A stretch of 64,000 nucleotides of DNA, from assembly GCA_965261395.1 (NCBI GenBank), contig OZ253462.1, positions 2,784,001 to 2,848,000 of the forward strand, read 5' to 3'. The translations under genes were made by a program, and so were the position numbers. Position 1 is the first letter of the stretch; the number at the start of each line of letters is the position of its first letter. Shown piece by piece: positions 1 through 64,000 of this stretch. Origin of the DNA: Candidatus Latescibacterota bacterium (GTDB lineage Bacteria > Latescibacterota > UBA2968 > UBA8231). The notes below the pieces were generated by a model, which saw only the letters and a list, made by a program, of their open reading frames with translations, searched no databases and was not told the origin of the DNA.

Positions 1-27
1 CTTCATTTAGTAGTATAATATCCCCTT

Positions 28-1353
28 ATGCCTACGTCACTCGCCGACCTCGAAGCGCGCTATCGCCGCGCCAGCCCTCGTTCCCACGCCCTTTTTGAGC
101 AGGGCCGCGCCTATACGGCCGGTGCGGCCAAAGGCGCGTATTACTACCCGCCCTACCCGCTCACCATGGCCCGTGGCAAGGACTGCTACCTGTGGGATGT
201 CGATGGCCAGCGCTACGTCGATTGCGCCAACCACCACACGGCCCAAGTCCTCGGGCACGGGCACGAACGCGTGGAAGCGGCCGTGCGCGAGCAGATGCAA
301 AAGGGCATTGCCTTGGGCGCACCCACCGGCATTGAGAGCGAAATCGCCCGTGTAATGTGCGACCGAGTGGATGCGCTGGAGCGGATTCGCTTTGTCAACT
401 CCGGTACCGAGGCCACGCTGCACGCGATTCGCTTGGCGCGGGGCTACACCAAGCGCGGTAAAATCGCCAAGTTCGAAGGCGGCTACCACGGCAGCCACGA
501 CGCCGTGGAAGTCAGCGTGGCCCCACCTCTAGACCAAGCCGGCCCCGCCGACGCACCCATCGCGCTGCCAACAGCCGGCGGCATATCTCCGTCGGCCGCG
601 TCCGAAGCCGTCATCCTTCCCTACCATGACCCCGAAGCCGTCGAGCGGCTCGTCGCCGCACACGCCAGCGAACTCGCCTGCGTCCTCTTCGACCCCAAGG
701 CCGGCATCCTAGACATCCAGCCGGATTTTGCCCGCGCCGTGCGCGACATCACTCGCCGCCACGGTGTCTTACTCATCTTCGACGAAATCGTTGGGTTCCG
801 CACAGGCACCGGCGGCTTGCAGGGCCTGTACGGCATCGACCCGGACCTAAGCTGCTTTGGCAAGATCATCGGCGGCGGCTTTCCGGTGGGGGCCTTTGGC
901 GGCCGAGCCGACCTGATGGACCTGTTCGACAACTCGCAGCAATCCACCGGCTTTTTCCAGAGCGGCACCTTTAGCGCACATCCCGTGGCCATGGCCGCCG
1001 GCCTAGCGACCCTGAACGAACTGACGCCGCAAACCATCGACCATTTGAACGCACTCGGAGCGCGCTTAAAGGACCAACTCAACGCGCTCTTTGCCGCGCA
1101 CGCGGTCACCGCCCAAGCGGTCTGCACGGGATCGGTCTTCAGCATCCACTTTGCCCGCGGCCCCATCGCCAACTACCGCGACCTCGCCGCCACCGACAAA
1201 ACCCTCATTCATCCGCTCTTTCTCTCGCTCATCGAGCAGGGGTACTTCCTCGGCTCAGGGCTGGGCATGTGCGCGCTTTCTACGCCCATGGACGCCGAGC
1301 ATATCGACGGCTTAGTCAGTGCTGTAGGGAACGCGCTAGCGGAGATAGCCTAA
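28..1353 (+). CDS. Class III PLP-dependent aminotransferase (glutamate-1-semialdehyde 2,1-aminomutase-like)
   Basis: 441 aa; motifs NSGTEA, FEGGYHG, LIFDEIV, FGKIIGGGFPVG (PLP lysine), SGTFS. Confidence 0.85.
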   Translation: MPTSLADLEARYRRASPRSHALFEQGRAYTAGAAKGAYYYPPYPLTMARGKDCYLWDVDGQRYVDCANHHTAQVLGHGHERVEAAVREQMQKGIALGAPTGIESEIARVMCDRVDALERIRFVNSGTEATLHAIRLARGYTKRGKIAKFEGGYHGSHDAVEVSVAPPLDQAGPADAPIALPTAGGISPSAASEAVILPYHDPEAVERLVAAHASELACVLFDPKAGILDIQPDFARAVRDITRRHGVLLIFDEIVGFRTGTGGLQGLYGIDPDLSCFGKIIGGGFPVGAFGGRADLMDLFDNSQQSTGFFQSGTFSAHPVAMAAGLATLNELTPQTIDHLNALGARLKDQLNALFAAHAVTAQAVCTGSVFSIHFARGPIANYRDLAATDKTLIHPLFLSLIEQGYFLGSGLGMCALSTPMDAEHIDGLVSAVGNALAEIA

Positions 1354-1367
1354 ATTTGGAGCAAACC

Positions 1368-2132
1368 ATGTCCGTACTCAGCCCCGAACAAATAGCCCAG
1401 TACCAGCAAGACGGGTACACCATCTTGCGCAACGCCCTTTCCGCAGAAGACTTGCACGCGCTCCGCACCCATATCGAGGGAATCGCCTCGGGTGCGCTGC
1501 CCTTCCCGGAGGCGAACATCGAGTTCGATCCCAACGCGCCCCAGCAACGCCACATCGATCACTTGCGCAAAATCAACGGCCCGTCCCAATGCGATGCCTT
1601 CTTCCGCGACCACGCCGCGCGGGATCCCCTCCTCACCGCCGCCGCCGACCTGCTCGGCCCAGACGTCAAGCTCTTCGCCGACCAAGTCTTTATCAAAGGA
1701 CCAGGCGGCATAGAAAAGACCTATCACCAAGACTCCGCGTACTTCCACATTGAGCCGATGGCCCTCGCCACCGCTTGGGTCGCCTTAGACGATGTAACCC
1801 TTGAAAACGGCTGCTTGTGGGTCGTGCGGGGCAGCCATCGCGAGGGGTTGGTTGACCACAGCGAGACGTGGATGGTCGGCTCGCGGCAAGACAAGACAGT
1901 TCCCGACGCAGCCATCGACCGCCGGCGCGAACAGCCCATTCTGCTGCAAGCGGGCGACTGCTCCTTCCACCACAGCCTGCTCCTGCATCGCTCCGGCCCC
2001 AACCAAACGACGACGCGCCGCCGCGGCATGGCCACTCACTACATGAGCGCGCACTCGCGCTGGACGGGTGCCCCCCAAGACAAGCCCGACTATCCCCTGC
2101 TGCGGGGACAAGAACACGTCGGCTGCGTCTGA
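1368..2132 (+). CDS. Phytanoyl-CoA dioxygenase (PhyH) family Fe(II)/2OG dioxygenase
   Basis: ATG at 1368 after GGAG; YHQD...WVALDD...NGCL...GSH and HHSLLLHRSG iron-binding motifs. Confidence 0.88.
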   Translation: MSVLSPEQIAQYQQDGYTILRNALSAEDLHALRTHIEGIASGALPFPEANIEFDPNAPQQRHIDHLRKINGPSQCDAFFRDHAARDPLLTAAADLLGPDVKLFADQVFIKGPGGIEKTYHQDSAYFHIEPMALATAWVALDDVTLENGCLWVVRGSHREGLVDHSETWMVGSRQDKTVPDAAIDRRREQPILLQAGDCSFHHSLLLHRSGPNQTTTRRRGMATHYMSAHSRWTGAPQDKPDYPLLRGQEHVGCV

Positions 2133-2161
2133 GCCACCTCCTCCAACCAAGAGAAATATCC

Positions 2162-2806
2162 ATGAGCCAATACTGGATTGAAGACGGACAAACGCTGCTG
2201 TTCATCGGCGACAGCATCACCGACTGCGGTCGGCGCGGTGCCGAGGCCCCGCTGGGTAACGGATACGTGCGCCTGTTCACCGAGTTGGCCACGGCTCGCT
2301 TCCCCGAGCGGCGGGTCCGCTACATCAACAAAGGCATCGGCGGCAACCGCGTCACCGACTTAGCCGCCCGCTGGCAGGACGACGTGCTCTATCACCGGCC
2401 AGACCGGCTGTCGGTCAAGATTGGCATCAACGACCTGCACAGCCATTTGCGCGGTGCCGAAGACGGCGTCGATCCAGCCCGCTTCGCCGCCGTCTATGAA
2501 CAGATTCTAGAGAGTACCCAAGACGAACTGGGCTGTCCTCTTGTATTGCTCACCCCGTTTTACATTTCCACCGACCACAGCGACCAAACCTTCCGTAGCC
2601 AAGTGCTCGAACTATTGCCTCGGTACATCGAAGTAGTGGAGCAGCTAGCCGAGCGCTTTGACGCCCGCCTAGTGCGCCTGCACGACATCTTCCAACGGCA
2701 GCTCCAGTACCGCGACGCCGACACCTTCTGCCCAGAACCGGTCCACCCCAACCAAGCCGGACATTTGGTGATCGCCCAAGCCCTGATGGACGCTCTGACC
2801 GCATAG
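2162..2806 (+). CDS. SGNH/GDSL hydrolase
   Basis: FIGDSITD, NKGIGGN, IGIND and EPVHPN blocks; start placed at ATG 2162. Confidence 0.88.
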   Translation: MSQYWIEDGQTLLFIGDSITDCGRRGAEAPLGNGYVRLFTELATARFPERRVRYINKGIGGNRVTDLAARWQDDVLYHRPDRLSVKIGINDLHSHLRGAEDGVDPARFAAVYEQILESTQDELGCPLVLLTPFYISTDHSDQTFRSQVLELLPRYIEVVEQLAERFDARLVRLHDIFQRQLQYRDADTFCPEPVHPNQAGHLVIAQALMDALTA

Positions 2807-2837
2807 CGGGGCCGCTCCACGAAGATACGCGGAGGAG

Positions 2838-3128
2838 ATGTGGCGGGGACGAGCGCACGCTATCTTATACACTCTGAATACCCCCACCGACCAGCGGTAC
2901 GAACACGGTCTCGCCATCGTCGAATCTAAGCGGTGGAACTTGCCACTCGACCGCGACGTCAACCAAGCAGCGTCTTCTATCCAAACCTTTTACAAAAAGG
3001 AGGTTATGCGTACCTTTATAATCTCCCTCCTGATCCACACCCGCTACCCCCAAGCAGGACAGGATTTGGCCGACCATCTCTTGATGGAACAGGACAAGAT
3101 TGAACTGCACACACCGAGTACACTTTAA
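2838..3128 (+). pseudogene. Patchwork of gene remnants (possible Type IIG RM N-terminal fragment plus an aborted signal-peptide start)
   Basis: HGLAIVESKRWNLPLDR resembles the ExKxW nuclease region of Eco57I-like RM enzymes; strong RBS AAGGAGG before MRTFIISLL at 3006, which then loses coherence. Confidence 0.3.
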
Positions 3129-3146
3129 TGTAGGAGAGCACGTATT

Positions 3147-5555
3147 ATGCCGATTCGTTTAGCCCTATTAGCCCTCGCCGTTGGTCTATGGAGTTGTGGA
3201 GACGACGACGATCCTGCACCAACGGCGGCTGCCGTCGATTCGATGATCGCCACCGCGGATTCCATGCTGGTCGCCGCCAATACCATGCTGGCCACCGCCG
3301 ATTCGATGATCACCGCTGCCAATACCATGATCGCCGCAGACGCGGATTCGATGATCGCCGCCGATGCCGATTCCATGCTGGCCGCTGCTAATGACATGCT
3401 GGCTACCGCGAACTCGATGATCGCCGCCGCCAATGCAATGGTCGCCGCGGACGCGGATTCGACGATAGCGGCCGATGCGGCTTCCATGCTAGCCGCCGCC
3501 AATACCATGATCGCCGCTGCTGATTCCATGCTGGCGGCTGCCGGTTCTATCCTGGCTCCAGAAGCGATTTTGCGGCCAACCGGAGAGTTAAAACCCTGGG
3601 ATCTTTCGCCCATTGTCTCGGCTGATGAGGTTCGTGCCATGCCCCTGGGCACGCCCGTATTCCTGCGCACTGAATTTGCCAACGGTGAACTGGCTGACCT
3701 CGAAATGACGTTCGTCCAAGTGGTCGATGATTTTCTGGCACCCATGCCGGTCTATATGGTCGAAGCCTCGGACCCTGTTTTGATCCAACTCGGGGGTATT
3801 GCTCAGGGGATGAGCGGTTCACCCATTTTTACGGAGCAGGGCACCTGGGGTGCTATTGCCTATGGATTTGGTGCCCAAGACAGCCCGCCGTACTACTTTT
3901 TTGCCACGCCCATAGAATGGGTCATCGGCACGCGGGGAATGATGCCAGCGGCCAAACCCACGGCCACGTGGGAAGGAAACAGCATTACTCCCCTAGAGAT
4001 CCCCTTGCTGAGCACGGGACTCAATGGGGTGCGTCCGCTGCCTGAAGGGCGTTCGTCCATCCTGAGTGGAGCCAGCGCCGCTGGTCTAACCCAAGAGCGC
4101 CAAGCCAGCTTTGAGGCCGGCAGGCCACTGACGGTTGGGTTGCTGCTCGGTGAGCTTACGCTGGGTTCGATGGGAACCATATCGTACGTCGATGGCAACC
4201 GGGTCTATGGGTTTGGGCATCCAATGAATAGTAGTGGTCCAGTAGAGCTTCCCATAATCGAAGCAAAGGTGCTCGGCGAAGTTTCCAACTTGTCCGCCCC
4301 GTTCAAGTTTGCAACGCTGAATCCAACGGTGCGCGGCACCCTGACTGAAGACCGCTTGCCTGCGGTTCGCGGCGTGCTCGATCAGGAGCCAGAATTAGTA
4401 CCTATTAAGAGCGCATATACGTTTCCTTCGGGGAGCACGGTCGAACTTGCGCACAGAATGGCCGTCGGTATCAGTCCATATACCTCGCTCGATCTCGTCT
4501 CCAGTGCATTCTTTTATCCCTTGGCCAACCGGGTTGACAACGATCCTGAGCACAGTGTCCGCGTTACGACGGATATTTCTTTTACTGGCTCCGATTCAAC
4601 ACTCACTCGTTCCCGGCTCTACTCCTCACCAGGCGGACGGCTCTTTGCCTCAATTTTTAATGCCTATGGCGACGTGTCATTCGCACTTTCGGAACTTATA
4701 ACGAGGTACGATTACGCCTTATATGTGCGCGAGGCCGAGGTGCATGTCGAAATGATTCCTGAGACTCGTTTTGCCACCTTGACGAAGGTTACTGCCGACA
4801 CGGTCGTCAGTCTTGGGAGTACGCTGAATATTACCACTTTACTGCGCGTGGGACGGACCAAGGACCGGGAAGTCGAGCTAGCCCTCAGCGTGCCGGACAC
4901 GCTTTTCCCTGGCTTTTACCAACTCGAAGTGGGATCCGCCGCACTATTAGGACCCGATGCGCTACTGTTCGGTCCACCACCGTTTGGCCCTCCTAGTGAG
5001 GAATCGCTCGATGATGTTTTTGCCCGACTGAATAAACCCGACGAGAATGTCCTCTTAAAAGCTCGCTTGACGTTTGTCGCACCACCGCCACCACCGCCGC
5101 CACCGCCTGAACCTGTAGATGGTGAGGGCGAACCTGAAGGTGAAGGCGAACCCGAAAGTGAAGGTGAAGGCGAAGACGGTGAAGAAGGCGAGGGTGAAGG
5201 CGAAGACGGTGAAGAAGGCGAGGGTGAAGGCGAAGACGGTGAAGAAGGCGAGGGTGAAGGCGAAGACGGTGAAGAAGGCGAGGGTGAAGGCGAAGACGGT
5301 GAAGAAGGCGAGGGTGAAGGCGAAGACGGTGGAGACGGTGAAGACGGCGAACCCGAAGGCGGCGAAGGCGAACCCGAAGGCGGCTTTGATGAGCTTCCGC
5401 CTCCCGGAGCTTTTCCTCCTGGCCCTCCTCCCCCGCCCCCTGGGCCTATTTCCACGCAGGAAGACGTCGATTTATTGCTCGAAGGTTTTAAGATCCTTCA
5501 TATAGAAGTAGTGGCAGGGGAAATAGTAGAAGAGGAAGTAGTAGAAGAGGAGTAG
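3147..5555 (+). CDS. Lipoprotein with SpoIVB-type peptidase S55 domain and low-complexity repeats
   Basis: Lipobox LWSC; GIAQGMSGSP catalytic Ser motif; GTISYVDGNRVYGFGHP; N-terminal Ala-rich repeats; C-terminal Pro/Gly/Glu tract. Confidence 0.8.
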   Translation: MPIRLALLALAVGLWSCGDDDDPAPTAAAVDSMIATADSMLVAANTMLATADSMITAANTMIAADADSMIAADADSMLAAANDMLATANSMIAAANAMVAADADSTIAADAASMLAAANTMIAAADSMLAAAGSILAPEAILRPTGELKPWDLSPIVSADEVRAMPLGTPVFLRTEFANGELADLEMTFVQVVDDFLAPMPVYMVEASDPVLIQLGGIAQGMSGSPIFTEQGTWGAIAYGFGAQDSPPYYFFATPIEWVIGTRGMMPAAKPTATWEGNSITPLEIPLLSTGLNGVRPLPEGRSSILSGASAAGLTQERQASFEAGRPLTVGLLLGELTLGSMGTISYVDGNRVYGFGHPMNSSGPVELPIIEAKVLGEVSNLSAPFKFATLNPTVRGTLTEDRLPAVRGVLDQEPELVPIKSAYTFPSGSTVELAHRMAVGISPYTSLDLVSSAFFYPLANRVDNDPEHSVRVTTDISFTGSDSTLTRSRLYSSPGGRLFASIFNAYGDVSFALSELITRYDYALYVREAEVHVEMIPETRFATLTKVTADTVVSLGSTLNITTLLRVGRTKDREVELALSVPDTLFPGFYQLEVGSAALLGPDALLFGPPPFGPPSEESLDDVFARLNKPDENVLLKARLTFVAPPPPPPPPPEPVDGEGEPEGEGEPESEGEGEDGEEGEGEGEDGEEGEGEGEDGEEGEGEGEDGEEGEGEGEDGEEGEGEGEDGGDGEDGEPEGGEGEPEGGFDELPPPGAFPPGPPPPPPGPISTQEDVDLLLEGFKILHIEVVAGEIVEEEVVEEE
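3235..3555 (+). repeat. Imperfect 7-8 aa coding repeat (A-A-[D/N]-[S/T]-M-[I/L]), about 14 copies
   Basis: ATADSML VAANTML ATADSMI TAANTMI AADADSMI ... AAAGSIL read directly from the translation. Confidence 0.85.
5163..5330 (+). repeat. Perfect 30-bp tandem repeat ggtgaaggcgaagacggtgaagaaggcgag (GEGEDGEEGE), 5 full copies plus an 18-bp partial
   Basis: Directly visible in sequence lines 5161-5330. Confidence 0.95.
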
Positions 5556-5628
5556 CCGACAACTACTCATACACCCCATTAAAACGCGGGAATTCCAAAA
5601 CAGCTTCTCAATTCCCGCTATAAGTTGT

Positions 5629-5676
5629 GGAGCCTTTATCTGCATCAATCGCTTTTGCAGATAAAGGCTCCTTTTT
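5629..5676. terminator. Rho-independent terminator with a 16-bp perfect stem, between convergent genes
   Basis: ggagcctttatctgca / tgcagataaaggctcc followed by ttttt; second hairpin gcgggaatt/aattcccgc at 5586-5618. Confidence 0.85.
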
Positions 5677-6769
5677 AATAGTCCGCCACTGACCCATCCC
5701 GCAGCCGATTATCCGGCCACTTAAACTGCCGCCCGCTCTCCTGTCCCACGGCAATGGCCTTTTCCTCGTCGATCTCCACTCCCAACCCCGGCCCCTCCGG
5801 CAGCGACGCATACCCCTCCGCGTCCAAAGTCCACGTCTTGTGCGCCACGCCTTCGGGCAATTGGTGATCGTAACCCTCGTGGATGAGGAAAAACGCCACC
5901 GATGCCGCCACGTGTAAGCTCGCCGTCAGGCCCAAAAACGACATGGTGCAATGCGGGGCAATCGGCACGTGATGCGCTTCGCACAGCGCGGCGACCTTCT
6001 GCATTTGGCTGATGCCGCCGCCGTGGCCGCAGTCGGGCTGCAGGATATCGACGACTTGGGCCTCCAAAATCTCGCGCACCTCCCAAATGGTGCGGTCGCG
6101 CTCGCCGGTAGCCAACGGCACGGGCACGGCCGCGCGCAGCTTGTGCATGGCCTCGATGTTGCCCGGCACCCACGCCTCTTCCAAAAAGAGCAAATCGTCC
6201 GGCTTGAGATAACCGGCAAATTGCTTGACCAGTGGCAGCGGCAACATGCTGTGTGCATCGAACATCACCGCCCCATCCGGCCCCACCTTGGCGCGGGCGT
6301 CGGCCACCCGCTGCACCAACTCTGCCACCTCAGCCGGCGTCCCCGCGTGATATTGCGCCCCCCCAGGGCCGACCTTGATTGCCTTGGGGCTAGGGTACAT
6401 CCACACCTTGTCGCGGCAGGGGCCGCCCAGCAGGCGATACACCGGCACCTGATAGAGCTTGCCGGCAATGTCCCACAGCGCCATGTCAATGGCCGCAATC
6501 ACGTGCAGCATCAGCCCGCCGCCGCGCAGGTTGCGATGGGCGCGGAACAGCCGCTGCCAGTGGTGCTCAATGCGCGTCGGGTTTTCGCCGACGATGAGCG
6601 AGCCCAGCGACTCGGCCAAGGCGCAGGCGACCTTGGTCTCCATATTGTTGATCTCGCCCCAGCCGACCACCCCCATGTTCGTCTCCACCTTCACGTAGCC
6701 CTTGGCCCCCACCGGAATGGCCGTCAGGCGCTCGACCCGAATGGCCGAGCCGCGATCTTCCACTGTCAT
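5675..6769 (-). CDS. Mandelate racemase/galactonate dehydratase-like enolase superfamily enzyme
   Basis: AAIDMALWDIAGK...PVYRLLGG, DAH, LEE, LATGER, ILQPD, APH motifs. Confidence 0.88.
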   Translation of the reverse strand: MTVEDRGSAIRVERLTAIPVGAKGYVKVETNMGVVGWGEINNMETKVACALAESLGSLIVGENPTRIEHHWQRLFRAHRNLRGGGLMLHVIAAIDMALWDIAGKLYQVPVYRLLGGPCRDKVWMYPSPKAIKVGPGGAQYHAGTPAEVAELVQRVADARAKVGPDGAVMFDAHSMLPLPLVKQFAGYLKPDDLLFLEEAWVPGNIEAMHKLRAAVPVPLATGERDRTIWEVREILEAQVVDILQPDCGHGGGISQMQKVAALCEAHHVPIAPHCTMSFLGLTASLHVAASVAFFLIHEGYDHQLPEGVAHKTWTLDAEGYASLPEGPGLGVEIDEEKAIAVGQESGRQFKWPDNRLRDGSVADY

Positions 6770-6857
6770 GAGCTTCCTCCTATTTTAAGATTTGCCTCTA
6801 ACGCCAAAGAACGTACAATTTGTCCCCAAATCACCCATTGACCAAACAGGAGATATC

Positions 6858-7598
6858 ATGGTCGAAACCAACGACATCCAACGCCCCCCCAAAGACCTCG
6901 TCGCCCAGCTCTCCGGCATTAGCAGCGCCACGGCCGCTGGCGAACTCGCCCGCTTGGGCATCCGCGACCCTCATATCCAGGGCCCGGTCGCCCGCACCAC
7001 GGGCAAGCACGTCGTCGGCCCAGCCCTGACCTTGCAGTTTATGCCCAAGCGCGAAGACCTGTATGCCGTCGATGAATACGCCGACCCGGAAAAACAACTT
7101 CACCGTCACGCCCTCTACCACACCCAACCTGGCGACATCATCGTCGTCGATGCGCGTGGCGACCTGCACAGCGGGGTCTTTGGCGAGATGATGCTCACCT
7201 TCTTCATGGGGCGCGGCGGCATCGGCGCGGTCATCGACGGCTGCATCCGCGACTTCCCCCAGGTGCTCAAAGACCTCGATATCGGGCTTTGGCTGCGCGG
7301 CACGACCCCCAATTTCCACACCCAGACCAACATCGTCCCCTTCGCGGTCAACGTGCCCATCGCCTGCGGCAACACCCTCGTCATGCCCGGCGACATCATC
7401 GTTGCCGACGACGACGGTGCCACCGTCGTCCCGGCCCAACTCGCCCCCGAACTGACCGCAAAGGCTCAAGCCCACGCCGAGTGGGAGGACTTCAGCCGCA
7501 TGAAGCTGGCCGAGGGCGGGCACCTGCGCAAGTACTACCCACTCAGCGAAGAAGGCCGCGCCGAATACGAAGCCTGGCGCGCCGAACAGGAACAATAG
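6858..7598 (+). CDS. RraA/HMG-CHA aldolase family protein
   Basis: PGDIIVVD, GVFGEMM, IDGCIRD, PGDIIVADDDG; RBS AGGAG before ATG 6858. Confidence 0.85.
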   Translation: MVETNDIQRPPKDLVAQLSGISSATAAGELARLGIRDPHIQGPVARTTGKHVVGPALTLQFMPKREDLYAVDEYADPEKQLHRHALYHTQPGDIIVVDARGDLHSGVFGEMMLTFFMGRGGIGAVIDGCIRDFPQVLKDLDIGLWLRGTTPNFHTQTNIVPFAVNVPIACGNTLVMPGDIIVADDDGATVVPAQLAPELTAKAQAHAEWEDFSRMKLAEGGHLRKYYPLSEEGRAEYEAWRAEQEQ

Positions 7599-7600
7599 CC

Positions 7601-9364
7601 ATGGCTCCGCGCCCCAACATCGTCTTCGTCCTCACCGACGACCAAGGCTACGGCGACTTGGGCTGCCACGGCAACAGCGCGATCCGCACGCCCTGCCTCG
7701 ACCGCTTCCACCAAGACGCCGTGCGCTTCACCGACTACCACGTCGGCTCCACCTGCGCCCCCACCCGCGCCGGCCTTCTCACCGGCCACTACTGCAATAG
7801 CGCCGGCGTCTGGCACACCATCGGCGGTCGGTCGCTGTTGCGCGCCGACGAGTGGACCCTCGCCGACGCGCTCACTGGCGCTGGCTACCGCACCGGGCAC
7901 TTCGGCAAGTGGCACCTCGGCGACAGCCCGCCCTACCGTCCGCACGAGCGCGGCTTTGCCGAATCCGTGTACCATGCCGGCGGCGGCATCGGCAACACGG
8001 GCGACGCCTGGGGCAACGACTACTTTGACGACACCTATTTCAAAAACGGCATCCCCACCCCGTACGAAGGCTACTGCACGGATGTATTCTTCCGCGAGGG
8101 TCGGCGCTTTATCGCAGAAAACGCCGACGCGCCCTTTTTCTGTTACATCGCCACCAACGCGCCGCACGGGCCGCTCAACATCGCGCCGCACTACGTCGAG
8201 CAATACCGCGACGCCACTCCGCACGAAGAGCGCGCCCGCTTCTACGGCATGATCACCAACATCGACGAGAACTTCGGCCAGTTGCAGGCCACGCTCAACG
8301 AGTTGGGCATTGCCGATAATACCATCCTCATCTTTATGACCGACAACGGCACGGCCACGGGCGTCGAATTAGACGCCGATCAGTTCCCCCGCGAAGGGCC
8401 GGGCAGCTACAACGCCGGAATGCGCGGCAAAAAAGGCTCTCAGTACGAAGGCGGCCACCGCGTGCCCTTCCTCATCCGCTACCCCAACGGGCACATCGCC
8501 GGCGGCCGCGACATCGACGCGCTGACCAGCTACGTGGATTTTATGCCAACCCTGCTCGACTTGTGCGGGGTCGAGGTCCCAGCCGGACGCACCTTCCACG
8601 GCCAGAGCCTAGCGCCGTTGCTGCGCGGCGCAGACGATGCAACTTGGGCCGACCGCGTCAACGTCTGCGACACCCAGCGCGTGGCCGATCCGGTCAAATG
8701 GCGCAAGAGCGCGGTGATGAAGGGCAAGTGGCGACTCATCGACGGTCGCGCGCTCTACGACCTCGGTGCGGATCCCGGGCAACAGCAGGACATCGCCGCC
8801 ACGCATCCCGACACCGTCGCCGAGCTGCGCGCTGCGTACGATGACTGGTGGGAGCTCGTATCCGAGCAGTTCGACCGCGACGAGCCGATGGCCCTCGGGG
8901 GAGATGACCAACCGGTCAAACTCACCACCCATGACATCCGCAATGAGGCGTGTAACGCAGTCTGGAATCAGCGCCAAGTTCGCGCCGGACAGGTCACGAG
9001 CGGTTTTTGGGCCGTTGATGTCAAAGAGGCGGGCCGCTACCAGATTGAACTGCGGCGCTGGCCCGAGGAAACCGGCTATGCGCTTGCTGCGGGGATTGAG
9101 GGCGATGACAGCGGCTGGTACCGCGATGGTATCCAGCCGAAAGATGCTCCGGCCTACGAAGGCGGGATCGCTCTCGCCCTCGGCTGGGCGCAGCTATCCA
9201 TCGGCGGCCAGAACCTCCAGCAAGAAGTCGATCCCTCCGCGACTAGCGCTTGCTTTGAGATCGACCTCGCCGCTGGCCTCGACCGACTCTACGCCTCGTT
9301 CTACGACCACGCCGAGCGGACCATCGCCCCTTATTATGTGTACGTGCGGAGGCTGTCGGTCTAG
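7601..9364 (+). CDS. Arylsulfatase (formylglycine-dependent)
   Basis: PNIVFVLTDDQGYGD, CAPTR (CxPxR), GKWHLG, FMTDNG, YEGGHRVP. Confidence 0.92.
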   Translation: MAPRPNIVFVLTDDQGYGDLGCHGNSAIRTPCLDRFHQDAVRFTDYHVGSTCAPTRAGLLTGHYCNSAGVWHTIGGRSLLRADEWTLADALTGAGYRTGHFGKWHLGDSPPYRPHERGFAESVYHAGGGIGNTGDAWGNDYFDDTYFKNGIPTPYEGYCTDVFFREGRRFIAENADAPFFCYIATNAPHGPLNIAPHYVEQYRDATPHEERARFYGMITNIDENFGQLQATLNELGIADNTILIFMTDNGTATGVELDADQFPREGPGSYNAGMRGKKGSQYEGGHRVPFLIRYPNGHIAGGRDIDALTSYVDFMPTLLDLCGVEVPAGRTFHGQSLAPLLRGADDATWADRVNVCDTQRVADPVKWRKSAVMKGKWRLIDGRALYDLGADPGQQQDIAATHPDTVAELRAAYDDWWELVSEQFDRDEPMALGGDDQPVKLTTHDIRNEACNAVWNQRQVRAGQVTSGFWAVDVKEAGRYQIELRRWPEETGYALAAGIEGDDSGWYRDGIQPKDAPAYEGGIALALGWAQLSIGGQNLQQEVDPSATSACFEIDLAAGLDRLYASFYDHAERTIAPYYVYVRRLSV

Positions 9365-9496
9365 GGCGTATGTAGCAGATTTTTTAATAATGAAGACCGC
9401 GCTTCCCTTTTGGTCATTCATTCCCGGGATGGCCGTCACCAGCCGACAATGGCGGCACGTCCTTCCCGGTTAATTGGCCTACCCCTTCCAGCGCGG

Positions 9497-9676
9497 CTAC
9501 CCATCGGTTGGCGAGTCGGCGGGAACAGGTCTTGGCGACAACGAGACAATCTCATGGTCGCTTTTTTTTTCTGACTCGCGAGCAGCGCGGCAAATGGCCT
9601 TGATGTCGTAATGATACCGCGCCGCATACTCTTCGCGTACGCGCCGGACTTCTTCAACGATTGGATCGCGCCACAT
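9497..9676 (-). CDS. Small protein, probable antitoxin partner of the adjacent PIN toxin
   Basis: MWRDPIVEEVRRVREEYAA..., 59 aa, starts 4 bp after the PIN gene stop, with GGAGG RBS. Confidence 0.65.
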   Translation of the reverse strand: MWRDPIVEEVRRVREEYAARYHYDIKAICRAARESEKKSDHEIVSLSPRPVPADSPTDG

Positions 9677-9680
9677 GGTG

Positions 9681-10154
9681 TTAGACCTCCATGAGTTCTT
9701 GGGGGGTACAGATAGTTGGTGGTTCGTACCCAAAGGATCGGCAAATGGCCTCAATTCGAGGACGAAGTACAGCATTGGCAATATGCGTACAATTCCAGGT
9801 TAGCAGGTATTCCATGTCGCAAACGGTCGCAATTGAGATGTGTAAGGCATCCACTTGGGCCTTCTCAGATAGAGGCACTTGGCGGACCAACGCATCGGCT
9901 AAAGTCTCAACTGATTCGGTGACAGCAAGTTGCCGGATAGCAGCGATCATATCCAAACGCGCTTTCGCGAGAACCGCGTCTCCCGCTATACACTCATTGA
10001 TGACAAATTGCGAAATGAAAAGGTCAAAATTTTCGCGGCGGTCGTTCCACCAATCGTGGGTCAATTGCTGGTTTGCCGCCGTGACCAAATCACGACTCGG
10101 TCTCGATGTGAGATAACTGATGAAGCTGGTTTCGATGTAAACTGTAGATTTCAT
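9681..10154 (-). CDS. PIN-domain (VapC-like) toxin
   Basis: VYIETSFISYL, ISQFVINE, DALHISIA, YLLTWNCTHIAN acidic PIN motifs. Confidence 0.85.
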   Translation of the reverse strand: MKSTVYIETSFISYLTSRPSRDLVTAANQQLTHDWWNDRRENFDLFISQFVINECIAGDAVLAKARLDMIAAIRQLAVTESVETLADALVRQVPLSEKAQVDALHISIATVCDMEYLLTWNCTHIANAVLRPRIEAICRSFGYEPPTICTPQELMEV

Positions 10155-10164
10155 AATCTTGGAA

Positions 10165-13100
10165 TCACTTAGCCTCAACCGATTCGCCGTTATTTTCCAT
10201 ATCGGCATACGCTCTGTCAAGCTCTTGCTGAATTGCGAGCGTGATTCCTATAGCCGTCACCATTCGGCAGTAAGTGCGGATGTCGTCGAGGTCGAGGCGG
10301 CGGTCTCTGCGATCTTTCAACCACTTATCGCAGACTTGGTAGCCGCCAATCTGATATTCCTGAACTTCCAAGGCAACAGGACCGAAGTACTGCGTCTTGT
10401 TGACGTACATGCGTTGTTCTCCGGCGTCATAGCGAAAGCCCTGTGCCTTCGTCCGTGCAACGACCGCGTTGCCTTCGCCCTCAAACCGGCAGGTCGGCGG
10501 GTCGAGTTCCGGCGACTTGAGAAGATGCAGGTCGGCCAATCGAGTGCCGAGAGCGGCGAAGTTGGTAAACAACGCTCTGTCCTTTGTGAACGGAATGCGC
10601 GGGAAGTCGGTCCGCAGAAACTCGGCGTATTGCTCGCGGTAGGAAGGAGCATATAGAATGGCGTATATATAGTGGAAAATTTCCTCGGGTGAGGGTGCTC
10701 GGCCATGCGCCTCTGTTAGAGCTGCGATTAGTTTGGAGTTCAGGTTCGGTCGTCGGTCGTCGGCGGTGAGATAAAGAAGGTAGAGGGGGAAGTTGTAATC
10801 GATGGTCTTCAGCGAAACAGCGACATGTCCGGAGATGCCGGCTGAGACGAAAGCGTGTTGCCAAGTTCCCACATGCTCAACACGCTTCGGCACCATTAGT
10901 GCCAGATTCTCCCCGGCCAGCATGTGCCGCATGATTGTGCTTGGCCTGGAGATGAACCCGTTTGACCGACCGGTATAATAGGTGTGGCGCACGTCAAAGG
11001 GCCGATACAGGATTGGAACCACTTTTTCGCGTGTGGGGCCGGAAGCGAGCAAGTCTTTCTGTGCCATCGTCACTTTCCAGCCCTGTGCATCTTTGCCGAG
11101 TTGGAAAGTATGACGGGCCAGTTCCGGGTCCATCCCCGAAAAGAGGATGACGGTATCCCACGATCTTGCTCTGACCAGCAAATCGTCAGGCGGTCGCGCG
11201 CGGTCACGATGCCGACATTGTTGACTGGGAATACATCGGGAATGGAAACAAACCGGCGATACTTGGCTTCGAGCGCATCATCACGCGGCGCGAACAGATA
11301 GGACGGCGAGGCCGGGTTTATCTGTTGCCATTCGGTATTGCCTCGGTTATGGGCAGCCAGCCAGTCATACTTGCCCTCACGGGTTCCGTATAGCTCGGCG
11401 TGATGGACCCGAGTATCGCACTCTTTTTTGCTGTTGCGCTTGACGAAAAAGGCAATGGCCACACCCTGCCGAATATCAAAGACGTTCTGGTCCAAACTCC
11501 CACCGGGGCCAGTTTCCTTCTTCAGCGAATTGCCGTGCAGATCGAGAATATAGATGTCGTCGAAAGTGTGCATCAGGCTCTGGCGCATGCCGCGAAAGGT
11601 TGGGTTGTCGAGGTAGCTGTGGTTGGTGATCATGCCGACGACGACGCGTCCGGCTTGCTCAATTTTCCACTGGGCAAAACGGAGAAACTTGACGTAATCG
11701 TCCTGGAGCCATTTAGGCTGTTTTTCACCCAGCGGCTTTCCATCCACCTGCTTGTAATCCTCAATCAACTCCCGTATCCAGTCCCCCTTGTTACTCGAAT
11801 CGCCCGAATAGGGCGGATTGCCGAGGATGAGCAGGATCGGCGTCTGTCTCTTGACTTCGCCCGCCAAGCGGGATTCCGCGGCTAAGGCAGAAAGGCCGGG
11901 CAAACGGCTCTCTTCCAGTTCGTCTGTGTCGAGGGTATTGGTAAGATAGAAAGGAACGCGCTCGTCGTTGGCGAGACGGTGGCCGAGTTCCTCCAGAAAA
12001 AAGCTCATCTTGAGGTGGCCGACCGCGTAGGGTGCCATCATCAACTCAAGGGCATAGAAATTCTGGAGGATATGCCGACGGATAAAATCCTCTTTTCCGC
12101 CGCTGCCGTACTTGGCCTCAAACTCGGCGACAGCTTCTTGGGCGGCACGAGCGACAAAAGTCATGGTGCCCGCCGCTGGATCGAGCAACGTCACACCATC
12201 AGAGGCGAGACCGTCGCGCTTGTCGAATTCCGTCTTGAGTAGGCCGTGCAGGGAACGCACGATGTAGCCAACTACTGATTCGGGCGTGTAATACACCCCC
12301 CGCCGCTCACGCTCGTCGGGATCGTATTGCGCCAAGAAAGTCTCGTAGAAATGCACGATCGGATCGCTGCCCTTGCCCTCGCGGTAGTAGGCATTGAGAA
12401 TGCCGGGCGCGTCGGCCACGGCCAGGACTTCGGCGAGGTCGTCAACGCACCAAGCGAGCGGATCGGGCAAGTCGTCGAGCGAGATGAAGCGGAACAAATC
12501 GCGCAGGACGCCGATGGTGTGCGGGATGTTGTCGAACGCGGCGCGCCGATTGAAGCCATCGCCGGCGCGGGTGCGGGCGGCGAACAGGCCATAGGTAATG
12601 GTCTGGGCGAACAGATCAGCGAAATCTTCGGGCGTCAGCGAGCCAATGAGGTAGGTTTGGAAAGCCTCGAAGAAGCCGGCGAGCATACCGGGATTCGCCT
12701 GTTCCTGTTGGAACTGCTCGCCGATCACATCGCGGAGGAGGCGCGTGCGTTTGGCCAGTTCGACAGCGAGAGATTCGGCGGTAAACGTCTGGGGTAGCGC
12801 AAAGTCCAAGAAGCGGTCGAGCAAGGCGTAGAGTTCATCTGGGTTTTCGAGCGGGGGCGTGGTGTGCACTGCGTTGAGTATAAAGGGCCGACCTGCCAGG
12901 ACCGTCTGGACGAGATCGCCGTTCCGATACAGGCGGAATTCGAGAAAGTTGGTGAGGATAAGGTTCGGAAACGTAGCGCGATAGCGTTTGAGTTGTTCGG
13001 AATTTCCGATACTATCCAGCCGCTCTTCGGTCGGCTTCTTCGCCTCGACATAGCCGATGATCCGGTCCGTCCCATTCCAGAGACGGAAGTCTGGGTTGCC

Positions 13101-13277
13101 GCCCTCGGTGGGTCTGGGAAGTGTGGTGACGTGTACGTCCGTCTTCCCGGTGGCGCAGGCCATTTCCTTCAGCATATCTGCCAGCGCTGGGTAGAAGCTC
13201 TCCTCCCGTGCGTCGCCTTGGCGAGCTACGGCGGCGAGGGTTTTCAAATACGTTGAAAAGAGGGTTTTCTTGCTCAC
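10165..13277 (-). pseudogene. Type ISP/IIG restriction-modification enzyme (N6-adenine MTase plus C-terminal specificity domain), frameshifted near 11161
   Basis: PDF...YVEAK nuclease motif, GVYYTP, LDPAAGT and GNPPY in ORF 11070-13277; Type ISP C-terminal motifs (YRPFD, FPRIP, YQIGGYQVCDKWLKDR) in ORF 10165-11181; ...GAG CAA GAT CG TGG GAT... lacks one base. Confidence 0.85.
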
Positions 13278-13319
13278 AAGATTATCCTGTTGCCGGGTAA
13301 CGATAAAGTTACCGACTTG

Positions 13320-14060
13320 TTAGGCAGCGAGTGTGTAACCAAGTGCATCCGATAGGCGCGCTACAAAAGACTTATCAGCAGAATCAACTGATGCATACCA
13401 TTCTGATAGGTAGCCCTCAAGTCTTGCCCGAGAAGACGGAAATCTGCCAATAGAATTCCATCCCATGGGATCACTCTCGAAGATGGGCAAAAGAGTGTAT
13501 GCCACCAATGTATTCTTATCTCTCTGATAAGGACACTTGCGTAACTCCTCCTCGTGAGACAATAGCCAAGTCGGAAGAGTGACGCCTGCAGGTAGCTGCA
13601 ACTCTTGACAGGAAAGATGTTCTTGCACGTAGCTCTTCAAAGATTCTGCGTAGTCTGCCCAACTAGGGTAAGGTGGATTGGTACGCCATCGCTCCGCCAT
13701 CCTTCGAAGAGTAAAAACGGAAGCAATTTCGCAGATTGTCTCGTGAAACCAATTGTTTGGATTGTCTCTCAGACACTCGTGGCGAGATAGGACATGACAA
13801 AACTCGTGCGAGAATTGGTATGCAAATTGGCACCATAATCGATTACGGGTGTTGAGCTGAATGACGAATGGCTCGTGTGGAGAGCAACGATAAAGAGCAC
13901 GAGGCGTTTCATCATTGGGTGGTGCAGCTTTGACATAAATCTCTCCAGCAAAAGGAATTCTGAGCAATTGATTCAGGTGAGATGCCGTGTCTTCCAGCAA
14001 TATCTTGATGTCGCAGAGTTGAGCATCACCCCAATCACTCGGTAAAACCGAGAGTTGCAT
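13320..14060 (-). CDS. Hypothetical protein with a HExxH zincin-like motif
   Basis: FAYQFSHEFCH followed by WFHETICE; visibly more AT-rich than the flanking catabolic genes. Confidence 0.65.
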   Translation of the reverse strand: MQLSVLPSDWGDAQLCDIKILLEDTASHLNQLLRIPFAGEIYVKAAPPNDETPRALYRCSPHEPFVIQLNTRNRLWCQFAYQFSHEFCHVLSRHECLRDNPNNWFHETICEIASVFTLRRMAERWRTNPPYPSWADYAESLKSYVQEHLSCQELQLPAGVTLPTWLLSHEEELRKCPYQRDKNTLVAYTLLPIFESDPMGWNSIGRFPSSRARLEGYLSEWYASVDSADKSFVARLSDALGYTLAA

Positions 14061-14084
14061 ATGTGTCTCGCTTCCTGATGATCT

Positions 14085-14122
14085 GGCAGTCAGTGTACTC
14101 GATTAACGTGTCACTGACTGCC
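14085..14122. promoter_or_regulatory. 11-bp inverted repeat upstream of the HExxH gene
   Basis: ggcagtcagtg ... cactgactgcc. Confidence 0.5.
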
Positions 14123-14214
14123 CGTGTTAGTTGTCGACTTTCGCCAACGTGCGTGGCTCGAATTGGCTCCAATTTATACCACTTCTATTGCAGTGCCTTC
14201 TAATACTCTTGGAT

Positions 14215-14357
14215 TCATTCCCGCTCCTTGCGTATCCATCCCCAGAACAGATTATCGCGCTGATGGCCCGCCGCCAAGTATTCGGCCTTGAGTTGTGAGC
14301 GCGCGTCGCCGGCGTAGTCGGTCACGGGTTGGCCCTGCGCGTCCAGCGCGAGGCCGT
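14215..14357 (-). pseudogene. C-terminal remnant of an amidohydrolase-family gene (copy 1)
   Basis: Reads GLALDAQGQPVTDYAGDARSQLKAEYLAAGHQRDNLFWGWIRKERE*, near-identical to 16926-17062. Confidence 0.7.
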
Positions 14358-14454
14358 GATGTTGTCCAGATACAGCACGTTCCTAGGCTGCCATAAGTTC
14401 ATCTTTGTGCAGTTCAATCCACTCTTGTAAAACCGGGACCGACCCCCACCCCGC

Positions 14455-16842
14455 CTAGCGCACCAGCAGCAACTTGCGCGTCTGCCTCTCGCTTCCAGCC
14501 CGTAGCTGGTACAAATACAATCCCGAAGCCAGCGGACGCCCCTGCCCATCGCGGCCATCCCAATGCAACACGTACCGGCCAGCGGCCCGGTGGCCACTGA
14601 CCAAGGTCGCCACGTGCTGACCTGTGAGAGTATAGATTTTCAACTCGACCTCTTGAGCGCGGTCGAGGGTATAGCGGATCGCGGTTTGGCTGTTGAACGG
14701 ATTGGGGAAATTCTGCTCTAGGCCAAAGTGCTGCGGAGTCGCGTCTTCGCGTGCCTCGCGGACGACAGTCGGCCCGGCAAACTCTGTGCGCACCAGCCGC
14801 AAATCGTCGATGTAAAAGCGCCCTTCTAGGTTGGTAGCAAAGCGCACGGTCTCTATCGGCTGGTCGAGAGTACCGAACGCGCTTAAGGGGACTTCAATCA
14901 CCTGCCACTCCTTGCGCCCCAAATCCAACTCGGAATCGCCTGCTCCTTCGCCCAAAAGCACGACCTGCTGGAAGCGACCGCTTTCCAACATCACCTCGAC
15001 CACATCGCCTTCGGCTGGCACCACATCGCCGGGATGGATCGCCAGTCGCAGCGCCCGATAGCCTATCGTCTCGATAGGTGCCGGCGGCTCCATGTCTAGC
15101 TGCCAAGGCAACAGCCGCGTCAGGGGATCGGCCGTCAGCACGCCAGCCGCGGTGCCAGTAAAAACCGGGCCGCTCCCATCGAACTCAAAGCTGTCCAAGC
15201 CCAAACCGGCATTTGCGGTCCAGCCCAGAGCCAACTCGTCATCGACGATCGCCAAGTCTTCGGCTGGCAGCACCACCAGCGTGCGCGAGAGCGCGATTTC
15301 AAACGGGCCTTCCGAGGTATTCTGCGCCACGCGCACCACGATTTGCTTGCGGCCGTTGGTCTCTGCTCCCGCCAATGCGGCCTCCAGCCGATAACGCCCG
15401 TCGCCTAAATCGGTAAGCGGCGTTTCGGCGCTGCCGCCCAAGTCACTCAGATCGGCTACCGCTACCGGCTCGGCAGCTTCCCGGTCAAAGCGCGTCAGCG
15501 CGATCGCGGCGGCCAAATCGAGCGGCTGACCGGCCAAGATCGTATCCGGCGGCTCAGCTTCCCACTGGCCCATCAGCGGCCCAACCCGCACCCGGAAAAC
15601 CGCTTGGGTCGTGTGATCGCTGGAGACGTAGAGCACCCCTTGGGCGTCGCTTTCCAGACCCACGGGCTTACCCCATACCCTGTTGCTACCCGGATTGGGG
15701 CGGAAGCCGGTGAGAAAGTCGCCTACCTGGGCATTTTGCCCGTCCGGGTCGCTGAACACCGCCATCACCTTATGGCCTAGGTCGTTGCCCCGCACACCGG
15801 CACGAAGCGCGACAAAGGCTTGGTTGTGATATTCGGAGGGAAATTGGTCCCCGGTGTAAAAGTGAATCGCCATCGGCACCGTGTGAGCCGCGACCGTGGC
15901 GACCGGCTGCGGCATGCGCTCCACATCGAGCGTGTCTTGGCGCGTAAAGGGCGCAATTGAGCGGAAGTATTCGTCGACCTCAAAGTCAATCCACGCTTGG
16001 TAGCCGTGCGCCAGCGGCCAGCCGTAGAACCCGCCCTCGCGCACGATGACAATGGTCTCAGGGGGCAAGTCCCGCCCGTTGGGAAAGCGGTCGCGGTCGT
16101 GGCCGTTGTTGGTCGCCCACAACGCGCCGGTGAGCGGATGCAGCGCCAAGCCTATGGCATTGCGCAAACCGCTGGCGAAAATCCGTCGTCTCGTGCCGTC
16201 GAGGTTAAAAGCCAGCACGGCAGCGCGCTCGGGATCGCTTTCGCGGCACAGATCGCAGGAGGACCCTTGATGCACGTATATCCGCTCGTTGGCCTCGTCG
16301 AAGACGATGGTGTGCGTAACGTGCTCGGCTCCACCCAAGCCGGGGATCCACGTCGCCAAATTGGCGATAAAGACTTCGCGCTCTTCGTAAAAGCCGTCGC
16401 CATCGCCGTCCCTGAAGCGCACGACCTCCTCGGTATCGGCCACGTACATAGCCCCTTGATAAAAGGCCACGCTATTGGGCCACAGCAGATCGTCGGCCAC
16501 CGTCCGCACCTCGTCGGCGCGGCCATCGCGGTCGCGGTCGGGCAGCGCCACAACGCGCCCGGTGCGGTTGGGGTCGGCACTCCACTCGCTGTTGCCTCGG
16601 GTGCCCATGACGGCCACGTGCAGCACGCTATCCGGACTCCACGCCATCAGCCGCGCCTTGCCGATATCCTCGGCGAACAGCTCGACGACAAAACCGGGAG
16701 GGACGTTCAAGGTCCGATCCTCCATCCCCGCAACGGCGACCGGCTGGAGTTGAAGGTCGATTTTGGGGGACAGATAGACCTCACCGGGCGCTTGGGCATA
16801 GACGCTGCTGACGAGGAGACAAAGGGCGATAAGCAAACGCAT
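14455..16842 (-). CDS. Secreted PQQ-dependent sugar (glucose/sorbosone) dehydrogenase-like protein with C-terminal FlgD-Ig domain
   Basis: Signal peptide; GSSCDLC, ASGLRNAIG, GGFYGWP, GKPVG...LYVSSD; tail QNFPNPFN...WDGRD...SGLYLY. Confidence 0.85.
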   Translation of the reverse strand: MRLLIALCLLVSSVYAQAPGEVYLSPKIDLQLQPVAVAGMEDRTLNVPPGFVVELFAEDIGKARLMAWSPDSVLHVAVMGTRGNSEWSADPNRTGRVVALPDRDRDGRADEVRTVADDLLWPNSVAFYQGAMYVADTEEVVRFRDGDGDGFYEEREVFIANLATWIPGLGGAEHVTHTIVFDEANERIYVHQGSSCDLCRESDPERAAVLAFNLDGTRRRIFASGLRNAIGLALHPLTGALWATNNGHDRDRFPNGRDLPPETIVIVREGGFYGWPLAHGYQAWIDFEVDEYFRSIAPFTRQDTLDVERMPQPVATVAAHTVPMAIHFYTGDQFPSEYHNQAFVALRAGVRGNDLGHKVMAVFSDPDGQNAQVGDFLTGFRPNPGSNRVWGKPVGLESDAQGVLYVSSDHTTQAVFRVRVGPLMGQWEAEPPDTILAGQPLDLAAAIALTRFDREAAEPVAVADLSDLGGSAETPLTDLGDGRYRLEAALAGAETNGRKQIVVRVAQNTSEGPFEIALSRTLVVLPAEDLAIVDDELALGWTANAGLGLDSFEFDGSGPVFTGTAAGVLTADPLTRLLPWQLDMEPPAPIETIGYRALRLAIHPGDVVPAEGDVVEVMLESGRFQQVVLLGEGAGDSELDLGRKEWQVIEVPLSAFGTLDQPIETVRFATNLEGRFYIDDLRLVRTEFAGPTVVREAREDATPQHFGLEQNFPNPFNSQTAIRYTLDRAQEVELKIYTLTGQHVATLVSGHRAAGRYVLHWDGRDGQGRPLASGLYLYQLRAGSERQTRKLLLVR

Positions 16843-16880
16843 CGTTGGAAACCTTTCTACAAATAAGGTAACATTCAGAC

Positions 16881-16928
16881 GTAGGGGCAGGGTTGCCCAC
16901 CCTCAGACGCCACGTAGGGCGACCCCTA
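16881..16928. repeat. REP-like GTAGGG palindrome
   Basis: gtaggggc-agggttgccc ... gggcgacccct imperfect stem starting with a GTAG tetranucleotide. Confidence 0.4.
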
Positions 16929-17222
16929 TTCCTTGTGGACCCACCCCCAGAACAGATTGTCGCGCTCATTGCCCGCCGCCAAGTATGCAGCCTTGAGCTG
17001 CGACAGTGCGTCGCCGGCGTAGTCGGTCACAGGTCGGCCCTGTGTGTCCAGCGCGAGGCCGTATTGCCCGGCGGCGTTGATGCCAAAGATCGCGTTTTTC
17101 ACCGGGCCGTCGGCCGGGCCGAGCGGTGCTAGCTCAAGTTTGTCCTGCAAGTCGGGCGGCAACTCAATCCGGCGAAACGCCTCAATCTGCCATTGCGGCG
17201 AGCCAAACCAAATCGAATCCTT
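16926..17222 (-). pseudogene. C-terminal remnant of an amidohydrolase-family gene (copy 2)
   Basis: DSIWFGSPQWQIEAFRRIELP...KNAIFGINAAGQYG is typical of amidohydrolase_2 C-termini; N-terminal barrel is absent. Confidence 0.7.
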
Positions 17223-17312
17223 TCTCGTGCCTGAATATACGCCACAATAGCCGTAGCGCATTCATCCGCCGCGTCTTATTTTCCCGCACACACCTCACTC
17301 GGAGGATTCATC

Positions 17313-18314
17313 ATGCGCATCGGCATCATGGGCGTCCACTACGGCCACATCAGCGGCATGATCCAATCCGCTTTGCAGGCATCAAACGGCCAAATCGTCG
17401 GCTTGGTTGAAGACGACGACGCGCTCTGCGCGCGCTATTCATCCATCCCCCGCTTCGCCACCTTGGACGACATGATCGCCCGCGCCCGGCCCGAGCTAAT
17501 CCTCGAAGGCTTGATCCACCACGAGAAAACCGCGCTCGTGGAAACCTGCGCCCGCGCCGGCATTCACCTGCTCCTCGACAAACCCCTGTGCCGCACGCTC
17601 GACGACTGGGAGCGCATGCGCCGCGCCGTAGCCGCCAGCCCAATCCACGTGTCTATGTGGTTCACCTCGCGTAGCTATCCGCCGTTTATCGCCCTGCGCC
17701 AAGCCATCCGCGAAGGCGCGCTCGGGACCATCGCCAGCCTCATCTCCACCCACCCGCACAAGATCCGCCGCGCCACTGCTCCGGCTTGGTATTTCGACCC
17801 GGAGCAGTACACGGGCGCGTTCCACGACCTAGCTTGCCACGGCGTTGATCAAATCCGCTGGCTCACCAATGCTGAATGCGTCGGCGTCCACGCCCTCACC
17901 ACCTGCAAGCGGTTTACGGCGGAGCCGCGCTTAGACGACCACGTGCAGGCTTCCTTCGAGCTATCCGACGGCGCGTTGGCAACCCTTACCGCCGACTGGC
18001 TCACGCCCCAAGCCGCGCCCTCGTTTGGCGACACCCGCTTCATCGTCATGGGCACGGCCGGCTCGGCGCATCTGCGCGCCTATGCCGAAGACCATCTGCT
18101 CATCGCCACCAACGAGCGCGGCCCGTACGCGCCCGATTTGCCTGGAGACCAAGGCGGTGCGTTCGTCGCCAACCTGATCGACGCCATTGAACGCGGCACC
18201 GATCTCTTCATCCCCACCCGCTCGGTGTTCGCCACCGCCCAAGCCTGCCTGCTGGCCCAAGAGTCCGCCCGGCAAGGGGGCACCTTTCTCCGCATTCCAC
18301 CCTTTGCGCTATGA
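17313..18314 (+). CDS. Gfo/Idh/MocA family oxidoreductase
   Basis: MRIGIMG, LLDKP, GAFHDLACHGVD; GGAGG RBS. Confidence 0.85.
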   Translation: MRIGIMGVHYGHISGMIQSALQASNGQIVGLVEDDDALCARYSSIPRFATLDDMIARARPELILEGLIHHEKTALVETCARAGIHLLLDKPLCRTLDDWERMRRAVAASPIHVSMWFTSRSYPPFIALRQAIREGALGTIASLISTHPHKIRRATAPAWYFDPEQYTGAFHDLACHGVDQIRWLTNAECVGVHALTTCKRFTAEPRLDDHVQASFELSDGALATLTADWLTPQAAPSFGDTRFIVMGTAGSAHLRAYAEDHLLIATNERGPYAPDLPGDQGGAFVANLIDAIERGTDLFIPTRSVFATAQACLLAQESARQGGTFLRIPPFAL

Positions 18315-18323
18315 GCGATAACC

Positions 18324-19772
18324 ATGTCTACTGACCTCATTGACCCCAAAAAGCACCGCCAGCTCTTCCTCGACAGCCGCGCCTTAGTCTCTGAGCAAGG
18401 CACCACCCGCACCCTGCATCCGCCCAAAAAGTGCGGCCCTCTCATCACTGGCGGCATCCAGAGCCGCAGCGCCCCCTTGTGGAATCCAGACGAAGAGCGC
18501 TACGAATGGTGGTACAACGGCCCGCAGGCCCGCTTTGCCATCTCCCGCGACGGCGAGCACTGGGAACAACCCTCCCTAGGGCTATATGAGTGGAACGGCA
18601 GCAAAGACAACAACATCGCCTGCGACCCCAACGGCCCGGGCCTGTACCACATCGTCCGCGACGAACGCGACCCAGACCCGAGCCGCCGCTACAAAGCCCT
18701 GTTCAACGGCCGCGGCCGCGGCGGTGCCATCTCGCCCGACGGCTTTGCCTGGACCCCGCTCACCAGTTCCTTTATCCCCAGTCAAGACGAGTCCCAGTTT
18801 GTGTACGACCCCTATACCGAGCAATTCCTCGCCTTGGTCAAGCAGCCCACCGAGTGGGGCCGCTCGGTCTGGCTGGCGACCAGCCGCGACTTCGACCACT
18901 TCACCGCGCCCGAACTCATCTTCCACGCCGACGAAACCGACTGGGAAAACTGCCGCCAGCGTGTCCGCACCATCATCGACGATCCCGCGTACATCACCCC
19001 GCCGATCATCGATGACGAAGACTACCACGCCGAGATCTACAACATGGCCGTCATGCCCTATCAGGGGCTGTACATCGGCTTCCCCACGGTTTTCAACCCC
19101 ATCGGCGCGATCCCGCCGCCAGCCACCAACTTCACCCGCATCAACCAGATCGAAATGGCGGTCTCGCGCGACCTGTACACCTATGATCGCGTGGCCGACC
19201 GCACGCCCTTTATCGGCATCGAACCTTGGGATGGGGAAAACTACGGCACCAGCCAGCTCCTTATGGCCGGTGCGCCGCTGGTGCGCGAAGATGGCGAGAT
19301 TTGGATTTACTACAACGCCCTCCGCATACCGAGCAGCGTGGAAATGTACCAACGCTTCAACCGCTGCAAGGAGCTGTTCCGACTCGGGGTGGGCGAGCGC
19401 CACTTCGCCGACCCGGGTGCGCTCTGCTTGGCCAAGCTGCCGCCCGACCGCTTCGTCTCCATCGACGGCGACGAAATCGCCACCCTCGTCACCCAGCCCT
19501 TCCACTGGCGCGGCGAAGACCTCTACCTCAACGCCAACGCCCGCTGGGGCGAAATCTACGCCGAGATCCAAGACGCCGAGACCGGCAGCCCCCTCCCCGG
19601 CTTCTGGGTGCCCGGAGAGGAGCCGCCGCCCTTCACCGGCGACAGCCTGCGGGCCAAATACGTCTGGAAGCACCCGCACGATTTGGTATTTGAAAAACCG
19701 GTGCGCCTGAAATTCTACCTGCACCAAGCCCGCCTCTACGCCTACTGGCTCGAAGACCGCGGCGTTGAATAG
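18324..19772 (+). CDS. Glycoside hydrolase-like beta-propeller protein (GH32/43-like fold)
   Basis: Asp-box-like SRDGEHW, SPDGFAW and SRDFDHF repeats, RYKA, C-terminal LYLNA..VRLKF sandwich. Confidence 0.6.
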   Translation: MSTDLIDPKKHRQLFLDSRALVSEQGTTRTLHPPKKCGPLITGGIQSRSAPLWNPDEERYEWWYNGPQARFAISRDGEHWEQPSLGLYEWNGSKDNNIACDPNGPGLYHIVRDERDPDPSRRYKALFNGRGRGGAISPDGFAWTPLTSSFIPSQDESQFVYDPYTEQFLALVKQPTEWGRSVWLATSRDFDHFTAPELIFHADETDWENCRQRVRTIIDDPAYITPPIIDDEDYHAEIYNMAVMPYQGLYIGFPTVFNPIGAIPPPATNFTRINQIEMAVSRDLYTYDRVADRTPFIGIEPWDGENYGTSQLLMAGAPLVREDGEIWIYYNALRIPSSVEMYQRFNRCKELFRLGVGERHFADPGALCLAKLPPDRFVSIDGDEIATLVTQPFHWRGEDLYLNANARWGEIYAEIQDAETGSPLPGFWVPGEEPPPFTGDSLRAKYVWKHPHDLVFEKPVRLKFYLHQARLYAYWLEDRGVE

Positions 19773-19811
19773 GAGTCGGCGACCTCCGGCACATCGCCGC
19801 TAGTGAGCTTT

Positions 19812-21776
19812 TTAGCGCACCAACGTCATCTTCCCGGTCCGCACCCCACCCACAGCGGCCAAGCGATACAGGTACACGCCGCTGGCCACCGCCCGCCCCG
19901 CGTCGTCGCGCCCATCCCATCGCGCCAAGTGCCACCCTGGAGCTGCCACGCCCTGCACCAGCGTCCGCACCTGCTGGCCGTTCAGCGCATAGACCGCTAT
20001 GTGCACCGGTCCGGCGGCCGGTAGCGCGTAGCGGATCGCGGTCGTCGCATTGAACGGGTTGGGATAATTCGCGGCCAACGCCAGCACGGCTGGCTGCGAC
20101 GCGGCCTCGTGGAGCACAGCCGTCAGCACCGGTCCCACAATCCGCAATTCGTCAAACCAGAACTGGATCCCGTCTAAGGCGTGGTGCTCGGCCACGATGT
20201 CGAAGCGGTCGATGGCCTGCCAGTCGAACACGCCGATCGGATTGAACCACTCATTCTCCCAAGCCCCGTGCTCGGCGAAGTCGCCAAGCGGCACCCGCAC
20301 CTTATGCCACGCGCCGTCCCAAGCGGCCACCTGCCCATCTATCGTATAGCGCACGCGCCAAGGGTGGTCGTCCGGGTCGTCCGTATCCGTATCGACCAAG
20401 CGGATGTCAAACGACGACCCCGGAGTATCTCCCCGCACCCAGAACTCGACCGCATAGCCCGTCGCGGACAACGCGGACAAATCCTTGAAGGGCTTAAAAT
20501 CGAAGCCAATGAACCCGTAGAGCGGCACCCCAGTCCAGCGCATGCAGTAGCGGCCCACCGCTGGGTCTGCCTCGTCATAGTAATCGACCGTGCCTTCGCT
20601 GAGGTGGTTGGACTCGACCATGTCCGGGCCGAGGAAGTCTTCGTAGAGCACAAAATCCCGCTGGTCTGGCTCGGCCACAAAATCCCGTTGCGGCGGCACG
20701 TTCAGCCCCAACGCCTCCAACAGCGGCACATTCAGATCAAAATCGAACAACTCGTCCGACCCGCGCTCAAACAGCCCAAAACCGCCTCGGTAGTCCCAAG
20801 TGGTCCACGCGATGCCCCGCTCCTCCATGTGCTGCCGCACCACCTCGTACCACAAGACGCGGTCGCTGTTGTCGCTGTTGGGGCTGTACACCCCAAACTC
20901 CCCGCAAAACAGCGGCACGCCGCGATCCTTCTGAAAGGCCGAGGCCTCGTCGAGCAGTATGCGCACCTGCGCGATGGTGCCCTCTTGGCTGTAATTGCCC
21001 AGCGCCGTGCCGACCCACGTGCCCTGCAAGGACGAGGGCAACGCCGGCATGCGCGCCCGCTCGTAGGGAAAGGGCACGCCGCGCAGCGGCACCAAGGAAG
21101 GATTGGTCCAACTAGCGCCTTGGTGGGTAAAGACGAAAGGCTCGTAGAAGTGAAACGTGTACACGAGGTTGTCATCGGCAAAGACCGGCATCCGTTGCAG
21201 GTTGCGGAAGCTGTTCCAGTTGGCCGGGCCAACGACGATCGCGTGCTGCTGATCCACCTGCCGAATGGCGTCGATCACCTGCTGCTGGATCGCGTTCCAA
21301 GCCGCGTCGCTAATGCCGTGTGGCTCGTTGAGGATCTCGTAGTAGAGCTGGGCCGGATGCGCGGCAAAGTGCGCGGCGAGTTGGGTCCACACCGGCACCA
21401 GCACATCGCCAATATCCGGTGAGGTACTCACCGCCGGATCGAACGTATGGTTGTCCAAAATCAGATGCAGTCCCAACTCATCGGCCCAATCCGCGATTTG
21501 ATCGAGCAAGTCGTAGAGCAAGGGATCGATGCGATAGTCCGGCGGCCCGCTCGTCATGGCGTGCAGATTGATCGGCAGGCGCACCACGTCGCAGCCGAGC
21601 TGTTGGATCTGCGCGAAGTCGGCCCGGCCAAACTTGGCAAAGTGCACGTTCTGCGCACTGGGCGCTTGCAGCCAATTGGTCAGGTTGACGCCCCGGCTAA
21701 ACGGAGCCTCGGCACTCCACGCCGCGACCGTGCACAACAACAAGAGCCACAGGCTATTTGCTTTTGATTTTAACAT
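19812..21776 (-). CDS. Secreted GH5 cellulase-family glycoside hydrolase with CBM-like and FlgD-Ig domains
   Basis: GVNL, VRLPI, ILDNH, YEILNEP (acid/base), FHFY, CGEFG (nucleophile); tail NYPNPFN...WDGRD. Confidence 0.9.
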   Translation of the reverse strand: MLKSKANSLWLLLLCTVAAWSAEAPFSRGVNLTNWLQAPSAQNVHFAKFGRADFAQIQQLGCDVVRLPINLHAMTSGPPDYRIDPLLYDLLDQIADWADELGLHLILDNHTFDPAVSTSPDIGDVLVPVWTQLAAHFAAHPAQLYYEILNEPHGISDAAWNAIQQQVIDAIRQVDQQHAIVVGPANWNSFRNLQRMPVFADDNLVYTFHFYEPFVFTHQGASWTNPSLVPLRGVPFPYERARMPALPSSLQGTWVGTALGNYSQEGTIAQVRILLDEASAFQKDRGVPLFCGEFGVYSPNSDNSDRVLWYEVVRQHMEERGIAWTTWDYRGGFGLFERGSDELFDFDLNVPLLEALGLNVPPQRDFVAEPDQRDFVLYEDFLGPDMVESNHLSEGTVDYYDEADPAVGRYCMRWTGVPLYGFIGFDFKPFKDLSALSATGYAVEFWVRGDTPGSSFDIRLVDTDTDDPDDHPWRVRYTIDGQVAAWDGAWHKVRVPLGDFAEHGAWENEWFNPIGVFDWQAIDRFDIVAEHHALDGIQFWFDELRIVGPVLTAVLHEAASQPAVLALAANYPNPFNATTAIRYALPAAGPVHIAVYALNGQQVRTLVQGVAAPGWHLARWDGRDDAGRAVASGVYLYRLAAVGGVRTGKMTLVR

Positions 21777-21937
21777 GGCGGGAAATTAGACGCACCGCGG
21801 CTTCCAAACAACGCGCACGGGCACTATCAAATGTCGTGGGTGGAATTAGAGTCTTTCATTCCTCGCCTGAATTGCCTATATCTCTGACCACAAAACCGCG
21901 TGCCGTATGCACCTCCATGCCCCACAGGAGCCACGCC

Positions 21938-23194
21938 ATGAAAATCACCACCATCGAAGTCATCCCCCTGCGCCTTCCCTACGAGGATCGCATCCGCAAG
22001 GCGTTCTATCACTTCGGCATGAACGAAGAGGTGACCGTGTACAAGTTCCACACCGATACCGGCTTGATAGGCTTGGGTGAAAACCCCGGCCCGCCCTTTG
22101 CGCAGAGCTTGCTCGACGCCTACCTCGGCACCAACCCTTTCGATCACGTCATGGGCACCGGGAGCTTCAACCTCGACATGGCCTGTTACGATCTGATGGG
22201 CAAACACCTCGGGCTGCCGGCCTGGAAGCTGATGGGCCAACAGGTGCGGGAGTGGGTAAGCATGGGGTGGTGGATGCCCTGCATGTCGCCCGAGGACTCG
22301 GCCGCCGAGGTGCAAGAAGCCGCCGCCCGCGGCTATCGCGGGCTAAAATGCAAGGCCCGCGCCTTCTATGATATAGTCGAGCAAGCCCAAGCCATGCAGG
22401 ACGCGGCCCCGCCCGACTTCCGCATTGAATTCGACTTCAACGGCGCGCTCATCAACGTCGAAAGAGCTTTGCCCATCCTGCGCCAGTTGGAGCAGATTCC
22501 AGTAGTCAAAGGGATCGAGGAGCCGATCTTTGCCTATGACATCGAGGGCTGGCGACGCCTGCACCAAGAAATCCGCATTCCCTTCTACCTCCACGGCGTC
22601 AGCACGATCTTCGACGGTCCCTCGCGCCAGCCTTCCGGCCCCTGGCTTGGGCTGCGCGCTGGAGATTTCGACGGCGCACTCTGTAGCCACGAGACCATCC
22701 GCAACGCGCTGGCCGCTTCTTGGGCCTTCGCCGCGGCCAATACGCCGATCCTCTTGCAGTACGTCGGCACGGGCATCACCGCGGCCTTCGCCTGCCACCT
22801 CGGCGCGGTCATGCACACGGCCACCCTACCGGGCGTAACCGCCCATCACATGTACGCAGACGACCTGATCGCCGAGCCGCACCTAGTCCAGCGCGGCTTT
22901 ATGCAGGTGCCCACCGGTCAAGGCTTAGGGGTGGAACTGGATGAGGACGCGGTCGCGCGCTACCGCGCCGTACCCGCGCCGCAATGGCCGCGTCACTTCT
23001 CAGTCATAACCCTACCCGGCGGCCTCGAACACTACTACCGCGACCTGCGACAGGCCGAACGCCTCATGAAACAAGGCGTTGACGAAGCCTTCGCTCCCGG
23101 CGTCCGCCTCACCGAGCGTGAAGACGACGGCAGCGCGGATTTCGATAGGCTCTGGTGCACGCTCCAAGAACGCGACTGGCCCGTCTGGGTCTAG
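21938..23194 (+). CDS. Enolase superfamily (mandelate racemase/muconate lactonizing) enzyme
   Basis: DMACYDLMGK, LKCK, EFDFN, IEEP, VPTGQGLGVELD. Confidence 0.82.
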   Translation: MKITTIEVIPLRLPYEDRIRKAFYHFGMNEEVTVYKFHTDTGLIGLGENPGPPFAQSLLDAYLGTNPFDHVMGTGSFNLDMACYDLMGKHLGLPAWKLMGQQVREWVSMGWWMPCMSPEDSAAEVQEAAARGYRGLKCKARAFYDIVEQAQAMQDAAPPDFRIEFDFNGALINVERALPILRQLEQIPVVKGIEEPIFAYDIEGWRRLHQEIRIPFYLHGVSTIFDGPSRQPSGPWLGLRAGDFDGALCSHETIRNALAASWAFAAANTPILLQYVGTGITAAFACHLGAVMHTATLPGVTAHHMYADDLIAEPHLVQRGFMQVPTGQGLGVELDEDAVARYRAVPAPQWPRHFSVITLPGGLEHYYRDLRQAERLMKQGVDEAFAPGVRLTEREDDGSADFDRLWCTLQERDWPVWV

Positions 23195-23205
23195 AGGAGA
23201 CTCCC

Positions 23206-24297
23206 GTGAAAATTACCCGCATCACCCTCCACATCGTCAACGTGCCCGAGCGCCGCTGGTGGTGGTCGGACGACGTGTACGGCCAGCCCCTGCACCAGCG
23301 CACCGAGCACGGCGTCGCCGAAGTCGAGACCGATCAAGGCTTGACGGGCCTGACGCTGATCGGGCGTTTTACCGCCTTGGACACCATGCGCCAGCAGTTT
23401 GCGACTTGGCTGGGTCAGGACGTCCTCCAAGTCAACTTGGCGCAAAGCAACGATCCCTTGCAGGGCGCTTTTGAACAGGCCGTGCTCGACTTGCGCGGCC
23501 AAGCACTGGGCGTACCTATCTGGCAATTATTGGGCGGTCGGTTGCGCGACCGCGTTCCGGTCACCCAATGCACGGGGTACAAAACGCCCAAACACACCGC
23601 GGAAGACGCCCAATGGGGATGGGAACAGGGCTTCCGCGCTTATAAGATGAAGTGCATCACTAGCCGCGAGAAAACCCCCGAGGAGCGCATCCGCTACGTC
23701 ACCGATCGGATAGAAGCCATCCACCGCGTGGTCCCCGACATGGTGGTGCGCCCGGATATCCGCTGGCGCTTAGAAGAAGTCTGGGTGGCCCAAGAGCTGG
23801 CCCGCCGCCTACAGGGCCATCGCCTAGACTCGCTCGAAAGCCCCATTGCCAAAGGCGCTCGCGGCGGCACGTTTTCCGAATGGCGTCGCCTGCGCCACAC
23901 CATCGAATTACCCATTGGCGACCACGTCGGCGACGCAGCCGATCTGTTGCGCCGCTTTCAGGCCGAGGCCCTCGACTACGTCATTGTCGGCGGAGCCAGC
24001 CACTTTGAAACTTTGCACCACTCGCACCTCGCGCACGCGCTGGGGCTAGGCGGCTGGTCGCAGACCGTAGCTTATGGGCCGGGGGCTGCTATGGGCCTGC
24101 ACGTGGCTGCTTGTATGCCCCATTTAACTCAACCCTACGACATGGTCGGCCCCATCGCCTGGGAGCACTCCTTGGTCAACGAGGAATTCGTCCTCGCAGA
24201 GGGCAGCTTCCTCGTCTCCGACCGACCGGGTTTGGGCTACACCCTCGACCGCGACGGCGTCGAGCGCTACTTAGTCGAACGCCACATTTTCCCTTAG
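23206..24297 (+). CDS. Enolase superfamily enzyme
   Basis: GTG start after GAGGAG; QAVLDLRGQALGVPIWQLLGG, YKMK, ESP, RPGLG. Confidence 0.82.
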   Translation: MKITRITLHIVNVPERRWWWSDDVYGQPLHQRTEHGVAEVETDQGLTGLTLIGRFTALDTMRQQFATWLGQDVLQVNLAQSNDPLQGAFEQAVLDLRGQALGVPIWQLLGGRLRDRVPVTQCTGYKTPKHTAEDAQWGWEQGFRAYKMKCITSREKTPEERIRYVTDRIEAIHRVVPDMVVRPDIRWRLEEVWVAQELARRLQGHRLDSLESPIAKGARGGTFSEWRRLRHTIELPIGDHVGDAADLLRRFQAEALDYVIVGGASHFETLHHSHLAHALGLGGWSQTVAYGPGAAMGLHVAACMPHLTQPYDMVGPIAWEHSLVNEEFVLAEGSFLVSDRPGLGYTLDRDGVERYLVERHIFP

Positions 24298-24313
24298 AAC
24301 TGCTAACCAACCC

Positions 24314-26002
24314 ATGTCCGAAGCCCCCGAATACCGCATCCGCTCCAACGCCCCCTTCGCACTTGACTGCACCCTCGACAAGACGCTGACGGTCGCCGCT
24401 TGGGTCGAAAGTCCCACGGCCCGCGCCGAAGCTATGCAGCCACTCGTCTCGCAATGGTGGCCCCGCGCCGCCTTCGCCGCCTTCGCCGCTTATGACGCTG
24501 GCCACACCGACGGCTTGGTGACCCAAGGCTACTTCGGCGCAGTATTCGATGGCCGCTACGCGTACTTCTGCCCCATCCGCGACCAGCAGGAGCGCACTTC
24601 CGTCCACGGCCGCGTCCTCCGCCTCGACACCCAAGCCGACTTCAAAGACCCACACGCTTGGGCCGCCTACGACGCCAGCTACACCGACGGCCTGCACACC
24701 GCGGGCTTCTACGGCGGGGCCTTTGACGGACGCTACGTGTACTTCAACCCCCGCGACGACGGCACCATCCACCACTCGCGGCTCTTGCGCTACGACACTC
24801 AAGCCGACTTCAAAGACCCAGACGCTTGGGCCGCCCACGACGCTCAGTTACCCCACTCGGGACAGGGCCTCGCCTTTGACGGGCGCTATCTCTACTTCTG
24901 CCCGGGTTACACCCGGTCGTCAATCGGCGGTTTGGACGACGAGCACAGCGGCCGCATCCTCCGCTACGACACCCGCGCCTCCCTAAAGGATCCTGCGAGC
25001 TATGCCGTCTTCAATGCCCAACAGCTCTGTCCGGAGGCAGCCTGTTTCGACGGTGCCGCGTTTGACGGGCACCATATCTACTTCGCGCCGCTCGACAGCG
25101 GCCATGTCCTCCGCTACGCGGTCACCGGGGATTTCGCCGACCCACAAAGCTGGGACCTCTACGACGCTCGTCCCGTGGGGATGCAGATGAACGTCGGTGC
25201 CGTGTTCGACGGGCGGCACATCTATTTTTGCGCTTATGGCAACAGCACGATGTTGCGCTACGACACCGCCGCGCCGTTCGACGACCCAGCCGCTTGGGAC
25301 ACCTACGTTCCCGTAGAGAACAGCGGCTTTGACGGCGGCTTCTTCGACGGACGCTACGTGTACTACGTGCCCTTCACCCGTGCCGCCGCACCCGGAGAGA
25401 GCGTCTTCCACGGCTCCTGGCTGCGCTACGACACGGCCGCGCCGTTCGACGATCCAGCCGCTTGGGACACCCACGACGCCAGCTATACCGACGGCCTGCA
25501 CACGACCGCGTACAACGCTGGAGCGTTCGACGGACGCTATTTCTACACCGCTCCTTGGCGCGGCGACCGCGACGGCAGCCACGCCCACGGCCGCGTACAA
25601 CGCTACGACACCCTCGGGGCAGACGGTGCGTTCTCCCTGCGCTACGACGACGTGGGCCACAACGGCGGGCTGTGCGCGGCCGTGCCCGGCCCCAGCTTCA
25701 TCGTCAATACCACCGGCGGCGCGGTCAGCATTGCCGCTCACCAAACCCTCGCGCCCGGCGTCCATCACCTCGTCGGAGTGTACGACGGCGCGCGCATCCA
25801 GCTCTATATCGACGGCGCGCTCGCAGCCTCGCGCTCAGCTTGTGGCCGTCCGTTGCAACAGACGGCCATCCCCGTGACCATCGGCCATATCGCCAACGGT
25901 AGCGCCCGCTTCCAAGGCACCATCACCGAAGTATATCTATCGCCCGTCGCCCACAGCGCCGCTTGGGTCGCAGCAACCTATCACGCGGGTGCGCCAACCT
26001 AA
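24314..26002 (+). CDS. FDGRY-repeat beta-propeller protein combined with a LamG-like domain
   Basis: Seven GxxFDG[RH][YH]xY repeats; C-terminal HHLVGVYDG..LYIDG..FQGTI. Confidence 0.75.
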   Translation: MSEAPEYRIRSNAPFALDCTLDKTLTVAAWVESPTARAEAMQPLVSQWWPRAAFAAFAAYDAGHTDGLVTQGYFGAVFDGRYAYFCPIRDQQERTSVHGRVLRLDTQADFKDPHAWAAYDASYTDGLHTAGFYGGAFDGRYVYFNPRDDGTIHHSRLLRYDTQADFKDPDAWAAHDAQLPHSGQGLAFDGRYLYFCPGYTRSSIGGLDDEHSGRILRYDTRASLKDPASYAVFNAQQLCPEAACFDGAAFDGHHIYFAPLDSGHVLRYAVTGDFADPQSWDLYDARPVGMQMNVGAVFDGRHIYFCAYGNSTMLRYDTAAPFDDPAAWDTYVPVENSGFDGGFFDGRYVYYVPFTRAAAPGESVFHGSWLRYDTAAPFDDPAAWDTHDASYTDGLHTTAYNAGAFDGRYFYTAPWRGDRDGSHAHGRVQRYDTLGADGAFSLRYDDVGHNGGLCAAVPGPSFIVNTTGGAVSIAAHQTLAPGVHHLVGVYDGARIQLYIDGALAASRSACGRPLQQTAIPVTIGHIANGSARFQGTITEVYLSPVAHSAAWVAATYHAGAPT

Positions 26003-26013
26003 AGGAGCTTCTC

Positions 26014-27087
26014 ATGGACGAAAAATACACGGTCGCCATCATCGGCTGTGGCCGCCTCGGCCAACACTACGCCGAGGTCTATCAAACCCTGCCCAACACC
26101 GAGCTAGTCGCCATCGCCGAATACAACTCCGAGCGCCGCCAAGCCGTCGGCGAGCGCTTTGGCATCCGGGCGCTCTATCAGGACGCGCAAGACCTCTTCC
26201 GGCACATCGTCCCCGACATCGCGGTCGTTGTGCTGCCCGGCAAGTACATCAAGGAGGCTGTCATCGCCGCCGCCCAAGCTGGCGTCAAGGGCGTCTCCAC
26301 CGACAAGCCCATTGAGGCCCGCCTTTCGGATGTCGATGCCATGATCGAGGAATGCGAAGCGCGCGGCGTGGTCTTTGCCGGCGGCAACCTGCAACGGGCC
26401 ATAGGCGAGGTACAAGAAGCGGCCGGTTGGCTACATGCCGGCGAGTACGGCCCATTGCGCGGAGCCAGCGTCCACGGCTGGGGCGGCGAAATTTCCGGCG
26501 GAGGCTGCCAGCACATCGCCGTTCTGCGCCTCCTCACCCAAGCCGAGATAACCCAAGTCATCACCTGGGGCTCACCACCCGAGGCCCTCGCGCGCGACGA
26601 CGATGAGGGCCTGATCATCAACGGCCAATTCTTGCTCAGCAACGGTCTCGTCTGCCCGGTCTTTGGCCAACAGACGTCCAGCCGCGGTGTAGATGTGTGG
26701 ACCGACGATGCGCTCGTGCGCTGGGATTGGGGGCCGCCCGAAATTTTCCAAGGCCGCGACGCACAGGGTACTCGCATAAAAACCGACCGCCCCTATACCC
26801 CACTCGAATACCCCCGCTTCTCCTACATGGGCACTTCGGTGCTGTCGTTTTTGGATGTCGTGGAAAACGGCGGTGAGCTGTACATCTCCGGTCACGACCT
26901 GCGCCAATCACTCGAAGTAGCCATCGCCGCCAAGTACTCGGCGCTGTGGGGCAATGTGCCGCTCGACCTGCCGCTCGCCGACCGCTCACTCGCGCTCTAC
27001 CCCAGGGCCTATCGCTGGCTCGGCGGTGACCACTCCGGGCTACCACAAACCTACACAGAGGCGTTGGAAGGGACGCTTTTTCGTTAG
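26014..27087 (+). CDS. Gfo/Idh/MocA family oxidoreductase
   Basis: VAIIGCGRLG Rossmann motif, TDKP; AAGGAG RBS. Confidence 0.85.
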   Translation: MDEKYTVAIIGCGRLGQHYAEVYQTLPNTELVAIAEYNSERRQAVGERFGIRALYQDAQDLFRHIVPDIAVVVLPGKYIKEAVIAAAQAGVKGVSTDKPIEARLSDVDAMIEECEARGVVFAGGNLQRAIGEVQEAAGWLHAGEYGPLRGASVHGWGGEISGGGCQHIAVLRLLTQAEITQVITWGSPPEALARDDDEGLIINGQFLLSNGLVCPVFGQQTSSRGVDVWTDDALVRWDWGPPEIFQGRDAQGTRIKTDRPYTPLEYPRFSYMGTSVLSFLDVVENGGELYISGHDLRQSLEVAIAAKYSALWGNVPLDLPLADRSLALYPRAYRWLGGDHSGLPQTYTEALEGTLFR

Positions 27088-27166
27088 CAGCGCCACCGCT
27101 CAGTGATTCACCAAATCGCACCGGTGCCCCTGGAGCAATTACCTTTAAGCAGGAGTAGAATCATTA

Positions 27167-28342
27167 GTGAATGATCATGTCGATTTCAGCCCCGAAGAAT
27201 ACCAACAGCGGCTGAGCAAGCTCAGGGTGTTAATGGCGGAGCGCGGTATCGACGCTGTGCTGGTCACCACCGAGGCCAATCACCGCTACTTTACGGGCCA
27301 TGTGACCCACCGCTGGATGCACCAGTACACGGCCATGTTCGCCCTGCTGCCGCTGGAGGGCGAACCGCTGCTTATTGTGCCCCCGCAAGAAGCCTGTATG
27401 TGCGAGGAAGATTCCTGGATGAAAAGCATCCGAACCTTCCCATCAGAACATATTCTCCAAGGTGTCGATGCCATTACCGACGCCGTGCACGAACTCGGGC
27501 TGGAAGAAGGCCGCATTGGCACCGAACTCGGCGGGATAGTCTCGCTCAGGATGCCTTGCGAAGATTTCGACCAGTTGCGGCAAAACCTGCCCAATGTTGA
27601 TTTTGTCGATGCGTCCGCCCTATGTTGGACGTTGCGCGCCCGGAAATCGAACGCCGAAGTGGAGCGCATCCGCGAGGCAGTGGCCATCACTGATGCAGCG
27701 TATCAGGCCCTCTTCGAGGAGGTCAAACCGGGGATGAGCGAGCGGGAGCTCTGTCGCCTGCTCGCGGTCGAACACCTCAGGCGCGGGGCCGAAATGCCGG
27801 GCTCGATCACCCTCGCTCCATATATACCCGACGACATCCGGGTCGCCAATAGCACCCTGCGGCGACCTATTGATCGCGTGCTGACCGCGGGCGAAATGAT
27901 CACCCAAGACGCCGGCGGCGTCTATCGGGGCTACTGGTCAGACTATACGCGGATGTTTGCGCTGGGGCGGGCTAGTGCTGCACACCAAGACGCCTATCGC
28001 GTCGTCTACGATTGTTTGCAGGCGGCGATAGAGGCCACCCGGCCCGGTGTCCCCATCGCCGATCTGGTCCACGCCGCGAAGGCGACGATGAGCGTCTCGG
28101 GCCATGCCGACTATGCCGCAAAGGTCAAGGGTATCGGCCATGCGATGGGGCTGGAGATTATCGAACCGCCCTTTATCGCCTTTGAAAATGAGGTGATTTT
28201 AGCAGAGGGGATGGTCTTCACCATCGAACCTGGACTCTTCACCGCTGACGCTTTCTGTATGCTCGAAGAAGACGTGCTCGTCACCGATCGCGGCTACGAG
28301 GTGCTATCCAAGCCCGCAAGCGCTGAGTTGCCGGTCCTTTGA
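27167..28342 (+). CDS. M24 Xaa-Pro aminopeptidase family protein
   Basis: KSNAEVERIR, DAG...YWSDYTR, GHAMGL, TIEPG, LEEDVLVT. Confidence 0.88.
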   Translation: MNDHVDFSPEEYQQRLSKLRVLMAERGIDAVLVTTEANHRYFTGHVTHRWMHQYTAMFALLPLEGEPLLIVPPQEACMCEEDSWMKSIRTFPSEHILQGVDAITDAVHELGLEEGRIGTELGGIVSLRMPCEDFDQLRQNLPNVDFVDASALCWTLRARKSNAEVERIREAVAITDAAYQALFEEVKPGMSERELCRLLAVEHLRRGAEMPGSITLAPYIPDDIRVANSTLRRPIDRVLTAGEMITQDAGGVYRGYWSDYTRMFALGRASAAHQDAYRVVYDCLQAAIEATRPGVPIADLVHAAKATMSVSGHADYAAKVKGIGHAMGLEIIEPPFIAFENEVILAEGMVFTIEPGLFTADAFCMLEEDVLVTDRGYEVLSKPASAELPVL

Positions 28343-28371
28343 GACCATGTGCCTCGTTAGGTATGGTCTCA
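28340..28371. terminator. Hairpin between convergent genes
   Basis: tgagaccat ... atggtctca inverted repeat. Confidence 0.5.
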
Positions 28372-28420
28372 TACGCAGCGTTGATTTTGGGGCCGCGCTT
28401 GCCGGGGAAGAGTTGGATAA

Positions 28421-29857
28421 TTAGGGCAGTTCCACCTCGTCGCCGGTCTGCTCCTGCCAAGCGCGAATCCGCTCACTCAGTTCGCCAATCCGCGCTCGCT
28501 GCTCGGGCCGGTGGTATAAATTCTCCAACTCGTGAGGGTCCGCGTTCAAATCGTATAGCTCGCCTTGGCCCTGGCCATACAGGTTGAGTTTCCAGCCATC
28601 GGCTGCAACGATGGTGCGGAGGGGATGCACTAGGCTGCGGTTCGGCTCGGCTTCGCCGATCGAGGCCGGCGGATGGCCGTCGGCGCCGCTCCACTCGACA
28701 AACACGTCGTTGGCCGCCAAGTCGTCGCGGCCGCACAGCACCGGCACCCGGCTCTGCCCCTGCAAATGATCCGGCGCTTCTAACCCCAACAAGTCGAGCA
28801 GCGTGGGCACCAAGTCGATGTGGCTGAACTGGCCGCCGATCCGCTGTGGCTCTGCGTCTAGCATGGGGGCGCGCAGCAGCAACGGCACCTTGATCGACTC
28901 CTCGTACATCAGGGTCTTGCCCAAAATCCCGTGATCGCCCATAAGCTCGCCGTGATCCGACGTGAAAATCACAATGGTGTCGTCGGCCTTACCGCTCTCG
29001 TCCAAAGCTTGGAGGATCTTGGCCACTGAGCGATCCACCAGCGTCACATTGCCCCAATAGCGGGCCAGCAGCCCGCGCCAGCCAGCCTCGGTCTGCAAGT
29101 CCAACCCGTAGTTTTCCGAAGCCGAGTAAAAGGCCGCCATCAGCCGCACGATCAAGGGCGCGTCGTCCGGCGGGGGCTGTCTAAAGCTCGGCCCGGTCGG
29201 CAGGGTCTCCGGGTCGTAATACTCGTTGAGCGGCCCGGTGTGCGGCGGATGCGGCTCCAGATAGCTGACGCACAGCGCAAAGGGCGCGTCGCCGCGCTGG
29301 CGGATGTACTCTGCGGCTTGGTCGCCCAAAAACGCCGCCTTGGTATATTCCTCCGGCATGGAGGCCTCGGCGTGGCGCGAGAACACGCGCTGGCCGAGGT
29401 TGTCCGCGTCGGGCGCAAACCCCTGCTCGACCAAGAAGTGGTGATACGGGCTGAGCACATCCAGCCGCTCCGGCGCGGAATAGCCACGCCGGTACGAGTC
29501 TTCGCTGCCGACCCACGTTGCAAATCCGTGCTGGGGAAAAATCTCATCCCCCAAGTGCCATTTGCCCATAAAGGCCGTCTGATATTCCGGCGGCAGCATC
29601 TCGGCAAAGGTCGGCACCTCGGCGCGCAGCGGCACATTGCACGCGGGCACGCCGGCGGTGTGCGGCCACAGACCGGTCAACATGGTGGCCCGCGCCGGGC
29701 TGCACACCGGCTGGCTCACATAGGCATTTTCAAAGACAAAGCCGTCCGCAGCCAGCGCGTCGAGGGCTGGGGTCTCGATCTGCTCGTTGCCGTAGCAGCG
29801 CAGCGTATCCACGCGCTGCTGATCGGTGAAAATGTAGAGTAGGTTGGGACGTCCCAT
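28421..29857 (-). CDS. Sulfatase family hydrolase
   Basis: PNLLYIFTDQQR, CSPAR (CxPxR), GKWHLG, TSDHG, YEESIKVP. Confidence 0.92.
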   Translation of the reverse strand: MGRPNLLYIFTDQQRVDTLRCYGNEQIETPALDALAADGFVFENAYVSQPVCSPARATMLTGLWPHTAGVPACNVPLRAEVPTFAEMLPPEYQTAFMGKWHLGDEIFPQHGFATWVGSEDSYRRGYSAPERLDVLSPYHHFLVEQGFAPDADNLGQRVFSRHAEASMPEEYTKAAFLGDQAAEYIRQRGDAPFALCVSYLEPHPPHTGPLNEYYDPETLPTGPSFRQPPPDDAPLIVRLMAAFYSASENYGLDLQTEAGWRGLLARYWGNVTLVDRSVAKILQALDESGKADDTIVIFTSDHGELMGDHGILGKTLMYEESIKVPLLLRAPMLDAEPQRIGGQFSHIDLVPTLLDLLGLEAPDHLQGQSRVPVLCGRDDLAANDVFVEWSGADGHPPASIGEAEPNRSLVHPLRTIVAADGWKLNLYGQGQGELYDLNADPHELENLYHRPEQRARIGELSERIRAWQEQTGDEVELP

Positions 29858-29873
29858 AAAATTTCTCCATTCC

Positions 29874-30926
29874 CTATCCCGGCTGATCCCCGCGCCGATT
29901 TGCCTGCGAGCGCGGCGTCAGGTCAAAGTAGGTCTGGTGGCCCGAAAAAAAGCGCTCCAATTCATCGACCATGAGGCGGAAAAAATGCGGGTATTCGTCG
30001 CCCGTGCGTCCGGAAAAGTGCGGAGTCAAAAACACGTTGGGCAGATCGATAATCTCACTGTCGGCCGGGATTGGCTCCGGGTCGAAGACATCCAAGGCCG
30101 CGACAATGTCGCCGCGCTTGAGGCGTTCGATCAGGGCCGCAGAGTCGAAGATCGGCCCACGCGAGACGTTCACCAAAGCCGCGCCCGACGGAATGAGTTC
30201 CAACTCGCGTTGGCCAATCATGCCCTTGGTCTGCGGCGTCAGCGGCGCAACGCAGACAATCGCATCGCACTGCGACAGCACGTTGTCCAGCGACGTTAGC
30301 AAAAAGCCCAACGCCTCGGCCAGCTCCTGCGGCAGGTACGGATCGTGCACCCACAGCTCGACCTCAAAGGGCCGTAACAGCTTCATCAGCCGCCGCCCCA
30401 TGTGGCCGCCGCCAATCAACCCCACCCGCTTGCCCGTGAGCATCCCTGCCATCGGCTCAATGGTGGACCCGTTTGTATCCCTGGAGAGGATGCGGCGGAA
30501 TAGCGCGCCGGCATTGCGCATGGCAATCAGCGTCAGCGCCAAGGCCCACTCGGCCACCGGATAGGACGAGCCATTGGTCGTATCCACGGTGCGGATGCCC
30601 CGCGCCCAAGCCGCATCCAAGTCAATGCGCGTGGCAAAGCGGTCGCCTTCCAATTCGCCGATGAGGCGCAGCCGGGGGGCGGCTGCCAAAATGGATTCCC
30701 CAATCTTCGGCGCGCCATGACAGATGACGAGCGCATCCACCGCGTCTATTTCCTCTGCCAACTGCGCAATGGCCTCGGCGTCTTCGCTGGCGTGGTAAAT
30801 GTTGCCGCCCTCGCAGGCAAACCACGCCCAATCGGCAACCTGCTCTAGGCGCGTCAGCTCCTCTGGCGACAGGTAGCCATGGCGCACCCGCTCGCTACAG
30901 GCGATTAGTACTTGTGGACGATTCAT
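29874..30926 (-). CDS. D-isomer-specific 2-hydroxyacid dehydrogenase
   Basis: VGLIGGGHMG, LVNVSRG, ALDVFDPEP, LTPH. Confidence 0.88.
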   Translation of the reverse strand: MNRPQVLIACSERVRHGYLSPEELTRLEQVADWAWFACEGGNIYHASEDAEAIAQLAEEIDAVDALVICHGAPKIGESILAAAPRLRLIGELEGDRFATRIDLDAAWARGIRTVDTTNGSSYPVAEWALALTLIAMRNAGALFRRILSRDTNGSTIEPMAGMLTGKRVGLIGGGHMGRRLMKLLRPFEVELWVHDPYLPQELAEALGFLLTSLDNVLSQCDAIVCVAPLTPQTKGMIGQRELELIPSGAALVNVSRGPIFDSAALIERLKRGDIVAALDVFDPEPIPADSEIIDLPNVFLTPHFSGRTGDEYPHFFRLMVDELERFFSGHQTYFDLTPRSQANRRGDQPG

Positions 30927-31013
30927 TAATTCCTCCCTTGGTGGATGATGGCGGTTCGCAAAGCAGAAAGCTAAATAGCATATTTACGACCGCCCCACAA
31001 CACTGGAGATGCC

Positions 31014-31790
31014 ATGCTCGCCCTCGAACCCATTGCACCGGACGCCATTGACCGCGCCGCGGCCCTCTTTCACCGCGACGGTTTTGCCGTTGTCACCGAC
31101 GCGCTGACTGACGAACAATTTGCCTATCTCACGGAAGGTGCACACCGCGTCGTTGCCGAGCAGACCGCCGCCATTCCGTTAGAAAAAGCCAACCGGGGCT
31201 TTGCGCGCTATTCCTTTGGCTCGCAGATCCACCATCCCGAATGGGCCATGCTCGCGGACTTGCCGACCATTTTGCCCATTATCGAAGCCATTTTTGCCAG
31301 CGACCAGTTTATATGCAGTGGTGCCGGCGGCGATTATTCCCTGCCCGGCGCAAAAATCCAGCACCTGCACCGCGACATGTCCGACGTGATTGGCGACCCT
31401 GAGCAGCGCGTCACCATCCTGGACGTGCCCACGCCCTTTATCGTCGTCAACTTTCCCATGATCGATTTTAGTGCGGAAAACGGAGCCACGCGCTTCATTC
31501 GCGGCACCCACCGCTCGCGCCAACCCATTCCCAGCCTCGCAGACGAACCCGCCTGGATGCAGCACTCTATCGCCTGTGCGCCGGCCCGCTCGGCCCTCAT
31601 TCGGGATGTGCGCTGTTGGCACGGCGGCACAGCCAACACCTCTGAAGACGTGCGCATTATGACGAGCGTCGGCTATTATGCGCCCTGGTTTCGCCGACCC
31701 CAAGGAGATGGGGAAATGCCCCGCGCCCTGTACGATGATCTTTCAGAACGCGGCAAGACACTGTGCCGTTACATTGTTGCGTTAGACTGA
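31014..31790 (+). CDS. PhyH family dioxygenase
   Basis: QHLHRD, NGATRFIRGTH, CWHGG. Confidence 0.85.
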   Translation: MLALEPIAPDAIDRAAALFHRDGFAVVTDALTDEQFAYLTEGAHRVVAEQTAAIPLEKANRGFARYSFGSQIHHPEWAMLADLPTILPIIEAIFASDQFICSGAGGDYSLPGAKIQHLHRDMSDVIGDPEQRVTILDVPTPFIVVNFPMIDFSAENGATRFIRGTHRSRQPIPSLADEPAWMQHSIACAPARSALIRDVRCWHGGTANTSEDVRIMTSVGYYAPWFRRPQGDGEMPRALYDDLSERGKTLCRYIVALD

Positions 31791-34700
31791 GTTTTGGAGA
31801 ATCGTTTTCACGTCTAGCCGGTGAGTCTCCACAAACCGGATACTTGTCTCTTCTTCTCCCAACTTCAGCGGCACCTCAAGATCGTCCGAATCCTTCAAAG
31901 CATCATGCAGATTATTTTGGGCAATTGTAGTTTCTTGGTACTTTATAAATTCTTTGTACTTTGCGGTGCATACTGGACATAACGCCAAATATTGAGCTGC
32001 GTGTTCCTGGTGGAAATAGGCTCTTGAAAGAGCCTCCACCGCCTCAAAGTAGTATTCGCCGTCTCGCTGTTTGAATGGCATTTCATCTTTGCAAATCTGA
32101 CATATCATCTTGCCGGAATCCTTCGTATATTGGTTTCTAAGATCAGTTTTAGGGTCAATAGCTCCTTGTGAAATTCGGACGTTTCTTGGTCGCTCCTCGT
32201 ATTCTTTATCAGAAGCTTCATCGAGTTGTTCCTTAATTTTTTCTTTTCTACGGTTTGGATTACTTGATGCTCTCTCTGGAAATGTCGGCCTCTGCTTTTT
32301 CGCCTTCTGCTGCTGAATAAATTCTTTCACCGCTTCGGGATCTTCTTTATTTACCCTTGCAAGCTCTTGAGCTTGCTCGACGGAATCAAATCCGATACTT
32401 TTAGCAGCTTCTTCCTTGCGTAGATACTCTATAGTAGCTTCTTCCTTTTTTTTTCGTTCCTGTTCCGCACGATCACGCCTACTTTTTCCAAATTCGACTG
32501 CTTCTAACCATTGTGCTCTGAGCCTATATGAGGATAGGAAATTTTCTGGGAGCAATTCTTCAACAGCTTCGGAAGGCTTAACAAATTTCTCTTCACCGTT
32601 TTCTACTTGCGGTACCCAATTTTTTTCTATTAAACGATGAACAAGAGTAGAATTACCTTTTCTTGTATAAGAACTGGCATTGGGTCTATACTCAGCTTTG
32701 AGACAATCATCAGATAATTCATTCATCGTATTCCAGATAAGTTGAGACTTCATCAAGTCGTGTTCATTCAATAACACATCAAACTCCGGTATATCATAGT
32801 CCCCACTTATCTCATAGTGGGTTATTCTATCTCTATATTCTTTTAAATTTGCCGGATGATTCCATGATACATCTTGTTTTTTAGCACATAGTTTAGTTCG
32901 TGCACCAACTGCTTCTACAAACTTTCCGATCTTCTCGGCACTAATCCCACAGTTTTTGTACTCTTCGGATAATGCCCAGCATTGCACATAATTTCCGTGG
33001 CGCAAAGAAAAAGAGAATGTCCGACGTTGTGCATCGTCGCCTAACGCTTCATAATAGGCTGATAGTCCAGTTTCATAGAATGGCGAATCAAGATAAACTT
33101 CGCTCGGCTTACCCCACTTTCCATCAGTCAGTTTGAATATAGAGTAACCTTTGAACATGTCTGCCTGTTCGGGATATTTCTCCACAAAATCAATGAAGCG
33201 CTTGATGTCCTTAATTTTTGATGCAAGTTCTTCGTTACTTCCATATCTATATCTATCCCTCAGAATAGCCTCAATTCGCACTTTCTCACCTACTTTACGA
33301 ACCCCGATTTTCTTAAGAAAATCGAGGGCTTTATCCTGTTGATTTTTGTCTTTACCTGACTCATAGAGGCCCTTGGCGACGCGAGGCATAGCTTCATCAC
33401 GCTCCACCCCATCGCTTGGAAAATAGCAAGCCGTTCCTATCCTGTACTTCTTATCGCTGCAGCGAATAATGAGAAGGTTTCGTAATCTGTAGGATCTGTC
33501 TCTTTCTAATTCACCCAATAACAAAACATAGAATCTCTGATGCCAATCGTATGTTTTTCTTTTTAGCCATTTTATTATCGTATCAGGCTTTTTAGATAAT
33601 TCATCTACAAGATCTGAGGTCGTCCATCGTGTGATCTCCAACATGAATAAAAAACGATCTTCCCGCTGGTTTCGTTGCGGAGGGTTTGCAATCCAAAGCG
33701 GAGGGGAGTGTCCATCGCCTATGATCTTCGCCAAATCTTTGTCTTCGATAATATCGGACAGCCGTGCTGCCCCTCTAAAAACATCCTTTGCAGGAGCATG
33801 ACCTCCCTGTTTCATCGGGACCAATTCTTCGTTATTGAACACCTCAACTAGTCTATCCATAATTGGCTTGTAGAACCAAGATAGACTGTCTTGATCACTA
33901 GGGAGCGTTGCCAAAAATCCTACGGTCAATAGCCCTCGATTACGTATAGCAGTCATTGACTCCGCGATTAAATTCGCCAAGTGGTCTCGCAGTTCATCAT
34001 TTTCCGGACAATTGCGAACGCTATCACGAGCAACGGTTGAGGCAAAGGGTGCGTGGAGATGAAATCGCAGATTGGACGTTTCCTTTTCGGCAGGGAAGTA
34101 AATGGAGACTTGCCCCGGCTCTAACGACTTTATTCTCCATTGAACACTTTGGGATCGCTCTTGTCCTTTAGTTGGTCTTTTCGCAACCTGTTCTTGTTCT
34201 CTCTCTAAAAGGAAGGCTATGGCAATTCGGCACGATTTTAACTCACCTTTTTCGTCCTTCACCTCAACTTCTTTTTCAAACCGAAGAAAAGAGACTGAAT
34301 CCGGTTCCGGGTATCCTAGACGCTGGACAAGAATCTCAACTCTGTTTTCCTGACCTGTTTCTCTCCGCTCGATAAAACCCTCAGTCAAATCAGGCAGCCG
34401 ATATTCTATTTTTTTGATATTGCTGAGGAAGAGAAGCGTACTTTCGTCCAACTCCTGTAGATTTCTTTCTATTTCATCACGAGCTCTTTCAGGTGGCTTT
34501 GCGTCATTATCAAAAGGGAAAAAGAAGTAGGTCTGTTTCTCTCCCCGAGGACAGAAAGCCAATTCTTCCGTATCGGGCACGACCAAATCACGAATGCGAA
34601 AATGATATTCGCCCGATGCAATTTCAGGCGTCTCTGTATAGGCAAATACAGCCTTAAAACCAACACCAAACTTGCCGATGCTGGTTTGATCCTCTCTCTT

Positions 34701-34970
34701 TGTGCTGGAGCCGATGCTTGTAATGGAGTCCACATCCTCTAGAGTGAATAGTTGAGCTCCGTTGTGTTCAAATTCGACACTGTCCTCTCCGAGAGTGAAG
34801 CGCACCTCTGTTGCGTGAACATCCTCAGCATTCTGTAGAAGCTCATAAATGAAGTGCGCGTTGTCGGGATATAGATCGGTTAGTAAACGTCTGATGCCGT
34901 CATCAAAGCCGTTTTCGCGATTCGCCTCTACCCACTTCAAACGTTTCTGTCGTAATTCTTCCAAGCTCAT
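31782..34970 (-). CDS. Sacsin-N-like GHKL ATPase with C-terminal HNH-like Zn-finger domain
   Basis: YELLQNAED, HNG, IGKFGVGFKAV, FHLHAPF; C-terminal ICQIC...YFEAVE...LALCPVC. Confidence 0.82.
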   Translation of the reverse strand: MSLEELRQKRLKWVEANRENGFDDGIRRLLTDLYPDNAHFIYELLQNAEDVHATEVRFTLGEDSVEFEHNGAQLFTLEDVDSITSIGSSTKREDQTSIGKFGVGFKAVFAYTETPEIASGEYHFRIRDLVVPDTEELAFCPRGEKQTYFFFPFDNDAKPPERARDEIERNLQELDESTLLFLSNIKKIEYRLPDLTEGFIERRETGQENRVEILVQRLGYPEPDSVSFLRFEKEVEVKDEKGELKSCRIAIAFLLEREQEQVAKRPTKGQERSQSVQWRIKSLEPGQVSIYFPAEKETSNLRFHLHAPFASTVARDSVRNCPENDELRDHLANLIAESMTAIRNRGLLTVGFLATLPSDQDSLSWFYKPIMDRLVEVFNNEELVPMKQGGHAPAKDVFRGAARLSDIIEDKDLAKIIGDGHSPPLWIANPPQRNQREDRFLFMLEITRWTTSDLVDELSKKPDTIIKWLKRKTYDWHQRFYVLLLGELERDRSYRLRNLLIIRCSDKKYRIGTACYFPSDGVERDEAMPRVAKGLYESGKDKNQQDKALDFLKKIGVRKVGEKVRIEAILRDRYRYGSNEELASKIKDIKRFIDFVEKYPEQADMFKGYSIFKLTDGKWGKPSEVYLDSPFYETGLSAYYEALGDDAQRRTFSFSLRHGNYVQCWALSEEYKNCGISAEKIGKFVEAVGARTKLCAKKQDVSWNHPANLKEYRDRITHYEISGDYDIPEFDVLLNEHDLMKSQLIWNTMNELSDDCLKAEYRPNASSYTRKGNSTLVHRLIEKNWVPQVENGEEKFVKPSEAVEELLPENFLSSYRLRAQWLEAVEFGKSRRDRAEQERKKKEEATIEYLRKEEAAKSIGFDSVEQAQELARVNKEDPEAVKEFIQQQKAKKQRPTFPERASSNPNRRKEKIKEQLDEASDKEYEERPRNVRISQGAIDPKTDLRNQYTKDSGKMICQICKDEMPFKQRDGEYYFEAVEALSRAYFHQEHAAQYLALCPVCTAKYKEFIKYQETTIAQNNLHDALKDSDDLEVPLKLGEEETSIRFVETHRLDVKTILQNSV

Positions 34971-37900
34971 TTTGTTCCCTCAATGTTGAGAATCCCATAC
35001 GCCACCGGCTCAGCCACAATATCGATTTTCTCCTCGGCCCTATCCAACTCCTCAGCGCGCCTGTTATAGTCAGCCTCTGCTCGGCCTATCTGCGACTGCC
35101 GCATTCTCTGTATGTTCTCATCACTTGCCTTTTCAAGCTGCTCTCTGAGAAGTGCCATCTGCGCCCGATGGCTCGTCGCCAAACTCTCTCTGCGGTACGC
35201 TGCCAATTCCTCAGTCCGTTGCTGGTGTTCTGTCCGTGCCTCAGACCACAGCCGATGATGCTGTTCCTCCAGTTCGGCCCACTCGCCCTGTTCCCCCGCT
35301 TCGGCATCCTCCGCCCTCTCTAAAAGGCGGCCCAAATACGGCTCTACTGCATCCGACGAGGCAACCAGCTTGAGCTTTAAATCTTCCCGGATGCCGTAAA
35401 ACCGCCACTGATAAACGACGAATTGATACCGGCCAGTGGGCACATCATCGTCCCGCACCTTCAGATGTACGACGGCCCGTTCATCACTATCAAAAAATCG
35501 GGCCGCCTGTTTCACCAAAGGATGCAGCGGCATGACGAAAGCAGCCTCTGGATTCTGTGTGGCACAATCCTGCTCAAAGGTTATTTGCAGATACTGGTCG
35601 TCCCCTTTCAGCCACGTCTCCCATTCTCGATAGGTGCTCTGCCTAGGAAGTTTTTGGAAATCGCGCAACAAACGGTTTCGTGCATCCTGTGCAAGCCTTA
35701 GCGTTTTCAGAGGCTTCTCGCCGAGAATGAAATCCCGCTCTTCCCCACATCGCTGCTGTAAATAGAGCGCGACGAGCCTTTGCAACGAACCCGGCGTCAA
35801 CCAAAAGCTCGAAGCGTCTCTAATCTCCCTCTTCATCTGGTCTTCAGGGAGGCGAATCCCAAAAAGCTCCATCTGCTTCTGTTCCAACCCTTCCTGTTCT
35901 TGTATCAAGCGAATTTCATTGTCTGCTAACTGCTGGAGTTGGGCCTGACGCTCCGCTTCGCTCAAGGCATAGTTCTCGGCAATGTTCTTTATTTCTCTGG
36001 AAATCTCCCCGAGGATCTCTTCGCTAGAGCCGAGAGCCTGCTCAAATACGCCGATGCGTTTGAGGCAACGCTCATAAATGTCCGCGTCAACAGTCCCCGG
36101 CGTAATCAAGTTGACGATGGCGACATTCGGACTCTTCTGGCCGTTGCGGTCAATGCGACCGATCCGCTGCTCAACACGCATCGGATTCCAAGGCAAGTCA
36201 TAGTTCACAATGCAATCGCAGAATTGGTAATCCAAGCCCTCGCAACCAATCTCTGAAAACAGCAAGACATCGAGAGCATCGCTGTCCTCGCGCGGCTTCT
36301 CAAACAGACGCCGCATTTCAACGCGTTCCTCATCCGGCGTCCCGCCGTGGACCATGGCGACGCGCACACCGTCTGCCTTGAGCTTCTCATAAAGATAATA
36401 CAGCGTGTGGCGAAAGCTGCTGAACAGCATGACCTTGTTGTTGTCCAAGTCTTGCTTCCCCCGGATGACTGTACGTAGTGCCTCAAACTTTGGATCGCGA
36501 GGATCAAGCCCACGTGCTTTCTCAAGTACACCCTCGATATGGGATCGGATCGCGCTGACAGCATCACTTGGGGGGACGGGTTCCCCATCGTCGGCTTCCT
36601 CCCATTCCAATTCGTCAAGCCGGCGATTCAGAATGCTCTCGAGGAAGGGGATCAATCCATACAAGCAACTTGCGGCCTGACGTCTAATCGTGGTCATCAT
36701 AAATTTGATATTTCTATCCCCGTGAAGCCGACTGAATATGTCCGCCTGAACAGCGAGTAATTCGTCGTGAAGCTGCTTTTGGCTGGGAGTGAACTCAACA
36801 TCTCTCGTCTCCGGCTTCCTCACGGTGAATTCCCCAATATCGCGCCGCCGTGTCCTGTTGATCATGCTCGCAAGAGTATGCAGCGCTTCCATATCCGTAA
36901 TGAGTTGGATACGTTCATCCGCAGCTACGCAGCCCTCAGCAAGTTGCCCCCTGACCCGCTTAAATTCAGGATTGCGGCTGAGAATGGCTCGTCCCCAACC
37001 CGTAGCGGCCGCTCCGTCAAGCGCACCCAGGGCTCGATCCGTCCAATCCGCCGCTTGGGTCCGCGCATGATCCACCGCCTTATTGATAAACGGATTCGGC
37101 GCGGCCATGTGCTCAAAGCTCTCCATATCCTGAATCAGATCGGGCCTCAGCACATTTAGCAGCACAAACAGGTCTTCGCTGCCTAGCTGGATCGGGGTCG
37201 CGGTTAAAAAGACCGCAGCCTCGGCGTAATCACAGAAAAACCGGACGGCCTCTTGATAATTGTTCGGATTGCGGATGTGATGCGCTTCATCTACGATCAC
37301 GAGATCGAAACGCGGCGGCGGATCCAAATCTAATAGCCCTTTTCCCCGCCTTCGTCTGCCCTCTGGCCCGTAAAGAAGTTCTTTGTTAAACAACGAGTAT
37401 GGTAGAATCGCTTTCTGATACTGAACGGGCCACTCGCCTTCTAGATCGATCTCCTTGATGCAGTACCTAAGCGTTGGGCCGTCCAAATGAGTGAACTGTT
37501 CGCCAAACCGCTTCATCTCACTTCTCCACTTGCCCTCGGTCAACAACGGACGGGGACATATAATGAGTACAGATTTGATCTCCCGCCGCGCTTGCAACTC
37601 CCGCAGGATCAATCCAGCCTCAATGGTCTTGCCAACCCCGACGCCATCCGCGATCAACAGACGCGGACGGTCTGACCGAATGAACCTCAGTACGGGCCGG
37701 AACTGATACGGGATGAAATTGACGCGCGCCGCGTTCAGCGAATACAACGTCGATAGACTGGGATGACGGATCTGTAGCGCGGTTAGGTAAGCGTGAAACA
37801 GGTCGCACGAAAGCGGCTGCAACTCGTCAGCGGGCTGATCCGCGGCCTGCAACTGGGAGGCGTAATACGTCTGTACGCTGCTACCCATAAATACCTCAAC

Positions 37901-38833
37901 CCGATCTTCGGCCTGTCCCGATAGCACCTTCATCACCGCACCTCTCAGTGAGGGATTGGACTTCAAGACGACCATTTGACCCGGTGCAAACTCCGTTTGG
38001 TCTGGTATATACGTTGACACCTTTTCGGCTGTTTGCGAGGCTAGGGAGCGGTGGGTGTGCGTTAGCCCCTTTTCTTCGGTCATCTGCATGGCACTAGCGG
38101 CAAGCAGGCGACCGAGCAGTTCCAGATCGATCATTCGCGCATGTCCGCAGACAGCTAGTACCTGTCCAAAATGCGTATCGAGCGATTGGCGTATCTGGTG
38201 TTTTCCGTCCACGACATCATCGGTCATGTAGCGGACTAAAATCTCGGCTGCCTTGGCGAGATGGTAGAGCCCGATCAATTCGAGCGCGACCGCCTTGGCA
38301 TGGGCCGGTTCTTGTTCTATAAGATACTTCTTTTCAAAATCAGATTGGTCATCGCGCAGGCGAGAGATTTGTTTCAAGACTGCGCCGAGGTCGGTATAGC
38401 GCTTGCGGATTAGTCGTAGCCAAACATCAAGGACTGTCGCCCAAGTGCGCTTGTGCCAATTTTCCGAATCAACGGGAAGCTCAGCCCAAGGTTCTTTCTC
38501 CAACCACTGCTCTGCATCAGTCCCTTTGTCTCCCAATACGGCGAGGCTGCCCGCTCTCAATAGGAATTTCCCGGCATCGAATGGCTCAGCCGGACGGGGC
38601 AAGGCACGCAGCAAGCAAAAGGCATCAGCAGCGGCGCGTTGCAATTCCCTTTGTTTTTCCTCATCATGCGCTGCGCCCTCAAGCACGAGATCGAGCACAG
38701 CTATTTCCAGCACGTCAGCAGCACGTCGGATCAATTTTTCGTCTGCCAGTTTGTGCGAATTCTGTGCACGTTGAGCTAGGTTCAGCGCCTGTTGGCGTAT
38801 CTCTTCCTGTTCTTCAAGCAGCCAATGACTCAT
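34967..38833 (-). CDS. SNF2-family (RapA/DrmD-like) helicase with an extra ~260-aa helical N-terminal domain
   Basis: ADGVGVGKT, IVDEAHH, LTATP, CEGLDYQ, WNPMRVEQRIGRIDR; coiled-coil-like C-terminus. Confidence 0.88.
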   Translation of the reverse strand: MSHWLLEEQEEIRQQALNLAQRAQNSHKLADEKLIRRAADVLEIAVLDLVLEGAAHDEEKQRELQRAAADAFCLLRALPRPAEPFDAGKFLLRAGSLAVLGDKGTDAEQWLEKEPWAELPVDSENWHKRTWATVLDVWLRLIRKRYTDLGAVLKQISRLRDDQSDFEKKYLIEQEPAHAKAVALELIGLYHLAKAAEILVRYMTDDVVDGKHQIRQSLDTHFGQVLAVCGHARMIDLELLGRLLAASAMQMTEEKGLTHTHRSLASQTAEKVSTYIPDQTEFAPGQMVVLKSNPSLRGAVMKVLSGQAEDRVEVFMGSSVQTYYASQLQAADQPADELQPLSCDLFHAYLTALQIRHPSLSTLYSLNAARVNFIPYQFRPVLRFIRSDRPRLLIADGVGVGKTIEAGLILRELQARREIKSVLIICPRPLLTEGKWRSEMKRFGEQFTHLDGPTLRYCIKEIDLEGEWPVQYQKAILPYSLFNKELLYGPEGRRRRGKGLLDLDPPPRFDLVIVDEAHHIRNPNNYQEAVRFFCDYAEAAVFLTATPIQLGSEDLFVLLNVLRPDLIQDMESFEHMAAPNPFINKAVDHARTQAADWTDRALGALDGAAATGWGRAILSRNPEFKRVRGQLAEGCVAADERIQLITDMEALHTLASMINRTRRRDIGEFTVRKPETRDVEFTPSQKQLHDELLAVQADIFSRLHGDRNIKFMMTTIRRQAASCLYGLIPFLESILNRRLDELEWEEADDGEPVPPSDAVSAIRSHIEGVLEKARGLDPRDPKFEALRTVIRGKQDLDNNKVMLFSSFRHTLYYLYEKLKADGVRVAMVHGGTPDEERVEMRRLFEKPREDSDALDVLLFSEIGCEGLDYQFCDCIVNYDLPWNPMRVEQRIGRIDRNGQKSPNVAIVNLITPGTVDADIYERCLKRIGVFEQALGSSEEILGEISREIKNIAENYALSEAERQAQLQQLADNEIRLIQEQEGLEQKQMELFGIRLPEDQMKREIRDASSFWLTPGSLQRLVALYLQQRCGEERDFILGEKPLKTLRLAQDARNRLLRDFQKLPRQSTYREWETWLKGDDQYLQITFEQDCATQNPEAAFVMPLHPLVKQAARFFDSDERAVVHLKVRDDDVPTGRYQFVVYQWRFYGIREDLKLKLVASSDAVEPYLGRLLERAEDAEAGEQGEWAELEEQHHRLWSEARTEHQQRTEELAAYRRESLATSHRAQMALLREQLEKASDENIQRMRQSQIGRAEADYNRRAEELDRAEEKIDIVAEPVAYGILNIEGTK

Positions 38834-39624
38834 GGCGCACCTCCAGGTATGCGAGATGGAAGGTCACCGATGGCGCAAGGCAGATATATTGCGCTCAAGT
38901 CGCATGTTGTCGGGTATTCCAGTTTTCCCGCCATAGTTTGCCCTCGTGCCTGTAAATCTAGCTCATTGGGCTGCGTATCCCGAATCAGAACCCCAAAGAG
39001 CGCAAGTGCCTTATTTCCCGACTCAAGGAATAGCCCAACCGCTGCCTTGAATGATGTTTCATAGACCGGCCCTTTACAACGGGGTAAAAGCCACTCGAGA
39101 AGTTGACGAACCAAGGACAGATCGTTTGCTAAGTTGTCTATCTGGTGCATTAAACCACTCCGACCGCTCATTACACTCGGTGGCGTTTTGATGTCAGTGG
39201 ATGATTTCACCTCACCTAGCACGAGGCGTGTAGCCTCGCCCTCAACTATAAAGCCGACCAGATCTGCACCCGGAAGGCTAGCATTAGGATGCCGTTTGTC
39301 GCGTTCCGTGTTCCAAGGCCATGTGATTTTGTAGTCGCGACTCAGGTATGCTTCAGCCATTGCTTCGCCCACCGCCCAACTTGGTTTTTCGCTTATTTCG
39401 GCTGCCAGAATTTCCTCAAGGCTATCTCGAGCGAATCCCGTGTTGGCTAAGTTTTGAAGATACGTTTCAAATTCGGCCTTACCTTCTTCATCGCAAAGCC
39501 GTGACGAAACTTCGTCGGACATAAACGAATTGAACGCATCGCCATCTTTCATGCTTACACCCCGCCAAGACACCTGACGGTCCTGTCCTTCGTAGTTTAC
39601 GGTTAATATATCTGATTCTGTCAT
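38830..39624 (-). CDS. HamA/DUF1837-like PD-(D/E)xK nuclease
   Basis: VGEAMAEAYL...RDK...LPGADLVGF...LGEVKSS motif set; ATGA overlap with the helicase gene. Confidence 0.65.
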   Translation of the reverse strand: MTESDILTVNYEGQDRQVSWRGVSMKDGDAFNSFMSDEVSSRLCDEEGKAEFETYLQNLANTGFARDSLEEILAAEISEKPSWAVGEAMAEAYLSRDYKITWPWNTERDKRHPNASLPGADLVGFIVEGEATRLVLGEVKSSTDIKTPPSVMSGRSGLMHQIDNLANDLSLVRQLLEWLLPRCKGPVYETSFKAAVGLFLESGNKALALFGVLIRDTQPNELDLQARGQTMAGKLEYPTTCDLSAIYLPCAIGDLPSRIPGGAP

Positions 39625-39705
39625 ACCCTCATCTCGCGGACCCTCAGCCGCGCTGCCGTTTTAATTTGCTCCACCAGCACCAGCACGGCCGCTTGGGGCA
39701 CTATC

Positions 39706-41337
39706 CTAAAAGAAATACCAATACATCGCGCCGTACACCACCAGCAACCCCACCGCTCCCAGCCAATAAACCCGATCCTGCTTACGGGTCGGCATCAGCG
39801 TCTCGTCGCCCCGCTCCAAGAGCACCGGTTTCTCGTCGCCAAACGCCAAGCTGAAGCCGAAAAGCAGCACGCTGGCCACGGCAAAAATGACGAAGGCCGC
39901 GTGTAGAAAGTGTATCTCCAAAAAGGCCAGTCCCAATCCCTCTTCTCCACAGACCAGTCGGTTGAGCAATGCCGAGTCGCTGACCAGCCACAGGAAGATG
40001 CCAAAGATGGAACCAGCGATCAGGGTCGCAAAGGCCCCTTTGCGCGTGGGCCGCTTCGACACCAGGCCCCATAGGAAACAAGCCACAATGGTGCCTGGTA
40101 TGTAGGAGGCGAACTTGGCCAGATACTCGTAGAGAAAGCGGAACTGCGGAATGACCACAATCGCCCACAACACCCCAATGACAACTATGACAGCAGATAG
40201 TATCCGCCCCGCCCACACCAAGCGCTGCTGAGTCGCCTCGGGCCGATAGGGCTGATACCAATCCATGGCAAACAAGCCCGAGGCCGCGCAGATCTCCGAG
40301 TCTAGCGAACTCATTAGCGCCGCGATCAGCCCGGCCAACACCAAACCCACCAAGCCAGTCGGCAGCAGGGTTTGCACCATTGCCGGATAGAGCTGATCCG
40401 GGCTGGAGACTTCGAGCAGCGGCTGCGGGCCCTGCGCCATGACATAGCCCATCAGCCCTGGAATCAGAATGATAAAGACCGCCACTACTTTCAGCAGCCC
40501 GGCCAGCAGCCCACCCATCCGCGCCTCGTGGACGCTGCGGGCCGCCAAGGCGCGCTGCACCATGACGTGGCTGGTCGCACCAAAGGCCAAAGCATGTATC
40601 GTCAGACCCAGCACCACGCCACTCCAAGGCACGTTGGGATGATCGAGCGGCTGCACCAGCGACAGCATGTCCCAATCGTCCGGCCCTTGTAACCCCTGCA
40701 TCCGCGCCTCAAAGACGTCCCAGCCCCCCAGATAGTCCAAGCCTATCCAGAGCATGGCCACGCCCCCGACAACCAACAGCAAGCACTGGACAAAGTCCGT
40801 CAAAATGACGGCGCGCAAACCGCCTACCATAGCGTACGGGCCGGCCGCCAGCGCCAAGATCAGCACCCCCGGCACAATCGACTCAAACCCGAACAGCACT
40901 TCCATCACCCGCCCGCCGGCGTACAGAGAACCGGGAATGCCGGCAAACGCAATGGTCACGAGGGTGAGTAATGAAAAGAAGCGGCGGCTTTCTGGACCGT
41001 AGCGCCGCTCCAAGAACTCCGGCGTGGTATATAGCCCCAGCCGCATGTACACCGGCAGGAAGACCGCCCCCATCGCCACGAAGGCCAACACTCCGGCTAG
41101 CTGGTAATTGGCGACCGCCAAACCAACGACAAAGGCCAAACCCGCTTGGCCGACGAACTGCTCGGCGGAAATGTTGGTGGCAAACATGGATGCGCCGACA
41201 AAGGGCCAGCGCATACTGCGTCCAGCGAGGAAGAAGTCGCTCGTGCCGCGGACGCGGCGGCTAGCCACAACCGCTATGGCGACGACCACGAGCAGGTAAG
41301 CCGCGATGATCGCACTGTCGAGCGCGGAAATGTTCAT
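39706..41337 (-). CDS. Sodium:solute symporter (SLC5/SSS)
   Basis: FFLAGRS, ATNIS, PEFLERRY, GGLRAVILTD, VQRAL, AALMSSLDS; many TM segments. Confidence 0.92.
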   Translation of the reverse strand: MNISALDSAIIAAYLLVVVAIAVVASRRVRGTSDFFLAGRSMRWPFVGASMFATNISAEQFVGQAGLAFVVGLAVANYQLAGVLAFVAMGAVFLPVYMRLGLYTTPEFLERRYGPESRRFFSLLTLVTIAFAGIPGSLYAGGRVMEVLFGFESIVPGVLILALAAGPYAMVGGLRAVILTDFVQCLLLVVGGVAMLWIGLDYLGGWDVFEARMQGLQGPDDWDMLSLVQPLDHPNVPWSGVVLGLTIHALAFGATSHVMVQRALAARSVHEARMGGLLAGLLKVVAVFIILIPGLMGYVMAQGPQPLLEVSSPDQLYPAMVQTLLPTGLVGLVLAGLIAALMSSLDSEICAASGLFAMDWYQPYRPEATQQRLVWAGRILSAVIVVIGVLWAIVVIPQFRFLYEYLAKFASYIPGTIVACFLWGLVSKRPTRKGAFATLIAGSIFGIFLWLVSDSALLNRLVCGEEGLGLAFLEIHFLHAAFVIFAVASVLLFGFSLAFGDEKPVLLERGDETLMPTRKQDRVYWLGAVGLLVVYGAMYWYFF

Positions 41338-41390
41338 TGGAACTCACCCACTGCCCTTGCAGCGAGTCCTAAAGGAGTGCCAAACAGCAA

Positions 41391-41422
41391 AGCGGTGTCG
41401 GCATGCTACTCCCGACACCGCT
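41391..41422. terminator. GC-rich hairpin between the secreted-protein gene and the SSS gene
   Basis: agcggtgtcgg-N10-ccgacaccgct; T-rich tail on the minus strand. Confidence 0.6.
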
Positions 41423-41450
41423 CGCGTTAGCAGTTTACAGTTTTCACACT

Positions 41451-42380
41451 TCAATCCAACTGGCCTTGCAAATGGCTCTTAATCCGCCCCCACGAGATGT
41501 CCTCCACAGCCGACGGCTCGTCGGTACCTAAGCCGATCCAATCGAGCATCTGGTCGCCCTTTTGGTCTTGCGCAGCGGCCGCTCCCAAGACTAGCACGTT
41601 GTGCCGGAACGGCGATGCCTCATCCGAGGCCACTGGCTCGCGATCGTTGAACTTGGGGCCGACGTGTATCACCTGATCTTCCTGGAACACGTGGCGCACG
41701 CTCTCCTCGGGCGTCGTTGCATAGGTATCCCACAGAGCGCAGCGGAACTCCATAGTCCACGTGACATTGGTCGATCCGTGCTCGGCCCCCGATGGCAGCA
41801 GGGTCCAGCCCACCTCAAACCAAGGCGTTGACTCGCCGTTGTACACATCGGAGCTCCAGCCGATCTCCGGCAGGTCGATGTATTCGAGCTGGCTGTTGTA
41901 CGCGACCGGCTGACCCGGCCCCGGATTGACGCGGAGGTGGTAGCGCTGGCCATTGAATACGTGGTCCAAGTTTTCGCCTAAGAAGTCGCCGCCCGAGTGA
42001 TCGGCATCAAACGTGATCTGGATGATGTCATCCGACCACCAGCGCTTCTGATCGGATTCGAGCAGCTTGAGCGTGTCGTCGGCCACCACAGCGTAGAAGT
42101 AGAACCGATTGTCCGGCGGCGCACTCCACGCCATCCAGAAGGCCGCGTTGAAATCCTCGCGCGAAATCTCTTCGCCCTGCTGGCCAAACATCTGATCCGT
42201 GGTGATGGCAAATTCCTCTTGGTCGAGCCAGCCCCAGTCGTCGTCATTGCCGTCCATGACCATAGAAGCTGGATCGGGCACCTGCGGATAAAAATACTCG
42301 GTCCCCACGTGCCCCCAAGCGATCGTGCTGACGAGGAGCACCAAGGCTCCTCCCAAAAGCATCTGTGCATGCGCTCTCAT
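41451..42380 (-). CDS. Secreted protein, CBM9/DOMON-like, with C-terminal AVExxSWGxIK tail
   Basis: Signal peptide; DGNDDDW, FYFYAVVADD, TFDADHSGG; ends SAVEDISWGRIK. Confidence 0.65.
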   Translation of the reverse strand: MRAHAQMLLGGALVLLVSTIAWGHVGTEYFYPQVPDPASMVMDGNDDDWGWLDQEEFAITTDQMFGQQGEEISREDFNAAFWMAWSAPPDNRFYFYAVVADDTLKLLESDQKRWWSDDIIQITFDADHSGGDFLGENLDHVFNGQRYHLRVNPGPGQPVAYNSQLEYIDLPEIGWSSDVYNGESTPWFEVGWTLLPSGAEHGSTNVTWTMEFRCALWDTYATTPEESVRHVFQEDQVIHVGPKFNDREPVASDEASPFRHNVLVLGAAAAQDQKGDQMLDWIGLGTDEPSAVEDISWGRIKSHLQGQLD

Positions 42381-42549
42381 GTAATTTTCCTCGTTTTAGA
42401 GTAAAAACGACTCGACAAAAAGCATGCTACTCGCCTGTTCTAAAGTTCCTCCTTTCTCGGCGCGCAATGGAAACGACGAGTAATATATATATAGCCCCGT
42501 AGATCGGACAACTACAGCTATAGCTCAATCCAATCACTTCCCCGTTACT

Positions 42550-45530
42550 TCACGCCGCGTTTTCGTAATACGGCGACGGCACCGTTGGATAGGCGCGGAA
42601 CACGTGCCGGAATATGTCGTCCGTCTTGGTTCCGACTTCGGCTTCCGAGTAATCGTCAGGCGGTAAGCCGGTTTCGTCGCTCCATAGGAAATTACGGATC
42701 GCAACACGGACGGCATCTCGGGTCGCCTCCTTGTCGCGCCACTGATTCACGCGCAGCTTCTCGGCCTTCAGCGTTTTCAGCAGTTCGACAGCCACTTGCT
42801 TGATCCGCTCGCGCTCCGACGCGCTCAGGTTCGCTTGAGCCCCTGCACGCCGGTGCGCCGGCGGTCACTGCGCCTGAACTCCTGCTTGAGCCGGACGAAG
42901 TCAATGCGGCTGATGTCGTAGAGGGGCCGATCAACCGCCATGTCCGACTGCACCGCGATCGCTTCACTGGCCACCTCGCTTAACGTGCGAAGGATGTCGC
43001 TGATGTCGGCCTGCTCCCGATCCCGCTGCAGGCTCTTATAAATGATGTCAATGGCGTCTCGGTCCGTGCGGTGGTCGTTGACGCCGGGTGCGTTGATGCA
43101 CGCCTTGAACTTCCTGAACACCTCGCGGCACATCACCTCAAAGCGCTGGCGGGTCTCGTCGTTCTCGTTGGCGACCTCTTTGCAGGAGACAATGGCGGCG
43201 TTGCGCGCGAAGCCGGTTTTGCCGATGACGTCGTCGAGCGGCGCTCCTCCCTTAACGAGAAAATCGCGCACCAGTGCAATCGCCTCGGCCAAATCGGCGA
43301 GCAGGTCCTCTTCCGGCTTGGCGGGATCGATTGCGCGGCCGTCACCGCCCGGTTCCGCGCCGGCAAATGTCGCCAGTGCTTGGCGCAGATGCTTGAGGAT
43401 GCCGCAGTAATCCACGATTAGCCCGTTGTTCTTGCCCTCGTTCACTCGGTTGGCGCGGGCGATGGCCTGCATCAGCGTGTGCGCCTTGAGCGGCTTGTCG
43501 AGGTAGAGCGTGGAGAGGCAGGGCACGTCAAAGCCGGTCAGCCACATGGCGCAGACAATGGCGATGCGAAACGGGTGCTCTGGCTCCTTGAAGGCATCGT
43601 CCAAGTCCATCCGCTGCTTGTTGCGGAACGATGGCTTGTCGCGCATGGACGCGGGCAGTTCCATGCCTACCTTGATAAGCCGGCGATGCGGTATAATATC
43701 CAAGTCCCACTTGCCGAACTTCTCTACCTCGCCCTGTTCCTCGCTCACCACAACGGCCATGCGCGTCTCGCGCATCCACGCGATCTGCTTTTTGGTCTGT
43801 TCGTCCTGCGTCTGTGCAAGCCCTGCTTCTAGCTCATTGGCGTACTCGTTCCAGTAAAACTCAATCAGCCGGTGCATCCGCACGCAGGTGATCTTGTCGA
43901 TGCAGACCAGCATGGCCTTGCCGGTCTCCCAAGCGGTCGAATAATGCCGCACGAAATCCCGCGCAATCTGATCGAGCCGCTCGCGAGCGATGATGACGTG
44001 GTAGCCTTGGGCTAGTGCCTTCTCCAAGCGCTGCTGCACGTCGATATCGTCGATTTCAAGCTCCTCCAACTTCGCGGCGATGCGCTCGTTCAGGTCGCCG
44101 ATGGCCACGTTCAGTTTGTCGCCGCGGGCGTCGTAGTAAAGCGGCACAGTGGCCTCGTCTTCTACGGCGCGCTGGAAGTCGTAGGTGGAGACGTACTCGC
44201 CAAAGACCCGCCGCGTGAGTTCGTCGTCCTTGAACAGCGGCGTACCAGTGAAGCCGATATAGCTGGCATTGGGCAAGGCGTTGCGCATGTTGATCGCTAG
44301 CGTGCCGTACTGCGTGCGATGCGCTTCGTCGGTGATGACGATGACGTCGTCGCGCTGGGTGTACGCCGCGCTGGGGTTCACGTTGAACTTCTGGATCAGC
44401 GAAAAGACGTACGCCTTGTGCTCGGCCAAGAGCCGACTCAGGTGTCGTCCGTCGGACGCCCGGCAGGGGTCGCGGTCGTGGTTCACTACGTCGCAGCCGG
44501 CGAAGGTCTTGTAGATTTGGCTGTCGAGGTCGTCGCGGTCGGTCAGCACCAGAAAAGTAAAATTGCCGCCTAGCTTGCGGTGTACCTTGCGGGTAAACAT
44601 CACCATGGAGTAGCTCTTGCCCGCGCCCTGCGTGTGCCAGAAGACGCCGAGTTTGCCATCCCGCGTTTTGCGCTTGTGCACGGCTTCGACGGCGCGGTTC
44701 ACGCCCAAAAACTGGTGGTTGCGGGCGAGGATTTTCCTCGTCGCGCCGAACGACTCATCGAAGAGGATGAAGTTCTCCACGAAATCCATGAAGTTGCGCT
44801 TGTCGCAGACACCCTTGAGCAGCGTTTCCATATCCACCACGCCCGGTTCCTCTTCTTCCAGCCGCTTCCACTCGTGGAAATGCTCCCATTGGCTGGTGAT
44901 GGAGCCGATCTTCGCCTGTTCGCCGTTGCCGAACATCACTATTGCGTTGTGGTGGAAGAGATGGGGGATGGTGGTCTTGTAATCCGAGAAGTTTTGCTCA
45001 AAAGCGGCCTTGAGGTTGCGGTGGATGTTCTTGCACTCGATGAACAGCAAGGGCAGGCCGTTGACGAAGCCCACGATGTCGGCTCGCCGGCGGTAGAGGT
45101 CGCCGCGCACCCACAGCTCACGCACGCAGAGGAAATGGTTGTTCTCCGGCGTCTCGAAGTCGAAGACCTTCAGCCGCTGCCGCACCCGCTCGCCCTTATC
45201 GTTGCGGAAGGCGACTTGCACACCGTCGCGCAGCAGGTCGTACTGCTCGCGGTTGGCAGCGACGAGGGTCTGCGAAGCGGCGGTGGCGGTAATCTGCTGC
45301 ACGGCAGCGTCATAAGCGGCGTCCGGCAGACCTGGATTTAGCGAGCGCAGCGCGGCGTACAGATAGCGCGTCAGCACGACCTCGCGGTCGGAGGCGCGGC
45401 CCAGCAGGCTGTTCGGGCCAAAATCTTCACTGTTGTAGGCGTAGATGGATTCCCAGCCGAGTTGTTGCTCTAGGTAATCGGCAGTGGTCTGCTGGACGAG
45501 GGTGTCTTCGGTGTAGGGCGTGGGAGTCAT
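42550..45530 (-). pseudogene. hsdR: Type I restriction endonuclease subunit R with a C-terminal frameshift/deletion near 42830
   Basis: DIVGFVNGLPL..ECK, WHTQGAGKS, DEAHR, GFTGTP, MWLTGFD, QAIARANR; the tail NLSASERERIKQVAVELL...W lies in another frame. Confidence 0.85.
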
Positions 45531-45581
45531 TGGGTCTAATCCACACCGAGGTATCAATCGCTATCCGAGACGATCTGCGGA

Positions 45582-46379
45582 TTACAAAGCGACTTGATAA
45601 CGTCTTGGATCATCGACATTTGGATCAACCGCGATGCGGTCAGAGACCAAAGGCTTGAACTCCTTGCCGCTCATCGGCTTGTGCTTCTTCCAGCGGCCAC
45701 GCATTTCAATCAAAACGCGCTGCCTTGACGGTGCTGGCATAGGATTAACACGCACCACTTTCGCGTTGTAGTCATTGGGGCCTTCGGTCATCGCCATGGC
45801 CAAATCGCTCACGAGATAGCGCGGCGTCCAGCCGATCATATAGTAGTCCGTCGTCTGGATTTGTACGGCCAGCTTGGTCGCCGGATGGGTCAATTCGAGG
45901 GTTACGTACAGTTCCTCTTCTGGTTTCAGTTCATCAATCCGCTCTTGAGCCTCTTTACTTGCATGTTGCCAACTGTGCAGGAAGAAGCGACAGGTAAAAT
46001 AGCCGTCGGCATCCTTTTCGAGTTTCGGGAATACCTCATAGGAATCCGTGACGCGAGTGCCGCCATTGACCGATAGAATCTCGAAAGGGGTCGCATTCTC
46101 AGGAAGATCGAGATTGCTCAGATAGGCCATGCGGTCCGGCCTTCCCTGTGCAATGACGCGATTCCTGAACAACGCAAACAACTCTGAGGAGCGGTAATCT
46201 CCATACAACTCAGGGAAATCAATAAATGGAATATACCCAGCTAGTTTCGCGCCGACGATGTAGCGAAAGCGATAAAGCTCCGGCTCGATGATATCCAGCC
46301 TACCCACCGGAAACCATGGGTGGCTCTTCTTTCTTTTGTCCTGATCCTGCCATGCCAAGAACAAGGTCTTCGTGCTCAT
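45582..46379 (-). CDS. HIRAN-domain protein (family usually paired with HipA-like kinases)
   Basis: LFLAWQD..WFPVGRL, SSELFALFRNRV..RPD, GGTRVTDSYEV, IGWTPRYL. Confidence 0.7.
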   Translation of the reverse strand: MSTKTLFLAWQDQDKRKKSHPWFPVGRLDIIEPELYRFRYIVGAKLAGYIPFIDFPELYGDYRSSELFALFRNRVIAQGRPDRMAYLSNLDLPENATPFEILSVNGGTRVTDSYEVFPKLEKDADGYFTCRFFLHSWQHASKEAQERIDELKPEEELYVTLELTHPATKLAVQIQTTDYYMIGWTPRYLVSDLAMAMTEGPNDYNAKVVRVNPMPAPSRQRVLIEMRGRWKKHKPMSGKEFKPLVSDRIAVDPNVDDPRRYQVAL

Positions 46380-46406
46380 CAGACAATCTCCTTCAACTGT
46401 TCATAA

Positions 46407-47140
46407 TTATAGTATAAACGCTTGGCCCTTGTCCGTCAGCCGATACTGCTGAAGGCGACTATTCGGCTTTTCTGGAATCGTGTATTCGATAGCTCCATCG
46501 CTTAGCAAGGCGCGGATAACCTTGTTGAGCTGGCCGGACACAGCTTTTTGCCCCAAGCCCCTGACTATATCCGATTTCGTCATGGGTCCTTTTTGCAACT
46601 GAGTAAGCACACGCTGTTCCAGTGACTCTGGCTGCGACTCTGGCTGCGACTCTGGCTGGTACTGCCTCAGCCCCTCCTTAGTCCCGATTTGGTCTCCTAC
46701 TTCTGCGGTCGGCCTGAAAAAGGTCGTCGTCACCCAGTGCTCGGACACGTCGATTACCGGCTCTGCTACCCCGTGCTCTCGGCAAAGCTCGCGAATGCGC
46801 CGAATGCCGGAACCGATCTGCTCTACCACGTCCATTCGGTATAACATGCCGAACAGCAGCGGATTGCGCGGGACGCTCTTGGTGCCCAGAGCTGCTCCGG
46901 CATGGGTCATACGATCTTGTACATCGACTAGGCCGAGGTTTCGGAGGGCCACGAGCCGATCCATCGCCTCTGGAATTTTGGCGCGTTCACTAAACCGCGC
47001 CCAAGTCTCGTCATCAAGGTCTTTTTCCATGGAGAAAACTTCACAGGGCTTCTTGTCGAAATGAAGGCGTCCAACCGCGTAGAATAGGTTTTCCACTTCC
47101 GCATTCGACATTTGCTGACTGCTCGCCCCGTCGCGTATGA
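46407..47140 (-). pseudogene. Truncated, internally deleted AlbA_2/RecG-C (HATPase_c_4)-wHTH protein
   Basis: FIRDGASSQQM (AlbA end) joined to PRNPLL..EQIGSGIRRI and IEYTIPEKPNSRLQQYRLT; lacks the N-terminus and the REALxNA core. Confidence 0.7.
46624..46658 (-). repeat. 12-bp tandem repeat x3 (QPES linker)
   Basis: gactctggctgc repeated. Confidence 0.85.
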
Positions 47141-47145
47141 AGGAA

Positions 47146-47547
47146 TCAGCGGACCCAGTTTTCCAGCATGAGCCCGGGAACTTTTTCAAACTCTTTTACA
47201 TTATTGCTCACCAAAACCAGCCCGTACGCACGCGCCTGACCCGCGATCATCATATCGTAGGGGCCAATCGGAGCACCAACGCGATACAGTTCTGCACGGA
47301 TTCGACCAAAATGGCTGGCTGCAACTTGGTCAAACGGCATGATCTCAAGCCTAGTGCCCAGCGATTCAATATCCGCCAGATTGCGCTCGGGCTGGGCGGA
47401 GCGTTCAACGCCATAGACAAGTTCGCCCCAAGTTACGGAAGAAATCGCCATCTGACCTTGCGACCGATTGAATTTTTGTCGCAGCGATTGGGGGCGGTTC
47501 TTGATGGCATAAATCACCACATTGGTATCTAGCAGATACCTGAGCAT
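47146..47547 (-). CDS. vapC: VapC PIN-domain toxin (enteric tRNA-fMet endonuclease type)
   Basis: YLLDTNVVIY, ISSVTWGEL, PIGPYDMMIAG, VSNNVKEF..VPGL..ENW. Confidence 0.92.
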   Translation of the reverse strand: MLRYLLDTNVVIYAIKNRPQSLRQKFNRSQGQMAISSVTWGELVYGVERSAQPERNLADIESLGTRLEIMPFDQVAASHFGRIRAELYRVGAPIGPYDMMIAGQARAYGLVLVSNNVKEFEKVPGLMLENWVR

Positions 47548-47783
47548 CACAGTTTTTCCCGACGTGCATCGGCCGGCTGTTCCCGTACCGACATAAAATC
47601 ATCCGAAACACCGGGTCCGTTGAACCACTCATCCCAACTCTCGCCAGCAGGTGTGATAACGCGCTTTGATCCTATCGCGACGATATCGACCTCGCGCACT
47701 GATTCCGGCAGTTCAACGGCCTTGGGCAGCCGCACCGCTTGGCTCTTGTTGCTCATAAAAACTTTCGTGTGTGCTGTTGCCAC
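47547..47783 (-). CDS. vapB: VapB AbrB-type antitoxin
   Basis: TKVFMSNKSQAVRLPK...SWDEWF..VSDDFM..REQP; TGATG coupling to vapC; GAGG RBS before GTG. Confidence 0.9.
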   Translation of the reverse strand: MATAHTKVFMSNKSQAVRLPKAVELPESVREVDIVAIGSKRVITPAGESWDEWFNGPGVSDDFMSVREQPADARREKL

Positions 47784-47806
47784 GCTATGACCTCGCTTCA
47801 ATTTAA

Positions 47807-47833
47807 TTTGGATATACAATAAGCATATACAAA
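47807..47833. promoter_or_regulatory. Probable vapBC operator (imperfect inverted repeat)
   Basis: tttggatatac-aataa-gcatatacaaa just upstream of vapB; 9 of 11 positions are complementary. Confidence 0.55.
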
Positions 47834-47940
47834 AGTGGTGAAGGCGCAAATATCCCGCCCGAGGTCGGAGGGCATGGCCTGTTTGAACTCGGTGGTGAAG
47901 CCTTAGCTGAGGGCGAGGAGGGCGGAGAGGGCTTGGGGGT

Positions 47941-49185
47941 TCATATTGTTATTTTGCCGTTCATCAGGCGCGGGAGAAGCAGGTCACGGGTTTGCGACAG
48001 GGATCTCATCTCTTTTTCTAGGGTATACATAAATCTGTATATCGACTCGGTCCTATTCTGGAAGAGTCTCAGTATCTGGTCTGACGGAACAAGTACAATA
48101 GCACGTTCAAAATCATCAGCTCTTACCGCTGGATAACCCGCTCCCGTAGCATGGTTCGCCAAATGGCCAACGAATTCATCGGTAGTGACGAGTAGATATA
48201 GATAGGTGAACGGGAAGGATACAGGCGAAAGGACAGTGAAGCCTGTTGAAAAAACGTCATTTTCTTCTGGATTGAGAACAAGCGCATATGCTCGCAAGTT
48301 CGGGCGAACATTCGACCATATTGTGTCGCCGGATTTGGCTTTTCTACGGGCACGCCCTGGGGCTTCAACAGATGACATTAGATTCTTTGCAACTATTCGA
48401 CCTAACTTGACTGATGATATATCAGTGTAATTAATATAATCCGGCAATTCGCCTGCCTTGTAGCTCTCAGCATTTGTTTCGACAATTTCACCCAGCGGCT
48501 TCCTCTCCCAACCCTCCGGCACACCGTCCTTGATCTTGACGTGCTCATGGCCAAGGAAGCGGAGGTGAACGAACCACTCCTTGTAGAGCAGCCGCGCCGC
48601 CTGCTCCAGCAACCGAATCCGCCGCCGATTATTCTCGATCAGGTCGTCGTAGGCGGAAACAACACCGATAATCCGTTCCTGGTGCTCCCTTGGGGGTAGG
48701 ACAACTGGCACCGACGCAAGAATCCTTTGGTTCAGATTCGGCATCGTCGCACCAATTGCATGCTGCGTCAAGTACGATCGTGTCTCATGGAGACCCAAGA
48801 ACCGAACCAGATAGCTGTTGTCACATTGAGGATGATTTAATCGTAGTAGCAAACATCCGGTGCCACACAGCCAACCGTCTTCCTTACCTGTTATGTACGC
48901 ACGACGTGTTACGTCACCACGCCGACTAAAAACAATGTCACCCACACGCATTACATGTCGGATCAGCCTGTCGCGATCTTGTCCATTAATTTGGGATATC
49001 CCGTATTCGCTGATCTCATTGTCACCAAGCTGTTGAGGCATGACAATGGGAATACCGTTCTCTACATAATCGTGAGCATGCAGTTGACTTCCAAAAGGGC
49101 CTGTTTGAATAAACCCTTCGCCGCTCTCGACTAGATCACCAAGGGTTGTTTGCAGGCTGCCTATAATCACTCCCCATTCTCCCAC
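47941..49185 (-). CDS. hsdS: Type I RM specificity subunit
   Basis: QTGPFGSQL, LPPREHQERI, DLIENNRRRI..LE, VPEGWE, TRDLLLPRLMNG; two TRDs. Confidence 0.92.
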   Translation of the reverse strand: MGEWGVIIGSLQTTLGDLVESGEGFIQTGPFGSQLHAHDYVENGIPIVMPQQLGDNEISEYGISQINGQDRDRLIRHVMRVGDIVFSRRGDVTRRAYITGKEDGWLCGTGCLLLRLNHPQCDNSYLVRFLGLHETRSYLTQHAIGATMPNLNQRILASVPVVLPPREHQERIIGVVSAYDDLIENNRRRIRLLEQAARLLYKEWFVHLRFLGHEHVKIKDGVPEGWERKPLGEIVETNAESYKAGELPDYINYTDISSVKLGRIVAKNLMSSVEAPGRARRKAKSGDTIWSNVRPNLRAYALVLNPEENDVFSTGFTVLSPVSFPFTYLYLLVTTDEFVGHLANHATGAGYPAVRADDFERAIVLVPSDQILRLFQNRTESIYRFMYTLEKEMRSLSQTRDLLLPRLMNGKITI

Positions 49186-50288
49186 CCCGACAACTCAGCC
49201 TCAATCTCTTCAACAGTAGGCAAACTACCTTTGAGGTCATCCGGCAACGAATCAACCAGCGTGGTCTCCCACTGCGCGACGCCCATCGGTTTCTCAAAAC
49301 CGCGCAGGGCATATTCGACCACCGTCCGATCCTTGCCCTTGCACAGCAGCAGCCCAATGGTCGGCGCGTCGTCCGGGTGGCGCATGAGATCGTCCACGGC
49401 GGACAAATACAGGTTCATCTGGCCGACAAAGGCCGGATCGAACGGCACGGCCTTGAGTTCCACGACGACAAAGCAACGGAGCTTGAGGTGGTAAAACAGC
49501 AAATCCGCGTAGAAATCCCGGTCGCCGACTTCCAAGAGCACCTGCCGACCAACAAAGGCGAACCCCGACCCCATTTCCAGCAGGAAACTCTGTATATGAT
49601 CCACGAGAGCCCGCTCCAACTCCCGTTCCACCCTCGGTGCCGCCGTGCCGAGAAAATCGAACAGATACGGGTCCTTGAACACTTGGGTCGCCATGTCGGA
49701 ATCGGCCGGTGGCAGCGTCCGAGGGAAGTTGGTGACGGCCCTGCCCTCGCGCTCGTGTAGCTTGGTCTCGATTTGTGTCAGGAGTACGCTTCTACTCCAT
49801 CCCTCCTGCCGGGTCTTTTCGGCGTACCATAGACGGGCGTGGCTGTCGGAGATCTTGTCCATGAGGACGACGTTCTGCCCCCACGGAATTTGGGCAACAA
49901 CCTGTTGCACAATTTCGCGGTCGGGCCAAACGGAGGCGAAAGTACGCATGTACTTGAGGTTGCGCGGAGAGAAACCCCGCAGGTCCGGGAACGCCTCCCG
50001 CAGGTTGTGCGAAAGCCGATCGATAGTTTTGGCCCCCCAGCCTTCCTGCTCTTGGCGACCGAGGATCGCTTTGCCGATATCCCAGTACAGCAACACCATC
50101 GCCTCGTTAGCAGCCGATACCACGCGCAACCGCTCCGAGCAGATGCGTTCCTTGATCTGCCCGAGCAGGACAGTATAGTCGGCGGGCAACTCGCCCTTTC
50201 CCGCGGGCGCGGGAAACGACGCCCCTTTTCGCTGTCGGCCAATGGACTTCCGGCCAGAATTCTCGGCACCTGATCGGTTCTTCGTCAT
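49167..50288 (-). CDS. yhcG: YhcG/DUF1016 PD-(D/E)xK nuclease family protein
   Basis: LYWDIG, GFSPRNLKYMR, KDPYLFDFL, FLLEMGSGFAFVGRQ, DLLFYH..VELK. Confidence 0.92.
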   Translation of the reverse strand: MTKNRSGAENSGRKSIGRQRKGASFPAPAGKGELPADYTVLLGQIKERICSERLRVVSAANEAMVLLYWDIGKAILGRQEQEGWGAKTIDRLSHNLREAFPDLRGFSPRNLKYMRTFASVWPDREIVQQVVAQIPWGQNVVLMDKISDSHARLWYAEKTRQEGWSRSVLLTQIETKLHEREGRAVTNFPRTLPPADSDMATQVFKDPYLFDFLGTAAPRVERELERALVDHIQSFLLEMGSGFAFVGRQVLLEVGDRDFYADLLFYHLKLRCFVVVELKAVPFDPAFVGQMNLYLSAVDDLMRHPDDAPTIGLLLCKGKDRTVVEYALRGFEKPMGVAQWETTLVDSLPDDLKGSLPTVEEIEAELSGWENGE

Positions 50289-52112
50289 ATCCCCAACTCC
50301 TCAAAGTTCTCCTTAATGGTCGCCGCCAGCGTTACCGCCTCTGCATTGAGTTCGTCCAATTCCTCGTGAATCTCGCGCAGGGCCTCCCTGAAGTCGAAAT
50401 CCTCGTCCTCCTCCTCGGGCGCGACCCCTACATAGCGGCCCGGAGTCAGGCTCCAGTCGTTGGCCTCAATCTCGGCGCGATCCACCAGCTTAACCAGCCC
50501 TTCCACATCGCGCAGCTCAGCGTCCGGGAAGCGCTCGGTGAGCCAGTGGGCCTGCTGATAGAAGTAGCGCACCTGCTTGAGTTGCTCAACGGCTCGCTGG
50601 CGGGCCTCGTCGGCGGCCTTGCGAGCACGAGTGACACCACGGGCGTCATAGAAGACGCTGGACTTGGCATCGCACTCCTCCTCGCAAATCTCGATGAGGC
50701 GGGCAGCCAGCTTGTACAGGTGTTCGGCCTGTCCGGCAAGATCGCGGCTGCTCTCGGCCAGCGAGGCGAGGTCGTCAACCCTTGTTCGCATCGTGCCGCT
50801 GTCAATTTCCGGGCCGGCCCAAGCCTCCCCCTGTGCGGCGACTGCCTTTTGGAAAGCGTCCCCGTCAGCCTCAAAGTCGCGTATGGCTTTCGTCAAATTT
50901 TCGGACGCCTCGGCATGGGCACCTTCTGCACCCAGCGTATTGAGAAAAGGAACCAGCACATCCCGCAGGCTGTTGAGCGAGGCTAGAAAATTCGGCAGGC
51001 CCCGTTCACCCTCGGTGCTGAAACACCCCTTCCCCTCATCAAGGGCGCGGGCGCAGTAGCGCGACACCAGCTCGACAAAACGCTCGCTGTCGCCCCGATA
51101 GAGCCAGACGATAGCCAGCAAATTCTGCTGCTGTTCAGGGCTAAAGTCGCAGATCTTGCGCGTCACTTGGCGAAACACGTTGCGCGCGTCGATCATCAGC
51201 ACCTTGTCGCGGTGCGCCTCGGGCTTGGCACGGTTGAAAAACCACAGCTCGCACGGCACGGTGCGGGTATAGAAGAAGTTGCTGCGAATGGCGATCATCG
51301 CGTCCACATCGCCGCTCTCCACCAGCTTCCGCCGCACCTGTGCCTCGCCGCCACCAGCACTAGACGCCTGCGACGACATCACAAAGCCAGCTAGCCCCTG
51401 CTCGTTCAGATAGCTGTAGAAGTAGCTAATCCAGACGTAGTTGCCGTTGCTGACTTTGCCCTGCTTGTTGACACCAGGTAGGCCAAACGGCAAACGCGGA
51501 TCAACCTTCACCTTGTCGGCGTCGATTTCGTCCACATTGAAGGGAGGATTGGCCATGACGTAGTCGGCCCGCCCCACCAGTTCGTGCGGATCCTCGTAGT
51601 AGGTGATGGCCTTCTGGATGTCGCCTTCGAGGCCGTGGACGGCGAGGTTCATCTTGGCGAGGTGAATGGTGGTGGCGTTTTTCTCCAAGCCGCGGAAAGT
51701 GAGCCGCTCGGTGGGGCTTTGGCCTTGCTCCTCCACGGTGCGAGCACTCTGCACGAACATGCCACCGGAGCCGCACGCCGGGTCCAGCACAGTGCCGCGC
51801 TGCGGATTGAGAACATGGGCGATCAGCGACACTAGCGACACAGGCGTGAAGAACTCCCCGTCGTCGTGGGCCTTCTGATCGGCGAACTTGGTGAGAAAGT
51901 ACTCGTAGATGCGGCCGAAGACATCGCCGGAGACCTGCTTCAACTCATCCGGGTTGAGCGTGCGCAGGAGCTGGCCAAGGACGGAGCCGTCCAATTCCCG
52001 GTATTCGCTCTTGGGCAGGACGCCGCGCAGGCTGTCGTAGTCGTTCTCAATGGACTCCATGGCCGCGATGACAGCCCCGGCCCGGTCTGCGCCATCAGGC
52101 AAGGCGACGAAT
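50285..52112 (-). pseudogene. hsdM: Type I RM methyltransferase subunit, 5'-truncated
   Basis: FFTP, LDPACGSGGM and ANPPFN present; the usual N-terminal LWxxA..LR/PVLGLIFL region is missing and the frame runs into unrelated AT-rich sequence. Confidence 0.8.
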
Positions 52113-52168
52113 GACCCCATATATATCAGAAAAAACGCCGTTGACAGAGACACTTCAAGCGAACAACC

Positions 52169-53640
52169 TTACATCGCCGTCGCAAACACCTTCGCCCGGC
52201 CCATGTGCAGACGAATGGCCACCTGTCTGCCGCGCAAGGCCGACAAATCGCTGCTGCCCCGCCACGTCGCCACCCCAGCCAACTCGTCGCCAGCCAGCAA
52301 GTCGGCCTCCTCTAACCCAAAGCCCTCTATGGCCTGCACCGGCGCAGCCGGCGAAGAGGGCGGCCCGACCAGTTCGGCCTTGATCCAACCGCCTTCCTTT
52401 TGCGTCTGGAAATTGAGCGTCAGCTCGCGGCCCTCGCACTCGCGTTCAACCAGCGTTACGCGGCCTTCAACCAGCGCTTCGAGCGCTACCAGCCGATCTC
52501 GCTTCCAAGTGGCCCAACGCCATTCCGAGGGGCGACCCGGTTCGTACCGCTCTCCCCAATCGTGCAAGTCGTACTGCCAATGAACATCACGCCCCATGTC
52601 TCCGGGTCGAGCGGGACCAAGTCCGGGAAGGCAAACACCATGCCGTACCCTTCAGGCTCAGGGGAGATGATGGGCTTGCGCTCGGGCCGGCTCCACAACA
52701 AGCCGTCGCGGCTAGTCGCCAATTGCACATCCACAGTGGCCGTCCAGCGGTGGTACATGGCTGGGAACATCAAATGGAAGCCGCCGTGGGGATAGCGGCA
52801 ATAGCCCGACGCGTACACGTCGTCATCTATGGGATCTTGCGGATCCGCGCCGAATACCGGCCGCGGCGGCGACCATTTCCCGAACTCCGCGCCCTCGGTG
52901 CGGCGCACGATGCGGCGGCGATTTTGATGGCCGCGCAAATAGGCCACGTATTGACCGGCTTCCGCGTCGTACGCAGCGATGTTGTGGCTGTCGAGTCCGG
53001 TGCGACCCACGTTCAAAAGCGGCTCCTCCAAGAAGGTCCACTGCTTGCCATCGGGCGACACCGCACCTTTGAGCAAGCCGACGAAATACAAAGCTGCAGC
53101 CCGCTGCTCTGGCGTGTAGCCGGCCTCTGTCATGGCGCGGCGAATGGCCCACTTGCGCTCCCGAGTCATCGCGGGCACCGGCACTCCCTCGTGATAGGTA
53201 ATGGAATCGCGCGCCATCGCTTTGTAACGAGCCTCCGGCGGGGCCATCGGATCCACAAACACGGATTGCAACCCAAAGTCGCCGAAGCGGAAGAGCAAGT
53301 TGTTGGCCGTGCTGCCGCCGTACTCTTGCAAATGCAGGGCCGGGCGTTGCCAACAAAAGCCGTCCGTGCTCTCGGCGTACGCAATGAAGGGAGGTTGGTC
53401 ATCCCCAGCGCCGCGGGCGATGTACCACATCTTCAGCACGTCGCCATCGCAGAGCACAACCTGCGGCGTCAGACCGCCCGCTTCCCAGGGGTGTTCCGGC
53501 GCGATGAAGACCGGGGATTTACTCGCCTCCTGCACGGCCAACCGCACGCCGACCGGCGGGTCTTGCACCCAGGCTTGGCCGCCTTCGATGCCGGCTTGGC
53601 CGGCCCATACGCCATACCAATCGAGAAAGGGCTGTGGCAT
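52169..53640 (-). pseudogene. Glycoside hydrolase-like beta-propeller protein, frameshifted near 52577
   Basis: STDGFCW, RYKA, SPDGKQW, SRDGLLW; ATT GG CAG TAC GAC lacks one base and the C-terminus continues in ORF 52169-52597; same family pattern as 18324-19772. Confidence 0.7.
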
Positions 53641-53643
53641 GGC

Positions 53644-54306
53644 TTAGGTCGGCCAGTTCTGGTGGACCAAAAGGCGCAAGCGGTCGGTTTCGCTCAGGCG
53701 ATTTTTGATCTCCCCTGCGAACTCCGCCAAGGTTTGCTCCACCGTGGCGTCGGACGTGTCGAGGGCGAATTTCTTGCGGATGAGCGAATCGCGGAATTCC
53801 TCCTCAAAGCGCTGCAACACGTACTCGATATCCTTTTCCTGTACCACCGGCCGCTCGTGCGGCTGCGCGCGCATGCGCTGGGCAATGACTTCGGGCTGCG
53901 CGCGCACCAGCACGAGCACCGTATCGGGCGCGTGCTGCATGATCTCCTCGTCGAAGGCACGAGCCAGCGCGGCGCGGTCGGCGTACTCGCCTCGGCCCCC
54001 GTAGCCGTAGTACAAAGGCGCGTACACGGCCTCTTCAATGTGGAAACCCACTAAGTTGTGGTCCGGGTCGCTGTAGAAAGCGGGATGGAAGTGGTAGTTC
54101 ATCATGTAGCGCTGGAACATCTCCTTCAGCCGCGGGCTGAGCGCCAGCAGTTGCTCCTGTTCCTCTACGGGGAACTCGTTGCACGGCAGGCTGAAGTGGT
54201 CGTGGAAAGTGCGCGACGAACCAAAAGTGCGCTCGATCCAACCGACGATAGAGTTGGCCAAAGTCGTCTTGCCAGCGTATTCGCAACCTACGAGGATCAG
54301 TCTCAT
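53644..54306 (-). CDS. P-loop nucleotide-kinase-like protein
   Basis: ILVGCEYAGKTT Walker A; GGAGG RBS. Confidence 0.7.
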   Translation of the reverse strand: MRLILVGCEYAGKTTLANSIVGWIERTFGSSRTFHDHFSLPCNEFPVEEQEQLLALSPRLKEMFQRYMMNYHFHPAFYSDPDHNLVGFHIEEAVYAPLYYGYGGRGEYADRAALARAFDEEIMQHAPDTVLVLVRAQPEVIAQRMRAQPHERPVVQEKDIEYVLQRFEEEFRDSLIRKKFALDTSDATVEQTLAEFAGEIKNRLSETDRLRLLVHQNWPT

Positions 54307-54347
54307 GTTGCCTCCTTCTGAATGCCCAAAGGGGCGCGATTAGTGAT

Positions 54348-56651
54348 CTAATAAACAACGGCAACTATGCGCCACCTGCTATGGCTTTCTTCGTCGCCTT
54401 CGACGCGCAATCCCACCACGTACAGCCCTGGCGTTACCTTCACCCCCCAACTCCCTCGGCCATCCCAAACCCAAGCCCGACCACCAGCCTTGCCCTCCTC
54501 TTCTCGCACCCACACCAACCGCCCCGCAAGGTCAAAAATCCGCAGGCCGATCCACCGCGCGGCCAAGACATTGACCAAGTCGAATTCCACCCGCAGCGCG
54601 TCGTTGACCCCGTCGCCATTCGGCGTCAATGTCGGTGGCCCTATCGCCACGTTGGCCAACAACCGTGCCCCCACGGGCAAGCGCACGGCATTGGTGCTGC
54701 TAGCAACCTCTGCGTACGCGTCGCCCGCATCCACCCGCTGCCGCAACAGCGCGTCGGCGGGGCCTTGGGCAATAAAGGCGTCAAAGCGCGTGGCATCGAC
54801 AAACACGGTTCCGGCAAAGCGCAGTTCCACTAGCTGACGGCTCTTAACCGGCGCGGCCAAGGCGACCGCCAATCCCCCTTCCGTCGGATAATCCGTCGCT
54901 TCCACCACCTCGCCCTCCACCAACACCGCCACAAACTCAATCGGCGCGGAGGTCTCCACCTCCAAGTGGTCAAAGCCGCGACCCGCCACCTGCTGTGGAC
55001 GAATGTAATAGGCAAACTCGGTGCGCTCCCCAGGCTGCACTTCGACCGGAAAAATCTCCCCCACCACTTCTTGCGCCACCGGGTCGCCGAACTCGATCTC
55101 CAGCCAATCTAAGGCCGCCCCCGCATCCGGCCGCTCGGATACCAAGGCGACCTCCAACTCGGCGTATTGTCGCGGCGAAGGCGAAGCAAACGGCTCGCCC
55201 GGCTGCAAGTACAGCTTGCTCCACGGGCTCCAATTGGCCCCCGGCGACAGCGCGGTGTCGATCCGGCCCTTAAAGGACGGGATGAGCTTGTCGTACTTTC
55301 GCTCGGTGACGACTCGGCCGTTTTTGTCGTGATAAGTGATGTCCATTTGCAGGTCATTGCCCGTGCGGCTGCGCACCTCCATCCGCGTCCCAGCGGGCGC
55401 GTCGGCCTGCCAGCGGATCGCGTGGACCTGCTTGTCGCCGCCGAGATCAATCAGGGGCGAAGGCAACACCACCCGCTGCGGATGCCCCTCGCCAAAGACC
55501 TGCAACTCGCGCGTGCCGCCCCAAAACTGGCAGGGCGGCACAATGCCGCAGCCCACGCAAGCGGCCGCACAGGCCGCGTCCCAAAACACCCATTCGACCC
55601 GCACGTAGCGCGTCTTGATCGGCTCAAAGTGGTGATTGGCGATCCCGAGCTGGCGATTGGACATCGTAGCTTTACCCGCGAATTGCCGGTTCCAGATGCG
55701 CGTACCATTTGGTGCCAGCGACCCATCCGCGGTTAGCACCTCGTAGCGGTCGAAGTTGAAGCGGAATTGCCCGGGCCGCGACAAAAAATTCCCGACGATG
55801 CGCACCAAATCCACCCAATAAACCGCGCCCAAGTCCAAGGTCATGCGCGAGATCACATCAACCGGGCGGTTGATGCGGCGGTTTTCCGACCACAGGGAAA
55901 ACCGGCCGTCGGCCAGCGGTAGCGAGTTGGCAAACGACGCCGCGTCGCCAAAGCCGTCGATATCGACGATGATTTCCAAGCCCCCGCCCTTGGCCGCCAG
56001 ATCCAAGGAGAGGTTGTCGCCGATGGCTTCGACCTCCACCTCGGCCAGCGCGGCCTCGGCTCCACAGTCGAGCACTTCGACGCGGATAAATTGCACAAAC
56101 GGATCGCGCACCGGGTCCAGCTCCAGCGCGACTTGCTGCCGTTGGTTTTCCTTGAAGCGCTCCTGCACGCGGTACACGAGGCTACCTTCCATGGGGTTGC
56201 CGACCACGTCGATGGCTGGCTCTCCAGTGGAAAGCAACACGTCGAACAGCGCGCACGGCGGAGCAGTCTCCAAAAAGGTCAGCGCTACCCGGCGCGCCGC
56301 CACAGCTCGTCCCAAGTCGATCTCGATCCACCAATCGTCTGGATCATCGGCCAAGTCGGGACTCCAGCCGGTTAGCCGATCCCCGTCAATAGCCCGTGTA
56401 GCGGCTTGCCGATTGGAACCCGCGGCCCGAATGCCTCCGCCAAAAGCCCCAGCATCGAGCACTGGATCGACGTTTTTGCGGATTTCGACCGGGCGGATGA
56501 CTCCAGCGTTGTCGAGTGCAATAATCCCTAGCGGCAAGCGCCAAGTCCGCCACTCATCGGCCGCGTCAAAGCGAAGCTGCTCGGCGGCGAGCGCAGTTGG
56601 GAACAATACGCTGACGCCCCACAGGGCGGCGTGGAGTACCTTGCAAACCAT
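54348..56651 (-). CDS. Secreted discoidin/F5-8-like protein with C-terminal FlgD-Ig domain
   Basis: ATG 56651 after GGAGG; signal peptide; AIDGDRLTGW..IEIDLG; TPNGDGVND...IFDLAGR...WDGR...PGLY. Confidence 0.75.
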   Translation of the reverse strand: MVCKVLHAALWGVSVLFPTALAAEQLRFDAADEWRTWRLPLGIIALDNAGVIRPVEIRKNVDPVLDAGAFGGGIRAAGSNRQAATRAIDGDRLTGWSPDLADDPDDWWIEIDLGRAVAARRVALTFLETAPPCALFDVLLSTGEPAIDVVGNPMEGSLVYRVQERFKENQRQQVALELDPVRDPFVQFIRVEVLDCGAEAALAEVEVEAIGDNLSLDLAAKGGGLEIIVDIDGFGDAASFANSLPLADGRFSLWSENRRINRPVDVISRMTLDLGAVYWVDLVRIVGNFLSRPGQFRFNFDRYEVLTADGSLAPNGTRIWNRQFAGKATMSNRQLGIANHHFEPIKTRYVRVEWVFWDAACAAACVGCGIVPPCQFWGGTRELQVFGEGHPQRVVLPSPLIDLGGDKQVHAIRWQADAPAGTRMEVRSRTGNDLQMDITYHDKNGRVVTERKYDKLIPSFKGRIDTALSPGANWSPWSKLYLQPGEPFASPSPRQYAELEVALVSERPDAGAALDWLEIEFGDPVAQEVVGEIFPVEVQPGERTEFAYYIRPQQVAGRGFDHLEVETSAPIEFVAVLVEGEVVEATDYPTEGGLAVALAAPVKSRQLVELRFAGTVFVDATRFDAFIAQGPADALLRQRVDAGDAYAEVASSTNAVRLPVGARLLANVAIGPPTLTPNGDGVNDALRVEFDLVNVLAARWIGLRIFDLAGRLVWVREEEGKAGGRAWVWDGRGSWGVKVTPGLYVVGLRVEGDEESHSRWRIVAVVY

Positions 56652-56827
56652 GATGCCTCCTATAATCATCGGTCGCCCCGGCTGGCGTCGAGCCGCCGCA
56701 AGCGACGCGGAGCCATAGTAGTATATCGAACCGCGCTTCTCCATCCAATCCGCGCTTGCCTCTTGCACGTTGCCCTTGTTATTGTAGAGGCACGCCCACC
56801 AACCGCGCACCCACCGGAGGAAAAGCA

Positions 56828-57835
56828 ATGCCCGCGCTCACATCCCACCAACTCGATCACTTTGCCAGCGAAGGCTACGTCGTCGTCAAGGGCGTCCTCG
56901 ATCCGGGCACCACCCTCGACCCGGTCATCGACGAATACGCCACGGTCCTCGACAGCTTGGCCGACGCGCTCTACGCTCAGGGCGAAATCACCTCGCGCTA
57001 CGAAGAACTCGAGTTTGGCGACCGCTACATCCAGATCTGCGTTGAAACCGGCCGCGTCCACAGCCAGTACTTCGACTTCTCGCTGCCCTTTCAAAACGTC
57101 CAGCCCGACACCCCCTTCTGGGCCGGGCCGTCCGTCTTCCGCGCCTTCACCGACCCCAACCTGCTCGACGTCGTCGAGTCGCTGATTGGCCCGGAGATCT
57201 ATTCCAATCCCGTCCAGCACGTGCGCATCAAGCCGCCCGAGAGCTACCTGCCCAAAAACCAGTTCGGCAACGCCATCCTCGGGGCTACCCAGTGGCACCA
57301 AGACCACGGCGTCGTAACCGAGGAAGCCGACGACACGCGGATGCTGACAGTGTGGTTCTCGCTGCAAGACACCCCCATCGAGAAAGGGCCGCTGATGGTC
57401 GCGCCCGGCTCGCACAAAAACGGCCTTTTGCCCCACTGCCCCAACTACATGGACAACGCGCCGCAATTCGCGGGTGCGGCCCAAGTCCCGGAAAAGCTCT
57501 TCGCCGCTGATCGGGCCATCCCCCTACCGGTTGAGCGCGGCGACGTCATTTTCGTCCACAAGCAGACCGTCCACGGCTCCTACTCTAACGTCAGCGACGA
57601 GGTCCGCTGGAGCTTTGACTTGCGCTACAATCCCGCCGACCAGCCCACCGGGCGTATCGCCTTCCCTGGGTTTGTCGCCCGCAGCCGCCGCGACCCGGAC
57701 AGCGAGCTGCGCGATCCGGCCGAGTGGCATCGGCTGTGGCTAGAGGCGCGGGCCAGAATGGCGGCCATCAATCAGGGCGACCAGATCGACGTTCCCTTCC
57801 GCCGTGCGCAAATGGCGCATCCTCTGTGCGCCTAA
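56828..57835 (+). CDS. PhyH family dioxygenase
   Basis: WHQD, TVWFSL, PGSH, TVHGS, RWSFDLRY; GGAGG RBS. Confidence 0.88.
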   Translation: MPALTSHQLDHFASEGYVVVKGVLDPGTTLDPVIDEYATVLDSLADALYAQGEITSRYEELEFGDRYIQICVETGRVHSQYFDFSLPFQNVQPDTPFWAGPSVFRAFTDPNLLDVVESLIGPEIYSNPVQHVRIKPPESYLPKNQFGNAILGATQWHQDHGVVTEEADDTRMLTVWFSLQDTPIEKGPLMVAPGSHKNGLLPHCPNYMDNAPQFAGAAQVPEKLFAADRAIPLPVERGDVIFVHKQTVHGSYSNVSDEVRWSFDLRYNPADQPTGRIAFPGFVARSRRDPDSELRDPAEWHRLWLEARARMAAINQGDQIDVPFRRAQMAHPLCA

Positions 57836-57840
57836 ACGCC

Positions 57841-58869
57841 ATGCAACCATTCGACCGCTACGCCGACCTGCTCACCTATATCCAAGACAACGGCCACACC
57901 CCACAGATCCTCGGCCGCGCGCCCGACGGACAACCCATCGTCGCGGTCAAAAGCGGCGGCGACAAAACACCGGCAATCTTCATCAGCGCCGGTAGCCACT
58001 CCACCGAACAGGCCGGCGTCAGCGCGGCTTGTGCCCTCATCGACGATATCGAGACCGAGCACCAGCTCTACACCATCCCCAGCCGCGATCCCATCGGCAT
58101 GAATGGCTTGGCTTACGCACTCGGCCTAAGTCTAGATGCAGCCCCGAATCTCAACGGCCTCGACGAGGTCGCCCCCTTGCTCAAAGAGCGCGGCGAAGTC
58201 CTCTATGGCGAAGACGATACCGTGGTCGCCCTCATCGGTGAGTACGGCTACGCGACGGGCAACCTGTACAACCATCCGGTAGGAGCTTGGGTCGAAGCAC
58301 TCAAGGGGCGTCGGCTCTACTTTGCCGCCAGCAATCCCGGCGTCGAGCGCGCGTACACGCTGGTGATTGACCCCGCCGGCGAAGTTCTCCACCTCAACCG
58401 TTTCCACGATACCCCTTGGGCACCCGTTGAGTCGCGCTGCACTCGCGACCTGATGGCCGCCATACAGCCCGGCCTGACGCTGGACCTCCACGAGCACGGG
58501 GGCGACTTCTTCTGGTTCTCGGCGCGGCACCAGCGCACCCCCAGCGACCAGCAGTGGGAGGAGACCATGGCCAGCGAGATGATCGCTGCGGTCGCGGCCT
58601 CCGGTGTGGCTCTCGCCCCGAGCGACTATTTGCCTGGGTCTTTTTTTACCAAGGGGCCGCGCAGCGTCTTCTGGCTCAACCCCCAACAGCGCGGCGAGGG
58701 CTTCAATCTCGCCGACTTTGCCGCGCAAACCTACGGCTTGGCCTTCACCATTGAGACCGGCATGGAACTGCCCTTTGCCGAGCGGGTCCACACCGCAAAG
58801 ATCGTCGTGCAAAAGGCCGTCGAGGTCTTTGCAAGACGCCACGCCGGATGCTCCTCGGCCGCGCCCTAA
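57841..58869 (+). CDS. M14 zinc carboxypeptidase-like protein
   Basis: AGSHSTE (HxxE), DP, LNR, LDLHE, TIET. Confidence 0.75.
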   Translation: MQPFDRYADLLTYIQDNGHTPQILGRAPDGQPIVAVKSGGDKTPAIFISAGSHSTEQAGVSAACALIDDIETEHQLYTIPSRDPIGMNGLAYALGLSLDAAPNLNGLDEVAPLLKERGEVLYGEDDTVVALIGEYGYATGNLYNHPVGAWVEALKGRRLYFAASNPGVERAYTLVIDPAGEVLHLNRFHDTPWAPVESRCTRDLMAAIQPGLTLDLHEHGGDFFWFSARHQRTPSDQQWEETMASEMIAAVAASGVALAPSDYLPGSFFTKGPRSVFWLNPQQRGEGFNLADFAAQTYGLAFTIETGMELPFAERVHTAKIVVQKAVEVFARRHAGCSSAAP

Positions 58870-60104
58870 GCCGCTTTCGGCTGCGGGAATTCAACCGCAA
58901 TGTCCGGCTATTTTTCGCTTTTGGCACCTCGATCAACGCCGGCATGGCGCTCTTTTCCCTGCTGTACAATCTCTATCTACTGCGTCTGAGCTACCAAGAG
59001 GACTTTATCGGCCAAGTCGCCAGCATGGCGCCGCTGGCGACCGGCCTGTTGGCGCTGCCCACCGGCATCCTGAGCGACCGCCTCGGCCGCAAGCCCTTCC
59101 TCATAGCCTCGGGCCTGCTGCTGGCAGTCTCCCAGTTGGGCCTGTGTTTGACCACGTCGCCGGGCGCGATGCTGGCGTTCTCGTTTGTCGGCGGCGTGGC
59201 CATGGCCTTCGTCTGGGTCAACCATGTCCCCTTCCTCTCGGACAATGCCCATCCGGCGCGACGCGCCGAAGCCCTCGCCATCTGGTCGGCCCTGCAAATA
59301 GTCGTCCGCATGCTCTTGAGCTTAGTCGGCGGCTTCATGCCCGGGGTCATGGGCTATTTCCTCGGCCTTTCCACCGAGGCCCCCGCGCCCTTCCGCTACG
59401 CGCTGTTCCTCGGCGCGGCTTGTTCGCTTATCGCCATCGTACCGCTGTTGTACGCATCCAGTCCGGCCCGTCGCGAAAGAGCACCCACGCCAACCCGGTC
59501 ATCGGACGAGGACAAGCCAGCATCCTCGCCGTGGCGCATCTTTGCCGGCATTACCGCCTTGAGTGGCACGCGCGGTTTCTCCATGGGGCTGACGTACCCG
59601 TTCTTCAACGTATTCTTCGAGTCCGAGCTGGGCGTCGGCCCGGCTGCAATCGGCGCGATCTTCTTTCTCAGCCAACTCGTCAGCCTGCCAGCGACCTTCG
59701 CCGCGCCGACGCTGGTGCGCCGCTTCGGACCGACGCTAACCATCCTCCCGGCTCGCACCGCGAGCGGCAGTGCCCTCGGGATCATGGGAGCCTTTATCAG
59801 CCTGCCGTTAGCCGTGCTCATGTTCCTGCTCGTGCGCATCGGCGAAGTCATCGACAATCCGTCCGACCAGCACTTCTCCACCCAAGTGCTGCCCCGACGC
59901 TATTGGGCACGGATCCAGGGCCTGCGCGTCTGCGGCTTCCAGCTTTTGAGCTTCCTCGGCAGCCTCATAGGCGGCACGCTCATTCTCGACTATGGCTATG
60001 GGGCCGCCTTTGGCCTGGCCTGCGCGTCGCGGATTGCGAGCGGCCTAATCATGGCGGCTTTTTTCGGGCTGCGGCCAGCGCGTCCTCTTGCAGGAGAGCG
60101 TTAG
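58848..60104 (+). CDS. MFS transporter
   Basis: GILSDRLGRK motif A; about 12 hydrophobic segments. Confidence 0.9.
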   Translation: MLLGRALSRFRLREFNRNVRLFFAFGTSINAGMALFSLLYNLYLLRLSYQEDFIGQVASMAPLATGLLALPTGILSDRLGRKPFLIASGLLLAVSQLGLCLTTSPGAMLAFSFVGGVAMAFVWVNHVPFLSDNAHPARRAEALAIWSALQIVVRMLLSLVGGFMPGVMGYFLGLSTEAPAPFRYALFLGAACSLIAIVPLLYASSPARRERAPTPTRSSDEDKPASSPWRIFAGITALSGTRGFSMGLTYPFFNVFFESELGVGPAAIGAIFFLSQLVSLPATFAAPTLVRRFGPTLTILPARTASGSALGIMGAFISLPLAVLMFLLVRIGEVIDNPSDQHFSTQVLPRRYWARIQGLRVCGFQLLSFLGSLIGGTLILDYGYGAAFGLACASRIASGLIMAAFFGLRPARPLAGER

Positions 60105-60236
60105 CGCAATTTATTCTCGTGGCAATCCAATAGAGCGCTTCCTGCACAACGACGAATTTCCTATTGACACAGACGCTACGCCCTGATAGTGGTTAGGGGG
60201 AAGTTGCTGTTGGCCACTAACCAAAAGAGGTCCCCC

Positions 60237-62201
60237 ATGCGACATGCGTTTGCCCTTGCATTAATGCTAAGCGGTCTGTCGGCGCGTTCATGGGCGGTAG
60301 ATGAGTTTCGCCTCGGCGGCACGGAGCCGTGGGCGACGTGGACCGGGCAACTGCGGATGATAGACGACGTTACCGACCCATCCGTACTCCAGCCGCGCGA
60401 ACTCAAACCCGGCGAAAACTTGCTCCCCCAATTAGGGCCTTGGTATCGCTGGCGATCCCCCGGAGAATCCACCTATCGCCTAGGCGATGCCCGCATCTGG
60501 CGCGGGATCAACTACCTCCGCCCACGCGCCGAGCCACGCGACTTTGTCGATGGCGACCTCACGACCTTCTTTGCGGCGCAAACCTACTCCGAGTCCAACG
60601 AATTCTACACCATTGACCTCGGCGTGCCCGTGCCGGTGGATCGCTTTGCGTTCTATCCACCCGAGGGGCGGGACGCGTTCACCCAAGAGCCGTATCGCCC
60701 CAACTTCGCCTTTGCCAAATACGAACTCTCCGGCAGCCTCGATCCAGCCGGCGTCGCCAAGGAAGAGGGCACCCACTACCGGCCCTTGGACATCCTGCTA
60801 TCTAGCATCGATCTGAACACCGAAGCCGTCGTACATATCGAGTTCCCGCTGCAATACCTGCGCTTTCTGCGCATCTACTTCTTCCCAGACATCGGCTGGT
60901 TCTACAACAAGTTCGCCTTGGCTGAGCTAGAGGTGTCCGGCCGGGGATTCCCGCCGCAAGCCGTGTGGACGTCGCAAGTAATCGATTTAGGGCAAACGGT
61001 CAACATCGGGCACGTGCGCTTTGGCGCGAGCAAGTGGCGGCGCGCAGACGACCAAATCGCCGCCGCGCCCGCCGCGCCAACATCCGCGCAAGTAGAAATC
61101 AAGACCGGCCTAGACCCCACACCCACCGGCTATCACGGGTACGACGACATCGGCCAACTCGTGGAAGTAACGCAAAGCGCATACGAACGGCTCAAGCAGC
61201 GCACTTGGCCCTGGGATCCCCTGGCCGTGGGCTGGCGCGGCCCCATTATTGACGACGCGGACAACTGGAGCTTTTGGTCGCCGCCACTGCGCCATTCCGG
61301 CGAGCTACCACGGGTACCGAGCGGCCGCTACCTGCAGCTGCGCCTGACGCTGGAGACCGAAACGCTGTGGGATTTTACGCGCTTGGATTCGCTGGTAATT
61401 GAGCATTCTCCGCTGCTAGCCGAACGAGTGGTGGGCGAGGTAGCCGCGGCCAGCGACCTACAGCCCATAGGCCACATCGCCGAGGTACCGGCCGGGCAAA
61501 AGATCGAGTTAGTCTGCGACCTGCGGGCCGAATTCGCGGCGGAGCAGGCCGGTTTTGACGCGGTGCGCCTGACCCTGCCCAGCGCGGGTGCCCTACTCGG
61601 CTTGGAGATGGGCGATCCCCCGCAGCCGGTGACTGCCGACAGCTTAATCGCCGAACCCGAGGGCCTAGCGATCTACTTGCCCGAACCCATCCGCGACGGG
61701 GGGGCGCAAACGCTGCGCTTGCATTTGGAAACCATCATGTACACGGCTTCGGGCACCGTGCAAGCCGAGGTGTTCACACGCGCTGGACAGAGTCTGCCGC
61801 AGCAAGTGGAAGGGGGCGACGCCAGCGACGCTTTGGGCACGGATCAACTGCGCATGGTCGCCAGCGGGCGGGCATTGGATGAGGTGTTGGGAGCGATAGA
61901 GGTGCGACCGACCGCGTTCACCCCTCAGGGCGACGGCATCAACGACCACGTAACGATCCAGTACGCCTTATTCCGCTTGCTAGCCGCCGCCGAAGTAGAG
62001 CTGGAAATCTACGCGCTCGACGGCCGCTCCACGTGGCGGCAAACCCTCGGTGCACAGCTCAACGGCCGCCATCAAGCGATGTGGAACGGGCGCGACGAGC
62101 AGGAGCAACTCGTCGCGCCCGGAATATACGTCGTGCAAGTGCGCGCCCAAACCGACCAAGGGCAATGGACGCAGGAACACAGCTTCGCCGTGGTCTATTA
62201 A
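60237..62201 (+). CDS. Secreted protein with C-terminal FlgD-Ig domain (paralog of 54348-56651)
   Basis: Signal peptide; DGDLTT..IDLG, SQVIDLG, NWSFWS, RYLQLR, TPQGDGIND...WNGRD...PGIY. Confidence 0.78.
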   Translation: MRHAFALALMLSGLSARSWAVDEFRLGGTEPWATWTGQLRMIDDVTDPSVLQPRELKPGENLLPQLGPWYRWRSPGESTYRLGDARIWRGINYLRPRAEPRDFVDGDLTTFFAAQTYSESNEFYTIDLGVPVPVDRFAFYPPEGRDAFTQEPYRPNFAFAKYELSGSLDPAGVAKEEGTHYRPLDILLSSIDLNTEAVVHIEFPLQYLRFLRIYFFPDIGWFYNKFALAELEVSGRGFPPQAVWTSQVIDLGQTVNIGHVRFGASKWRRADDQIAAAPAAPTSAQVEIKTGLDPTPTGYHGYDDIGQLVEVTQSAYERLKQRTWPWDPLAVGWRGPIIDDADNWSFWSPPLRHSGELPRVPSGRYLQLRLTLETETLWDFTRLDSLVIEHSPLLAERVVGEVAAASDLQPIGHIAEVPAGQKIELVCDLRAEFAAEQAGFDAVRLTLPSAGALLGLEMGDPPQPVTADSLIAEPEGLAIYLPEPIRDGGAQTLRLHLETIMYTASGTVQAEVFTRAGQSLPQQVEGGDASDALGTDQLRMVASGRALDEVLGAIEVRPTAFTPQGDGINDHVTIQYALFRLLAAAEVELEIYALDGRSTWRQTLGAQLNGRHQAMWNGRDEQEQLVAPGIYVVQVRAQTDQGQWTQEHSFAVVY

Positions 62202-62485
62202 AAAAGCCCCTGATTGCTCAGGGGCTTGTAGCGGATGGCGACCGCCACGCGGCGCACCATGTGGGCGATGCGGCCGGCCAGCTCGTCGGGCAGCGTGTAG
62301 ACGTTCTCAATGTGTGCCAGCGGGATCACCAGCGCCTTGCCGGGGTTGGCTGGGTTCCAGTGCAGTGCAATCTGCACCAGAACATACTCGTTGCGCCACG
62401 CCGTAAACTCGGATTCCGCGCCGCCTGCTATTGTGCAGAACGGGCAGCGGTAACCGGCCGGCTCGTGCGAAGGTAGCTCAACCAT
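62198..62485 (-). pseudogene. HIT family protein, 3'-truncated
   Basis: YRCPFC...NPGKALVIPLAHIEN present, but the frame runs into the terminator before any HxHxH triad. Confidence 0.65.
62201..62228. terminator. Rho-independent terminator
   Basis: aaaaa-agcccctga-ttgc-tcaggggct; poly-T tail on the minus strand. Confidence 0.8.
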
Positions 62486-62524
62486 AACGGCATGGATTTC
62501 CAGAGGCGGGGCCACCAAATTCGC

Positions 62525-63475
62525 TTACCATACAAACACCGTCCCCAACAGTTCATTGGGCGTATCCCGCAGTGTGTCATAGATGTGCTTGGCTTCGCTT
62601 ACCGGGACGACATCGCGGATTAAGGGTGCAATCTTCACCAATCCTCGATCGACCAGACGACACAGATTCTGCAGGTCATCGCGATCAAAATGACTGTTTT
62701 GTTTTAGCTGGATCTCGCGTCCCTGACCGAGATTAAAGGTATAGGTCACTTTGTCCCGTCCAGCGATGAATACAACCCTGCCGCGCTGGCGCACAGCACT
62801 GATAAGTTGATCCTCCATGCCCGGGACGCCGGCAAAGTCAATCACCGCATCAAACGTCCCGTCAGCGATCTCTTTTTCCCATCTGTCCCCTGCAACATTC
62901 AGCACGGTTTCAGCCGCACCAATCTGCTCGGCAATTTCCAGCCGATTGGCATTGATGTCGCAAAGCGTGGTGCGCGCTCCCATGCTAGTAGCAATTTGGG
63001 CGGCGACCTGACCGATGATGCCAGCCCCCACGATCAACACCCGTTCTCCCATCTGCAACTCGGCGTTGCGACAGGTGCGCATGGCGACACTGGTCATCCC
63101 AAAAAGCGCCGCCTCCTTGCGGTCAATCAAGTCAGGCAGCTTGATGAGCAAGCCATCTTCTGGCATCACGACGTACTCTGCGTGGACGGCACTCATGTAC
63201 AGCACATCCCCAATCTGTAGTTCGCTGACATCGGGCCCTACCGCAATCACCCGTCCCACATTTTGGTAGCCGCCTCCACCGGTGGGCAGTTGTTCATCTT
63301 TGGGAGCGTAGTTGCCGCCAATCAGTTGATTGCGTTCCGTGCCGTTTGTTATCCCAGAGTAGATCGTCTCGGTTTTGACTTCGTTGCCGGTTGGTCCCTC
63401 CGGCTCAGGCCAATCGTGGACCGGGACTTTCTGCCTTCTCTTATCAGGTAAGCCTTGAATACTCAACGTCCGCAT
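62525..63475 (-). CDS. Zinc-binding (MDR) dehydrogenase family protein
   Basis: SGITNGTE, GYQNVGRV, VLIVGAGIIG. Confidence 0.85.
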   Translation of the reverse strand: MRTLSIQGLPDKRRQKVPVHDWPEPEGPTGNEVKTETIYSGITNGTERNQLIGGNYAPKDEQLPTGGGGYQNVGRVIAVGPDVSELQIGDVLYMSAVHAEYVVMPEDGLLIKLPDLIDRKEAALFGMTSVAMRTCRNAELQMGERVLIVGAGIIGQVAAQIATSMGARTTLCDINANRLEIAEQIGAAETVLNVAGDRWEKEIADGTFDAVIDFAGVPGMEDQLISAVRQRGRVVFIAGRDKVTYTFNLGQGREIQLKQNSHFDRDDLQNLCRLVDRGLVKIAPLIRDVVPVSEAKHIYDTLRDTPNELLGTVFVW

Positions 63476-63489
63476 GGACCCTTTCCTCC

Positions 63490-63999
63490 CTAGATCCTTC
63501 CCGCCAACCACTGAATTCCCTGCGAGATAACCGTGCGAAAATTTGAGTCAGCAAAAACCTGATTGTCGTGACCGGACTGACAACAAAACACGCGAGCGTT
63601 CTTGTACTGTCGAGTCCACGCCAGCGTCTTCATGCTATCGGGGTGATCAGTGGTCAACAACAAGTCACTGTCGTCCCCCGGATCCGCCATGAGATAAGTC
63701 TCATCCACCATTTCCCACGGAGCCAATCCCCGGAGGATCGGGTGCTGCGAATCCACGATGTCAACATGCAGGTTTTGGTCAACCTTGAAACCGAAACTGC
63801 GATCTTGAATGCCGCACAGCTCCGACCACAATGGCCACTGCGGAAACGCGAGGATGGCATGGTGCAGCACCAATATACCCGCTTGATTTTCACCGAGTTG
63901 TTCAATGGCTTCCCTGACTCTCCCTTCATCGGGCGTCTGCCGATGAAAGTTATAGAATGCGAGGACATCATACTGCGCTCGGACTTTGCCAGCATCTGC
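63490..63999 (-). CDS. ThuA-like (class I GATase-like) domain protein, 5' end outside the window
   Basis: Open frame from the window edge: YDVLAFY..GILVLHH, HPILRG..DETY, AWTRQYKNARVF..GHD. Confidence 0.8.
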   Translation of the reverse strand, partial: ADAGKVRAQYDVLAFYNFHRQTPDEGRVREAIEQLGENQAGILVLHHAILAFPQWPLWSELCGIQDRSFGFKVDQNLHVDIVDSQHPILRGLAPWEMVDETYLMADPGDDSDLLLTTDHPDSMKTLAWTRQYKNARVFCCQSGHDNQVFADSNFRTVISQGIQWLAGRI

Positions 64000-64000
64000 C

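Follow-up and report, generated by a model that had tools for sequence, protein, structure and literature searches.

A chimeric SNF2 protein joins two modules in a candidate three-gene defence operon of Latescibacterota

Described relatives and the setting of the locus

Hachiman pairs the nuclease HamA with the Ski2-like helicase HamB (8vx9/8vxy). The PADLOC candidate PDC-M23, a two-gene entry among the 145 phage defence candidates of PADLOC-DB v2 (bioRxiv 10.1101/2024.01.29.577857), is, by the present analysis, Hachiman-like, combining a HamA fold with a DEAD/Ski2-type helicase. True Tiamat consists of one gene, whose product ends in a PD-(D/E)xK nuclease. In the text of a 2026 preprint (10.64898/2026.09.30.754977), Swi/Snf is listed among the SF2 helicases beside Tiamat and Tiamat-like genes, and neighbourhood IV-B among those with a helicase fused to a nuclease domain. 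Hma comprises HmaA, an SNF2 protein whose nuclease is its C-terminal domain (PMC11232893), the methylase HmaB and the ATPase HmaC.

The window, which is the whole stretch of 64,000 nucleotides analysed here, contains three minus-strand genes, A, B and C (Table 1), with A/B and B/C joined by ATGA stop/start overlaps read directly from the sequence. An earlier, sequence-only reading had described these overlaps, an AT content higher than that of the flanks and a position between a PhyH gene and an SSS transporter; the ORF coordinates proved exact, both neighbours are in place, and GC is 0.50, 0.54 and 0.43 in genes A, B and C, whereas the flanks lie at about 0.60-0.65. The trio lies in an insert whose left junction falls within 31780-31790 and whose right junction is just before 39706. 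PhyH directly adjoins SSF, with a spacer of ~15-20 bp, in 12 of the 18 congeners that have an SSF orthologue, so the site is empty there, and gene A occupies it in only one other genome. Searches for a tRNA, an Rfam family, an integrase or a target duplication found none, and Pfam and PADLOC found no methylase among the ORFs of the insert. The immediate flanks are housekeeping (metabolic or transport) genes, except for a type I RM two genes away, and this counts against a defence reading.

Table 1. Positions of the genes, their parts and their surroundings in the window
Feature	Position	Strand	Length	Description
Gene A	38830..39624	-	264 aa	HamA-like PD-(D/E)xK nuclease (predicted), PADLOC PDC-M23A
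Gene B	34967..38833	-	1288 aa	docking-type N-domain (predicted) + SNF2
Gene B residues 1-253	38075..38833	-		N-domain common to canonical PDC-M23B; predicted docking domain for A
Gene B residues 254-279	37997..38074	-		variable linker at the chimeric junction
Gene B residues 280-1288 + stop	34967..37996	-		small beta-rich segment, SNF2 ATPase, long helical C-terminal region
Gene C	31782..34970	-	1062 aa	Tiamat-like GHKL ATPase + HNH-like end
Gene C residues 1-270	34161..34970	-		sacsin/Hsp90-like GHKL ATPase domain
Gene C residues 271-930	32181..34160	-		central Tiamat-like region; TmtA profile matched to ~residue 790
Gene C residues 931-1062 + stop	31782..32180	-		McrA-like HNH-fold zinc domain, catalytic His absent; then conserved F..H..D tail
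Insert	31786..39705	.	7.9 kb	in the convergent PhyH/SSF spacer
PhyH flank	31014-31790	+		
Sodium:solute symporter (SSF) flank	39706-41337	-		

The three proteins

By its structural model, the product of gene A is a HamA-fold protein. PADLOC PDC-M23A matches it at 4e-99 over essentially its full length (residues 7-260, profile positions 6-259 of 263) and the PADLOC HamA profile at 1.6e-5, and HamA 8vxy_A is the sole Foldseek PDB match of its AF2 model (pLDDT 77) at E<=1e-3 (E 1.5e-6, TM 0.56/0.59). D121, E138 and K140 of the D-ExK motif are invariant across 18 sequences. Against the Hachiman link, the gene A sequence profile reaches HamA only at E 0.68. A Pfam search of the protein gave no match, including to PF08878 (DUF1837), a family that 20 of the 120 gene A homologues listed do carry.

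Gene B is chimeric, built from parts of two independent modules, and both this architecture and its junction are observed directly. PADLOC PDC-M23B matches residues 10-272 at 1.6e-55, covering only profile positions 13-281 of 1060, and the N-terminus is 64% identical to that of a canonical PDC-M23B protein. Likeness to canonical B stops near residue 253-260 and likeness to the SNF2 partners of C begins at residue 280; a second copy of gene B lacks 20 of the linker residues between 254 and 279, and 28 further protein clusters at 90% identity span the junction. Beyond it, Pfam assigns SNF2-rel_dom and Helicase_C (782-898), and this SNF2 part is 70% identical to the SNF2 protein that accompanies a C homologue at locus L074. 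RapA is the best solved relative of the motor (8e-32). The PADLOC DrmD profile matches residues 282-1169 at 1.9e-119, and PADLOC HmaA (partial, 1.7e-37), BrxH, DpdE and ZorD match the SNF2 part more weakly.

The N-domain of gene B is predicted to bind A. Complex predictions of A with B(1-275) gave ipSAE values of 0.84, 0.82 and 0.84 (best of three controls, 0.00), a mark reached by 58 of 80 solved complexes versus 2 of 110 mismatched pairs, with contact agreement of at least 81% and partner pLDDT of at least 81. The predicted B-facing surface of A (residues 48-84, 112-118 and 169-204) parallels the HamA regions that bind HamB, reported for HamAB as 30-63, 102-117 and 159-199 (PMC12278908; see also PMC11914072). 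This high score may perhaps be a memory of the solved HamAB complex. A profile of the N-domain found nothing in the PDB, and hhalign found nothing against E. coli AbpB, which leaves no sequence-level tie to HamB.

Gene C carries a sacsin-like ATPase domain. It matches Pfam SACS (8.5e-21) and NCBIfam P_loop_sacsin (94.9 bits, cut-off 50), its ATPase-domain profile reaches the sacsin SR1 structures 5v44-47 at 1e-14, and its AF2 model (pLDDT 83) matches Hsp90, TRAP1, sacsin and MutL in Foldseek. E43, N47, D50, G99, G102 and G104 are invariant in this domain. The PADLOC TmtA model PDLC03972 extends the likeness into the central region (9e-57; residues 3-790, profile positions 7-795 of 1302), and HmaC is not among the 11 PADLOC families that match the protein. 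A profile of 30 C-terminal segments reaches the HNH domain of McrA (6ghc_A, E 9.7e-7). In that alignment the EVHH of McrA falls on EAVE/Q and the H of CPNCH on A; C957, C960 and C998 are invariant, and C1001 is Cys or His.

The motifs named in the sequence-only reading are all in place, namely EVK 138-140 in A, GKT 401-403 and DEAH 515-518 in B, and QNAED 46-50 and CxxC 957-960/998-1001 in C, and its domain calls (HamA-like nuclease, SNF2 helicase, sacsin-like GHKL ATPase with a Cys4 HNH-like end) were correct. It had also counted two nuclease-like domains; with the catalytic histidines missing from the HNH, there is probably one active nuclease.

Relation to named systems and distribution

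That reading had held that the combination matches no known system, and this did not stand. Gene A is PDC-M23A, the N-domain of B is that of PDC-M23B and C is a relative of TmtA, and the pairing of SNF2 with a Tiamat-like gene is widespread and is mentioned in the 2026 preprint. Only gene A is matched over its full length, PDC-M23B and TmtA being matched in part. As in 62 canonical PDC-M23 loci, A is followed by and overlaps B, and the first ~270 residues of B correspond to the PDC-M23B N-terminus. However, canonical B is a protein of ~1055 aa with a DEAD/DEAH + Helicase_C core where an SNF2 motor stands here, C is an added third gene, and canonical loci often lie inside type I RM operons, which this trio does not. 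We therefore reject full membership of PDC-M23, since the PDC-M23B match is not full length and the rest of the protein is SNF2. Full membership of Hachiman is rejected as well: the HamA fold and D-ExK motif are there, but the motor is SNF2-rel_dom + Helicase_C, nearest to RapA, and not a Ski2-like core. Other differences are the third gene and the absence of a Pfam DUF1837 match in A; the N-domain of B shows no sequence likeness to HamB/AbpB, yet it is predicted to bind A through the regions that HamA uses.

Gene C shares with Tiamat the sacsin/Hsp90-like ATPase and the central (DUF3684-type) region, but it ends in an McrA-like HNH instead of PD-(D/E)xK and is overlapped by an SNF2 gene. It fits Type IV-A of the Tiamat-like genes, which the text of the preprint (10.64898/2026.09.30.754977) defines by an HNH-like fold without catalytic residues. 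DISARM was rejected, with DrmD at 321.6 bits under the NCBIfam cut-off of 610, no DrmA/B/C or methylase adjoining, and PhyH and SSF as neighbours. So was Hma, given a partial HmaA match, no HmaB or HmaC and no methylase. The ZorD match recalls Zorya, but no ZorA/B/C adjoins.

Both parent modules are widespread gene pairs that occur separately elsewhere. At 62 of 70 genome loci found via A, the similarity of the following gene to B is confined to residues 1-337, and the search turned up no homologue of C; the canonical partners sampled there (n=3) are DEAD/Helicase_C proteins of ~1055 aa. Conversely, none of 80 metagenome loci found via C matches A or B residues 1-280. In 41 metagenome loci C is full-length; a strong SNF2 adjoins it in 27 of them and a weaker or partial one in 4, another 6 lack an SNF2 although at least 3 kb of DNA is available upstream, and in the last 4 the DNA is too short to judge, so that SNF2 adjoins C in 31 of 37 evaluable loci. 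Most SNF2 partners of C (26/34) have a HEPN_Swt1-like N-terminus with Rx4H present, and 5/34 are bare. By its text description, the HEPN-SNF2 + C pair may be the IV-B neighbourhood of the preprint; the text sections of the preprint mention no HamA-like gene and no Hachiman-type docking domain on a helicase. Both modules have relatives that are surrounded by RM and other defence genes: some lie within type I/III RM operons, others next to PDC-S68, type IIG RM or AbiJ.

The chimera was found in a single Latescibacterota genus. Its conservation as a unit, left by the sequence-only reading for others to check, is observed directly and exceeds chance: a second copy lies in the same genome (84% identity for A, 84% for B, 73-88% for C), and chimeric B followed by C occurs in 5 of the 70 loci found via A, all in Latescibacterota. 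Across 30 other genomes of the genus, gene A is present in 5. That the trio behaves as a unit with defence-type content and no methylase was borne out, and the claim that it shows no decay is true of the copy in the window but not of its relatives. In copy 2, gene C is split by an IS with A and B open; in L006, C is truncated with A and B open; in L071, A and B are broken; and in L154, A and most of the N-domain of B are absent. The window shares with L004 and L007 a full set of three intact ORFs. Purifying selection acts on all parts of the trio: dN/dS is 0.21-0.43 in A, 0.16-0.45 in the N-domain of B, 0.16-0.19 in the SNF2 part and 0.17-0.35 in C. Gene C looks partly independent of A and B: its GC is 0.11 lower than that of gene B, it is disrupted in copy 2 and L006, and its 5' part has been swapped in a genome whose A and B are 98-100% identical, with loose ends at 34991 in four runs.

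A proposed fused operon, its rivals and its meaning

We read the trio as one defence-type operon, a fusion of PDC-M23 (Hachiman-like) and SNF2 + Tiamat-like modules, with a probability of roughly 0.6. The first module would contribute a HamA-fold nuclease and a helicase whose N-terminal domain holds it, and the second an SNF2 translocase and a Tiamat-like GHKL ATPase with a catalytically degenerate HNH-like zinc end. The DEAD/Ski2-type motor of the first would have been swapped for the SNF2 motor of the second at a clean junction (B residues ~254-279), the motor bringing along its ATPase partner, gene C. From the side of the second module, an N-terminal HEPN RNase would have been exchanged for a docking domain and a separate HamA-like DNase. 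The SNF2/GHKL pair would then be an ATP-driven sensor-motor on DNA, with A docked in an inactive state on the B N-domain until foreign or damaged DNA engages the motor and A is activated or released, and the DNA would be degraded through D121/E138/K140, by analogy with what HamB does with HamA. The function would be anti-phage, and it is synteny that suggests cooperation of B and C. In Hachiman the signal passes from RecA2 to the N-domain; here the coupling of N-domain and motor is uncertain because the two are joined by a variable linker.

If only the transcript were shared, A and B would be an SNF2-motor variant of Hachiman and C an autonomous, single-gene Tiamat-like system. Tiamat acts as a single gene in B. 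cereus according to the preprint (10.64898/2026.09.30.754977), C alleles are exchanged independently of A and B, C is much lower in GC, and C is broken beside intact A and B in copy 2 and L006. We nevertheless think two adjacent systems unlikely. The SNF2 clade of B is the one that adjoins C in those 31 of 37 loci, some of them bare SNF2 + C pairs with housekeeping flanks, and its place beside C implies a joint arrival of SNF2 and C. L005, L006, L007 and L071 retain the ATGA overlap, and C, with neither the PD-(D/E)xK effector of true Tiamat nor catalytic His in its HNH-like end, has no obvious effector of its own.

The odds are poorer still, though not negligible, for a non-defence DNA-transaction machine on a genomic islet, such as a RapA-like remodeller with a repair nuclease. 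Among solved structures RapA is indeed nearest to the motor, metabolic or transport genes flank the trio directly, and ~14% of Tiamat-like genes have no defence context in the same preprint. Yet presence is patchy within one genus, as an insert in an otherwise empty spacer, all three proteins match PADLOC defence models, relatives keep company with the RM and other defence genes listed above, and defence genes typically show such frequent decay and exchange of alleles. The damage seen at several of the ~8 trio-type loci (copy 2, L006, L071 and L154) could also mean that the fusion is an evolutionary accident, dead or selfish and no longer functional as a system. This we regard as very improbable, with dN/dS at 0.16-0.45 on every part, the grafted N-domain included, three intact ORFs in the window, L004 and L007, and the 28 further junction-spanning clusters.

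Beyond the fused operon itself, we tentatively suggest, at somewhat less than even odds, that SNF2 and its Tiamat-like GHKL partner form a widespread, unnamed defence chassis. Its effector slot at the motor N-terminus would be interchangeable, either empty or occupied by a HEPN RNase in cis, by PF16277 or, in this trio, by a Hachiman docking domain to which a HamA DNase is recruited in trans, and the domain that binds HamA would be a portable adaptor. If so, the window would be a natural experiment in which a Hachiman nuclease is placed under a motor and a sensor unrelated to its own. Should the trio prove active, the nuclease-docking domains of helicase-based immune systems would be transplantable between motor families, and the trio would offer a handle on what the SNF2 + Tiamat-like pair senses, with a known DNase as read-out, as well as a direct way to test how, in Hachiman-type systems, the movement of the helicase reaches HamA. 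For the organisms themselves, these loci document rapid shuffling of modules and alleles within one genus of uncultured Latescibacterota.

Operon layout and insertion site

The three minus-strand ORFs described in the sequence-only reading, with their positions, ATGA overlaps, AT-richness and PhyH and SSS-transporter flanks, were all recovered from the ORFs, the sequence and the GC values. The A/B and B/C junctions, read directly, are both ATGA with stop and start overlapping, and GC is 0.50 in A, 0.54 in B and 0.43 in C against ~0.60-0.65 in the flanks. An orthologue of the flanking symporter gene SSF is present in 18 of the 30 congeners searched, and in 12 of these 18 PhyH adjoins it with a spacer of 15-20 bp; of the other six, two have a partial PhyH, three lack it within the flank, and G125 has gene A at this site, as in the window. 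Because PhyH directly abuts SSF in those 12 congeners, we read the trio as a 7.9-kb insert at about 31786-39705, with a left junction resolvable only to 31780-31790 since the last PhyH codons overlap the end of C. Neither an integrase nor a target-site duplication was seen at the junctions, no Rfam family or tRNA was found in the surroundings, and a promoter/terminator scan of 31500-39900 gave fewer sites than shuffled sequence.

Features of the trio and its surroundings (positions in the window)
Feature	Position	Strand	Remarks
735-aa ORF	11070-13277		weak N6_Mtase match (2.7e-7); apart from type I RM locus
PhyH gene	31014-31790	+	flank of trio
Gene C	31782-34970	-	1062-aa ORF
Gene B	34967-38833	-	1288-aa ORF
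Gene A	38830-39624	-	264-aa ORF
Sodium:solute symporter (SSF)	39706-41337	-	flank of trio
309-aa ORF	41451-42380		without Pfam or PADLOC match; beside SSF in 17/18 congeners examined, 88-96% identity
Type I RM locus (hsdR, hsdS, hsdM)	42825-52153		with embedded genes
HIRAN-like ORF	45582-46379		embedded in type I RM locus
260-aa HATPase_c_4/Fic-like_C ORF	46407-47189		embedded in type I RM locus; resembles C-terminal part of the 561-aa AlbA_2/HATPase_c_4 protein of locus L034
YhcG nuclease	49167-50288		embedded in type I RM locus

A paralogous trio, copy 2, lies 2 Mb away in the same genome (L003:4790-14125; G000:C1:4818789-4828124), with identities of 84% in A, 84% in B and 73-88% in C. Its A and B stay open, and its C is interrupted after residue ~263, where a high-GC insert of ~1.4 kb carries, on the opposite strand, a 481-aa UPF0236 ORF that we take to be an ISLre2-type transposase. 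Between the trio copies dN/dS is 0.21-0.43 for A, 0.16-0.45 for the N-domain of B, 0.16-0.19 for its SNF2 part and 0.17-0.35 for C, so every part is under purifying selection (0.16-0.45 overall), the grafted N-domain included. The trio had also been said to show no decay, which is true of the intact window copy, but decay is common elsewhere: C is split in copy 2 and truncated in L006, A and B are broken in L071, and L154 lacks A together with most of the N-domain. The last of these (L154:3572-10726, genome G133) occupies the copy-2 site, with MFS-HEAT and AP_endonuc_2 neighbours; its SNF2 part is 88% and its C 66% identical, and without gene A it keeps only residues 247-280 of the B N-domain. 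It is the recipient form or else a derivative that has lost A naturally.

Genes A and B and their homologues

Gene A had been called HamA-like, and both PADLOC and the predicted structure bear this out: PADLOC matches its product to PDC-M23A over the full length (4e-99) and weakly to HamA (1.6e-5), and its AF2 model (pLDDT 77) has HamA 8vxy_A as its single PDB match at E<=1e-3 (Foldseek, E 1.5e-6, TM 0.56/0.59). D121, E138 and K140 are invariant across 18 aligned sequences. The family is large, 1358 of the 2187 proteins scored reaching E<=1e-3, and PF08878 occurs in 20 of 120 A homologues among the matches listed. The A protein itself (P0001) had no match in a Pfam scan or in a plasmid collection, and hhalign of the A alignment with E. 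coli AbpA, a type I-B Hachiman protein that is perhaps too distant, gave nothing.

Gene B was rightly called an SNF2 helicase. Its Pfam domains are SNF2-rel_dom and Helicase_C, and residues 282-1169 are a near-full-length PADLOC DrmD match (1.9e-119), scoring below the NCBIfam DrmD cut-off (321 vs 610 bits). Residues 10-272 match PDC-M23B (1.6e-55) over only the first 281 of 1060 profile positions. When an alignment of A homologues was scanned against one genome per species, 70 loci were found, spanning many bacterial phyla and archaea, and in 62 of them the next gene is ~1050-1080 aa long and matches B only within residues 1-337. None of these 62 canonical A-B loci has a C homologue. The three canonical B proteins scanned with Pfam each carry the N-domain, then DEAD/DEAH and Helicase_C, a layout like that of HamB in Hachiman. 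Several canonical loci are embedded between hsdS and hsdR, which fits the origin of the PDC candidates, described in the available text of their source as 145 untested systems from 'guilt by embedding' (10.1101/2024.01.29.577857).

Homology of B to canonical PDC-M23B stops at about residue 253-260 and homology to the SNF2 partners of C begins at residue 280; the 26-residue linker between these blocks is variable, and copy 2 lacks 20 residues of it. Gene B is thus a chimera of two modules. Trio synteny, proposed as a check on the system, is conserved: a long SNF2-type B is followed by C at 5 of the 70 A loci, all five in Candidatus Latescibacterota, and again in copy 2. Among 168 genomes of the phylum, A occurs in 14 and C homologues in 29, and the chimeric type, at 83-98% identity, is confined to the window's genus, where the 30 other congener genomes contain four loci that are wholly or partly intact and a fifth that is broken. 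In a collection of 5.8 billion proteins, 28 other 90%-identity clusters fully span the B junction; the non-spanning matches, among those listed, cover at most 62% of it.

Gene C and its SNF2 partners

When metagenomes were scanned with aligned C homologues, 80 loci were found, none with a match to A or to B residues 1-280; 39 of these have only a partial C ORF and stand outside the following count. C is full-length at the other 41. An SNF2 gene with 38-70% identity to B residues 281-1288 lies beside it at 27 of them and a weaker or partial SNF2 at four; at six no SNF2 is present although the upstream DNA is long enough, and four have too little DNA to judge. Among 34 strong SNF2 partners, 26 carry an N-terminal extension of 100-189 residues homologous to that of L074; of the rest, five are bare, one is longer by 47 residues and two run off a contig end. 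Pfam identifies the extension as HEPN_Swt1 in both partners that were scanned (L074, 8.7e-18; L080, 2.6e-13), with the Rx4H motif present. In Latescibacterota, bare SNF2 + C pairs stand among housekeeping genes, and the junction-spanning search also returned a PF16277-SNF2 form of ~1126 aa in the same SNF2 clade (P0306, P0311, P0319 and others). Compared with these HEPN, bare and PF16277 N-termini of related SNF2 proteins, the window's lineage has swapped a cis HEPN domain, or nothing, for a predicted docking domain and a separate HamA-like nuclease.

Relatives of the SNF2 + C pair also occur on plasmids of cultured Rhizobiaceae (L180:4226-14482, on the Ensifer adhaerens conjugative plasmid NZ_CP118613.1, and L181:4239-11102), with 50% identity in the Ensifer SNF2 and 29% in C. 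An overlapping ~180-aa ORF of no assigned type precedes the pair, and in BLASTP the small ORF upstream of the Ensifer SNF2 gene showed no similarity to the HEPN domain; a RecB-like nuclease gene follows the Ensifer pair. Other C homologues, at 35-37% identity, stand away from the usual SNF2 (L089, L090, L091, L095, L098; for example L091:1548-13078), and, judging by the genes scanned in L091 and one ORF in L095, the genes upstream of them on the same strand are a type III RM pair (Mod, Res), an AbiJ-like gene and an HTH-DrmD-like SNF2.

The proposal that C is a sacsin-like GHKL ATPase with an HNH end stands for its fold but probably not for a second nuclease. The sacsin-type GHKL domain scores above curated Pfam and NCBIfam cut-offs, residues 3-790 match the Tiamat TmtA models (PADLOC, 9e-57), and a model of C (pLDDT 83) resembles Hsp90, TRAP1, sacsin and MutL; Foldseek with the whole model returned GHKL matches only and none for the HNH-like end. 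A profile of 30 C-terminal segments from C homologues matches the McrA HNH domain 6ghc_A (E 9.7e-7). Its Cys ligands are retained in C, with C957, C960 and C998 invariant and either Cys or His at C1001. The catalytic 'EVHH' of McrA is aligned with 'EAVE/Q' in C and the H of 'CPNCH' with Ala, and because these catalytic His positions are replaced, the C-terminal end is an HNH-like fold and probably not a nuclease.

C is the most mobile part of the trio. G140 is 98-100% identical to the window in A and B but only 48-66% in C across its first ~1.2 kb. Of 31 SNF2-C pairs, 28 have the lower GC in C (mean difference 0.033; 0.11 in the window's pair). At window position 34991, on the B/C border, the contigs of all four public runs compared (two RNA-library, two DNA) diverge into one common other sequence, which implies that in natural populations this B can be followed by another C allele. 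Two DNA runs with less than a third of the sampled words are labelled sponge metagenome, a habitat lead only. RNA-library contigs of a relative over parts of B and A were discounted as a sign of expression, since they come from one study's runs with DNA carry-over possible, and their stretches without coverage carry no meaning.

A possible mechanism and relation to known systems

In the available text of two Hachiman papers, HamB binds HamA through an N-terminal helical bundle, and helicase ratcheting is passed to this bundle, after which the E138/K140 nuclease clears DNA (PMC12278908, PMC11914072). Complex prediction of B(1-275) with A gave an ipSAE of 0.84, whereas the best of three controls scored 0.00, with contact agreement of at least 81% and partner pLDDT of at least 81. 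Of 80 solved complexes 58 reach this mark, as do 2 of 110 mismatched pairs; because the HamAB structure is solved, the pass here may reflect the predictor's training on it. On A, the predicted contacts fall in regions that correspond to those of HamA, as far as these are given in the available text. Sequence comparison detected no link of the N-domain to HamB or AbpB: the B N-domain profile had no match to PDB sequences at E<=10, hhalign of its alignment with E. coli AbpB (type I-B Hachiman, perhaps too distant) gave nothing, and the ESM Atlas look-alikes of residues 1-275 scored 0.80, the chance level.

We favour, at a probability of roughly 0.6, a single system in which the SNF2/GHKL pair would sense and move along DNA and would control the docked HamA-type DNase, with the HNH-like end of C serving for DNA binding and not for cutting. 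The main rival, that two systems stand in tandem, would account for the independence of C from A-B, but the SNF2-C synteny is tight and C would be left without an effector of its own, and we consider it rather unlikely.

In the available text of an October 2026 preprint, the Tiamat-like 'Type IV-A' is defined by an HNH-like fold without catalytic residues, Swi/Snf is among the SF2 helicases beside Tiamat and Tiamat-like genes, neighbourhood IV-B is among those with a helicase fused to a nuclease domain, and Hachiman appears as an analogy only (10.64898/2026.09.30.754977). The HEPN-SNF2 + C pair may correspond to IV-B. Our literature search found no paper on PDC-M23 by name and, among the papers listed, no description of a HamA-like gene with an SNF2 helicase; the definition of PDC-M23 in supplementary tables (10.1101/2024.01.29.577857) and Fig. 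6 of 10.64898/2026.09.30.754977, with its Type IV-B scheme, may also bear on novelty. The view that the trio matches no known system is not supported, as PADLOC names its parts as PDC-M23A, the PDC-M23B N-domain and TmtA-like; the combination is not described in the papers listed. The trio is real and intact, yet with precedent in its modules: it is a new chimeric variant that joins PDC-M23/Hachiman-like and Tiamat-like/SNF2 modules. The Rhizobiaceae with the plasmid-borne SNF2 + C pair are tractable hosts.

Follow-up and report, generated by a model that had tools for sequence, protein, structure and literature searches.

What is the nuclease-docking domain of a Hachiman-type helicase doing at the front of a SNF2 motor? 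The question is raised by a three-gene operon in the window, the 64,000-nucleotide stretch analysed here (positions 2,784,001 to 2,848,000 of contig OZ253462.1), which comes from the uncultured, metagenome-assembled genome of a Candidatus Latescibacterota bacterium (GCA_965261395.1); all coordinates given below are window positions. The three genes lie on the minus strand, with a 4-nt overlap at each junction. The PDC-M23A gene (38830..39624, 264 aa) encodes a HamA-like PD-(D/E)xK nuclease, and its stop overlaps by 4 nt the start of a 1288-aa fusion ORF (34967-38833), the stop of which is in turn overlapped by 4 nt by the start of a sacsin/Tiamat-like GHKL ATPase gene (31782..34970, 1062 aa). 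A promoter and terminator scan of 31000-40200 returned 4 sigma-70 sites, versus 8.9 in shuffled sequence, and 5 intrinsic terminators, versus 9.6.

We confirmed that the 1288-aa ORF is a chimera, in which a PDC-M23B-type N-terminus precedes a SNF2 core. In a BLASTP comparison with P0030, a canonical PDC-M23B protein, 304 columns align with 60% identity (E 3e-101) and the similarity stops near residue 253, past which only short helicase-motif snippets align, with E values of at least 0.035. The PADLOC profiles give a split that agrees with this boundary: PDC-M23B (PDLC04531) aligns with residues 10-272 through positions 13-281 of its 1060 (E 1.6e-55), and DrmD (PDLC02623, E 1.9e-119) covers residues 282-1169. 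Such a two-part division of homology is, judging from these scores, far beyond chance.

The original prediction had taken the N-terminus to be helical, to close at ...LLAASAMQM and to be followed, after a linker, by the natural start of a SNF2 protein, and each of these points holds. Indeed, the AF2 model of residues 1-270 shows 12 helices (pLDDT 86, pTM 0.86), and the domain closes at this motif (Q250-M251), after which comes TEEKGLTHTHRSLASQ. At residue 282 begins FAPGQMVVLKSNP, where FAPGQ is recognized as the natural SNF2 start because unfused relatives open with M-A-F-S-P-G-Q or M-L-N-Q-T-E-F-V-P-G-Q. The range first proposed for the domain, 38050-38833, corresponds to residues 1-261. The HamB-type NAH nuclease-docking domain proper, delimited by homology and fold, spans 38075..38833 on the minus strand (fusion residues 1-253), matches PDLC04531 over positions 13-272 and is followed on the same strand by the linker TEEKGLTHTHRSLASQTAEKVSTYIPDQTE (37997..38074, residues 254-279) and by the SNF2/DrmD-like motor core (34967..37996, residues 280-1288 and the stop codon), assigned with Pfam and PADLOC. 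Among the 26 fusion proteins, the linker between Q[MI] and F.PGQ counts 30 residues in 16 and 10 in 5, the pattern being unmatched in the other 5. The window carries the long form, which is the short one lengthened by an insertion of 20 residues, and pLDDT is low at the end of the residue 1-270 model.

Could this arrangement be an assembly chimera of a Hachiman-type locus and a SNF2 locus? Metagenome-assembled genomes can be chimeric, and GC content varies along the island; however, it is alike on either side of the junction (0.536 and 0.542). Furthermore, 4 other species-level genomes share the same in-frame junction, as do 26 distinct proteins encoded on many different contigs. It had been proposed to check the junction against independent data, and contigs bridge position 38075 in all four of the runs compared, which come from 4 studies; two of them, showing 20 and 28 differences, represent diverged variants. 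Together, the fusion proteins, the bridging contigs and the other genomes refute the artefact, to which we leave practically no chance.

Where does the grafted domain come from? A search with residues 1-275 gave 342 matches at E <= 0.001, and they are not SNF2 proteins only. Among the best 120 of these 342 matches, 94 are DEAD/DEAH proteins (PF00270) of 812-1075 aa, most of about 1055, with 54-64% identity, and 26 are the same SNF2 fusion, with 78-100% identity to residues 1-275. All three DEAD-type matches that were scanned are full-length PDC-M23B proteins, which also match HamB profiles (E 9e-59 to 8e-69), while the two fusion proteins scanned both combine DrmD with PDC-M23B positions 18-280 alone. 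P0030 itself matches the HamB chain 8vx9_B across the helicase core, over residues 288-716. With the model of the NAH domain as query, Foldseek placed HamB chains on top (TMq 0.58-0.61); since the E-value was weak (1e-2), VIA-align was used to settle the likeness to HamB, and it returned Z scores of 19.7, 18.3 and 17.6 against HamB residues 6-318, the next unrelated match scoring 9.0. The resemblance to the DEAD/DEAH helicases encoded beside HamA-like genes, which had been suggested, is thus borne out by both the identity to the donor family (54-64%) and the HamB NAH fold. As donor we identify PDC-M23, a divergent candidate system of the Hachiman type, and not the classical HamAB. In a canonical PDC-M23 locus the M23A and M23B genes overlap by 4 nt, as they do in the window, and M23A and the NAH domain are respectively 65% and 62% identical to those of the window.

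The neighbouring gene had been called HamA-like, and this holds: residues 7-260 of the window's M23A align to positions 6-259 of the 263 of the PDC-M23A profile PDLC04527 (E 4e-99), a full-length match, and the HamA/DUF1837 profile is recovered at E 1.6e-5. A sequence search of PDB chains returned no HamA match, the best hits being unrelated proteins at E 0.33, and among these structures it is by fold comparison alone that HamA was found. Indeed, the AF2 model (pLDDT 94.4) aligns in VIA-align with 8vx9_A at Z 16.1 (236 residues aligned), with 8vxy_A at Z 13.9 and with 8zue_A at Z 12.5, and the next structural match after HamA is PaqCI, at Z 6.6. The catalytic site, E87/D121/E138/K140, is intact; E87, E138 and K140 are invariant among 69 aligned relatives, and D121 is nearly so.

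Does this nuclease dock on the transplanted domain? That the N-terminal helical bundle of HamB binds HamA was part of the original prediction and is stated by Tuck et al. (2024, PMC12278908), who report for Hachiman an NAH-HamA contact burying 3,038 Å2 and an NAH that transmits the motion of RecA2. For the M23A-NAH pair an interface is likewise predicted, with an ipSAE of 0.78 (median of 3 runs, 0.75-0.81) against 0.00 for the best of 3 controls; the runs agree on at least 79% of contacts and the partner pLDDT is at least 82. The docking mark was calibrated on solved complexes, 116/157 of which reach it, and on mismatched pairs, 2/215 of which do. A solved structure of HamAB exists, however, and the score may owe part of its height to likeness with that known complex rather than to the binding of this particular pair. 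The predicted contact patches of M23A (48-84, 108-119 and 169-204) parallel the three patches of HamA given by Tuck et al. (30-63, 102-117 and 159-199). The predicted interfaces are no more conserved than the rest of the two partners, either on the NAH side (mean identity 0.66 vs 0.62 elsewhere, p 0.44) or on the M23A side (0.32 vs 0.36, p 0.46).

The other half of the chimera is a SNF2 motor with intact motifs. Pfam recognizes SNF2-rel_dom (PF00176) at residues 392-578 and Helicase_C at 782-898, and the core holds a Walker A motif GVGVGKT (397-403), DEAH (515-518) and motif VI QRIGRIDRNGQ (889-899). Stand-alone or HEPN-fused SNF2 proteins encoded at 72 genome loci share 64-75% identity with residues 280-1288. 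The claim that this core belongs to a two-gene SNF2-sacsin module was upheld by a survey of 79 loci: in 74 of them, the gene immediately after SNF2 encodes a sacsin homologue, and in 3 of the other 5 the downstream DNA is missing. In the window, this partner matches Pfam SACS at residues 26-126 (E 8.5e-21), NCBIfam P_loop_sacsin (E 3e-27), PDB sacsin chains (E 9e-11) and, over residues 3-790, positions 7-795 of the 1302 of PADLOC TmtA (E 9e-57), with the motifs ELLQNAED at 43 and GKFGVGFK at 99. Its C-terminus contains a Cys-rich HNH-like stretch (CQIC at 957, CPVC at 998), which is a lead alone (Atlas score 0.91), and gave among nuclease families just a weak mREase_IV match (E 0.0058).

The N-terminus of the SNF2 protein is the variable part of this module. 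Among the 76 loci with a 5'-complete SNF2 gene, it carries HEPN_Swt1 in 39, nothing in 18, NAH in 7, an unassigned extension in 6, DUF4926 in 4 and a CopG-like stretch below the Pfam cut-off in 2. Fusions of a Swt1-like HEPN to SWI2/SNF2 ATPases are described by Anantharaman et al. (2013, PMC3710099). It had been predicted that the nuclease dock was kept while the motor was replaced, and this is what the locus holds: the M23B N-terminus and M23A are retained, with a SNF2 core in place of the helicase core. The sharp junction, the HamA-like neighbour and the sacsin gene found in those 74/79 loci likewise agree with the proposal of a Hachiman-like front end joined to a SNF2-sacsin module.

How old is the fusion, and is it maintained? 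Among 168 genomes of the phylum, it is seen solely in the window's genus, where it occurs twice in one genome (G000) and in 6 of 30 others (4 intact, 2 degraded). In a tree of 70 rows, built with FastTree alone and rooted at the midpoint, all 8 rows with an NAH fall into a single clade (SH-like support 100), which lies nested within forms that carry no N-terminal module; a single apparent origin is shown by this tree. In five pairwise comparisons, with dS up to 0.31, dN/dS was 0.16-0.45 for NAH, 0.21-0.43 for M23A and 0.16-0.19 for SNF2, and by this measure the fusion is under purifying selection. As for the habitat, sponge-metagenome runs contain 0.24-0.26 of the words, which is a hint only; and one contig that bridges the junction comes from a metatranscriptome library, in which DNA may be present, contigs being unable to show transcription.

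The restriction to one genus could also mean that the fusion is a recent neutral or mildly harmful recombinant heading for loss, with SNF2-sacsin working on and M23A-NAH carried as baggage. Indeed, 5' deletions or frameshifts have degraded 3 of the 7 genome loci of the NAH type, so the arrangement is not stably kept; M23A, NAH or both are lost there while SNF2 is kept, and two of these loci (L002 and L006) retain the sacsin gene too. Moreover, in the genome that carries two paralogous copies of the M23A and fusion genes, the sacsin gene of the second copy is split. However, both of these M23A and fusion copies are intact, and 4 other genomes add further intact ones; the dN/dS values of NAH and M23A lie well under 1, the catalytic residues are preserved, and the 4-nt overlaps are kept across all three genes. 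We therefore consider a decaying accident to be quite improbable.

How does this operon relate to known systems? It resembles Hachiman (HamA and HamB of E. coli ECOR31; 8vx9, 8vxa, 8vxy) in that the gene of a HamA-fold nuclease immediately precedes that of a large SF2 ATPase. The N-terminus of this ATPase has the HamB NAH fold and is predicted to receive the nuclease via the three patches known from HamA. The operon differs in its motor, which is SNF2/DrmD-like instead of Ski2-like and is devoid of the RecA2-NAH coupling, WH*, CAH and OB of HamB, in the weak sequence similarity of M23A to classical HamA (E 1.6e-5), and in the third gene of the operon, a sacsin-like ATPase. Thus, among the features that define Hachiman, the HamA nuclease and the NAH fold are present and NAH binding is predicted, whereas a Ski2-like core is absent. 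With PDC-M23, a PADLOC candidate for which a full-text search found no paper, it shares a full-length M23A, the N-terminal part of M23B and the 4-nt A/B overlap; unlike in that system, positions 282-1060 of M23B, the HamB-like core, are swapped for a SNF2 core, and a full-length M23B is lacking. DrmD of DISARM is the best-scoring named SNF2 profile for this core, but the NCBIfam DISARM_DrmD model (NF038317) gives 321.6 bits, below its equivalog cut-off of 610. Neither drmA, drmB, drmC nor a methylase was found with Pfam and PADLOC within the three-gene operon, to which the scan was confined.

The third gene links the locus to Tiamat (TmtA), with which it shares a sacsin-type GHKL N-terminus and middle region; curated Tiamat ends in a PD-(D/E)xK nuclease, and the nuclease match at the C-terminus here is the weak one to mREase_IV mentioned above. 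Also close are the SNF2 and Tiamat-like pairs and the HEPN-SNF2 fusions, which combine the same SNF2 family (64-75% identity) with a following sacsin homologue. In the window, unlike in these pairs, a nuclease dock takes the place of a nuclease in the N-terminal slot, and the nuclease has a gene of its own, which comes in addition. According to a 2026 preprint (10.64898/2026.09.30.754977), Tiamat-like proteins with an HNH-like C-terminus form Type IV-A, and Type IV-B comprises Tiamat-like neighbourhoods with helicases, including Swi/Snf, that are often fused to nucleases; the SNF2-sacsin module possibly corresponds to this Type IV-B. No association of such neighbourhoods with HamA or NAH was found in the text searched of that preprint, figures and supplements aside. 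Hachiman parts are also recombined in AbpAB and HamMAB (a protease-HamA fusion and an MBL-like protein), described as derivatives that gained parts (PMC12278908, PMC13069673), but these keep the Ski2 helicase of HamB and alter the nuclease side, whereas the window keeps the nuclease side and alters the motor. SNF2 is absent from the preprint of Ragucci et al., and no description of a HamB-type NAH or HamA fused or joined to SNF2 was found in the literature searched, which covered neither subscription journals nor figures nor bioRxiv supplements.

What, then, would the operon do? We consider it likely that it is a defence-type hybrid, born from recombination between two systems, in which M23A docks on the fusion protein and is released under control of the motor. 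The chassis would be the widespread two-gene module, a DrmD-like SNF2 translocase followed by a sacsin/Tiamat-like GHKL ATPase. The N-terminus of SNF2 would be the slot into which an output domain is fitted; most relatives carry a Swt1-type HEPN RNase there. In one Latescibacterota genus this slot would have been filled by the NAH of the Hachiman-type Ski2 helicase PDC-M23B, probably captured as a single DNA block with the upstream cognate PDC-M23A gene. M23A would sit on NAH as HamA does on HamB, held latent; the SNF2 motor would engage foreign or damaged DNA and hydrolyse ATP, with the sacsin-like ATPase as a putative co-sensor or clamp; the nuclease would then be released or repositioned, and the DNA degraded. 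A fused RNase effector would in this way have been exchanged for a DNase recruited in trans via the transplanted dock. As to the direction of the event, we cannot tell a Hachiman-type locus that lost its motor from a SNF2-sacsin module that gained a nuclease-plus-dock cassette.

The docking of M23A and its control by the SNF2 motor are the parts of this scheme that we infer. The NAH of HamB is driven via the RecA2 contact of the Ski2 core; a drive by a SNF2 core is our own extrapolation. The NAH could instead merely tether a constitutively competent M23A to the translocating SNF2 protein, cutting occurring at stalls or collisions with no latent state, much as motor and nuclease are coupled in type I and type III restriction enzymes. 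The two linker forms, of 10 and 30 residues, suggest a flexible tether, although an allosteric link would suit them equally well, and the signal-transmitting contact between the Ski2 RecA2 and NAH has no counterpart in the fusion. The nearest non-Hachiman folds to HamA are also those of the type IIS nuclease domains of PaqCI and FokI, which are active when brought together on DNA. Finally, of 92 shorter proteins matching residues 1-260, several stop just after LLAASA.QM, and in two genomes of a related genus such NAH-only ORFs are embedded in type I R-M loci, with hsdS on one side and hsdR directly downstream. However, both contexts look decayed, with hsdR truncated in one and M23A absent in the other, and we do not count these ORFs as evidence of function. 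Moreover, free or activated HamA in Hachiman degrades DNA indiscriminately and needs restraint (PMC12278908), so an always-active tethered nuclease would be toxic, and the three patches predicted to dock are those that latent HamAB uses. Simple delivery by tethering is thus, in our opinion, rather unlikely, and we favour the motor-controlled release of a docked M23A.

The current model of Hachiman holds that its Ski2 helicase restrains the nuclease via NAH and frees it on ratcheting over damaged DNA. Here, nature has carried out the exchange itself, keeping the nuclease together with its dock and supplying as motor a SNF2 translocase that is normally paired with a sacsin/Tiamat-like ATPase and usually fused to a HEPN RNase. 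This offers a direct test of NAH as an autonomous adaptor, and of whether the control of the nuclease depends on the type of motor. More tentatively, and with greater doubt than we attach to the hybrid itself, M23A, together with the 5' part of the M23B gene that encodes NAH, may make up a portable effector cassette, one that can be driven by SF2 motors of unrelated kinds; the contexts seen are a Ski2 core in the canonical system, a SNF2 core in the window and, in two genomes, an NAH-only ORF beside a type I hsdR. If this is true, generic motor motion or tethering at NAH would suffice for HamA-type activation, with no Ski2-specific allosteric path, and the SNF2-sacsin N-terminus would be a general output slot, open to a fused RNase or to a docking domain for a DNase encoded apart. 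For the present, the practical use of the finding is limited, since the hosts are uncultured and function is predicted from sequence and models. In conclusion, the fusion connects PDC-M23 and the SNF2-Tiamat-like pairs, both of which are poorly understood, to a system with solved structures, and it indicates that an effector can pass between defence systems as a block of gene plus docking domain, and not just as a fused domain.

P0001 (1288 aa; 34967-38833, minus strand) is a chimera, and the original prediction of a helical N-terminus grafted onto a SNF2 protein had described it correctly. Residues 1-253 are helical, the AF2 model of residues 1-270 (40-row alignment) containing 12 helices (pLDDT 86, pTM 0.86). 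Among the PADLOC profiles, PDC-M23B, the HamB-like Ski2 helicase of a candidate system, matched residues 10-272 through positions 13-281 of its 1060 (E 1.6e-55), and DrmD matched residues 282-1169 (E 1.9e-119); the Pfam domains SNF2-rel_dom and Helicase_C lie at 392-578 and 782-898. With BLASTP, P0001 was 60% identical to the canonical PDC-M23B protein P0030 (1060 aa) over 304 columns (E 3e-101), the similarity stopping at ...LLAASA(M/S)QM, near residue 253, beyond which only snippets of helicase motifs aligned. The unfused SNF2 relatives start at the point equivalent to FAPGQ, residue 282, and the motor motifs are intact (Walker A K402, DEAH at 515, motif VI at 889). The linker measures 30 residues in 16 of 26 fusion proteins and 10 in five; five others were unmatched by the search pattern.

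The junction, expected near 38000-38070, is real. Indeed, contigs bridge position 38075 in all four runs examined, from four studies: X1 (37718-39000) and X2 (37718-38579) without a difference, X6 (37953-38449) with 28 differences and the RNA library X18 (37878-38151) with 20. The window may derive from the sample of X1 or of X2; the diverged X6 and X18 variants are independent of that sample. The X18 metatranscriptome contigs, 93-98% identical, match 37878-38151, 38139-38545 and 38722-39000, which takes in the junction together with stretches of the M23A gene and of the region for the N-terminal alpha-helical bundle (NAH); this hints weakly at transcription of a related operon, although the library may contain carried-over DNA.

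The two halves have different relatives. When residues 1-275 were searched against 5.8 billion proteins, 342 matches were obtained, and the 120 listed comprise 26 copies of the same SNF2 fusion (78-100% identity, complete ones of 1265-1296 aa) and 94 DEAD/DEAH helicases (54-64% identity; 812-1075 aa, most about 1055). All three DEAD-type proteins scanned were PDC-M23B over their full length and matched HamB profiles (E 9e-59 to 8e-69), and one of them resembles the HamB chain 8vx9_B across the helicase core (residues 288-716). Residues 285-1288 matched thousands of SNF2 proteins; among the matches listed, the closest non-fusion ones, about 1018 aa in length, showed 71-75% identity, and 12 of 120 carried a Swt1-like HEPN domain (PF18731) at their N-terminus.

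The predicted folds identify the NAH part of P0001 and the nuclease P0003 (M23A, 264 aa; 38830-39624, minus strand) as Hachiman parts. HamB chains are the top PDB matches of the NAH model (Foldseek TMq 0.58-0.61 versus 0.32 or less for others), and VIA-align of model residues 1-265 or 1-270 to HamB residues 6-318 gave Z scores of 19.7, 18.3 and 17.6, the next unrelated match reaching 9.0. The AF2 model of P0003 (pLDDT 94.4) matched HamA chains at Z 16.1, 13.9 and 12.5, followed by PaqCI at 6.6; E87, E138 and K140 are the same in all 69 relatives aligned, D121 in nearly all. According to the available text of Tuck et al. 2024 (PMC12278908), HamB orthologues share the NAH, which other Ski2 helicases lack; it binds HamA residues 30-63, 102-117 and 159-199, burying 3,038 Å2.

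An interface was also predicted here, as would be expected of a retained docking module. For P0003 (69-row alignment) with NAH residues 1-262 (40-row alignment), the median ipSAE of three runs was 0.78 (0.75-0.81), the best of three controls reaching 0.00; the runs had at least 79% of contacts in common and partner pLDDT of at least 82. The ipSAE mark was passed by 116/157 solved complexes versus 2/215 mismatched pairs, a calibration that is approximate here, the alignments being user-supplied. Each of the three HamA patches has a counterpart among the predicted P0003 patches (48-84, 108-119 and 169-204). Since the HamAB structure is solved, this score may reflect likeness rather than binding of this particular pair, and the predicted interface residues were no more conserved than other residues. 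Homology, folds and predicted docking together support the interpretation as a Hachiman-type front end on a SNF2 motor.

How would such a protein work? M23A would dock on the NAH of P0001 and be held latent; acting on foreign or damaged DNA, the ATP-driven SNF2 motor and its partner, the sacsin-like GHKL ATPase, would then release or reposition M23A, which would cut DNA. In Hachiman, RecA2 ratcheting is reported to be passed on to the NAH and to disrupt the HamA interface (Tuck et al. 2024, PMC12278908). In the main rival model, the NAH is a simple tether that only delivers M23A to the SNF2 motor: the 10- and 30-residue linker forms agree with tethering, and a RecA2-NAH contact, being specific to Ski2, is impossible in the fusion.

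Whether M23A is released or tethered, the fusion sits in a widespread chassis. Among 79 genome loci fetched using P0001, 74 have a sacsin-like gene directly downstream of the SNF2 gene (of the other five, three stop at the end of SNF2), so that the pair is a conserved two-gene module of many phyla. In the 76 loci with a 5′-complete SNF2 gene, the N-terminal extension is HEPN_Swt1 in 39, NAH-type in 7 (4 intact, 3 degraded), DUF4926 in 4, CopG-like below the Pfam cut-off in 2, unassigned in 6 and absent in 18. The presence of a HEPN RNase in this slot in most relatives suggests that the SNF2 N-terminus is the output position of the module. M23A ORFs are restricted to the 4 intact NAH-type loci, a remnant persisting in the degraded locus L006. 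A conserved ORF of 202-222 aa, starting M-D/E-N-Y-D-P and containing LRV.FPDGT, fills the SNF2-sacsin gap in 10 of 14 gapped loci examined (L008:8901-9509; L011:9056-9673; L013 and L014:9056-9664; L019:9155-9787; L020:9060-9710; L024:9159-9791; L029:9060-9728; L072:9053-9676; L060:4092-4745). It was not found in the window's operon and, in some subtypes, may act as a third component.

P0002 (1062 aa; 31782-34970, minus strand) is sacsin/Tiamat-like by its profiles (SACS, E 8.5e-21; P_loop_sacsin, E 3e-27; TmtA, E 9e-57 across residues 3-790). Its Cys-rich C-terminus, CQIC...(H-x-E-H)...CPVC (residues 957-1000; 31971-32102), has language-model features resembling HNH clusters (score 0.91), a lead only. 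This stretch would fit the Tiamat-like 'Type IV-A' of a 2026 preprint (10.64898/2026.09.30.754977), a class in which, in the available text, catalytic residues are said to be usually missing. Successive ORFs P0003, P0001 and P0002 overlap by 4 nt, and the operon is a low-GC stretch (P0003 0.50, P0001 0.54 on either side of the junction) in flanking DNA of 0.57-0.63. The P0002 gene, at 0.43, is far below the SNF2 gene. Compared with the window, locus L001 has a SNF2 core 97% identical (dS 0.11) and a sacsin gene (L001:9869-12979) just 54% identical (dS about 1.0), which suggests replacement of the partner gene by recombination; the sacsin-like gene evolves or is exchanged independently of the SNF2 gene.

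The NAH-SNF2 fusion has a single origin and is under selective constraint. In a FastTree of 70 SNF2 cores, all 8 NAH rows fall into a single clade (SH-like support 100), which, with midpoint rooting only, is nested among forms without a module, the HEPN forms making a separate clade. Five pairwise comparisons gave dN/dS of 0.16-0.45 for NAH, 0.21-0.43 for M23A and 0.16-0.19 for SNF2. In degraded loci M23A and NAH were lost together, through 5′ deletions (L002, L004) or frameshifts (L006). Across 168 genomes of the phylum, 17 have a NAH match, and the fusion is confined to the window's genus, where the window's genome has it twice and 6 of 30 other genomes carry it (4 intact, 2 degraded); canonical forms (63-68% identity) belong to a different genus within the same class. 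In the canonical PDC-M23 locus L103, from a related genus, M23A and M23B share the 4-nt overlap, with 65% (M23A) and 62% (NAH) identity to the window, which fits capture of one contiguous block made up of the M23A gene and some 253 codons from the start of M23B.

The second, paralogous operon of the window's genome (G000:C1:4818790-4828125; L082: 2790-12125) encodes a 264-aa M23A (84% identical), a 1272-aa fusion with a short 10-residue linker (NAH 80%, core 87% identical) and a sacsin-like gene broken into ORFs of 283 and 1241 aa. In two genomes of a related genus (G085, at L105:5907-7533; G092, at L106:2959-3825), a type I R-M locus has a NAH-only ORF inserted between its hsdS and hsdR genes; these ORFs encode 280-288 aa, share 76-79% identity with the N-terminus of M23B and stop at the same domain boundary. 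L105 has an M23A gene upstream and an hsdR of just 584 aa, L106 lacks M23A and has an intact hsdR; these ORFs are either relics or a third motor context. Five further proteins (P0376, P0379, P0380, P0387 and P0414) consist of NAH alone (about 260-280 aa; contigs of 4 kb to 3.7 Mb), and in several NAH-only proteins a stop falls within ~25 residues of LLAASA.QM. From these sequences, breakage or recombination seems to recur at the NAH boundary.

Comparison with known systems rules out strict Hachiman membership, as P0001 lacked the Ski2 core when tested for it, a complete PDC-M23, as M23B was matched over 269/1060 positions only, and DISARM, as the DrmD score was under the cut-off and none of the partner genes is present in the three-gene operon. 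HEPN-SWI2/SNF2 fusions were already listed in 2013 (PMC3710099, as available), and the available text of the 2026 preprint (10.64898/2026.09.30.754977) has Tiamat-like proteins whose C-terminus is HNH-like and whose neighbours include helicases such as Swi/Snf. The open full-text literature searched yielded no account of NAH fused to SNF2 or of SNF2 motors encoded with HamA-like genes. As a hybrid, the operon joins a Hachiman-type front end to a SNF2-Tiamat-like module, its function being predicted: a new variant assembled from known parts and found in one uncultured genus only.
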